NCBI GenBank assembly: GCA_951406725.2
Contig: OX597816.1
Location: forward strand, 120,156,001 to 120,220,000
Length of the DNA stretch: 64,000 nt
Direction of reading: 5' to 3'
Source of the DNA: Octopus vulgaris
Lineage: Eukaryota
Each line of letters opens with the position of its first letter. The stretch's first letter is position 1. The position numbers were made by a program, and so were the translations under genes. The notes under the pieces are model-generated. The model was not told where the DNA came from, searched no databases, and saw nothing but the letters and a program-made list of their open reading frames with translations. Positions 1 through 64,000 of the stretch are shown here, one piece after another.

Positions 1-411
1 TTTTCTACAGCCTGATTATTTTCTTGTTACCAACTGTTTCTCATGTAAAGAATTTTCATTCTATTAGTTATACATCAAAAATAACAGAGCCACTGAATGT
101 ATGGGGTCTTGTACTTAAAGGGGAATGTAAACAAAGACACTGTTTTTGTTTAGGCTGTGTTAATGAGGACACATGGAGACAATATTCACACACCCATCCA
201 TGCTAGCATGGAAGGTGGACATTAAACAATGATGATGATAAAACAGAGGCCCACATACATAGATACAATGGGCTTCTCAGTTTCCACCAACCAATTTCAC
301 TTACAAGGTTTCGGTTCTCTTGAGAGTATTACAGAAGACATTTGTGGGACTGAACCTGTAGTTAAGTGGTTGCAAAGTGAACTTTGTAGCTATATAGCCT
401 TGCCTGTTATG

Positions 412-571
412 TGACTGTGGCCATGCTGGAGCACCGCCTTTAGTCGAGCAAATCGACCCCAGGACTTATTCTTTGTAAGCCTAGTACTTAATCTATCGGT
501 CTCTTTTGATGAACTGCTAATTTACGTAAACACACCAGCATCAGTTGTCAAGCGATGTTGGGGGGACAAAA

Positions 572-602
<31 letters not shown>

Positions 603-748
603 TATACGACGGGCTTCTTTCAGTTTCCATCTACCAAATCCACTCACAAGGCTTTGGTTGGCCCGAGGCTATAGTAGAAGACATGTAGTGGGACTGAACC
701 CGGAACCATGTGGTTCGTAAGCAAGCTACTTACCACACAGCCACTCCT
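412..748 (-). mobile_element. tRNA-derived SINE (octopus-type family A); further copies approx. 12040-12430, 38680-38990 (minus) and partial copies at 240-400 and 1760-1920
   Basis: Minus-strand head AGGAGTGGCTGTGTGGTAAG...GGTTCAGTCCC has Pol III A/B-box-like motifs, internal (CA)n; recurs in the window. Confidence 0.85.
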
Positions 749-2983
749 ATGCCTTATAGTGTATAGTGTTTAATTGTTAATTATGTGTAGTGTTGATGTG
801 GTGTTCATTTTTGTTATTTCCTTTTGTATGAGAAGGATTGTATGTTAATGGCTTAAGTACATTTGAAGTGGAGTTTGAGGAGTCTGAAGTAAATGAAGGA
901 TGAAGGCCACATGGGAAAGGCATGCAGTAGGGCAATAGTAATATATGGTATTGGGTCAATGGAAGTAAAAAACAATACAAAGTACAAGTTTTCTTTGTAC
1001 TATACAATCAGAAAGGATGCAGCAAAATAATGGGATTGGGAACTGAACATTTTTCAGTTTGGGTAAAGTTGTTCCTTACTTTTGGATCAATTGTTATCAG
1101 GCATTTCCAACTTTGTCTTATTTTCAAGTATTGTTGTGTTTAGGACTATATCATTTTGTGTATCTTTTTTTTTTTTTTTTTTGAAGATGGTAGGTTGTGA
1201 TTTGATAAGAATTTGCTTACCACAAATAGTAGTATGATATTAACTGTTAATAAATAATTAAATTACTTACGATATTTATTTTCATCTCTCTCTGTTTGGG
1301 TCACTAGTACAAGTTTTCTGGTCCTCTACTAAGATTGATTCAAACATGTGGCCTTGTACTAATGTAGTACATTATTATTGCAGTAATATTACTAATCTTT
1401 TGTTATTGCAAAAAGTATTAGAATGCAATTTGTTGTTTCATATAGATCTTTGAAAGATAATGACTAGCTTATTGACCTGTTAATATACAAGCATATTATT
1501 GGCTTGTTGGAGTATCAAAATAATCTTTTCTTGTGGGACATTTCTCATCTCCCCAGCATTAAAGAGATAAGTAATAGCTTTCCTTTTGGATTGACTATAT
1601 TGTTAGGGAATAGTTGTCCTCATGAACTTCTATTTAATATCTAGTGATATAAAATAGAAGCAGTAAAGTTATCTGCCTTGCTCAATGATGCTGTTTGTTG
1701 ATCTTAATTCTATCTTGAAAAAAAAATTCATTTAATCATTTCCTCATACAAACTTCAGATGATGGCATAGCTGTACATTTAAGAAGTTTCTTCACAAACT
1801 GGAGACCCTGGGTTTGATTCCACTATGTGGCATCTTGGGAAAATGTCTTTTACTACAGCCTTATGTTAACCAAAACTTTGTGTATGAAATTGGGTAGATG
1901 GAAACTGCATGGAAGCCTGTTGAATGGATTGTTGCTGCAATTGAAAAGTGCAACTTAGTGATACACACAGTGTCACTCTCATATCTGGTTACATAGTTAT
2001 GCTAACAGTAAATATGTATGCAGAGTTCTCAGCCACTTACATGTCAGTTTAGCGAATAAGGAATTCAATCAATCAAATGCTTGGTGTTGAGATTGATGGA
2101 GGAATCCTAATTTGCATTTCTCTAAAATTTCACTTCATCTGAGCCTCTTGCTAAATATTAACTTTTGCTATATACACATGACAGCTTGTGATTTAGCAGA
2201 GTAAGTTGTTATCACATATGCATATTTTCCCAAGAGTGTTATTGACATGAGTAGCAGTCCAAAATATGAATCAAAAAAGGCTTGCAGATTTTATTTATCA
2301 AGAACATAGCAAAACTTCTACTTTGTATAGATTTCTCATATAGACACACAAGATGTCAGATATATAGGAGAGCTGAAGTGGTGTGTCAGTGATAATTTTT
2401 GCCTGAGTTCTAAGATATGGGGTAAATATTTTCAGATATACTTATTTAAACATAATGACTTCTAGGGACACTGTATTTCATTATGCAACCATAGTATATT
2501 ACAAAGTATATTAAACGTTTTATGAGTCAATCCTGTGTCCTACTGTGTTAGCAGTGCTATTAAATCACTTTTTATGGTTATCTCTACAAATTTTCTATAG
2601 AAATTATAGCCAGCACTGATTTGTTATAACATCTTGTGTCCAAATACATCTAATGTAAACAACAATGTGATCAAAGATGGAAAAATAGGTAATGGGTGTA
2701 CATGCCCATATTTGAGGAGTTCTCACTCCTTTGTCAACACTGCATCCAACTCATTAACCACCCATGAACACATTGTAGTATATTAAAGTTGCATTATGAA
2801 ATAGTGTCCCTACAAGTCATTACTATGTATGTACCAGCTGTCAGGAATGCGTTTAATATGTAAAATTGGTATATCCAATAATGTTACACTGCTATATTTA
2901 GTGGCTATTTAAGCAATGAGTTTGTGGATGGTTAATGGATTGGGTGTGGTGTTGAAGGAGCAAGAACTGAAATATGGCATGTA

Positions 2984-4195
2984 CAAAGAGTGTTCATTAA
3001 AGATTTCCCCTAACCTACTTCCCAAGGACTGAGATAAACAAAACTTGGTTGTCTTTCTTTACATAGCCACCACCAGTGGTGTTCCACTTCTCCCATTGTT
3101 GTATGCAGCTGTGAAGACCTCATCTATAGAAGTTGGTAGGTTGCGTCTGGAGCTAAGACTTTACTTCAGAAATAAGTTCATCTTCCAAAAAGTGCTTCCC
3201 CTTGAAAAAAGACTTCATGGTTGAAAAGAGGTGGAAGTCAGATGATGTGAGGTTGGGAGAGTAAGGGAGGACGAGGAAGGATTTCATAGTCGCAGGAGCG
3301 TGCTTTCATATGGGCAACATGTGCATTGTGAACTGGGGTGTTGTGTGGAGGAGGCGGACTCCTTTGGACAGTATACTATGCCTCTCTGATGGCATTCTGC
3401 AATTTTTGCAGCAGAGAAGGGTAATATGCCCATTAATTGTGGTGCCTTTTGCCAGAAAACCCATCATCACTACTCCATGCTGGTCCCAAAAGACTATGAC
3501 CCTCACCTTGCCTGCTGTGGGTTGGACACAAGCCTTCTTTGGAGGTCGTGAGTTATGCTTCCATTACTTTGACTAGACTTTAGTCTCAGGATCGTAGTAA
3601 TGGACCCCTGTTTTATCTTGTGTGACAAGTCTGCTGAAAAAGTCCTCATTTTCTTGGCACATTGCCAAAAGAGCCTGAGAGCAATTGAATCATTTCTGCA
3701 TCTGAGGAATCCACCGTGCAGACAACTTCTACATGTGCAAATGGTCATGAATGATTTTTTTCCACAGACCCTACACTTATCTTAACTTTTTAGGCTAGTT
3801 GCCAAATAATTATGTGGCGATCCTCCAAAATGGTGGTTTCCACTTTATGGATGGTGTTGTCATGAATGGCAGAAAGTGGTCGCCCAGGAATAGGAGCAGT
3901 TTCCACCTATGTCTGACGACATTTGAACTGGCATGCCAGTGCTTGATTACATTGTATGATGGTGCATCATCACCATTAACTTTTTCCATCTCATCAAAAG
4001 TTTCTTTTCGTGCATGACCTTTCAAGTATAAGAACCTGAACTTGGTCCACTTCAGCAGCTATAAAAGACAAATGAATGCAGGTGGAAATCTGCAATTTAC
4101 AATGCGACATGTAGGGACGTATGATTATACATGTACAAGTTGTTTCCTGCAATAATCGGAAGTGTGTCAGGGAAATCTTTAATAGACACTCCTTG
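2984..4195 (-). mobile_element. Mariner (DD34D) transposon, full-length but decayed
   Basis: Imperfect TIRs (CAAAGAGTGTTCATTAAAGATTTCCCC / GGGAAATCTTTAATAGACACTCCTTG), TA on both flanks; ORF fragments VFWDQHGV..GFLAKGTTING and HTH-like ETFDEMEKVNGDDAPSY. Confidence 0.9.
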
Positions 4196-4438
4196 TACAC
4201 CCATTACCTATTTTTTCATCTTTGCCTTGTTTTATATTCACCTAGCAAAACATGTCAAAAGTTAAAATTATTGAGCTAATATTTTATTTTTCTCACAGCA
4301 TAAGCAATATTAATTAGATTTTTCTTTCTATATTTCATAAAGTAAGTAGGATTTATGTCCCTTCAATAGTACAAAATTAAATTCTGTAAATTTTTTTCTT
4401 TACATTATATGAATTATTTCTGTTTGTTTTAATTTCAG

Positions 4439-4687
4439 ATAGATGTAATACATTCTGCAGCTGAAAATCATGGTGATCCAGTTTTTAAACGAACTCTAGA
4501 AACTATTGAACTTTCCTTAAGGACTGGAGGTCTTATCAGTGATGTACTTCTGGAAGAGTTCATTACTCAAAGAATAGTTAGAACACGACAACCGCAAAAC
4601 AGTTTTAAAGCTCGAGGACGTTCCACAGTTGATGGTTATCGAAGTCGCCAAAGCAACACAGTTCGATCAAGATCCAATGCTATTTAG
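4439..4687 (+). CDS. Terminal coding exon of an unidentified gene entering from the left (82 aa + stop)
   Basis: Pyrimidine-rich acceptor tttcag| at 4438; open frame IDVIHSAAENHGDPVFKRTLETIELSLRTGGLISDVLLEEFITQRIVRTRQPQNSFKARGRSTVDGYRSRQSNTVRSRSNAI*; AATAAA at about 4717; not repeat-like. Confidence 0.7.
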   Translation: MDVIHSAAENHGDPVFKRTLETIELSLRTGGLISDVLLEEFITQRIVRTRQPQNSFKARGRSTVDGYRSRQSNTVRSRSNAI

Positions 4688-5824
4688 TCTCTTTAGGAGT
4701 GTTTATTTCTGTGTTTAATAAATCCTACTCCAATTCTGAATAGAAATATGTAGGATTTTCTTTCTTTTGATAGCATTCTCTTAATTTTATTCATTAAATA
4801 ATACATTTTTTCATGAGGTCATGTTTCTTTATTGATTCTCTCTGATAGTTTTTTTGTTTTGATTTTTATTCAATAAGTGTCTGAAACAGAATCAAGCCAG
4901 AGAGATTACCTTGTGCTAATGCCACCATAAAATGCACCCAGATACTCTGCAAGATGGGTCACATCAGAAAAGGTTTCTTGCAGTAGAAACCATGTCAAAA
5001 ATGAAATATCTTGAGTCAGACATGGTTTTGCAACCCATCCAAGAGGGAAGTAATACTGAGCAAGAACTGATTCAAATTGCAGTAACTCATCTAACCCCTG
5101 CCAGCATGAAAAGCTGACTTAAAAGAAATAATGAGGATAATGAATTTAATGTGCAGTGGTGTGGAAAACCTTTGATACAAACAAACAAAAATTTAAATTA
5201 TCAAATATTTTGTTCTTTATTGAAAATTATTTGGATAAATGTTTAAAGGTTTCGTAGGAAATGGTAACTATTCACTTAATCCAGTGTTGACATTTAAACT
5301 CTTTGATTTGTTAGTGTATATTAAATACAGTCGTATAGTTTGTTAACTAATTCTTCTGGTGAGTACTTTATCTTCTCCATCAAAGAAAACAATAGAAAAC
5401 TTAAAGAAAGGAGACACTAAGGTACACAGAAGTAAATCAATAACTTTTCAAGAAGTTGTAATACAAGTTTCCTGTAGCCATTTATCCAATAACATTTGTG
5501 GTTGTTAGTCTTTGCTGTTTTATGTACCATTTCCTGGGCACTGTTCCATGTCTTAATCACTTCAAGTATGTGGAATGGTCTGAGCACTTGAGACATTTCA
5601 ACACCACACACTAGTGTACAAATTTTTCTTTAGTGTGGAAATTTTTATTCTTTTCATAGGTTAGATATAGAGGGGTTTGTTAACTTTTAGCTGTGTGTGT
5701 TAATGTGTATGTATATTACCAAACCATTCAAAACGGATCAGATTTTTTGTTTTTACTCAAATTATTGTTATTTAAAGCAAAACTTTTGGTCATTTAGTTG
5801 ATGTAAATGTTGATATTTTATTCT

Positions 5825-6010
5825 TCAGTTTGTTTCTCCTGATAGCATTTTAGTTGTAATCTCCCAAAGACATGTAGTCTGAACAAAATTATTATCTACT
5901 AAATTAACAAGTTGATAGTTCTCATAGAAATAGTCTATCAGTTTATGTGACTTTGAATTGGGGTCATACAAATCACGCCAGTTCGTTTTCCATAAACTGA
6001 ATGCTTCTTC
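5825..6010 (-). CDS. MTHFR: MTHFR coding exon 9 (last)
   Basis: tttttag| EEAFSLWKTNWRDLYDPNSKSHKLIDYFYENYQLVNLVDNNFVQTTCLWEITTKMLSGETN* matches the MTHFR C-terminus (DEAFALW...LVNLVDNDF); not in ORF track. Confidence 0.95.
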   Translation of the reverse strand, partial: EEAFSLWKTNWRDLYDPNSKSHKLIDYFYENYQLVNLVDNNFVQTTCLWEITTKMLSGETN

Positions 6011-6239
6011 CTAAAAAAGAAAAATTAAAGTATATTTTTCAATATAGTGATTAAAATACAATTAACTATAGAAAAAAATATAATGGTTTCTTTAGAAGTG
6101 TTTCTCTGGGTTAGGGCATGACAATATTTTGGTGGGATATGGAGTGTGAGTTATGTAACAAGTGAATATAACTTCTTTTGTGTGTGTGTGTATGCTATAT
6201 ACTAATTTTGTTGAGATGCACTTTTTTTGTGGGGTAGTG

Positions 6240-6730
6240 TCAAAATGGGGTGTTAACTGCTAGAGTAAGAATAGGATAGTTAAAGTTCAGAGAGCTTTTA
6301 CTTCTGTTGGCAACCAAATATGTGCTCCGAGTGAAGGGTAAATTGTATGATGTATATGTACAAACTTTGATGTTGCATAGTAGTGAGATGTGGGCCCTGA
6401 ATGTGGAGGACATGCGAAGGCAGAAGAATAAAGTTGGTATGCTCCATTTGCTGTGCAACAGCATTGGTGTATTGAAAAAGACATTGGGCATAAAAGGAAT
6501 TAGGTGCAGGAGAGGAGACTGTGCTAGTTTGACTATGTGATGCTGATGGATGGGGATGGTTGCATAAAGAAGTGCTGATCGCTTTAAGTGGAGGAAAATT
6601 GTGAAGAGGGGAAACGACCAAGGAAGACTTGGGATGGATTATTGAAGGCCAGTCTGAAAACACTGAACCTTAAGGAGATAACAGAGGAGCAAGATATGTG
6701 GTGCAATGCTGTACTTGAGAAGACCTGCCC
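6240..6730 (+). mobile_element. RTE-clade LINE 3' fragment, decayed
   Basis: KGKLYDVYVQTLMLHSSEMWAL, followed by an RGRPRKTW-like motif typical of the RTE RT C-terminus. Confidence 0.75.
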
Positions 6731-7795
6731 ATCACAACAAAATTGAGATCCTTAATCCAAGTAATGCATAAAAAGTGTTAGTGCCATATTAAAAGTACAC
6801 ATGTGGAGTGATTGGCATTAAAAAAGACATCCAACTGTAGAAACATGGCCTTGCCAGAGTTCCTGGCAAGCCATCTAACACATGCTAGTATGGAAAATGA
6901 GTGATAAATATTGATGATGATGATTCTGGTTAGTTGACAATCAGTTCTTTTATTTTAGTTGTTCTGTACAATTGTCCAAACAACATATAAGTATCTAAGT
7001 TTGCAAAATTCCAGCCCAGCATTGTTAGCTGTTAAAAGCATATGAAGAAAGAAAATCATCATCATTTACCATCCCTATTTCATGCTGGCATGGGCTGGAT
7101 GGTTTGGCAGAATCCAACAGATCAGAGGATTGTGTTGAGCTCCAGTGGTTTTTATGGATGGATGCTTTTCCTAGTGCCAGCCACTTTATAAAGTGTACTG
7201 GGTGCTTATAAAGAGAAATCTGATAATTTTTTGAAGAAGTTTAAGTGAAATAATAGATCAGGGTAATGTTTTAGCATGCTATTTCATAATATTGACTTCT
7301 CACATTGGAGAAAACCATAAATTTTGGATAAAGTACAGCCAATTATGTTGACTCAGTACTTGACAGCTACTTTATTTTATCCATTCTATGAAAAGCAAAT
7401 TCAAGTGGCAGCATTTGAACTTAGAGGATTAATACTGTCAGGTGTTTTGGTTGACACTGCCCTGTGTTATTTCATAATATTGAAAAAACAAAATTGGTTC
7501 ATCAGTTTAGATTGGCCAGTCTTGTGACATCTTAAAATATAGCTAGAAATGGGAAGAAATATATGAAATAAACAATTCTGAAAGTTTGTTCATAAAAATG
7601 TAAAAATTAGAAAAAGGGCAGGGTTCTGAATTAAGAAAAAGCAGGTTCAATATATAGTATTTCACCACATTCAAACCCACTGATACATAGACATACTTTT
7701 TTTGCTCATAGTTCAACTGGATAAATATAAAAAAAGTTCCAATCAGACATTTTACAGAATACTCATTCATTAGAAAATGATTTTGTTTAACTTAC

Positions 7796-7918
7796 TTTCC
7801 AAATTTTGAAAGCAATAGGATCAACAACAGTGGGCTGGATTATTTCCATTCCTGGAAATACTCCCCATGTAACAGCTATTGGTTGAGTTTCATCACAGTT
7901 GGTATAATCCATATCACC
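7796..7918 (-). CDS. MTHFR: MTHFR coding exon 8
   Basis: cag| [41 protein letters not shown] |gtaagt; hallmark AVTWGxFPGxEIIQPT. Confidence 0.97.
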
Positions 7919-8696
7919 CTGGGACATAAAAAAGATCAGTTTATACACTGAATTAGAGAAATACATAATAGTTTAGTTAGATTATTGAAGTGTTTAAGTT
8001 CAGTTGCTAAAATGAGTAAAGAATCTAACATTTTGGTTCCTTGTCCTTTCTCTCGAGAAGTAAAGAACAGAGATAGAGGGGAAAGTAGTTTTGTTGCTTT
8101 AACTGCATCAATATTCTTGGAGTCCAGTTTTTATCCAGCCAAGTTATTACTTTGCAAGCATTCAATTTGACTGTGATAAATACAGAGCCTATACACCATA
8201 AGTTTTCATTTAAACCAATTGATCATAGTAAGCATGAAATAACCTTTCAAGTATAGTGCTAAAATTCTAGCTAAAATTTTCACTTCAAATCCACTGTAGG
8301 TGTTTTGTTATATATTTCTGCATTTAATTTTATGTGCTTCAGAATTAGGTGCCCACCACCATCAATTTCTAGGAATAGATACATGAATCAGTTGGAATTA
8401 TTTCTTGATATAGGGCAGAGTCTAGAAAGAGATTTAGCTCTAATCCATTTTATATTATAAAACCAAATGTAACCACTGTCATTTAAAAGTTCAATAGGAT
8501 CTGAGAGACATTTGCTTTGTAAAAAGTATTCACAACTTATGGGCCTGCCTTGTCATGAATGTGAAGAGTATTTTGTATCCATTTTGCAGGACATATCTCT
8601 GTAAAATAATTATTACTTGAATTAATGTAAATATTAATTATTCTGAAAATATTTTCTGACAATTTCAAAAAGGTAATTAATAAATCGAAAACTTAC

Positions 8697-8795
8697 CTGA
8701 CTGTTCCCAATATGATAATTGACCTGAGGATAATTAACTAAGAGTTTCTTCAAAACTTCAACATTTTCTTTTGAAGTGAAAAACTCAAGGTAAGC
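8697..8795 (-). CDS. MTHFR: MTHFR coding exon 7
   Basis: aag| AYLEFFTSKENVEVLKKLLVNYPQVNYHIGNSQ |gtaagt; AYLEFF continues GGYVYQK from exon 6. Confidence 0.96.
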
Positions 8796-10249
8796 CTTTA
8801 AGATATGGAAAAAAAAAAAAAAAAGAAAGATAAAAAGTTATTTTTTTGCAAAGGAAATATTCAAGAAAGATTTTATGCATGGTAGATCAATATATACCTT
8901 TTAATATGTGGGACTAATACTGAGATTAATATGCCACTTGTGCTAACATGGGTAGTTTATTTGATGATGATTTGCAAATACTGGATATTTTCTTTATTAC
9001 TTTACAAAAAATTGGCAGAACGTCTGGCCTTCTGATGCTCACTTGTGTTGAATGTTTCAAGTGTTTGGATGAGGTCTAGATAGAATGCTTGTTAGCAGGA
9101 GGAGATAGGGACAAGGAGAGAATTTATTTTTTGCTAGACTGCAGAGTTAAAAATTATTCTTTCTTTAGTCATGTTATTGCCAGTTGGTTGAGTCATTTGC
9201 TTGGTTTTTCCTTATTAGAGATATCCATCAATGGGTGGCCAGATATATTCACTACTAATGATCTAACCAGTGAGAACAACCTTTTGTTTCCACTTACAGT
9301 TGTGGAGTAAACTTAATCCTTCAATTTAACAAACTATGCCAGTCATGTCTAGGTTCCCAATCTCTACACAAATTTCAAAGAACTTTGTTATAAGCCAACC
9401 AGAGAGCCTCTAAGTGGTCACTCGAACTGCCAGATATAGCAGTCAAATCTACCTTAAATTACATCCTGTTATTTTAAAAAAAAGCTAAGTTGCAAAAGTT
9501 GAGGCAGGTAATCATACACAATAATGACTAAAACAAGCTAGAAATACTCAAAATGGACCACTAAGATATGCTATGAGCTAGGTTTGCTGCAATGGCAAAC
9601 TTTACTGAATATTTTTCGACATGTTATGCGAGCAAGAAAGGAATGAATGAACAGAGACAATGTAGGAAAGATGGGACTATACTCTTGTGGGAACGAAGCA
9701 ACCTCACTAGTGCAGTTGCTGTTGACAGCTCATTTCCATTGGTTAAATACTTTTGATCACATAAAGTTTTTAAGCTTTGACATTAATTATAACCAATCTG
9801 TAATGGTCCAAAAAGAGCAAAGAAAAGTTCTGAAAATTTGGTTCATTTAACACATTGTTTTCTCTCTCCACAAGCATTGGATCTCCAGCAAAGAACTCCA
9901 TTGGGTCATATTTGGATGTAGTTCAAGCTACCGTTTTTCATCCAATGGAATAGCCACTTTTCATGCAGTCATGCAATTCTTCAGTTCTTTCATGTTTAAT
10001 TTATATAGTCTGAATTTCTCGTTTATATACAGATTATCACAATTGTGGTAGGGTTCTATGCCCTGCTGCAAACCCATAATAAAACAATTCTCCCACATTT
10101 ACATCTCACTCTTTCTGTCTTGCACACATATTGGTATGAGAAGAATGCTTTCACTCCTGAAATATCCATGCTTCAATTGGACACAGATATATTATTGCCT
10201 CTCATTCTTTGAGTTAATATATATGAATATCTTTATGTAATATAACTTT

Positions 10250-10477
10250 TATTTCTTTATTGTCCACAAGGGGCTAAACATAGAGGGGACAAACAAGGAC
10301 AGACAAAAGGATTAAGTTGATTACAGCAACCCCAGTGCATAACTGGTACTTAATTTATCGACCCTGAAAGGATGAGAGGCAAAGTCGACTTTGGTGGAAT
10401 TTGAACTCAGAATGTAACGGCAAATGAAATACTGCTAAGCATTTCGCCCGGCGTGCTTACGTTTCTGCCAGCTCGCA
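10250..10477 (-). mobile_element. tRNA-derived SINE family B; further copies approx. 16490-16810, 20050-20340, 27690-27835, 28640-28790, 30285-30730, 31405-31545, 41330-41520
   Basis: Recurrent core ACTGGTACTTAATTTATCGACCCCGAAAGGATGAAAGGCAAAGTCGACCTCGGCGGAATTTGAACTC. Confidence 0.85.
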
Positions 10478-10769
10478 TATATGTAATATAACTTTTTTGT
10501 TATATGTAATTTAACTTTTGTTTACCAATCATTCAAATAGGGTTTTTCTGAACATGTTTCCTATCGATCATTTGTGATTAATAAATATGTTGATGATTAG
10601 CACACAATCTCAGTCTTTGCAACCTCAAGTATATACTTATTAAACTCATATCATCAAAACATAGTGGGAAGAAAATAAGTTTTCTAGCACCAGTAACATG
10701 GATAAAATTTATCCAGATATAATGAAATTGTTGTATACAGTGCTCAGGTGCACTACAACAGAAAAAAAA

Positions 10770-11430
10770 AAGAGGGGCATTTGGTGTACTGTTGGCGAAT
10801 TTCAGGAAGCATGGAAATTTTGAAGGATGTAGTGTCTATACTGTTAACAACTGATACAGGTAGTTTATTCCATGTTTTAGCAATTCTGAGTGTGAAAAAA
10901 TGTTTCTGAAAGTCATGGGTGCTGTGTTGTTTTTTGATTTTGTAAGCATGTCCTCGTGTGCTTGACATATGGAATTCTATAAGGTGCCCATGTTTGTTGT
11001 TGGAAGGATGGTGGATAATCTTGTGGGTGTCTACCAAGCCAATTGCTAGATGTTTGAGCTTTAATGTGTCCATACCTAGTGACACAAGACGGTCAGAGTA
11101 TGGTAGATGCCTGATGGTGGGTATTTGCTTGGTTGCATGTTTCTGGACAATTTCCGGGAGATTGACATGCTGAGCGAGATAGAACAGACTGGTGAAGCAA
11201 ACTCTTAGTGTGGATGTACTATAGTTATACACAGTTTTAAATAGATAGCTGGGGAGTGGCTGACAAAAGTCTTACTGAGTGATGTTCAGACACCCTCAGC
11301 CTTCTTGACTATTTTAGAGATGTGGTTTGTACAATGCAGATCACTGTTTATAGTAATACCCAGATCACGTTCACAAACAGATTTCTTAAGATTGGTGTTG
11401 TTGAGGGAGAATGTAAAAGCTGGGTTCTTA
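10770..11430 (-). mobile_element. CR1-group LINE 3' fragment; second copy 39985-40260 (+)
   Basis: LPYSDRLVSLGMDTL...STRGHAYKIKKQ...KHFFTLRIAKTWNKLP is the CR1-type ORF2 C-terminus. Confidence 0.88.
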
Positions 11431-12746
11431 TGAAGAGTATCCAAGCAAAGAAATCATGCCTAAAAGTGGAACATACACACAAGTCGTGATCCCTTACTCA
11501 TCAAGGTGAACAATAGTTTCAAATATGAATCAACTCATATCGTGACCTGTTCAACCCATACCAACATGGAAAAGCAAATGTAAAATGCTGCTGCTGTTGT
11601 TGCTGATAATGATGATGATGATGATGATGATGAACAATCACCTCCAAGTGTCCAGGCTCAACTGCAAGAGTCTCAGAACATTACCACAGTACCATCTCTT
11701 CCATTTAACCCAGACAAACATAAAAAAAGCCACATATACACAGAAGCCACAGCAGTATCAGTAACTAAGTTAGCTTCAAACACTGCTGGGATACACATCA
11801 CAAATAATAAATGCAAAAGAGTAAATAACATCCGTATTCTCCACACCAAGTTCACCAAACTCGTTTCTTTCTTGGCCAGTGGGAGTCAGAGTTTGTTATA
11901 TAGAAGACCAGGTCACACCCAGGGGAGAAGGATTAGTGATTGAAAAAGAGCAGTCAAATTGCCCTGTTTTAGTAAAGAGGGTTTTAGAGATATCCAACCT
12001 CATGGTGAAGAAATAAGAATTATCAGATCTTCATCTGTTATCTTTTACTTGTTTCAGCTATTAGACTGCAGCCATGCTGGTGTGTCACCCTGAAGGATTT
12101 TAGTCGAGCAAATTAACTCCAGTACTTTTTTTTTAAAGCCTGGTACTTACTCTATTGGTCTCTTTTGCTGAATTGTTAAGTTATGGCAATGTAAATACAT
12201 CAACACCAGCTGCCAAGTGGTGGTGAGGGACAAACACAGACACAAACACACACGCACACACACACACAAACACAAAGGGCTTCTTTCAGTTTCCATCAAC
12301 ACAAATCTACTCACAAGACTTTGATCAGCTTGAGGGTGCAGTAGAAAACACTTGCCCAAGGTGCTATGTACTGAGACTGAACCCAAACCATGTAGTTGGG
12401 AAGCAAACTTCTTTCTACATAGCCACACCTGCAAACATTATTTTATCTTCTCAACAATAACAAGGAGGTGGTGAATTTCATTCGTTTTTTTTCTTTTCAT
12501 TTTTTTTTGTGTGAAAGAGATTGGGTTTCTCTTTTTGAGAACCACTGTTCTAAGCGATTGTTCAACATTTTTTCTCTCTCTTTAGTTAGGAGAGAACAGA
12601 GTTACAGGACCTCTGTGACTGATGTGAAAGTGGAAGGTACTCTCAAACTAGAAGTTTGACCTGAATGTTTGCGATAGAATAGATTCATAGCATGTGGTGG
12701 TGGTGGTGTTACTGGGTGACAAGTTAAGTCCACAACTACCTGTTAT

Positions 12747-12952
12747 CAATGGTGGGTATGGTTCCACTAATTCGCTAACAGCTAATTAGTGAAGCTAACA
12801 TTTCATTTTAGCAGATAAGCATTTTCGTTAACTTTGGAAAACGTCAGCAGACCAATCAGCTTTTGCTAAATTTTCTGAATCTTCAGACTTTTCAATATGC
12901 TAGACCACTGGTTTTAAATTGATATTAATCAAATTAATATTCAATTTTTCAC

Positions 12953-13003
<51 letters not shown>

Positions 13004-13838
13004 TCATGATTAAGTCTGCACAGCCAAAACAGCAATCTTTAATGAAATAACAAATAAACGAACTTTAAGTTCTGAACTTATGAAATTCCAACCATCATTC
13101 CATCCCTCATCTGGATTATTCATCACTCCCCCAATGCGTCACCTATCAAGGTAATGTCACAGTTTTCAAAAGTTTAACAACGAGGCTTTAAATTATAAGC
13201 AATATTTCTATGAATTTAGAATAGCCTAGTGACAAATGTTAAACTGCAATCTGTGTGATTTCTATAAACAAAATATGGTTATAAGATACTATGAACGAAT
13301 GTCTTGCCTCCTTCCTGCCCGAGAAAACCACATATTCACTATTGCAGCTTGCGTGGAGATGCCGATGAGCAGCTAGGGTTTTTAAAAAATTAAAAAAATT
13401 TTTTATGTAGGCCTTGATTATATTCTGCGTCAGTTTATATATCGTGACAGTGAATTATTTCCTTGTTGGTTTTAAATTGCTGCTAGCCACCTTGATTATT
13501 TTATAATTTTCACATTGCCATTTTGTGAAATCAGTCACTGATTCCAATGGCATTATCCCTAATATTGACAGGGTGAGTTGAACTCTGCCAACTGCGATGG
13601 AATGAACATTACTGATGAATATAAATTTCCTAAACGAAATTAGCATGCTAATCTAATGCATCTCGCTTTAAAGTGAGGAGAGTTTTCTCCCCTGTCAGTA
13701 CAAAGAGACCATATGCTTTTGTGGCTAAGAGGTCTACGACTTCTATTTCTAGCAATGCTGATAGTCACTGCACCCTTGACACTCTTAGTGACGGTGAATT
13801 ATTTCCTTGTTGGTTTTAAATTGCTGCTAGCCACCTTG

Positions 13839-13879
<41 letters not shown>

Positions 13880-16285
13880 GCTGTCCTGGCCTGCTCTCGG
13901 CTCAGAAGACATCACACATTTGATGTTCTCGTCCAGGCCATGGTGGACATCCATTACAAGTTCCATTTGCAAGACAAGGTGACCAGGACTACGACGGACA
14001 ACGGCAAAATCTTTGTTAAGGCATTATTTATGTTGTGTTATAAACCCAAACTCGAATATCAAAGTTTAAAAGGTTTTAATCGACTAAAAATACAGCTAAA
14101 TTGTAAGCAAAACCAAACTTCAACGCAATGACAGTTTTATGTAGCGAGTTGCTACAACCTAGACTAACTAAAACCAACACTGAACAAGTCGTGCCGCAAA
14201 CAGAACAGAACTCCGCGCAGTCGCACTGCAGGCATATAACAGCAATCAAGACAATCAAAATCACGTGATCAAAACTAAAATCACAACATTTTTCACTCCT
14301 AAAGAAAAAGAACAATTAACCAATACAATGCAAAATACAAACATAACCACGAGCCAATCACAACAACGTAATAATGAGGCTTTTCATAAGCGTAACACAT
14401 CATCAATTATAAATTTAACCTATCAGGAACTTTTTTGTTCTGGATGAACGCCAGTGCAAAGTAGTTTGAGGTTCTGGTTCTTGAGGTGGTGTAGGTGGAA
14501 CAGAATCGATCATGGTATCTGAAAAAACCACTACGGTGTTTAGGCACTTGAGTAGGATCAGTGTCAGCAACATCAGTTTGATCCTTACTTAGTTGTTTTG
14601 CCAGTAGGAGCTAAATCTCTAATGGACACAGTACTTTCACGTCCATCGGGGTACTGCAGCCACCCGTGGTTAGGGTTAATTTGTACCAATTGGGGTTCAT
14701 CTACTAACGGATCATATTTATTGCGTACATGTCGTTTAACAAACACTTTGTCAGGTTCTTGCATTAACCAAGTAGGAACGGAAACACCACACATACAACG
14801 TCTAGGAAATTTAAAGAATCTCCCATGCGGGATCTCATTAGTTGCCGTGCATAATAATGAACGTTGCGAATGTAAAACTTCTGGAAGCACGACTTCAGAA
14901 CTCCGCGCAGTCGCACTGCAGGTATATAAATAGCAATCGAGATAATCAAAATCACGTGATAAAAACTAAAATCACATGTTTGGTACAGAAGTTGAACTCT
15001 TGCTAGACATTTCTGAGGCTCTTGACAGCGCTTCGTTCAAGTCGGCCTAGAAGAAGGCCATGTCTAAGGCGCAGCGGCTGTGGAATCTGCAGAGCCGCAG
15101 CACGGTAGCAGCAGACATCATTCTGGATGTGTTGAAGAGGAGGCTGGTGGTTCCCAAAAGTACCAGATGGAACTCTGCTTATGACTCTGTTGTTATCCTC
15201 AACAACCTGCTGGAGGAGAATAGGGGAGCTGTCCACAGGCGATGACACAGCTGAAGCAGATCTTTACTGATTCTGATGTCAGCTTACTGACGGAGTACTC
15301 ACAGGTGATGCCTAATGTTGCCATGGCATTGGATAAAATCCAAGGGGTGGACCAGGATAATTTCGGGAGCCTTCAGCCAACTGTAGCGGCTACCATTATG
15401 AAGTTGAAGGAGGCCAAGTTCAAACATCTCCTGTACTGCTGTCCTATGATAGATGCGATACTAGCAGGAATCACGAAAAGGTTTGGGCTCCTCCTAGAAG
15501 GCCTGGAGTGCCAACTAGCCGCTACCTTCTACTACAAGTTTCGCTTGTTCTGGCTAGAGCAGTATAATAACAGCCAGGTTAGCAGAGTAACGAACGCCAC
15601 GGAGACCGTCGTAGCGACAGCCCTAATGGAGACCAATGAAGAGGGCAACAGCACCACCAGCAATGAATATGAGGAAGATGATTTCTTCAGAAACATTACT
15701 CGGCTCCAGGAGAACTTGAGTCACAAGGTCACTGAAATCCAAGGCGCAAAAGTTGGTGAAGATCTGGTTGGAGGCCATCTCGAAGAGGTCCTGACTGAAG
15801 TTGCGTTTTTGAGTGAGCAGGTCTTGATGGACCTGTTTACCAAGTATGATACCGCCCTCCAATCCAGTGCTGCAGTCGAGCACCTATTCTCTATAGGCAA
15901 AGATATTTTGAGGGCCTGTCAGATGGAAATTTTGAAGGGCAACCAACATCATGTCGTGGTGATGGAGAAGGCTCAGCCAGAGTAGTACACCTTGATCATC
16001 ATCCGATCTTGGCATGATACACCTTTTTGATTCGTTTAATACTTTTTGTACCGTAAATAAAGTGTATGTTGACTGAAAACCAATATTTAATTTCATTTGT
16101 TCATTTAATTATTTGCGTACACCTTGATCATCGTCTGATTTTGGCACCTTTCTGGAAAGCTCTATGTCTAAGCTACAACATGAAAATTTCAGCTCTCTAA
16201 GTCTGTTTTTAGGGGTTTTAAAGCAAACCGAGACTAAATTCATGATAAAAGATATTGGCTATCATTTAGCGTTAGCTTCCGCTAT
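12747..16285 (+). mobile_element. hAT (Ac-like) DNA transposon, decayed, right end missing, interrupted by an LTR element
   Basis: Left end CAATGGTGGG with GCTAA/TTAGC subterminal repeats; transposase motifs HTFDVL..KVTRTTTDNG (13900-14030), TRWNS (about 15165) and dimerisation motif SSAAVEHLFS (15242-15985 ORF). Confidence 0.85.
14031..14976 (-). mobile_element. Internally deleted Ty3/Gypsy LTR retrotransposon: intact 3' LTR 14031-14288, approx. 80 bp of 5' LTR 14896-14976, integrase C-terminus
   Basis: 258-bp LTR bounded TGTTGTG...CACAACA, preceded by purine tract TTAGGAGTGAAAAA; integrase tail LHSQRSLLCTATNEIPH...KYDPLVDE...DGRESTVSIRDLAP and RSSRTKKVPDRLNL*. Confidence 0.88.
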
Positions 16286-16949
16286 TTGACTTGCTAGAAA
16301 CAGCAACCAAAAACAAAAAAAAAAAAGAAGAAAAAAAAGAGAAAAACGGATGACATTGAACAATGTAGTCCATAATATACAATCTGTCTTTACAGTGACG
16401 TAGTGTAGAATGTACTGACCGCGCAGGCTACGTTGTGTCGTCACATGCTACCGTTAATAAAAGACTTCACTCATACTATAATGAGCAACTCGGCTATTCA
16501 GTGGTAAACTGGTTCTTATTTTATCACCCCGAAAGGATGAAAAATAAAGTCGACCGCGGCGAAATTTGAACTCAGAACGATTTAGTCAGATGAAATGCCG
16601 CAAAGCATTTTGTTCACCGTGCTTAACGATTTTGCCAGCCTGGTGGCTTGCCATTTTTGCACAAGGCCAGTAATTTTAAAGGATCGATACTTCGTTTTAT
16701 CGACTCCGAAAGAATGAAAAGCAAAGTTGACATCGGCGGGATGTGAACTTAGAACGTAGAGATCCAGAAGAAATGCCACTAAGCATTTTGATCTTTCTAG
16801 CTTACCGCCCTACTACTAATAATAATCACATTTTTTCTTTATTGGCCACAAGATCCGCAAAAACCATATCTAGAAGATTACAAAGACAAAGGATAACGAG
16901 GATTTAAATAAGGACGCGTAAAAAAAATTAAAACAAACAAACTTATAAG

Positions 16950-19860
16950 AATAAAATTTCCCAATAGGGGTAAACGCCACTCTGGTACGGCTAAGGAACC
17001 TCACAAATCCCGAGTAACTCTACTACCTTTACTTTCCTTTCCAAGTGGAACTTAAAAAATAAAAAACGATGAAAGCTAAACTGCAGTCCTTTCAGTTGCG
17101 TTCACCTCACAACCTCGCCATATCCATCAGTCAGAGGTAAAATAACTGCTTTTCAAAACCTCGAGCTTCTGTAGAACTAGCTGCCAGGATCTTTACCCAA
17201 CCTTTCTATGATGTATCGTGCAAGGTGGAAGTTGTCGTGGGTAGTTCTGTTTGGCATGGTGCATGCATCTTTTGATATGGAGCATGCGCCTTACGCTAAC
17301 ACCGTGGCCAAAATCTTCAATTCTGTATTTAACAGAGTTAGGGACCTGAAGTTCTGTTAACCATCCTCCTCGTTCGGGTTCTTTCTCAACTGCACCACAC
17401 TTATTTTCATAGGACTGGTATTCTCGGTTTCTGCTGCCAGTTGCAATAGACATCTGCCAAGAGGCTCCAGAGCAAGTCTAGCATATGAAGACGAAGCTCG
17501 TAGAGTTGACCATCCTGCTTCAACGACTTCCTCTTTTATCCAGCCATTATTTTCCGTATTTCGTCAGATGTTATCGGCCTTTCACAGAACGTCTCATCCC
17601 TATTCAAGAGCTACAACAGACAGTTGAGGTTAGCTACATCCCTGGTTCACCGCCCGCCCCAAACAGTTGAATGAAGTGCCATTAAAAAGCTGCACATATC
17701 TGCTTGGAATTGAGTTGTACACGCCATTCCCGATCTGTTAAAGACCGAGTTGGGGCTTTACTGTCACGCTATGCCTCTGTCACTTGGGACCATCGAACGA
17801 CTTTCGTTCCATGCCTTAGAGCCCTATCTCTGACAACGCAACATCCATGCTTAGCTTTGAAGAATCGTTAGAGGTCAATCTCGCTGCCAACACGTCAGTC
17901 ACAGTGCCTTTCCTAAGTGTTTCTTCTAAGTTACTAACTAGGCCTCTTTCTGAAATTTCTATCATTATTTTCTTTCTCACACTCGTCTCCTATCAGCTAT
18001 TCACACACAATTAAGAAGTTCATCCAAATTGGCGTTTCAGTTGCCCACTAACACTAAAGAGCGGAGTATTTCCAGGAAAAAGTCCAGTTGCCTGAAGAAA
18101 TTCGGCTGCTCCATATCAGCCGGGTCTAGAAAGACCGACTGTCTCAAAGTCCAGGCTGTTCCGAAACAGCACTACCTCCTGCCCCACTATTCCGGGTTGA
18201 ATAAGTGATGTAAAGATCTCGAAATCGGCAAAAATTTGTGCTAAGGGCGTATGTCTAGAATCCTCGCCGTTAGCTATCATATCCAAATCTAGCAACCTAA
18301 AGTCATTGAGCAGGCGACTAGGCTTCCATGTTAACTTCAGGCCACGTGCATTTATATACTCCACTCTCAGAGCTGCCATGCTCGTAAAAAAAGAGGAAGG
18401 CGAAAAGGAAACGGGTTACTTACCCATTTGGTAGTCCTGTGGATCGAGTGACTTGGTTTACATGAAATTATGGGCTTCCTTCAGAAGCCTACTGCTGCCC
18501 TTGCGCTGAAGCATCCGACATTAATTGGGGAAATTATCCCTCATTATATATATCTCACAAATTTGTAGCACTTTGAAAGTGGTAAGCCTGAAGACCTTCT
18601 CTCTGTTTCAATGTTTTCTTTTAATGCAATAAGCGACATCAATTTTTCGTATTTGTACTCCTTGTCAGCATAAAGTTTGGACTGGGTGTGTTTTGTTAAT
18701 GTTGTACTTGTGTGTCTGTCTGATGGTGTAACTCCTTGGTTTTTGTTTTTTTTTGAGACGTGTGTTGGTGATGTTGGTGATTTTTGTGGTGGAGTTGTTG
18801 TTGCCTATGTTTGGTATGGGTGTCATTTCAGGGATACTGTCGTGATTTTAAAGAAAAAAGCTACCGGAGAACATGTATAATTTAAAAAAAGTTTTTGTTG
18901 TATTTATATTATATTGAAATTTTTTGTTGTTTTTCCTTTTTATGAGATGAGATATCTATACCAGAAATATCTGATGCTGGTTGGGGTAGAGGTGGAGGTA
19001 TATATTTCATGCGTGCTCATATGTGTATGTGTTTGAAAGGGGAAGGGGATGGAATATAAAGAAGGTGTTAAGTTGGAGATTTTTCTGGGTGCCAGGTTTT
19101 GCTTGTGTATTGTGGGTATCATTATTGCTGCTTTCCTGTCATTTGTAATGTTGGCACTGGTGTTATTGTTCTTGTAGCTGCAGTTGCGGTTATTTGTGTT
19201 ACTGTTGTTGGTGCTGACCTTCTTCTCTTCACTACTGCTATTGGGGCTGTGGTACCGGCAGTAGTGGAAGTGGGGTGTCTCCTCTATCATATTTTTTTGT
19301 AGAGGAAAGAAAGTTCCGAAGTGGCCTTCCGCACAACACAAATGGCATCTTGACCTTCTTCCCCTACCCTTAAACATGCAGCTAGACTTCATTGGAAAAG
19401 CGTATAAGGTCTGGGATCTTCTCTACATCCTCCAATTTGATTTGGAGGAGGATCTACACTATGGTCTCAAGGCAAAACTCCGTCTCCGTTCGTTTTACGT
19501 CAAAGAGGATGTCACCTCCCTTCAAAGCAGCACAGCCTAACTTCCACCAGGTGGAAACTCCCTCCATCTCTCTCTTTCTCATATATATATATATATATAT
19601 ATATCGAAAAGTTCTCCCTAAATTTGATGGCTATAGGGTGAATTTCCTGTCGTATATAGGAACTATGGAGTACTTCGGTGCGAGGGCTTTGCTCTCGAAG
19701 ACAGCCTCCATACTCCCGAACTGCTGTGCCCTGGTCACATGATCTATATCCACCCATATATCTTTCAGAGCTCTTTCCACCTGGATGTGTGCTGCCGCTT
19801 CTAGGCATCGGGTTTTAGCCGGTAGACAGAGATACAACACTGTTGAATCGGCTGTCATTT
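16950..19860 (-). mobile_element. L1/Tx1-like LINE, decayed and internally deleted
   Basis: ORF1 zinc-knuckle remnant RCHLCCAEGH (about 19340), then APE endonuclease start MAALRVEYINARGL...DLDMIA (18379). Confidence 0.65.
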
Positions 19861-20350
19861 AAGGAGAGTGAGAAGTACTGTGCTGATTTCACTGCCTTTG
19901 GAGTTCCCCACCACTTAATTTTTTATTATCATTCCACTTTCTCGTTAAAAACGTTGTCCTTATTGTTGTCGCTATCATTGCTGTTGTTATTGTCGTTATT
20001 CTCGTACAAATTTTCTCTCATAGAGTCGGTAATAGTATGAAAATTTCGATCCTTTCTACTATAGGCGCAAGGCCTATAGCAGAAAGGATTAGTGTTAACG
20101 ATTCTGCCAGTTCACTGCCTTCAATGGTTTTAAATTTTGGCTCAAGGCCAGTGAGTTCGGAGGAGGGGGTAAGTCGATTGTATCAATTCCAGTGTTCAAC
20201 TGGTACTTATTTCATCGACACCGAAAGGATGAAAGGTAAAGTTGACCTCAGCGGAATTTGAACTGAGAACGTAAAGACGAACGGAATACTGCTAAACATT
20301 TCGTTCGGTATGCTAACGATTCTGCCAGCTCGTCGCCTCAAATAACAACA

Positions 20351-20382
<32 letters not shown>

Positions 20383-20399
20383 GGAACGGGCTCTATTAT

Positions 20400-21330
20400 T
20401 TACTAAATTCACCTTGTTTGTATTCTCTATATTCTCCGTCAAAAACTTCCTGGAGGAAGGAGTTCTGCTCATAGTTTTCGTAGGCTCTCTGAATCCAGCG
20501 AGATCGATGCAGTTGGTTCCTCTTGACGAAAGGAAAACGACTGGGCCTAGTGGTTAGTGTGAACCTGGGTGTGGAAGTAGATACACCGTTAGTGACGAGA
20601 AGAGTAGAGACAAGTGGGTCGCAAATATCTGAATGATGGTGTCACGAGATCAACTATTTCCGATAAGTAGAGGCGATTATAAATTGCGGCAGAAAGAGGA
20701 AAAACAAAAGACAGCGTATCTGTACGCCGGTGATCTGAATACCTTTGTAAGTGACTACATCTGTCAGGCAGCCCTTTTAGAGATGTGGTTTAGGATCCCT
20801 GCATGCGTAGTGCAGCATCACAGTAGAGAATGTGGGAGCAAATCCATTATTGTTAGTTTCAACATTTTGTAAAGATTTAGCAGTTACTGGAAACCGAAAC
20901 AATTTCTGAAACAGTAGACAAGATCCAGTCTTTGTAACGCGATCTTTGCTATTCTGAGGTTGTGGTTTTGGTAGAAGAGAACAATGAGCCAGCATTGAGA
21001 GCTCGAGTTGCGTGCTGTTTATATTTAGAGAGGAAGACGCGATTGTGTTTCCATGATATGTGTAGTGACTACGCCTATGTGCTGTTAAATGAAGTAAGAT
21101 TGGTCCGAAACCACTGGATAATGTTTTCGAGATCTTTGGAAATGGAATCGGCGCAGATTTGGCATCAGGTGTTGAATTTGCTTCATGTGGATGAAACTTG
21201 CGTGTAGAGGATTAGAGAAGAATGAGAATTGGTATCACTTGCGTAGGAGTGTGTGTTAGCGGTGATAGCAAATTGGTGGTTGATGAATAGGATGAAGAGT
21301 GTGGGAGACAAATCCGAGCCTTCAGTCACA
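20400..21330 (-). mobile_element. Possible highly decayed Penelope-like element (RT C-terminus/GIY-YIG linker)
   Basis: Fragments ...LFQKLFRFPVTAKSLQNV... and ACRDPKPHL*KGCLTDVVTYKG resemble the CxC..CPLxGxCL..VVYK linker; weak. Confidence 0.3.
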
Positions 21331-21680
21331 CCAGACTTGTATAGAGTGTGTCATACAGAGTAGACGTTGTGATGCTGCCACCTGCACTGTATTTCACATT
21401 TAAAGAAAAAACGAAAAAGATAAAGAAAGAAAAATCTTGCTCTGTGATAGTGCAATGTTTTCAGACCCGCCAAAACATGAATTATTCTATGTGCTCTACA
21501 GTATATTACTGGCTAACTTCCTGTATTGATCACTGAGCGAACTGGTCACTGCAGCTCAACTAAAAATTATTAGTTTCAAAAGAAGCTTTGATGAATAATA
21601 GAAAACAAACAATTATTTCTCTGTTTGATCCTTATGACAACATGAATAAGTAACGGTAATGTTTTCAGTTGAAGTCGAGG

Positions 21681-21872
21681 GTCACCAATTGTAATCGATG
21701 GTGCAACGTTGGGATCACCATTTTGTAACGGTTAGTTCTTCGTCGCAGTCAAGGTTTACCAATTGTAATCGATGCCTGTTACAGTGCAACGTCGGAATTA
21801 CCAATTGTAACAGTTGGACAATAATTGATAAACACTAGGATGGAACTTCGGAGTCGTCACCAATTGTAACGG
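21681..21872. repeat. Array of five ACCAATTGTAA motifs with variable spacers
   Basis: Motifs at 21684, 21717 (ACCATTTTGTAA), 21758, 21800, 21859. Confidence 0.85.
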
Positions 21873-24800
21873 CAAAGATTTATTGCAACGGCATGTTGTA
21901 AGGTGTGAAAGATGAACAGTGATTAAAGTTTAAGAAAATATTTATTTACGACGGGTTGGTATGTATAACTAGTAAATGGAAAAGCATACGAGGTAAAAAG
22001 AGTTAATTTCGGCAGGTATGCGTGTACACGATCTCATAGTAGTATATATAGAGAGATATAATATTACAGAGAAAAGAAAGTGAGAGTCGAGGGAAGTTGT
22101 CTCTCATAGTCGCTGATTGTAACTTTCTTTTTCCCTCTGCCCGTTTGGTGTGTAGTGGCTGCCTGCTTGTGGCCATGATTCTAGTTGTCCGTTCACACTC
22201 ACTGATGATCGCTCTCACTGACTTTGCCTTACGGAGTTCTTGTTTTTATAACTATCCAAAAGGATAGACATATTGTTAAACACAATGGATTTCGTTGGAG
22301 GTCTGTTATCTCCATTCCAGCCCTGGTGGCCTAGAAGAGGTTAGAAGGGTCAAGTGGCGAAGACATTATTCCGGCTTAGCGGAGGCATCTGGTAAATGTA
22401 ACTGCTGTCACTAATAAAAAAAACTATTGTTTTATCATTAGAAAAGAGCTGTTGAACTGTTAAGTGAAATTTGGCGATTGAGGATCGAATCCACGCTATG
22501 CCTGCATGAAGCCATTACAAATATATTAATACATACAAAAGTAACTCTGTAACAAAATCGCATTAGCATATGTAAGGTCGGCATCCAAGTCATGCTACAA
22601 GAAAGAGTTACTTTTTTGTACAGATGGTACAAAAGCAAGCAGACAACGCTTTCATCAATGTTTTTGCTTGTAGGTGTATGATGTAATTATAAAGCAAGCT
22701 TCTAAAAAGCATTGTTCTTGAATACTTAACTTCATGATTGAAGTTGCAAGTTAGCAACAGAAGTCTTACACTATGCACAAGAGGAATTCTAAAAATTAAT
22801 AAACACATGAACTTGTTATAGTCAGTTTTCCCTTTTACCTCAACTTTAATCAGATAAACCTTCTTGAGATTATATTCTCTGCTACAAGCATATAAGACTG
22901 GTGTTTGAATTGGTTTCTTTAACTCGCTCCAAACAAATAATATGAATAATACAAAAGACAAGAAGCACCATTGTGAAGTGAGTGCCTAAATGAAATTCTT
23001 TATTTTCAAATACTCAAGTGTAATCTTCTTTAGCCAGGAGTTGGCTTGATTCAAGCAATCTCCACACTGCCACGAAGAGATAATATTACAAGTCTATCAT
23101 GATAAACTATTCAAACTATTTCCAGCCATGCTGTTGCCCACTGATGAAACCTTAGTGACACCTGACTCACAGCTTGTCTAGAGTGTTACGAACCTAAAAA
23201 CGTCAAATTTAATTGAAACAAACAACTGAAATCCAATGTTTTGATTACATCACGTGATAGTCAGAAACTAGAGCCAACAAACTTTAGAGCAAGATTGGGA
23301 AGATTAACTATCGTTGAAGTTATACATAACCTCATTAAATTCTCAATAGGTGTATCTGGTACCACCCAAAAGGGTCTTGAATCATAACTGAATTTGTATG
23401 TGTCGACAAATACAACACTAACTGGAGCAAGATGAAATTCAACTAATCAATTCTTCAGCATCCATGTCCATCTAAGGTGCTTCTATTTCTAGCAGCGTGT
23501 GTGTGTGTGCTTGGTTATCTTTTAACAGACAGCTTAGCTTTTAATGCATTATTGATACAAAGAGAGAGAAACTATGTAGTAATTAGAAAGTTTGCTACCC
23601 TCTTTGAATTCAAATGTTACGTTTTCCTTATGCAATTATTACAGTGCTTCTTTAGCGTGTGATCTACAAGGGAGATTACTGTAGGTTACTTTTTAGTTTA
23701 CTTCTCAATTTCTAAAAACCCGTAAGATATTGGCTAAAGATTTTTACAATGTGATCAGTGACGAGACGAAGACATTTACATTTTTACAAGAAACCAGCAC
23801 TAAATTCATATCATTTCTTAAGAAAACGAAAGGTGTTACTTTAGTGTGTGATCTACAATTTAAAGTAGCACCCATTACTCTATAGCAAAATCAAATCACA
23901 AGAATCTAAATAGAAATTTGCAAGAAGTCTGTGCGACGCTCTATCTTTGATGCAGCATAGTCCACTCCGGAAAAAAGAGAAAGGAAGAAAATGTCGACAG
24001 AGCATTGTGTATATTCATAGAAAATATATCCCAATTGCAGACAATATCATGAAGATCTCTACGTGCCAAAACCAGTCCGAAACTCAACACACACATCTTT
24101 AACATATTTGCCAGTTAGCATACCCAGATGACAATTTTAAAGATCCCCACTGTATTGCAAAAACACAATCATCGTCTTTCAGTAGAGGTTTATTAGGTGC
24201 AATTGCCTTAAAGGGAAGAAACTCATGATAAGTTTATAAAAAAAAATCAAAAAATCAACTGACATCTGGGTTGCACTCAAAATATGATCACAACATTATA
24301 GACGTGGTTTTCCTTTTAAAACATCATAGTAAATTGGGTTATAAAAAGTGTAAGAGCTCTATCCTTAAATAATATTCATCTCCTATATTTACTTTTTATC
24401 ACATCTGACTGGCACTAATACTGATTTTTATTTTTGTTGATCAAACCCCGGTCAGCCCCTATCGAGTAGACATAACCATACAGTTTATTTTTTAATTTCT
24501 ATACATGTATTGCTACACGAACGTCGAACTTGTATTTGTTTCCTTAATACTGCTACAGGGACCCGTACACCGACGACTGAAAGACGGTGGATACTTGCTT
24601 AAGATTAAAAAAAAAACAAAAAAACGCGGCAACGCAAGTTGAGCGATATTTTAGTTTCTCCATCCCTATATGACTAGATATGCAGAACCAAAATTTAACA
24701 ATGCTTGTTTTCAAATAAGCATTGTTATATATAAGGAAAATCGCACGCAAAAAAGTATTTTCTACTGAAGATATACATTGAATTTATATTTGAAATTAGA

Positions 24801-27800
24801 TCCTGGAAAAATATGCTTTTAATTGTTAAATTTAGCTCTCCACATGGGTTCATGAAAAGATGCAGAAAATGAGATGTCATTCGACTCGCGCTGTTACTAC
24901 ATTAAAAATTTTTTTTTCAAAAGTAATGCCTGCTGGGCTCGATTGCTCTGCATTGATAAGGAGCAAACACCCTGAAACTAGCCTGCAGATGCCTGACCAG
25001 CAAGGGGAAGCGGCTGACCTCCCTAGTCCGAAGGTTATAATGGACACAGATTCGTGAGTCACATGGCTAGCTAGAGGCGATGGCCTCTTGGAGCTAATCA
25101 ACGGCAGCATTCGTCCTATATTTCTGGACTGCCATATTAGCTTAGGGATAACTATTAATACATAACCTGTTCTTGTAGAAGTATATAATACAGAAACTAA
25201 ATTTCGTTGTTTGCATTTCCTTGTCGATTTTTCATTTCAAGTCTTATTTTTTTCTTTTGTTTTATTCTGACACTAAAATAAGACTTAACTTAGTAAATGA
25301 TTCAACTTGGAATATTGATTTGCCACTTCGTTCATTGAATTAAAGCCATACAAAGGCAAATCCATCGATCCCAGCATTTATTTCGGTTTGGGCTCCTCCC
25401 TCTAAAATTACTTTTTAGTTGAACGTACAGCACAGTTTCTGTCTACTAAATTTCAGTCGCGAAACAGAATATTGTGAAAAACATTTGTCCATGCTGTCGT
25501 GCAATAGAATTGAGGGAAAAACAAACGTAATAAGCCAACGTAATCTCGACCTGCTAAAAGCAGCGGTCAAACCTCGTTATATAAAAAAAAGAGACAGGTG
25601 ATAACGTAGATGAGTTAGATATGTAGCGGGAATACTCAGCAGTCACCCGATGTCACGATTCGCTAGAATATTACCCATGTGATTAACAAAATCTGGCTAA
25701 TCTCGAGGAATAACATTCTGCGACGGTTTCATCTTTCTGACAGCGGACAGCTGTTGACCCAGGCTGACAACAACCACAACGACTAGCAGCTAATTTTTTA
25801 ACAACTATTACAGCTACACCAAGAACAATAACGTTCAAACTCTCTCAACATTTTGTCGTTTACTGTAACGACAGTATTTGTGTTTTTTTTTTGTGTACGG
25901 AAAGTATAAAATTTTGTTAATCAGAAATCGCAACAGATTCAGAGTTCTTCGTACAGATACTTAAAAAAAGTGGAATAAAACTTGTAGAATACCTTTGATT
26001 ATAGGTCTTTTCTATCAACGTTAACCTTCGAACTAAACAACAATACAGTAAATTATAGTATCGAATTATAATTAATTTACAAAGGCAAAATCGTCAGAGC
26101 GTCGGAAAATGTTCTCTGCGATATTTCTTCAGGCTTTTCCCGCTCAGGGCTCAAATTCTGCCTTTCATCCCTCAAGTCAATGAAATAAAGAGCCCGTCTA
26201 GTTCAGAAGTGAAATGGTATCCACTAGCCCTGTTCCCTGAAAGTGTTTTTTCTTTCTTTTTTTTTCCACCTGAATGTTCGGTAGGGAAGCTGCGGTATGT
26301 TGGACAGCCTAAAGCACCACACGGTAGACGACATTTTGGTTTTGGCTATCGGGGCGAACACGAGAAGGATTTATTTTTGCATCCGACTTTCCAGTAAAAA
26401 GTTTTCTACCGTGTAACTTTGCAAAAATGGGAAAAATCGATTTTTCGCAATTTTCATGGGAATCAGAGGCACCAAGGCAGTGCCAAAATATTTGTCTGAA
26501 ATGTCGCAACATGACGGTCCTTTTTTACACCAAAATTATAAAAATCGGACGTTCATGTAAAAACGTTTCTCGCGTGAAACTTTTGCCTTTTTTTTCTCTC
26601 AAAAAATGGGGTGGGGCTCATTTAAGTTTTATCGATTTTTCTACTAGAAGTGGGTATCCCTAGGCAACTGTAATGCGGTAGTAATCTAACTGGGTAAATT
26701 TGCCATTTAATAAAAAAGATTTCACCAAAATCGGATGAAAAATGTGGAAACGCATAAAAAGCATACACACACACATTTTGAGTTTTATAGGTAATCACCC
26801 TACCAGGATACAACAAAATTTGTATCGAAACAAGATTTGACATCGAGACTCTTACAAATCAAATACGAAAGCGAATGTATTTGCATTTAACCTGAAAATC
26901 TTCAATTTCACTGATAAAAGTGATATGTATAGTGAAGAAGTTTGTGTAAATGAACTAAGTCAATATTTTTGGAAAATTATGCAAATGGAATCGCCCAATA
27001 ACTTTGATAAGTATAAAAATTTTTCTGTGTTCTTACTTGCAGAGAATTTACAACATACAACGAAAATGTGGCTCAGAACCTTAGTTCTTTTTCTTCAATA
27101 CAAAATATAGTTTCGTTATTCTTACAGCCTAATTGATAATTTCAGGGTCTCTTAAAGTTCTCTCTGCAGTTTTTTCCGTATTTCCGTTTTTTGAAATGAT
27201 GGGGGGAAGCTTTTTATGAAAAAAAAATTAATGAAAATTTATGATTGTTTTCACCCCACCCTATCCAGACCGAATATGGCCAACTGTTCTTGCACTACAC
27301 GAAAAGGTATTAAGAAGATCGTGGGATGTACTAGAAACAACAGCTAAATCTCCCTTAAATCATGCATCTTTTCTTCTGAAAATATTTTCAAAATTTTTTT
27401 CTTTTTTTTTTACCGAAAGACTTTCCCCATTATTTCCAAACTGGCCAAAACGGTCCGGATGGGTTTGGAAATATGAGGGGGAAATCATAAAGTTTCAAAA
27501 ATTTCCCCTATTTCGAAGGTCGTGGTAAAAAACAAAAAAATTGGAAAACTCCCCGTCAAAACAAGAGAAAATCCAACTTATGTAGGCGTCCTGATCCGAA
27601 ATTCTACCAAGGGTAGAGAACTCTTTGCTAGCATTCGTATTTGAATCCGCCTGCCGAAAATCCACATGAAAAACAGTTTAACTCTTAAGACTACTTTTCT
27701 ATTCTAGGCACAAGGCTCGAAATTTTCGATTAGATTGACTCCAGTACGCAACTGGTACTTAATTTATCGACCCCGAAAGGATGAAAAGCAACGTCGACCT

Positions 27801-28779
27801 TGGAGGAATCTGAACTCAGAATGTAAAGACAAACTGCGTATATCTGAATTAGTAAAATTAAAGATTCATTATTGTTTTTGACACGAATATATCACCATAG
27901 GCTTATTATTCACACAACTCATCCTTGCTGTAACAGTCGCTCAGCCAATAGAAAGCAGAACTGAGCAGCACCCTTCTTGTGGAGGCATTGTACATACAGC
28001 CACTGCTATTAATGACGTCAGTAAATTGGACAAATCAATTTGCGTAAATAGCATATTCTTGGCAGCTAGCCTGATTAATGAATTATTTACACATTAGCAA
28101 TGTTATATTTGAGTGTAATAATGTTCACAAAGTTTTTGTAGAAAGACAAGTTGGCTTGTGTCTGACCAATGTTTAATATACATCTGCACTGTCGGCTAAT
28201 GTCTATAGATTTAAAGATTTACTCTATAGGCCATTGTAGTTTCAGAATATAACACTGTTACCGATTTACTGAATCCTTTAATGATAGTGGCTAGACATGC
28301 AGTGTATCTGGGAAAACGGTACTCAATTGTTAATGAGATTCCAATGTCAGAATCGAAATCAATGTAGCTGATTTCATTCTTTTCTGTCCACAAAGAGATT
28401 TTATTGAAAAGACAGGCTGTTCACATATATCCTGCTTCAGTTGCATATGCAGTGTTGATTATAATATATTGATTTACAGTATTTTGTAATACATTAATCG
28501 CATCAAAACAGTAGTTAACACATCCGTAATTTTATAATCCTCACCGCTTTTAAGAGAGAACTATAATCAATTATAATAGTAATAATACCATTCACATCTA
28601 GGAATGTTATATATTCCTATCATGTATTGGGAATATACCTGATAGGTAATTTACTGATCCTGGAACCATGAAAAGCAAAGTCGACATTGGGAAGATTTGA
28701 GCTCAGAACATAAAGTATCTTACCTTTTTTCAGCATCATATTCCGTTTAACTTCGAATGCATTAACTCCCATCTCCACC

Positions 28780-29480
28780 GCAACATTAAGGATGTGTGAT
28801 AGTGCGACAACCATTAATAGTGGCATTTGCTTTTAGTGCAAGTGCAAAGCGTAAGTCCATTGGATCTCTTCCCATCATCCTTAGATAATGCCATTGACTC
28901 AGAATTGAGAGGATACTTAACTCTGACTGTGTTTGCATATCTAGTAGTGAGCAAAACGACGAACATTCAGTCGATAATCCACTAAAAGCTCCTGTACCGA
29001 GGGGTTGGTCACACTGACACGTCATTTTTCCGCACGATTCGGCCCCAACTACAAGAACAATGAAAATGCAGAGTTCATCCGGACTAAATGAACCGCCGAC
29101 GTCTGCCACAGGCAAGGTGTCAACCCAATCCTCAGAAAATTTGGAACGTGCAGAAAACAAGAGACACCTTGAATACTAATTAGAGAGTCGAAAACATGAC
29201 GAGAAACATTTACGTAAACCTAAACCCTTGACTCATTTGGCCAACGCAGCCCGGGTAAGAAATTTTGAAGCGAGTTTAACATTGACCACACTTTAGAGTT
29301 TCTCACGAGATCGTCAAAAAGTTGCAAGGACGTCGAGAATCTAAACGAGGGACTAGACTTCAGTTTGCAAACTAACTTATGGATCAGCAAATAATTTCTA
29401 AGATTAAAAAGCTTAGATGGAGCTCAATTGCATCAAGGTCTTTGAGTAGCTACTTAAGCTTTCATGTCTTGGTTCCAAAG
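28780..29480 (-). mobile_element. CRE-clade non-LTR retrotransposon fragment, decayed
   Basis: FSEDWVDTLPVADVGGSFSPDEL...CQCDQPL aligns with YSGDWIDAIPVTNVGGLLSLDEL...CCCDRL in the 52.3-55.4 kb element. Confidence 0.8.
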
Positions 29481-30734
29481 TAAGACAAAAAATTGAAGAC
29501 GTCATCTATAAGATATTGGGGGCAAATACCATTAGTTCAGGGAGTAAACACTGCAGATTGATAACTTGTTTATTCAAATTCTATTTCTGATATAGTTGTC
29601 GTAAGTTTTAGTCAAAACAGCTTTAAGTGCAATACACGAGCGAGCCTCTGAATATTGTGTGTGTGTGTGGGGAGGGATTGTAACGCCATTTTAAAAATTT
29701 GTTGTCACTCTTCCGTTGAAATTATTTTTTTTGGTTTTTGTTCATATATAGGGCAATCGGGCGGAGATCACGTGATGCCATAACGCAGTAGTCGTGATTC
29801 TGCACGCTTTCGTGGATATTCCCTCATCCATAAACATTTTGTTTGTCATTAATTTACACTGATTAATATGCAAGTAAATAGTCACGCAACGTTTATATAA
29901 CATAATGGACATGGGATTGAAACTGGTGCTTACTGTGAACAGTGTACGACCAACAAAAGTTAACAGAAACAATTTAACTAGACTGAGACTAATTACAAAA
30001 TCTTAAGTAGATTAGTCATTGGCAATAAAACGAGACAACAGTCAATGGGAACAAACAAAAGGTGATTTTTCGGGCAAGGCAGTGAGCAATTTTTAAAGGG
30101 TATAGTTACTGGTAGTTGTTCTATTGACCTGAACAAAGGTGGAAAACTAGGGCAACCTTAATGAGATTTGATCATAGAATTTTCTGTCTACATTATCAAC
30201 AAAAGAAGATAATAGTATTGGACAAAAACTGTTAAAAAAAAAAAAAATGCCTCTCCACTACCCTCAACGAAATTTTCAGTAGAAGCTTCAAATTTTGGCA
30301 CAAGGTCAGAGTGGGGAGATCGATTACACAGAGCTCAGTGCTTATCTGGTAATTATTTTATCGATCTCGAAAGGATGCAAAGCCAATCTGACCTCGGCGG
30401 GATTTGAACACAGAAAGCAATAAGTCGGGAAAAATGCCCAAAGCATTTTATCCGAAGCGCTAATAATTTTGGCAGTGTGCTGCCCTAATGGTTTCATATT
30501 TTGGCACAAGCCAGTAATTTTGAGGATGAGAGCTAGTCGACCCCGGCAGAATTTGAGCCCAGAATGTAAAGGTGGACGGAATGCCGCTAAACATTTTGCC
30601 TGGTGTGCTAACGATTCTGCCAGCTCGCCGCCTTAATAATAATAATCCTTTCTACTATAGGCACAAAGCCTGAAATTTGTAGGGGAGAGGGGAGGACAGT
30701 CGATTAGATTGACCCCAGCACGCAACTGATACGT

Positions 30735-31397
30735 TTATAATTCTGCTTGTTCGTTCGTTCACACGTTATGCTCTACTTTGTTTGAAAGATGAAGAGGGAG
30801 TGTGAGAGTGAGTGAGATAGCAGATAACCAGCGGCTGCATTACGCTGTCACTCATGGTATTAGTGGAAGTGAGAGGTGAAGAGAAAAAAAGAAATGTTAA
30901 TATGAAGAAGGGAATTCCATGGTTAAAATGTTTGTTGAGGCAAGTGGGGAGAGAGAGAGAGAGAATGTGCTTAGCAGCAGGAAATTTTATATATTATTAT
31001 GAATGGACATGAAATTACTTAGTAAAATAGCTGTGGGTGTTATTTTAAAAAAAAATTTGCAATGGAATTGAAACTAATCATGTAAATAAAAACATTGTGT
31101 ATATTCTCTATATCGATTTTTGCACATAAATAGTATATAATGTAAAGTAATTATGATGAAATATTGCATAATAAGGAATACGAAGTTATATATTGATCTT
31201 ACAGTTTCAACTGAATTAAATACTAACAAATGATATGTGTACTAAGTATTGTATAAATTGTCAATGCATATTTTTGTATTATATATTGCACACGCAACAA
31301 GATTTATATGCAATAAAATGCATATAATCCTTTCTTTCTTAAATAACTCCTCTCAACTTTTTTCCATTCCGCGGAATTTCCACGGGTCCTGTAAGTA
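30735..31397 (+). mobile_element. Possible non-autonomous Helitron 3' fragment
   Basis: Ends in GC hairpin CCGCGGAATTTCCACGG followed by a degenerate CTAG-like terminus. Confidence 0.3.
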
Positions 31398-33457
31398 ATA
31401 ATAATTCTTTCTACTACAGGCACAAGTCCTGAAATTTTGGGAGAGGGATAAATTAATTTCCTCGACCTCAGTTCTTTACTTGTTTCATCGATCCCAGTTC
31501 TGTACTCATTTCATCGACCCCGAAAGGATGAAAGACATAAGTCAACTTAATAATAATGATGATGGTCAAAAGAATATGAATAATCAACTTTATCAAAGTC
31601 CTGTCATACAGCATGTGTGGTATTTTGTGTTGTCTAGATCAGTGCCGTTGCGATATCAAAAGTTACAAAGGTTTTATCACCAGTAGTTTAAAAAAGTTAC
31701 GCAAACGGTTACAGGAATAGTTTTGATGATGAGAAATTATGGCAAATAGATTGGTAAAGTATAAAAGGAAAAGTGCACAAGTCCTAATTAAACTATACTA
31801 TATCAAAGCTATTAGATAGATGTAGGTTGAAAGGTTGCCAGTATGCATTGCAGCATAATTTTTAAGCATGTAGACTCTTATACAGATGTTATTACTCTTA
31901 ATTTCTTTTAACTTTATGCATATGGGCACAATCCATATACAACTTAACACTTCAAGCTCTAGTACGAGTTTTCAAGGTTGCATGTGGATAGTGCTGGGAC
32001 TGGCATGTACTTATTTCATGAGTAGAAACATTTCAGTGAGGATACTATAGTCTCAACAGCAGAAAAAGAAAATATAATCCATCTTTGGCACTTTTACAAA
32101 AATGTATTAGTGCTACTACATACATAAATATTAAACAATATCCAAAAGAAACCATTTAACTGAACGGCAGAGTCATTCCACTTATATCCACTTACTTTTT
32201 TTTTTTGCCTCTTACACTGTTAATGCAACTAGCAAGCTGCAAATTACCTCCATTCATTATTTCTTCTGTTTCTCACCAGTAGACACTACAGTAAATATTT
32301 TGCTCAATCATCCTTTCAAAGAACTGAAACCTTCTGGAATTCTTTCCTTGTCCACTTTTAACTGCAGTTATCAACTAATCCTTGATCCAACTTAACATCA
32401 ATCTCTTTGATCTCACCAACTTGAAGAATCTAACAAAGGTCATACACAATGCTCTATCTCACCCTTTGACAAATCACATGAAAATATTAATACAATGATC
32501 ATTCCAGCTGTGTGATTCACATCTGGGATTACAACAATGAATACTTATGGGTAGCCTATGTTGTAACCCCAGACATAAATCACAGACTTAACTGATTAAG
32601 TCTATAATTATAGTATATAATTGTGTTTATATAACATGAATAATGACTAATAATGTTAAGTTACAACAGAATGATGACTGATAATGGTTAAGTTTCATTT
32701 GTGATCCAACATGAATTGCAGTAATCAGATATACCATGAATTGTAAGATGTCAAAATAACTAATCTCTGCTGTGACATCAAAGATTGTGCTATACATGTT
32801 ATTAGAGTTAAGAATTATCCTGTCCTAATGGATATAACATGGATTAAGTCTCTTCAAGAGAGGTGATAATGTTTAGATCAGTTGTTTACAAAAATAATTC
32901 ACAAAAGTGTTTATTAAAGCACCGGGGTTATCAGGCATATTACAAAAAAGGTTGTCACAACACTGGTTCACATCAGATGGATATACAAGAAATATAGGAT
33001 TAGTTGTAGAGTGGTTTCATCAGAGGAAAACAAAATGGGGTTAATTTCAACAGTTTCACCCATAGGTAGAATAAGTTATATAAAAGGGCTGTATACTGGT
33101 TACCTTAGTAGAAATATACAGTGGTTACATCAGAGAACCAGCAATGGTTACATAAATAATTCCATTGGAGAAATTTTATAGGGATAATAATACAAATTAC
33201 TCAGATAGGTTACATAGTAGTTGCAGCATTAGTTAGATCATAAAAGTTACAGTGAGTATATCACAGAGATAACACAGAAATTAAAACACACACAGTGGTT
33301 ATATCAAAAGGAATACAACAGAGTCTCCAATAGGAAAGGGGTTACAACAAGGATTACAGCAATATGAATTTACAAGAGTGTATCTGGTGCAAGATAGGGA
33401 CTAAAATGTCCACTGAAATGATATTCCCCTATGTCTTTATAGAATGTAAGGAATGTA

Positions 33458-34692
33458 CAATGGTCAGCTGAAAAGTTCATTGGCTGATCAAGATACTCTC
33501 ATGGATTGTGACAAAAGAAGCTTTATTTTTCAACACAGTCCTCCTCGTGGTCCATGCACTTCTTCCATTGGTGTTGCAGTGCAAGGATCCCATTGGCAAA
33601 GAAGCTTTCATCCTGTTGGTCAAAAAAGTTATCAACACCAGTTATGATGTCATCACTGCAATACTGGTTCTTGGCCAAGTGTTTTTTCATCAGGAAAAAA
33701 GCGGCTTTTTTCCTGATGAGTGATCAATCAGTTCAAAGCCACAGTCACGTACAGAAGCCATTGAAACCAAACACTTATGTGCTGCTACGCTGTCCCAATG
33801 AAACAAGACCCCTTTCATCAGTTTTCTTGGGCACTCAGTCTTGATAGCCATTTGTAACTGTTCCAGCAAGTTGGCATAGTACTCTTCATTGATGGTGTGG
33901 CTCTTTTGTAGATAACCAATAAACACAATGCCTTTTGAATCCCAAAAAACTGAGGCCATCACCTTCCATGCAGATGAAAGCTGGGGAGGGGTGCTTTCAT
34001 TGCATGGATTGTTTCTTTATCTCTGGCTCAATGTGATCAATCCAACACTCATCCTGGATTAGAAAACGTTTAAGGAAACCAGTTGGAAATGTCTGAAACA
34101 ATGTCAAATTTTCCCATGATGTGATCAGCCTGGTGAGCTTTTGATGAGGTGTCAGAAGGCTTGGCAGCCACTGAGCAGAAACCTTCATTATGCTAAGTTC
34201 ATTGTGCAGAATATTCTCAACTCTCTCATGGGATATGCTAATAGCATTGTCTGTTTGGTTTATAGTCAATTGCCTTGTGATGAACATGATCAATGTTTTC
34301 CTTGGTGGTGGCAGTTGTAGACCTAGGATCATCAAGACTCTCCCTCCCCACCCTCCTAAATTCAGCAGCCCACTTTTGCACTGTCAATAAAGCTGGAGAG
34401 TCCATGTCAGCATGAATGTTGTTGTTGTTGTTGGGGATGGGGGAGTGGGGCAGCGCTAAACCCTTTTTCTTCAGGTACTTGGGGTAATACCACAATGCCA
34501 AATTTTGTCCATTTTCAGGAAGTCACTACTAATTACTTTTGAGTTTTCGCTGAACAGTCAGATGTCAGTTTATCAAGAAAGAAACAATGCATTTATTAAT
34601 AAGAAGAGCTGAAAGTGATGCATGCAAAATTTCACAGCAGCTCTGGCCTCATTCCTTCATAGTCAGTCTATGAACTTTTCAGCTCACCCTTG
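33458..34692 (-). mobile_element. Mariner (DD34D) transposon, full-length but decayed
   Basis: TIRs CAATGGTCAGCTGAAAAGTTCAT / ATGAACTTTTCAGCTCACCCTTG, TA flanks; MASVFWDSKGIVFIGYLQK, KVSAQWLPSLLT, QDECW. Confidence 0.92.
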
Positions 34693-35074
34693 TATGTAGG
34701 AAGTTAAGGGTGTTAACATCATTGTTGATGTTAAGGTATTGTGGGAAACATTTAGCAGCATGGTTTTGTTGATGTTGTTGCTTGAATTAAAAGGATATTT
34801 AAAATAAATATGGGGACCAAACAAAGTGACATTATTGTTAGTATTTGAAAAAAATGTAAGAAATTTTTGGCTGCATTACTCACATTTTTTTAGGTGTTAA
34901 AGAATTTTAGAAAATATGAAAGCAACAAGGTAGTGGTTATGTCTTAACATTATTACTAATGTTGGTTGAAAAAGAGATTGATCACTATGAAGAACCAAAT
35001 ACTGTTTATAGAGGAATCATAATCTTCTCTTAGTATACATATTTAGAACACATGGAGAAGAATATGTTAATTAC

Positions 35075-35257
35075 CTTTTGATAGACATATCCACCGGGGT
35101 TTCCCCAACCAAATATTGGATGGGTTGAACTAAACCCATTTATAGCTGGCTGAGAATTTATGGTCAAAACACCATTTTTGTTCAGATATGCCAACTGGTC
35201 TGCTATTAAAGAAGTTTCTGGAGACAAGGCATCATCACTCCAAGGTATGTGTGTTAC
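35075..35257 (-). CDS. MTHFR: MTHFR coding exon 6
   Basis: cag| VTHIPWSDDALSPETSLIADQLAYLNKNGVLTINSQPAINGFSSTHPIFGWGNPGGYVYQK |gtaatt; 183 nt. Confidence 0.97.
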
Positions 35258-36150
35258 CTGTAAAAGCAGTTTCATTTAAAAGTGGAAACAGATTCTATTA
35301 TTTTTCTGATCTCACAAAAAAAAAAAAAAAAAAAAAAAAAATACAGATATTAATTAATCATATAGCAATTAATGAATGTTGAACTATAACCATACTTAAT
35401 ATGCCACACATACATATCTGGTGTAAGCTAAAAACAAAAAAAAAAAAGCTTGTTCAAATAACAATAACATTTTCTATAAACATCATCATACCTTTTCTGA
35501 TTATCAATTAGTATGTGGGTATGAATGAAGTTTTCTCTTACATAAGTAATAATACGTATAGTCTATAAACATTACACACACACACATACAAATATATGAC
35601 AAAAATTTGTAAATGTGATGGAATGCTTCAGCTATATTACCAAACTTAGTTTTTGAGTTCCAGACAATATCAAGAAGCATGATAGCAATGAAGTTATGAG
35701 CTGAAATGCTAACTGTATGTTTAAAAATTCAAACCTTGTTATAACCATTACAGTGTACCCCTAAGCAAGATATAACCTTGCTCGCCTCAGTCTGTCTAAT
35801 TGACAACAGATTTTGAAGTGAATAGTATCTTTTTCTAGAAATACGAAATATATGTCAGCTGTAATATACAGCAGTTAAAAAGTTTCAAAACCATTCAACA
35901 CACTATCAAAGAAAGAGAAAAAAAAATATCTACAATAAAGTACTAAAAAAGAATAAAACTAGAAATTTATATATAAACTAACTTGAAATCAAATAAAAAA
36001 AAATTGAATTAAACTTCTTTTGTTTGTTTTGTAGCCACAAAACTGGAAAGAATTACTGAAATATAGATTTTTAATCAATTGTCTTAGACTTGAAGATCTT
36101 CCATTACTCTTTTGTCTAAGAAAAGGAAGACATTGTTTTTCACAGCTCAC

Positions 36151-36714
36151 CTTTACTCCATTTTGGTTTTCATGTCCTTTGATGAAACAGTAAAATACAT
36201 TCCACACATCTTGCTCTGTTTCTAGCTGAAATCCTAATGATTTTAATTGCTCCTCATTACTAGAATAATTTAGATAAAACATATAGTAGTCAGTCAAATT
36301 TCCAAAACTAGCATGTGAAGAATTGCCCCATCTACCATTTGGGAATTTATTCCAGTCTGCTGTTCGACAAATGTAGCTCTTACGACGACCTTTCCAAAAG
36401 ATTGGGCGGATTTCTTCTTCAAGCCTTACATAGTTTACAGAAGGCTTCCATGGTAAAGGCTTGCTGATTTCCTCATTTAGAAGACCAAGCTGTTTTAAAA
36501 TTGCAGTTGTGGCAAACCTTTGGTTGAGAGTGTAAAAGTGCATTCCTTTTGTCAAACCACTGTTCAAAAGTTTCTTTCCTAATTCAACTGCATGATGCAC
36601 ACCAAAGTTGCGAACAGCTTCGTCATTGTCTTTAATTGGTGTTATGCTGTTAAGAATTTCTTCAGGCACTGAAAGCTGAGTCAGCTTACTGACATGGCGA
36701 AGAGACAGGTAACT
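36151..36714 (-). CDS. MTHFR: MTHFR coding exon 5 (end of catalytic domain, linker, start of regulatory domain)
   Basis: cag| SYLSLRH...PIKDNDEAVRNFG...HFYTLN...RPIFW...FPNGRWGNSS...NQNGVK |gtgagc; 564 nt. Confidence 0.97.
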
Positions 36715-36934
36715 CTGTAGAAATAAGCAAATAAATAAAAAATAATATCTGATGATTTAATTTTAATTCTGGCTATATTTCAACATTGAAATATTAAAGG
36801 GTATACTTTGGTAAGTTCTAAATTAACAAATATGTTAATCAGGAGAATATAATAGCATATAATATTTTTGTACATTTTAAAAACTTTGTTTAAATCATCT
36901 TACGTGTTTTATACATACACATATATGAATCATT

Positions 36935-37205
36935 ATCATCATCGTTTAATGTCCATTTTCCATGCTGGCATGGGCTGGACGGTTTAACTGAGGTCTGAAA
37001 AGCGAGTGGCTGCACCAGGCTCCAATCTCATCTGGCAATGTTTCTACAGCTGGATGCCCTTCCTAACGTCAACCACTCCAAGAGCGTAGTGGGTGCTTTT
37101 TACATGCCACCAGCACAGGAGTCAGTCAGGCGGCCCTGGCATCGATCACATTCAGATAGTGTTTTTTACGTGCCACCAGCACGGGAGCCAGTCAGGGGGC
37201 ACTGG
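36935..37205 (-). mobile_element. SINE/RTE-tail family C with (ATG)n tail; copies approx. 4905-5125, 6790-6925, 7057-7205, 42960-43140, 49780-50350
   Basis: Recurrent CATCATCGTTTAACGTCCGCTTTCCATGCTAGCATGGG...GGATGCCCTTCCTAACGCCAACCACTC. Confidence 0.8.
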
Positions 37206-37237
37206 GTTACATGAAACTAACTTAAATACATACATAC

Positions 37238-37545
37238 AACTGGCACTCCATCAGTTATGATAACGAGGGTTCCAGTTGATCCAATCAATGGAACAAACTT
37301 CTCATGAAATTTATGTGCAAGTGGCAGAGCTTACTCTTAATATAGTTCTCAGGAAGATTCAGCGTAACACAGAATGTGACAAAGCTGGCCCTTTGAAATA
37401 CAGGCACTACTCATTTTTACCATTTGAGTGGACTGGAGCAACATGAAGTGTCTTGCTCAAAGACACAATGTGCTGCCAGGTATCAAACTCTTGATCTTAC
37501 GATTGTGAGGTGAATACCTCTAACCACTCAGCTATGCACCTTCAG
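37238..37545 (-). mobile_element. tRNA-derived CORE-like SINE family D; copies 42622-42942 (+), 45205-45500 (+), 57155-57242 (+, partial), 57926-58250 (-)
   Basis: Head GGTG(T/C)GTGGCTTAGTGGTTAGGG...GAGTT(C/T)(A/G)ATTCC, then CTTGAGCAAGACACTT. Confidence 0.88.
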
Positions 37546-38268
37546 AACATACATACATACTTACATGCATGCATGCATACCTAGGTGAAATAGTACAAAT
37601 GGAATGAAGGGAAAAGACGGACCTTTGAATGATGCGAGTAGTTACAACAAGCGAACAAAATGCAAGTACACAAAAAAATATTACCAAAAAAAGTGTGCAC
37701 AGTGAACTGTATGTTGTCAAAAGAAAAAGGAAAAGAAAGTAAACTAATGTTTCAGGTGAACCCTTTATCAAAGTAGAGTAAAAGAGAACTAAAGAAGAAA
37801 AAAACAAGAAAAGAAACAATACCTTTTTAAAGTATATGCACAGCTTTTGACTACATGATGCATATGTGTGTGTAACATACACACATATCTATATATGTAT
37901 GTGTAACATACACACACATACACCTTGTTGCCACCATCTTTGTCTTCCTTCCAGAACTCTCACCCATTTTTATATAGTGTGGGTTAGCTATGTATCTCCT
38001 CTATAGCAGACATCTGTGTCTGCCCCTAATCATAATTTAGCCTTTCAACACTTGGCATTAAATCACCCCACTCTCCACTACAGCCTCACAAAGTAAAGAG
38101 GTCCTTTTTTTTGTCTTGCAAGTTGTTAGATGATCTCATAATTACTGGTGTTAGAAAAAAGAAAAAGCATCCAGTATGTAAGGCATTTCACTTCAGATAA
38201 TAATTGGCTAAACTTCCTGGGAATATTATCATAAAAAACAAAAAAAAAAAACTAATACCCATTTTTAC

Positions 38269-38462
38269 CTGAATAGGAAGAATTCCTGGTAGTATTGGAC
38301 AGGTGATGCCAATTTCTCTACAATCCTTGACATATTTTTCAAAAGTGTCCATTTCAAAAAATAGTTGTGTTATAATAAAATCCGCACCAGCATCAACCTT
38401 CTCTTTCAGATGTTTTAAGTCCTCTTCGTAAGAAGCACATTCTGGGTGACCTGAGGGGTAAC
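38269..38462 (-). CDS. MTHFR: MTHFR coding exon 4
   Basis: cag| (G)[64 protein letters not shown] |gtaaaa; 194 nt; not in ORF track; Ala retained at human A222 equivalent. Confidence 0.97.
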
Positions 38463-39121
38463 CTGGATTTGAAGGAAAACAGTTTGTAGATATTTACAAA
38501 TATATTTAAGAGAATTTTGTGTTATTTATTTTGTAAACAACATTGTTAATTACTTTAGGTTTCCAGTGAGGCATCTCTGATTCATTACTCTATTATCTAT
38601 TGCAAAAATGTATTGGAGCTTAACGATGTACGTACATGGCATACATATGCTGCATTGGTCCATCTACCATGACTAAGTTATCTTTTATCTTTTACTCATT
38701 TCAGTCAATGGACTGTGGTCATGCTGGACAAACCAACTCTGGTTGCCAAGCAGAGATGGAGTGGGGGTGCTTAAACACAAATACAAAGACACACAGCATC
38801 ATCATGAACACACACACACACACACACACATACAAATGATAGGCTTCTTTCAGTTTCTGTCAACCAAATCCACTCACAAAGCTTTGGCTAGCCTGGTGCT
38901 ATAGCTGAAGACATTTGCTCAAGATGCTATCCAGTGGGACTAAACCCAAAACTATATGTTTGGGTTGCAAGCTTCGAACCTCTCAGCCAACTTAACAAGA
39001 AATTTAATAAAAAAATATTAAAAAAAAACATCTATTCCCTTTTTGGAAACAGTATTATCAGCAACGATCAAGAAAATAATTCTTCAGTTCTTAGATACAC
39101 TTGAACCTGAGTAGTTCTGGT

Positions 39122-39434
39122 CAGTGGCAGACTGGGTCTAAAAATATTGGTTGCCAGGAGACAATGGGGGCCCACCTGCAACTACAAGGGGGCTCATCAG
39201 CAACTACAATGCTATCATTTAATTATTGTTTTTGTTGAAAGTATTCTTTTCAACTGTCTACAAACACACCCAAGCTGAAATAATTAATACATTTTTCCAT
39301 GAGTGAATAAAAAATTCTCAAACTTGAGGAGATGGGCCCCTTAGATACTAACATGGGCCCCCATATACGAATTCTAATGGCACAGGGGCCCATTTGTCAT
39401 CGGGCAAGCTGGCAACCAGGCCAGTCTGCCACTG
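39122..39434. mobile_element. hAT-type MITE
   Basis: Perfect 14-bp TIR CAGTGGCAGACTGG/CCAGTCTGCCACTG and perfect 8-bp TSD GTTCTGGT (39114-39121, 39435-39442). Confidence 0.95.
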
Positions 39435-39492
39435 GTTCTGGTCACACTGGAGCACTGTCCTAATTTGTTAGATAATAAAAGATTGGTCTTAC

Positions 39493-39603
39493 CAGCAACA
39501 ACAATCACAAAATGATCTCCATGTTCTTTTCGTATCAATCTGACCAAGTCTACAGCATAAGGTAGTTCATCCACAGTGCTAGCCACATGGCCTGGAAATT
39601 TAT
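39493..39603 (-). CDS. MTHFR: MTHFR coding exon 3
   Basis: cag| (D)KFPGHVASTVDELPYAVDLVRLIRKEHGDHFVIVVA(G) |gtaaga; 111 nt. Confidence 0.96.
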
Positions 39604-40473
39604 CTGAATAATAATAAAATAATGATTTAGTCTTTTCAGGAATGATGGATCTCGAAGTAAATAAAGCTACAAATAATAGCATGTAAATATTAGGTAAAAA
39701 AAGCCTCTTGGACAGAAAAAATCAAATGCTACCTGTGGGACTTGAACCCACATCTCCTGGAAGTATAACAGCATTTTACTATTAGACCAAAGCAATTCTT
39801 TGTATTTCTCAATCCATTTTAGAAACTTTATTCTTATTAGTAAGAATTGTATTTTAAATCTTAATGATTAACATTTTAATAACTATTTCACCCCATTTTT
39901 CAATCCTTGATTGCATTGTTTACATAGTAGTATTCATATGTGAAATGTTGTAACAAATCAGTGGTGGCTCTAATTTGTATAGAATATTTGTGTCTGGCAA
40001 CAGTCTTGGTAGACACTCACAAGATTATCCACTGGCTTTCCAACAACAACTTTGGACACCTTTTTGAATTCCATATGTCTAACACTCGTGGACATGCTTA
40101 CAAAATCAAAATACAACACAGTACCTATGATCTTTGGAAACATTTTATGTTCAGAATTGCTGAAGCATGGAATATACTATTTGCATCAGCTGTTAGCTGT
40201 CAAGACACTAACATCCTTCAAAACTTTCATGCTTCCTGAAATTCGTTTTCAACAGTTTGATTACCAACATAGAAGCTCTCTCACTTGCTTGTGCAATGTA
40301 TGTTGTATACAAGTGTGAATGTATACATGCATAGAGATGAGTGTAAATAGCTATGAATATACACAAAAGAAGGTGTGTGTTAGTATTTATAATGATGTTC
40401 TGGGCATGGACCTTGGTTCTACTACACCAAATACTTTTGTATGTCTTTACCTCACATATAAACAATATCTTAA

Positions 40474-40690
40474 TCCTTTAGCATTCAGATTACTCTGTCA
40501 AATGTAATGTTTCTTTATTCACATTGTTTTGAATTAATCATGCATTATCTCATAGCTTCAAGATTCCAATAATGCGATTGCTTAATTTAAGGGTAAGTGT
40601 GAAGTGCTGGACATGGTCAATTTTAACATAAAATAAGATGAATATTTGAGCAGATTCAGTTGGTTTAAATATTAAAGGATTAATAAAGGG
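40474..40690. mobile_element. piggyBac-type MITE
   Basis: TTAA|TCCTTTAGCATT...AATATTAAAGGA|TTAA, with a second TAAAGGG|TTAA end at 40690. Confidence 0.65.
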
Positions 40691-40712
40691 TTAATGTAAA
40701 AGAATCAGTTAC

Positions 40713-40954
40713 CTCCTCTTAAGGCTAAAATATTTCGTATTCCTTGATCTTTTGCTTTAATCAAAATGTTCTTGATCTCTGAAACAGACTGGCTGCCGCT
40801 TGTAATATGTAACATGGTTGGTAAATTGAAATAATTCAACATTGTGCTTGCCATGCAGAGGGAACTAGTTGGTTTCTCTAAATTCTGAGGGTCATTTTTC
40901 AAATGCCAGGTCATATCACAGAATAGTGGCTGACTTTCAGCAAAACATTCCATT
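40713..40954 (-). CDS. MTHFR: MTHFR coding exon 2
   Basis: tag| (I)MECFAESQPLFCDMTWH...TMLHIT...GIRNILALRG |gtaact; 242 nt. Confidence 0.96.
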
Positions 40955-41034
40955 CTATAAATAAATAAATAAATTAAAACAACAACAATAATAAAAAGGT
41001 AATCATTATATCCAACTAAATATATAAGCTAATA

Positions 41035-41210
41035 CTGTGTTATTAGTCTTGAGAGATCCTCTTATATAGGAACTTGGTACATAAAAGCACACACTGAGAC
41101 CATAGCAGAAGAAATTTATCTGTAATGGGTAAAGGAATTCTACAATCTATGTATGTGCTTTTATGCACCATGCACCTATATCTGAGGACCTCTCAAGGCT
41201 AATAACACAG
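41035..41210. mobile_element. Tc1/mariner-type hairpin MITE
   Basis: TA|CTGTGTTATTAGTCTTGAGAGATCCTC ... GAGGACCTCTCAAGGCTAATAACACAG|TA; approx. 60-bp imperfect arms. Confidence 0.85.
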
Positions 41211-42351
41211 TACTTGTTGTTCTAACAAGACATCCATGTTAAGATGGATATACAGATTACCTTTTGGTTCTAATACTGCTTTCGTCGCTAATAATTAATT
41301 TATAATAGTAATAGCTTCCGATTTAGGCAGAAAGCCAAACATTTTGAGGGGAAAAGGTAAGTAAATGCCATCGACCTCAGTACTTGACTATTACTTTGTT
41401 CTATCAACATCAAAAAGAAGAAAGGCAAAGCTAACCTTGGTTGGAGTTGAACTCAGAATATAAAGAGCAGGAAGAAATACCTACAAGGCATTTTGCACAA
41501 TGCTCTAATGATTCTGTCAATAATATATATTTTTCTGTCTCTATAGAGTTGGTGTATATATACATATTCATATATATATATAAATGTTGAGAGAAAGTAG
41601 GGATTAAAGAAATCCAGCTGAACACCTTGGTCAGTATTCCATGCAAAAAACAGAATGTCAAGTTTAAAGCAGAATCTGTATACATTAAATCTACAGAGTA
41701 TTTCATACAAACTGTAAATTGGAGGAGATTCCCCAACCATTTGGTTGGTGCATTTATTGTAGAGTATAATAGCAATCACTGGAAATAAGGAAGAATGATG
41801 CTGTTACATATCTTTATTCAGGGTTATGATAATTTCAAATGGCTAGAGCTATTTTATCATTATACACAATGGTTTGTGCATATAAAACTTATGAAAATCC
41901 ATACCAGATAATTTTCTTGGATAGGGGAACATTTGATGTATATAACTTTGCTATTTTGCAACTTGACATCCTTCACAGTATATATTTGTTAAAAATTCTC
42001 AAAATTTACCATAATAATTTAAAGGTCTAATGACAATGGTAGAGGGCAAATTATCTTATCAATTGATTAATCATTGTATGGGTTTACACAAACTGTATAT
42101 ATACAAATCAATGCATGTAGACAAAAATGAAAGCACAAAGCTAGCAAGTCATATCAGCTTTCCCAATCTTCACACTGTGGAAACATCCAGGCTGTAATAG
42201 CTGGAGAGCGAGAAGGTTGCACCAGTGCTCAGCTGGTACTCACTCATTGCAACAATGTGAAATAAAGGGAAAATGTTTAAAGGGAAAATAGAATGTAAGC
42301 TCTCAACACTTGCAATATGTGAAAAATGGTTACAAGAAAGAATGGTTTTAC

Positions 42352-42527
42352 ATGTCAAACAAATCTCTGGCCCCATTGGTAGTTTTTGGTGGAAAGAATT
42401 CCAAAGAGAACCAGGGATCATTTGAAGACATACGGAGTTTCATTTGGTCAGTGAGAGAAAGGAAATTATTTTTCATGGAAGACTTCCGTAGTCCATTGCA
42501 TTCCTGTTTGTTGTTTATTTCACCCAT
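42352..42527 (-). CDS. MTHFR: MTHFR first coding exon (acceptor at 42540 implies an upstream non-coding exon)
   Basis: ttttttcag|aaaattcttaaaATG; MGEINNKQ...PWFSLEFFPPKTTNGARDLFD |gtaaaa, phase 2; catalytic Glu motif SLEFFPP. Confidence 0.93.
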
Positions 42528-43202
42528 TTTAAGAATTTTCTGAAAAAAAAAATAAACAAAGAAATCAAACATTAAAGGATTAAAAAGAAATCAAATATTA
42601 AAGGATTATATAGACATACAGTGAAGGTGTGTGGCTTAGTGGTTAGGGTAAGCAGCTCACGATTGTAAGGTCATGAGTTTGATTCCTGGTACTGCATTAT
42701 GTTCTTGAGCAAGACATTTACTTTACGTTGTTCCAGTTCACTCATCTGGCAAAAATGAATTGTTCCTGTAATTCAAAGAGACAGTCTTGTCACATTCTGT
42801 GTTATGCTGAATCTCCCTGAGAACTATGTTAAAGGTATGTGTGTCTGTGGAGTACTCAGCCACATATATGTTAGTTTCACAAGTTGGCTGTTCTGTTGAT
42901 TGGATCAACTGGAATCCTTGTCTTAGTAACCGACGGAGTGCCATATTAACATATGTACATCATCATTACCATCACCATCATACTCATCATTTAATGCCTG
43001 TTCTCCATGCTGGTATGTGTTGGACAGTTTCACAGGCTTCAACACGTGGAGGACTGCAGCAAGCTCCAAGTCTTCTTTGGCATGGTTTCTACAAGTGGAT
43101 GCCCTTCCTAATACCAACTACTTTACAGAGTGTACTGATATTGGCATTAGTGAGATTGCCAGGTAACTAGCAAGACAAAGAAAAAAGAAGCACCTTCAAC
43201 TG

Positions 43203-43306
43203 AGTGGGGTTGGAGTAGAGGGGCGTAAGTGGGGGTTGTTATAGAAGGGGTAAGTGGGGTTTGTAGTAGAAGAGGTAAGTGGGGTTGTGATAGAGGGGCT
43301 AAGTGT
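43203..43306 (+). repeat. G-rich approx. 24-bp minisatellite, 4 copies
   Basis: Unit approx. AGTGGGGTTGT(A/G)(G/A)TAGA(A/G)GGGGTA. Confidence 0.8.
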
Positions 43307-44029
43307 CTTTGTGTCAGATTTTGAGAGAGACTGACACAGGTGTCTTGCTAATAGAAGAAATACATGGCTACCTTACATTAAATAAGAGTGGGTGAAAGTA
43401 GTTGGAAAGAGATAAAGATGTGAGGAGGTGTCAGAGTGTATTTTCAAGGTACAAGAAGGTGAGAGAATATGGACTGAGGACTGGGTGGATAAGAGAGTGA
43501 CAGATGGTTAGAGTTGGGAGTGGAAGTGGACGTAGTGAGTGATGTACAAGGGTGGAAGCCTGGTCAATGGTAAATATCAGTATGGAGAGATGGTAAGAGA
43601 AATAGCTAAGGAAAGGGGTGGTTATATGTGGTGATACAAGATGGTGGAGAGTAGTAGAAACATGTAGATACATGAGAAAAAAGTGAGATGACGTGTGGGG
43701 GAGGCAGAGAGAGAGAGAAAGAGAAAGATGGAAGTCAGAGTGTGTTGTAGTGGTTGTAGTGAGTGGGTGACAGAGGTGGGGATTAAAACAAAGAAGTCTC
43801 AATATTCTGTCTGACACTAAAAATACAGCAAAGCATTAATCAGATGTTCTAATGACCCTTTTGTTTCACCACCCTACCATAGACAAAAATATCTGTAATG
43901 TTACATAAATTAGGTTCAGATGAAAATTCCAAGAACTGATATAACCTATTTGAAGAAGCATTATGTGATGCAATGATTTTGACAGACTGTAATTATGATC
44001 CAGTTTTCAAAAGAAGCATGATCCATTTA

Positions 44030-44760
44030 GATTTTTCATCAATACCAGATCTGCTTCAGATCACCTGGACTGGCCAAGCTGTCTGGTGCCAAGTCAGCTC
44101 TGCTGGCCACAGCATTTACTCCATTCTTGCCATTCTCCTCCATGTTGTTCCAAACATCTTTCATAAATCATCTTCCCACCTGATTGGAGTTCTTTCGAGT
44201 GGTCTTTTCTGTTTGTGCGGGTACCACTCGACAACTGCATGGGTCCACCGATTGTCAGTGAACCTTGTAACATGACCGGTCAATCGTAGCTTTGCTTGGT
44301 GGTATTCTGTGATGTCCTTCACTCCAGTTCTATCCCTGATCTCCTCATCCTGGATGTGATCTCTTAGCAAGATTCCCAACATTGGCCTCTCAATGACTCT
44401 CTGCACTGCAAGCAGATTTTGTTCTCTCTTCAACAAGGCCCAAGTCTCACATGCATGTAGCATTGTAGGAAAGAATGTACTGTTGAAGAGATTGACGTGA
44501 GTTGCCTTGTCTAGTTTTGCTTCCAGCACATCCTTCACCAAGTTGAATGCTCTCTGTCCTGCACTTACATTTCATAAGATTGCATTCTCCATCTCACACT
44601 TCATAGTCACTTCTTGATTGAGATACACATAGCTGTTCACCTCTTCTATGGATTCTGCTATAAAGGCCAGGTCATCAGCACAGAGGAGCTCCCAGGGGTA
44701 ACCCGTCTTGAATTCCTCTGTTATTGCCTGGAGGACTATGATGAATAAAAGGGGACTATA
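44030..44760 (-). mobile_element. RTE-clade LINE fragments (RT core piece plus C-terminus)
   Basis: PLLFIIVLQAITEEFKTGYPWELLCADDLA; MLHACETWAL...KLRLTGHVTRFTDNRWT...KRPLERTPIRWEDD. Confidence 0.88.
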
Positions 44761-45929
44761 TGTCCAGCAAAGAAGGAAATTTGCGACTCATTTAACAGAA
44801 AGAAATCAACCATGTAGCAATCATATGAAAATCAAGGAAACAATTGTTTCACATGCCCTCATCAAAATGAAGGATAATTGCAATATGTTATATGAAAAAG
44901 TACTGTTGATGATCGATGATGAATATATTTTCAACCAAATGATAGTGATCAGTTTCCACAACAGGAAATAAAGATGAATGTCATTGTCACCTCGATCATC
45001 ATTGATCCAGGAACATGTGGCTTAACTGATATATCTTCATTCAATAAAATCAAAGGTTTATATCCTGAGAGTGTTAAAACCATTCAAAGCTAATACATTC
45101 TTACCTATGGCTTCACTTGCATCTCTGGTTTTGCTTGAGGTAACTCAGGTCATAGGGGAAATTAGTTCAATTAATTATATTCTTAATTGGGTGTATTCTT
45201 TTTGAAAGCTCATGATCATAAGGTCTTGTGCTTGATTCCCAGTGGCACATTGTGTCTTGAGCAAGACACTTTATTTCACATTGCTCCAGTTCACTCAGCT
45301 GGCAAAAATGAGTAGTACCCGTATTTCAATAGGACAGCCTTGTCACATTCAGTGTCATGCTGAATCTCCCTGAGAATTACATTAAGGGTACGCATGTCTA
45401 TGGAGTGCTCAGCCACTTGCATGTTAATTTCATGAGCAGGCTATTCCATTGATCAGATCATCTGAAACCCTTGTTGTTGTATCCGATGGAATGCCAGTTT
45501 TACTTATATTCTTAGTTTACTTGTTATGAAATCCCTACCTGGCAGCTTTTTATTAGCCTGTGAGATTGCTTAGTCTCTTAGTTTAGCTCAAATAAGCTGC
45601 ATCAATACTCTATCAACAGTGGAAGATGATTCAATTACTAAACAATTCCTTGACCTATTCAATTACATTGATAAATTGAAAGATTTTGCTAAAATTATCA
45701 ATCTGTCATGAGGTAAAACAGTAAAAGTAACTCTTCAAAATGAAATCATTTCATGGGAAGAAACAAGTAAAAGTAGAGCATGAAAATTTGTTTAGATTGG
45801 ATGTCATTGGATGAGCTAATACCCCCAACAATGTGGGTTTCCTTTTTGGCTACAATACCAATTAAAGATGACTCTTAATTTGTGTGTGGTTTTCCACAGA
45901 TAAAATACACTTATCTGTACAAACCAAGT

Positions 45930-46322
45930 ATATAGATTGGAAGGGACTTTGCACCATCGGCAGACTTGGTCTGTGGCACTCAGCAAGCTGTCCCGTAGGA
46001 ATTTCCAGCTACCTTGTATGTCTGATGTCTGTAGTTCATCCTTCCTCTCATTAAATTTCTTGATGTGGATGTCCCTAAATCTCTGACCATGTGAAGGGTT
46101 CTTTAGCTTCCAAATCCTTCTTTTCTGGATTGGTCTGCTTCTTGGTATCCTTCTGGCCTTGAGCCTAAAGTCACTAATGACTAGCCTATGCTGGCGGGTA
46201 CATTCTTCACCTGGGAGAGTCTTTGTATTTAAGAGCAACCCTGCGTCCCACTGTCTGGTGAGGATGAAATCAATATGGCTAGCAGAGTCCCCTGACTGAT
46301 AGGTTATAAGGTGGCTGTCTGG
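45930..46322 (-). mobile_element. RTE LINE endonuclease C-terminal fragment
   Basis: HLITYQSGDSASHIDFILTR...KTLPGEECTRQHRLVISDF. Confidence 0.85.
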
Positions 46323-46529
46323 CTTTATACATACACACATATATATACATATATATATACATACACAAAAATTAGAAAAAACCACCTTTTATCAATTCAA
46401 AATGAGCAATTAAATTACACCATCTAGAAAATTACATATAATAGAAATATTAAAATTAAAATAACAATAATATACCGATGATTAAGTAAATTGCAAAATA
46501 ATAATAATAAAAACGTATATATTTGGTAG

Positions 46530-46638
46530 AATAATGACATGTGTTTCGTGGCTATATTTAAGAAATGATTATAGTAAAAAAATTAATAGTGGTAGTAAAA
46601 TCACTTCGATATAAATATAGCCACTCATCAGGTTAAAA
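46530..46638 (-). ncRNA. Type I hammerhead ribozyme motif (Penelope/retrozyme type), copy 1
   Basis: CTGATGA (46631-46625), perfect 13-bp helix II GTGGCTATATTTA/TAAATATAGCCAC, GAAAC-ACAT-GTC (46547-46536); helix I weak. Confidence 0.75.
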
Positions 46639-47865
46639 ATAAACTAGAATAAAATAATTAATTAATAAATATACTTTAATATATATATATCAGTTACTAA
46701 ATATACATTAAGTGAAAACTAAGAACAATACTTAAATTATTCAATACTTTAAAATTAATTAATATACACGATGCTAGTACAAGCTATTAATATTGTAGTC
46801 AAAATAAGAAATGGTTCAAATATAGACAAACTCATTAAATTAGCTAACTATATAATTAATATATATATGTGTAGTATCTATAGTTTTAATACATCACTCT
46901 ATAATATAGTTGACTAAAAGCTAATTATCTTAAATTTAATACTACTTAATAAATATACCACCTAATAATTAAATAATATATTGTCTAAGAAAATTAATTC
47001 TCAAATTAAATTAAATGTAATACGTTGGATCCCTTTATAACAAAAAATTAAAAAAAACTAAATAAATAGATATAATAATTAATATCTATCATAACTTATA
47101 ACTATCAATATATATAAAAATGATATAATGGCGAAAATTATTTACTAATGGAAAGTAAAAAACATTTAAGCCCCATAAATTAAAGAAAGGTGCAAAAATA
47201 TTAGAACAAATGAACAATACACTATGAAGATATTCAACTACAACTGACAGTCCTCTACAAATCCAGTCAATAACAATAATAATAATAACAACGATCAAAC
47301 TCAAAATAATACAAGATCCAAATAATATTGATAAACAAACTATGTTACGAAGTTCAACGATTAAATTAATCTATCTAGATTTTAAATGTATAAAAATATG
47401 TTTTAGTGTCTTATTATTATACCCAATGCTATTACTAGTCATCTCTTATTATAAAAGGCAGATTTTTATCTGCCTCCCTTTGGGAGTTATACAAATCTAC
47501 AATATAGGATTTCTTCAATTACAATTTACCTAGCATTTTTAAGAGTACAATGCATCGCGTCATGCCAGGTCCAGTTTTTAAAATTTAAACTCCAATTAAG
47601 CAAAATTTACAGAAAACTCACATTCTGGTGTGTGTGTCAAATGCTTTTCTTAGTCTGGTTTACACCACACGCAAACGCACACACACAGTGGGCAACAAAT
47701 AAAATGAAAGTAAATAGCGACAGAGTGATTTGAGGAAGACTAAAGTGAAAGTATTCTGTCTATGACGCTGATAGATACATGAGTAAAATGTATGGGAAGC
47801 TAAGAGCTAAGAGTGAGTGAAAATGTTCTTGGAAGAGAGTAATTAGTAATAAAGTAAACATACTC

Positions 47866-47879
47866 ATACATACATACAT

Positions 47880-47916
<37 letters not shown>

Positions 47917-47952
47917 TACATACACACACACATACATACATACACACATACA

Positions 47953-47984
<32 letters not shown>

Positions 47985-48158
47985 CATACATACACACACA
48001 CACACACACATACACACACACACAGTATTGAAGCTTGAGAACAATCAGATACATTTGCAACACATCTGTTGAAAATATTATTGTTCACACACATACATAT
48101 ACATATATACATACAGACAGACAGACAGATAGACACACACACACACACACACACACAC
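47866..48158. repeat. Compound (TACA)n/(CA)n/(CAGA)n microsatellite
   Basis: Direct inspection; source of the VCVCMY-type spurious ORFs. Confidence 0.95.
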
Positions 48159-48199
48159 ATGATCCAGCATGGCCACAACCTCAAGGCTGAAACATATAA

Positions 48200-48580
48200 A
48201 AGAATAACAGAATATAAATGTGTGCAAAGTACAAGAAATATTAATGCAGTATATGGGGATTGGACAATAAGCGTAAGGCAGTGTCAATGGTGGTTCCAGA
48301 AATCCCGAGCCATAAACTACAGCCTAGAAGACGAGCCTCATCCTGAAAGATCTGTAGAACTCGACAAGGACATCCTGAAAACCCTGGTGGAACAAAATAT
48401 CATCGTAACTGTTGAGGAACTAGCAGAGAAGCTTGGATTTGGTCATTCAACCATTCATTGACACCTGTGTGCTATCGGAAAAGTCAGCAAATTGGGTCAA
48501 TGGGTTCCTCACGAACTTTCCGAGTCTAATTGCATGCAGAGAGTGAATGTATGCTTTTCTTTGCTGTCATATCTCACCAC
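48200..48580 (+). mobile_element. Mariner transposase N-terminal (HTH) fragment
   Basis: TRNINAVYG...QWWFQK...SLEDEPHPERS...VEELAEKLG...KLGQWVPHEL. Confidence 0.88.
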
Positions 48581-48596
48581 TACTGCGCTATGTATA

Positions 48597-49234
48597 TCTA
48601 TATATATAAAACTGTAGTTGTGTGAGTGTCTGTCCCCTTCGATTTAGATTCCTAACTACTCCCACATTTTGCGGTACAGTTTAACCAAATTCGGGTAGCT
48701 TATAGTCATGATTCATATCGAGCCCGTCTGAATATTAGCGCGCGTCTACGATGAGTCTACGATTTTAAAAATAATTTAACATCATTTTTTATTCCATTTT
48801 AATGCATAATTTTTCGTGTGTCGATGGCGGCGGAGTTGGCGTCCACGCTCACACCTGCACCTGTGGGGAAGGGAGTGTAAGGAAATCAACGTCGTAATGC
48901 GTTATCAAGGAGACCAGTGTTCTTTTAGAACAACGACTTCATGGCTTGAAGACACCAAAACAGAAATGGCTAAGAAAGCGTCTACATGAGTCTACGATTG
49001 AAAAAAAATTTACCATCGTTTTTTTTCCATTTTAATGCATTTTTTCGCTATTATATAAGGGAAGTAACTCTCTAAAAATGTCTACGATGAGTCAACGATT
49101 TAAAAAAAAAAATTACCATCATATTTTTTCAATTTTTAATGCATTTTTTGCTATTTTTTTGGCTATAACTCTCTAAAAATGCTTATATAGTTATTTCCCT
49201 TACAAACCCGAGCAACGCCGGGCGATACTGCTAG
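48597..49234 (+). mobile_element. Non-autonomous Helitron
   Basis: 5' TC(TATATATATAAAACT), 3' hairpin CCCGAGCAACGCCGGG then CTAG; inserted between A (48596) and T (49235). Confidence 0.9.
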
Positions 49235-49899
49235 TGAATAATACAATCAAAAATAGGAAATAGTTCAAATATACACAAATCCATTATATGAACTAGCTAT
49301 ATTATTAAAATCTGTGTAATATCTATAGATTTAATATTTTACACAATAATAAAGTTAAAACATAATATTAATTAAAATAAAAACTAATTTACTTAAATGT
49401 AATACTACTTAATAAAAATATTACCCAATTATTAAAAAATGTATAGTCTAACGAAACTAATTCTCTAATTAAATTATATGTAAAACGTTAAATCCCTTTA
49501 TAAAAATTAATAAATATCATATCTAATAACAATCGTAAAAAAATAACTATCAAGATACTATAAATAAATAATAATATTTCAACAACAATAATAATAATAA
49601 TAATGATAATTTCAAACCCTAAACGATTCCAAATCCAAATGAAATAGATAAACAATAAAATGTAAAATGTAACTTAACTTAGCGAAGGAAAATTTTAACT
49701 GAATTTAAATGTAAAAATAGTTAATAGCGTTTATAAAATTTAAGGCGTGAAGACACAGTGCAAAAAATCAATGGAAATTGTAGTTGTGATACCAGTGCCG
49801 GTGGCACGTAAAAAGATCCATCTGAACGTGGCCGTTGCCAGTGCCACCTCGACTGGCCTCCGTGCTGGTGGCACGTAAAAAGCACCAACTGATCGTGGC

Positions 49900-50042
49900 T
49901 GTCGTTGCTAGAGTGTATGCTGCTCAGGAAAGCCCTTGAGCTCACTGGCTTCGGTCCCATCCTCGATACCAGCTTATACAGCAGACCCAAAAGTGCTCCC
50001 TGAGGTGGTTCGCCCCTCGATCTCCACCTAGCTACACTACTG
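49900..50042. mobile_element. Truncated hAT-type MITE inside a SINE
   Basis: Ends CTAGCTACACTACTG, a CpG-decayed form of a CAGTAGCGTAGCTAG-type TIR. Confidence 0.5.
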
Positions 50043-50418
50043 ACGTAGTGTAGCTTAACCATTGCATTCAGATTGTGCCTATTTCATTATATATTTATAT
50101 TTACATGCCAGTGGCACGTAAAAAGCACCAATCCGATCATGGCCATTGCCAGCCTCGCCTGGCACCTGTGCTGGTGGCACGTAAAAAGCACCCACTACAC
50201 TCACGGAGTGGTTGGCGTTAGGAAGGGCATCCAGCTGTAGAAACACTGCCAGATCAGACTGGAGCCTGGTGCAGCCTCCTGGCTTCCCAGAACCCAGTTG
50301 AACCATCCAACCCATGCTAACATGGAAAACAGACGTTAAACGATGATGATGATATATATATATATATATATGTTTTAAAGTATATTTATTGATTAATTAT
50401 TTTATTATTCTAGTTTAA

Positions 50419-50528
50419 TTTTATCCTGATGAGTGGCTATATTTATATCGAAGTGATTTTACTACTACTATTAATTTTTTTACTATAATCATTTCTTAGA
50501 TAATAGTCACGAAACACGTGTCGCTATT
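50419..50528 (+). ncRNA. Type I hammerhead ribozyme motif, copy 2 (inverted relative to copy 1)
   Basis: CTGATGA (50426-50432), long helix II GTGGCTAT.../...ATAGTCAC, GAAAC-ACGT-GTC (50511-50522) with palindrome ACACGTGT. Confidence 0.78.
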
Positions 50529-50799
50529 CTACCAAATATATACGTTTTTATTATTATTTTACAATTTACTTAATCATCGGTATATTATTGTTATTTTAAT
50601 TTAATATTTCTATTATATGTAATTTTCTAGATGGTGTAATTTAATTGTTCATTTTGAATTGATAAAAGGTGTTTTTTTTCTAATTTTTATATATATATAT
50701 ATATATTATATTTTGTGAAATTTGATTTAGTATTTCTAAATTGAATTTTTCCCTGTAAGTTAGGAATAATATTCCCTCAAATAATAATAAATATACATA

Positions 50800-51862
50800 A
50801 CAAATAGTACTCCAACCACCAGAGTAGGTAATATACTGGATCTCTGCTTCACAAATAATATCAATCTCATCCATCATGCGAAAGTGACACCGATGCTACT
50901 CTTGGATCACAACATGGTAGAACTGACCATATATGGACCAAAGGAAATCATAGACATACAGCCTACAAGAAACTCTCAAAATCTTTCCAGTTTGAATTTC
51001 CATAAGGCAAACTGGAAACAAATTAAGAAAGAGATCCTCAAACAAAACTAGCTTAAATGTTTCACCTCACTGGACATTAAACTTCAACAATTCATGTCTG
51101 TAATGCAAGCCATATGCTACAATCGTATCCTGGAGAGAAAGGCCACTATACACAAGGACAAAATCCCCAATGAGAGGAAAATTCTTATGCTATGGCATAC
51201 AATAATTTCAAATTGCCTAAACAAACAAATTGAAAGTAGTGAAAAATCTTGCCTGAAAGTCCAACTGCTGGAGATGGAAAAACATTTGCAACTTCCTATG
51301 AAAAAGAAAGCAAAGAAGCCTGGGCTACGGACAATATAAAATCTAACCCCAGAGCTTATTACAAGTTTGCCAAAACACAGCCTCAGTGCACTGCAGGGTA
51401 GGGCCACTCCTCGAAAAAGATGTTTCACTCACAGGAAACCCAATGACGATAAGTGAAATACTAAATAAGCAATTCAAAAGCGTTTTCACTCCACCCTTAG
51501 GATACTTGTAAGTCAGCAATCCAGCTGACTTTTTTACCAATGTAGATATAAAAACAGAGGCAGTGATGATTGATTATAGATGAAATGAACCCGAACTCAG
51601 CTACTGGCCCTGATAGATTCCCAGCAATCTTTCTAAAAGCATGTAAGTGAGTCCTGGCAAGACCACTGCAGTCCCTCTTCCAGAGCTTCCTTGCAATCTT
51701 CCAAGCAAGCTGAAGGAAGGTAAAATATGCCCCATTCATAAAGGATGTAGCAGAGCAGAGGCTAAAAACTAGACCTATCTCTCTGACCACACTCATCAAC
51801 AAAGTAACAAATAGTCAGAAGAAAGACTAATCACCTTCCTTGAGAAAAATGACTTGCTGACT
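50800..51862 (+). mobile_element. CR1/Jockey-group LINE ORF2 fragment (endonuclease end to RT start), decayed
   Basis: NILDLCFTNN...DHNMVEL...NFHKANWK; NSATGPDRFPAIFLK; IHKG...RPISLT. Confidence 0.82.
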
Positions 51863-52289
51863 GCGGTGTGTAAGCCTATCTTTGTATGTATGTGTATTTT
51901 TATATATATGCATTAAATTTATATCTATAGGCCTATTCTTGTTTAGGGGGCCAATGTCTTTAGACCATGGCAATCATTGACCTCCACCTGCTTCTGTCCT
52001 ATAAGTAACTCAGTCCTTCTGTAGTCTACTGCTAAAGTCATTGACGGTTACATCCTTTCAGTTTCTTCGTAGTCTCTATGAATTCAGTTAAGCTTTACTA
52101 TTTCAAAACCTAAACTATGGAACATCCCTATAGCATTAAATTTGAGTAAAAAAGTCTCAAAATGAAGCCAACAATCAGGATGAATGTACAAAAATAACTT
52201 GGCTATCCTGAATGACTGAAACGAATCAACATACATAAATTTATTCCTTTTGATTCTATAATTGTGATGGTTAATTAAACTCCAACAGC

Positions 52290-64000: not shown

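Follow-up and report, generated by a model that had tools for sequence, protein, structure and literature searches.

The 64,000-nucleotide stretch of Octopus vulgaris DNA analysed here (the window) contains exons of MTHFR on the minus strand, assigned by the Pfam families PF02219 and PF21895, with a splice acceptor immediately ahead of the ATG of the first coding exon. It also harbors two inverted copies of an AT-rich, non-coding unit, and nhmmer detects just these two in the window (Table 1). The copies agree in 296 of 308 aligned letters (46367-46679 against 50376-50688), with 12 differences and a further 10 gap columns. When the flanks are included (46343-46690 of the minus strand against 50364-50711 of the plus strand), the pairwise alignment displays 92.4% identity over 353 columns. 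Both copies share the end base, and the start of copy 2, the shorter one, coincides exactly with an inner (TA)n of the element described below. An earlier note on this DNA had described a closely similar inverted pair with copy 1 in sense orientation to MTHFR; both statements hold, the latter because the exons of the gene share the minus strand.

Table 1. Features of the locus and contig pieces that bridge the inner (TA)n, in window coordinates.
Feature	Position	Strand	Description	Basis
(TA/CA)n microsatellite	46328..46366		At the 3' end of copy 1; likely target	Sequence
Copy 1	46367..46679	-	3' end module (pLTR-like) of the long element; sense is minus	
Hammerhead of copy 1	46532..46635	-	C3 46631, C17 46536; helix II 77 nt (13 + 9 pairs)	
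Upstream continuation	46680..47443	-	Inner (TA)5, module A and the first 31 bases of module B	Contigs, depth, alignment
Module A	about 46758-47412	-	T-rich, non-coding	
Bridging piece, run X1	46564-46748		13 other letters	
Bridging piece, run X2	46622-46775		15 other letters	
Bridging piece, run X3	46563-46817		21 other letters	
Later insert	47444..49235	+	Splits module B at A/T; starts with TC, ends with CTAG after a short G+C hairpin; presumably Helitron-like	
Module B, remainder	49236..49745	-	5'-most part of the element seen at the locus	
Unrelated repeat fragment	49746..50351	+	Between long copy and copy 2, (GAT)n at its end; taken by us to be of RTE/SINE type	Other copies in the window
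(AT)n	50352..50371		At the 5' junction of copy 2; matches the inner (TA)n of the element	
Copy 2	50372..50688	+	5'-truncated short end module in opposite orientation to copy 1, with (TA)n after it	
Hammerhead of copy 2	50422..50526	+	C3 50426, C17 50522; helix II 78 nt, helix III palindromic	

Each copy carries a complete hammerhead core, with the CUGANGA, GAAA and NUH elements and the three helices in type I order. The architecture proposed in the earlier note is confirmed: the core CUGAUGA...GAAAC-N4-GUC is present in both copies, the predicted cut sites fall exactly on C17, and helix II, put at about 78 nt, measures 77 nt in copy 1 and 78 nt in copy 2; it is predicted to contain 22 pairs, of which the 13 basal ones are contiguous in copy 1. 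Likewise, helix III is a palindrome in copy 2 and its CpG-decayed form in copy 1, and helix I is imperfect in both; counted from the core, the first of its four pairs is missing in copy 1 and the second in copy 2. In copy 1, two CpG-type changes removed the first helix I pair and the helix III palindrome, while in copy 2 the second helix I pair is broken and helix II is weakened. Since helix I is broken in each and the copies lie on opposite strands, both are probably inactive, as had been suspected. The fold of copy 1 has a z-score of -4.66, with none of 200 shuffles equally stable; for copy 2 the z-score is only -0.51, and 60 of 200 shuffles are equally stable.

A hammerhead descriptor run over the window yields two matches, which are the two copies. 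In 200 dinucleotide shuffles the mean number of chance matches is 0.265 with a helix II of at least 4 bp and 0.015 with at least 7 bp; both motifs are far beyond chance expectation. The Rfam hammerhead search, recommended in the earlier note, gave no match at the gathering score in the window, nor at E up to 10 in 46200-51000, likely because helix II is so long. The predicted cut site is situated 169 nt from the (TA)n-flanked end, which places the sense motif near the 3' end of the unit. Two other explanations of the long helix II are not supported: no joint among those listed skips it, as an intron would, and its stem is fully paired; an inserted mini-transposon is not indicated either, as depth is not above that of the flanks and the window contains no other occurrence.

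The repeat family is abundant. Contigs aligned to 1,351 bases of the element number 2,667, 8,242 and 3,923 in three public runs. A variant at 46406 is present in 110-126 contigs, variants of the hammerhead in 58-87 and upstream variants in at most 51. Summed depth declines with distance upstream of the 3' end (Spearman -0.87 to -0.91, 22 bins), which is what 5' truncation predicts; because contig depth is not copy number and cannot rank parts of the element, the gradient serves as a hint only. Majority letters, read from the 40 variant rows listed of 134, account for 94-99% of depth at 46535 and 97-99% at 46540. Placed in the motif, these two letters bring helix I to four pairs and make helix III self-complementary, so that at the two positions most family contigs agree with the 4-bp helix I and palindromic helix III postulated as consensus. 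The monomer hammerhead fold with majority letters is predicted to lie 4.9 kcal/mol above the minimum-energy fold. Contigs of run X15, a guessed RNA run, also cover parts of the unit and have no bearing on transcription.

In contigs of all three runs, whose letters differ from those of the locus, the unit extends across the inner (TA)n and on into the AT-rich sequence that adjoins copy 1. At least three contig pieces among the 32 listed (14,917 further ones exist) bridge the inner (TA)n with at least 31 letters on each side. At other loci the unit continues for at least 750 bases, and it therefore represents the end of a longer element. The tie of the repeat family to (TA)n, put forward in the earlier note, is supported; the notion of a self-contained 320-bp unit with target (TA)n on both sides is not, since the bridging contigs place the (TA)5 of copy 1 (about 46680-46690) inside the longer repeat.

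Upstream of the inner (TA)n the element is composed of two modules; module B duplicates module A in tandem and has diverged from it (384 of 499 aligned letters identical, 77%). Contig depth is very high from 47446 onward, and the insert that splits module B contains microsatellites and a fragment of a mariner transposase at about 48231-48572 (Pfam HTH_48, E 1e-05). Counting the piece split off by this insert, the element at the locus comprises at least 1.6 kb of non-coding DNA. One contig joins 46646-47427 on opposite strands, as expected of an inverted truncated copy. At the locus itself the junction of the pair is occupied by 600 bases of a different repeat; a single insertion with an inverted 5' copy and two separate insertions are about equally probable. 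A 30-40 bp tail or target-site duplication was not recognised at either copy, and microsatellite flanks conceal such duplications (PMC8557442).

A Pfam search in six frames of 46700-47562 returned no family at E up to 1, one plus-strand frame had no match among 1.84 billion proteins, the longest minus-strand frame none among 136 candidates, and the AT-rich modules lack a codon-position signal. With these Pfam, protein and codon-position searches blank, a coding remnant in the AT-rich modules is rejected for now. No open reading frame (ORF) for a reverse transcriptase or GIY-YIG domain of Penelope-like elements (PLEs), nor a remnant of one, was found in the 1.6 kb present, which would make the copy either 5'-truncated or non-autonomous, and a short likeness to a PLE reverse-transcriptase motif found no support. 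A nuclear copy of mitochondrial DNA or rRNA is likewise rejected, given no Rfam match and no open frame under table 5.

Taken together, the two copies are likely to be 3' ends from a PLE family that targets (TA)n, or from a non-autonomous derivative, these particular copies probably being inactive. The distance of about 170 nt between hammerhead and (TA)n-primed end, together with a shorter inverted copy, corresponds to the published PLE layout (PMC4209133, PMC8557442, PMC3846280). PLE hammerheads are reported to have a helix I of 4-5 bp and a larger helix II, and to occur mostly singly with some opposite-strand pairs (PMC4209133); a helix I of 4 bp is thus usual and no defect. The motifs described here share with those of metazoan PLE pLTRs the type I core, G10.1-C11.1, the 4-bp helix I and the short palindromic helix III, as well as the mostly solitary occurrence with some opposite-strand pairs (PMC4209133). 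However, the 'larger' helix II of that report measures 6-8 bp, compared to 77-78 nt with 22 predicted pairs, an unpaired base between positions 9 and 10.1 is absent here, and the pair is spaced by 3.8 kb instead of 100-700 bp.

PLEs of the Hydra clade (Penelope-13_HM, Hydra-1_oBim) resemble the element in their preference for (TA)n, T-rich flanks and a sense hammerhead near the 3' end, in most rows about 90-210 nt from it (PMC8557442, Files S1-S2). An inverted truncated copy may here, too, account for an antisense motif at the opposite end, as in the 3045-base Penelope-13_HM with a sense motif at 2944 and an antisense motif at 102 (PMC8557442), and many PLE inserts are bounded by inverted, shorter pLTRs (PMC3846280). 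In contrast, the motif of Hydra-1_oBim differs in sequence and has a helix II of 22 nt, and Hydra elements are 2.1-2.7 kb long and mostly ORF, whereas at least 1.6 kb are ORF-free here (PMC8557442). More than 1.6 kb without ORF exceeds the ORF-to-end distance possible in Hydra elements of 2.1-2.7 kb, which counts against the PLE reading. The octopus Naiad PLEs (Naiad_Ovul, Naiad_Obim) likewise combine a (TA)n target with a long T-rich 3' region and an internal duplication, but their 3' ends consist of other sequences that are motif-less or marked 'HHR_half_core', as opposed to the complete core in normal order found here (PMC8557442). Three short motifs of the unit do not occur in the Naiad, Chlamys and Hydra consensus files, where a line break can conceal a motif, and, compared by eye, the printed ends and motif of octopus Naiad and Hydra-1_oBim differ from those of the unit. 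The longest helix II in the 34 motif rows of File S2 is that of PLE-X1_sMoe with 53 nt (PMC8557442), compared to 77-78 nt here; the long helix II is a new trait of the element.

In previous work, a purified PLE protein was able to cleave AT-rich DNA, to extend both strands and to help its own hammerhead (PMC11167929). In a PLE family of this kind, the endonuclease would nick a TA run and reverse transcription would begin near the 3' end of the element. An early stop would be usual, so that short 3' fragments like copy 2 would outnumber longer ones like copy 1. In transcripts of partial tandems, two hammerheads may pair via the 8-nt palindrome and cut the precursor, perhaps assisted by the element protein, and the long helix II could form an arm that folds by itself and keeps the core in place with no need of loop-loop contacts.

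The earlier note had favored a non-LTR retrozyme, that is, a 320-bp unit arranged in tandem arrays elsewhere, cut into monomers by the hammerhead and mobile as circular RNA, with two dispersed monomers in the window. This is unlikely. Non-LTR retrozymes are by definition tandem repeats with a hammerhead in each unit; they are about 300 bp long, AT-rich and non-coding, and their motif is of type I (PMC7229834; bioRxiv 10.64898/2026.07.22.740005). Size, low G+C content and type I motif of the unit agree (PMC7229834). Many retrozyme families commonly occur as monomers, and a relationship between retrozymes and pLTRs is described (bioRxiv 10.64898/2026.07.22.740005). Moreover, the end module is far commoner in contigs than the upstream part, and copy 2 starts right at the inner (TA)n. 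However, the window contains no tandem units but two solitary inverted copies, and contigs of three runs pass the 5' edge of the unit into module A. A joint of 3' end to 5' edge is absent from the ten joints tabulated, a weak blank, as 46250-46374 was skipped as repeat and such joints, along with arrays at other loci, may have been missed. With solitary, inverted copies and a unit that continues upstream as part of a longer element, the retrozyme label is unsupported; the fallback of an ordinary pLTR comes nearer the mark, although the link to a coding ORF it implies was not found in the 1.6 kb.

A single DNA transposon (46367-50688) with 315-bp terminal inverted repeats, a TA target duplication and the hammerhead as passenger would explain why the copies face each other with the same end base and outer (TA)n flanks, and the CpG observed/expected ratio of the block (0.59-1.99 in five parts, 0.17 and 0.19 in the flanks) is as a younger block would have it. 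Nevertheless, it is very improbable: family contigs keep the letters of the RNA fold, no transposase is linked to the ends, PLEs are known to produce inverted ends (PMC8557442, PMC3846280) and, as a soft point, depth steps down from one end without a flat terminal repeat at twice the interior. We regard it as highly doubtful, too, that the hammerhead was acquired by the 3' end of a non-PLE, microsatellite-targeting non-LTR element (Dong/R4, Tx1) or a SINE-like passenger. The known ribozymes of such elements are HDV-like and located at the 5' end, which argues against this origin, as does the lack of an own poly(A) or simple-repeat tail. The long T-rich non-coding end and the truncation gradient would also suit LINE-type copying, a PLE ORF was not found in the present sequence, and Dong-R4 and Tx1 are given as recently active in O. 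vulgaris in Table 1 of PMC13282606; a minimal type I hammerhead near the 3' end, however, is the PLE signature (PMC4209133, PMC8557442). Finally, the pair might regulate MTHFR from a 5'UTR intron by cutting the pre-mRNA or by forming a duplex for RNA editing. Copy 1 is sense to the gene, the acceptor lies ahead of the ATG, both flanks of the block are poor in CpG, and a stretch at 55500-57200 with a high CpG value (0.86) may be a promoter. On one transcript the copies would form 299 predicted pairs (-384 kcal/mol), and a long duplex could thus arise in MTHFR pre-mRNA, with no sign of use. Any inverted repeat gives a duplex, which therefore indicates no selection, and copy 1 lacks the helix I and palindrome letters kept by nearly all contigs, which looks like neutral decay; such a role is extremely unlikely.

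Searches of public collections for relatives gave one metagenome locus that matches over 24 bases and one viral locus over 19 only, further searches returning none. Four viral loci that match the core pattern lack a closing helix II and the cut triplet and are attributed to chance. The invertebrate set named in the text of the retrozyme preprint includes no cephalopod (bioRxiv 10.64898/2026.07.22.740005), and a cephalopod hammerhead of such form was not found in the literature searched. The family may already be contained in the O. vulgaris repeat library of PMC13282606 as Penelope or unknown repeat.

Hammerheads at PLE ends have been known since 2014 (PMC4209133), so the system as such is not new. 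Its helix II, however, exceeds all those in the published tables compared (PMC4209133, PMC8557442). Because so long a helix II evades the usual searches, the ribozymes of animal genomes may have been undercounted, and the claim that some PLE clades lack hammerheads can be tested with a wider descriptor. A bolder version, to which we assign a small chance, is an abundant cephalopod family of non-autonomous PLE passengers of at least 1.6 kb with an active hammerhead, whose 77-nt helix II is unseen by Rfam and by published descriptors, with their spacer of 7-17 nt (PMC8557442). If true, long-armed hammerheads would form a class hidden so far, with this one as its first member, and a ribozyme would actually be present in some PLEs scored as 'half core' or ribozyme-less.

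The hammerhead motif is genuine and is carried by an abundant repeat. An inverted pair of similar units, as proposed in the earlier note, is indeed present, with 92.4% identity over 353 columns including flanks. Without flanks, 12 of 308 aligned letters differ between copy 1 and the shorter, inverted copy 2, in addition to 10 gap columns, and these are the sole copies of the unit within the 64-kb window. Both contain the claimed catalytic core (CUGAUGA, helix II, GAAAC, N4 and GUC) and a helix II of 77 or 78 nt, in agreement with the anticipated 78 nt, for which 22 pairs are predicted in either copy. A descriptor scan of the window returned two matches, which are the two units, and placed C17, the nucleotide before the cut, at the positions previously predicted; 200 shuffles gave on average 0.265 matches with at least four basal pairs and 0.015 with at least seven. 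Upon folding, copy 1 was more stable than 200 of 200 shuffles and copy 2 was at chance level. The Rfam check named in the earlier note yielded no hammerhead match at the gathering score, nor at E-values up to 10.

Features of the window
Feature	Position	Strand	Remark
Copy 1	46367–46679	−	C17 at 46536
Copy 2	50372–50688	+	C17 at 50522
Last 100 bases of the element	46388–46470	−	common to diverged sister subfamilies
(TA)5	46680–46690
Element (long copy)	46367–47443 and 49236–~49745	−	copy 1 and upstream AT-rich modules
Insert	47444–49235		TC start, CTAG end, located at A/T; contains mariner fragment; presumably Helitron-like
CpG-rich stretch	55500–57200		observed/expected 0.86
Degraded retrotransposon ORF	52700–54600	+	reverse-transcriptase-like motifs in translation
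Broken DNA-transposase-like frames	13820–15985	+	longest 253 aa at 15224–15985; taken to be hAT-like

The unit is the end of a longer repeat. Sequencing runs queried with copy 2 contained part of it in 20 of 24 cases among the matches listed, under four organism labels. Contigs from four runs were placed on positions 46250–47600 with an 80% likeness limit, which drops diverged copies (2,667, 8,242 and 3,923 contigs in the three large runs), and their cover of the element runs on to about 47440. Among 32 pieces listed (14,917 others), each of the large runs contributes one contig that crosses the (TA)5 and extends by over 31 letters to either side; since these contigs carry 13–21 letters other than the local sequence, their source is probably another locus. 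Summed contig depth drops upstream from the 46388 bin (rho −0.91, −0.87 and −0.88 over 22 bins), and, scaled to the long contigs among those listed, is about 19,000–33,000 at the end, 1,100–4,400 over the hammerhead and 240–290 upstream, contig depth being no copy number and unable to rank element parts. Contigs bearing variants follow the same trend (110–126, 58–87 and at most 51, respectively). Depth thus hints at an abundant, 5'-truncated family. Loose contig ends at 46464–46470 pass into related but different sequence in three runs. The last 100 bases may be a binding or start site of reverse transcription.

Upstream, the AT-rich stretch 49240–49740 is 75% identical to 46801–47055. The last 31 bases before 47444, joined to the bases after 49235, form a single alignment to 46758–46883 (128 columns, 75.8%, E 1.8e-21), and the alignment of the 32-base part alone was equalled by 1 of 10,000 shuffles. 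Because the alignment runs across the junction, the insert interrupts a tandem duplicate roughly 650 bases long, whose members share 77% identity, and the element therefore consists of two segments totalling at least 1.6 kb. Two contig joints among those listed, jumping back 598 and 488 bases, are consistent with the duplicate. The insert appears composite: its 5' end has TC at 47444, another TC-TATA start occurs near 48594, and a single hairpin with CTAG at 49207–49235 forms its 3' end. Microsatellites accompany the mariner fragment between these ends, and the start of the insert has very deep contig cover in all four runs.

The element shows no coding signal in the at least 1.6 kb present. 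Pfam families were absent from all six frames of its first part, a protein search gave no matches for one plus-strand frame or the longest minus-strand frame, the majority letters (bases carried by most family contig depth) favour no reading frame, and comparison of the modules revealed no third-position excess of differences.

At 46535 and 46540, the letter of copy 2 accounts for 94–99% and 97–99% of family depth, respectively, in the three large runs (among the 40 of 134 variant rows listed). These majority letters give four helix I pairs and a perfect 8-nt palindromic helix III, with a predicted self-duplex of −10.3 kcal/mol versus −5.2 in copy 1, where both changes are CpG-type transitions. 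Copy 2 retains the palindrome, has a broken second helix I pair and a weaker helix II (−15.2 versus −21.6). Compared with the minimum-energy fold, the monomer hammerhead fold is predicted to be less stable by 7.1 kcal/mol in copy 1, by 8.2 in copy 2 and by 4.9 in the majority form, which is what a motif needing a partner or protein should show. Due to the opposite strands of the copies, no transcript of the locus would contain two sense motifs. Dimeric variants of hammerheads from Penelope-like elements (PLEs) are reportedly the subject of a 2017 paper. We infer that the family motif is probably functional and that both local copies are probably not.

Whether one insertion or two gave rise to the pair is evenly balanced. 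A single event accords with both 3' ends pointing outward into (TA)n, with copy 2 being shorter and inverted, and with a CpG level of the entire block above that of its flanks. Two separate events are favoured to the same degree by a stretch of another repeat, about 600 bases in length, that separates the long copy from copy 2; no duplication marking this stretch as a later arrival was found.

The neighbouring gene is MTHFR, as had been stated, and it possesses a 5'UTR intron. CpG is low on either side of the block, and the CpG-rich stretch, amid CpG-poor DNA, is possibly the MTHFR promoter or a young repeat; the pattern weakly suggests that both copies lie within the intron. There, the two copies would be predicted to pair over 299 bases, hiding the hammerhead within the duplex; no sign of selection for such pairing is seen.

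The repeat works like, and quite probably is, the end of a PLE, an assignment resting on features other than an ORF. According to extracts of PMC4209133 (Cervera and de la Pena), PLE hammerheads have 4–5 bp in helix I and 7–8 bp in helix II, are mostly single, at times paired on opposite strands, and show low activity requiring dimers. Excerpts of PMC8557442 (Craig et al.) describe a (TA)n preference of Hydra and Naiad families and inverted 5'-truncated copies, and portions of PMC3846280 (Arkhipova et al.) inverted, shorter pLTRs (the terminal repeats) bounding inserts and long spacers preceding the 3' pLTR. The PLE protein cuts AT-rich sites, extends both strands and starts reverse transcription internally, the hammerhead being protein-assisted and dispensable for in vitro insertion (PMC11167929, Frangieh et al., in part). 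The earlier reading as a stand-alone retrozyme failed the tandem test at the present locus; retrozymes are tandem by definition (extracts of PMC7229834 and bioRxiv 10.64898/2026.07.22.740005) and derive from pLTRs (the latter).

In O. vulgaris, 30 Penelope families were recently active (PMC13282606, in part), and the octopus families in the excerpts of PMC8557442 differ in sequence from the present element. By eye, the Naiad_Obim and Naiad_Ovul 3' ends (part of its File S5) apparently contain both hammerhead boxes in swapped order, with a hairpin whose closing arm ends immediately ahead of the GAAA box, and CUGAUGA about 25 bases later; a permuted hammerhead could lie behind their 'half core' label. 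The longest helix II in 34 motif rows of that paper is 53 nt, its core-only descriptor has a spacer of 7–17 nt, and in viral hammerheads 'long helix II' denotes 6–8 bp (PMC13725137, in part). A literature search, with most subscription papers outside its reach, found no description of a hammerhead of such form in cephalopods. The long helix II represents a new variant.
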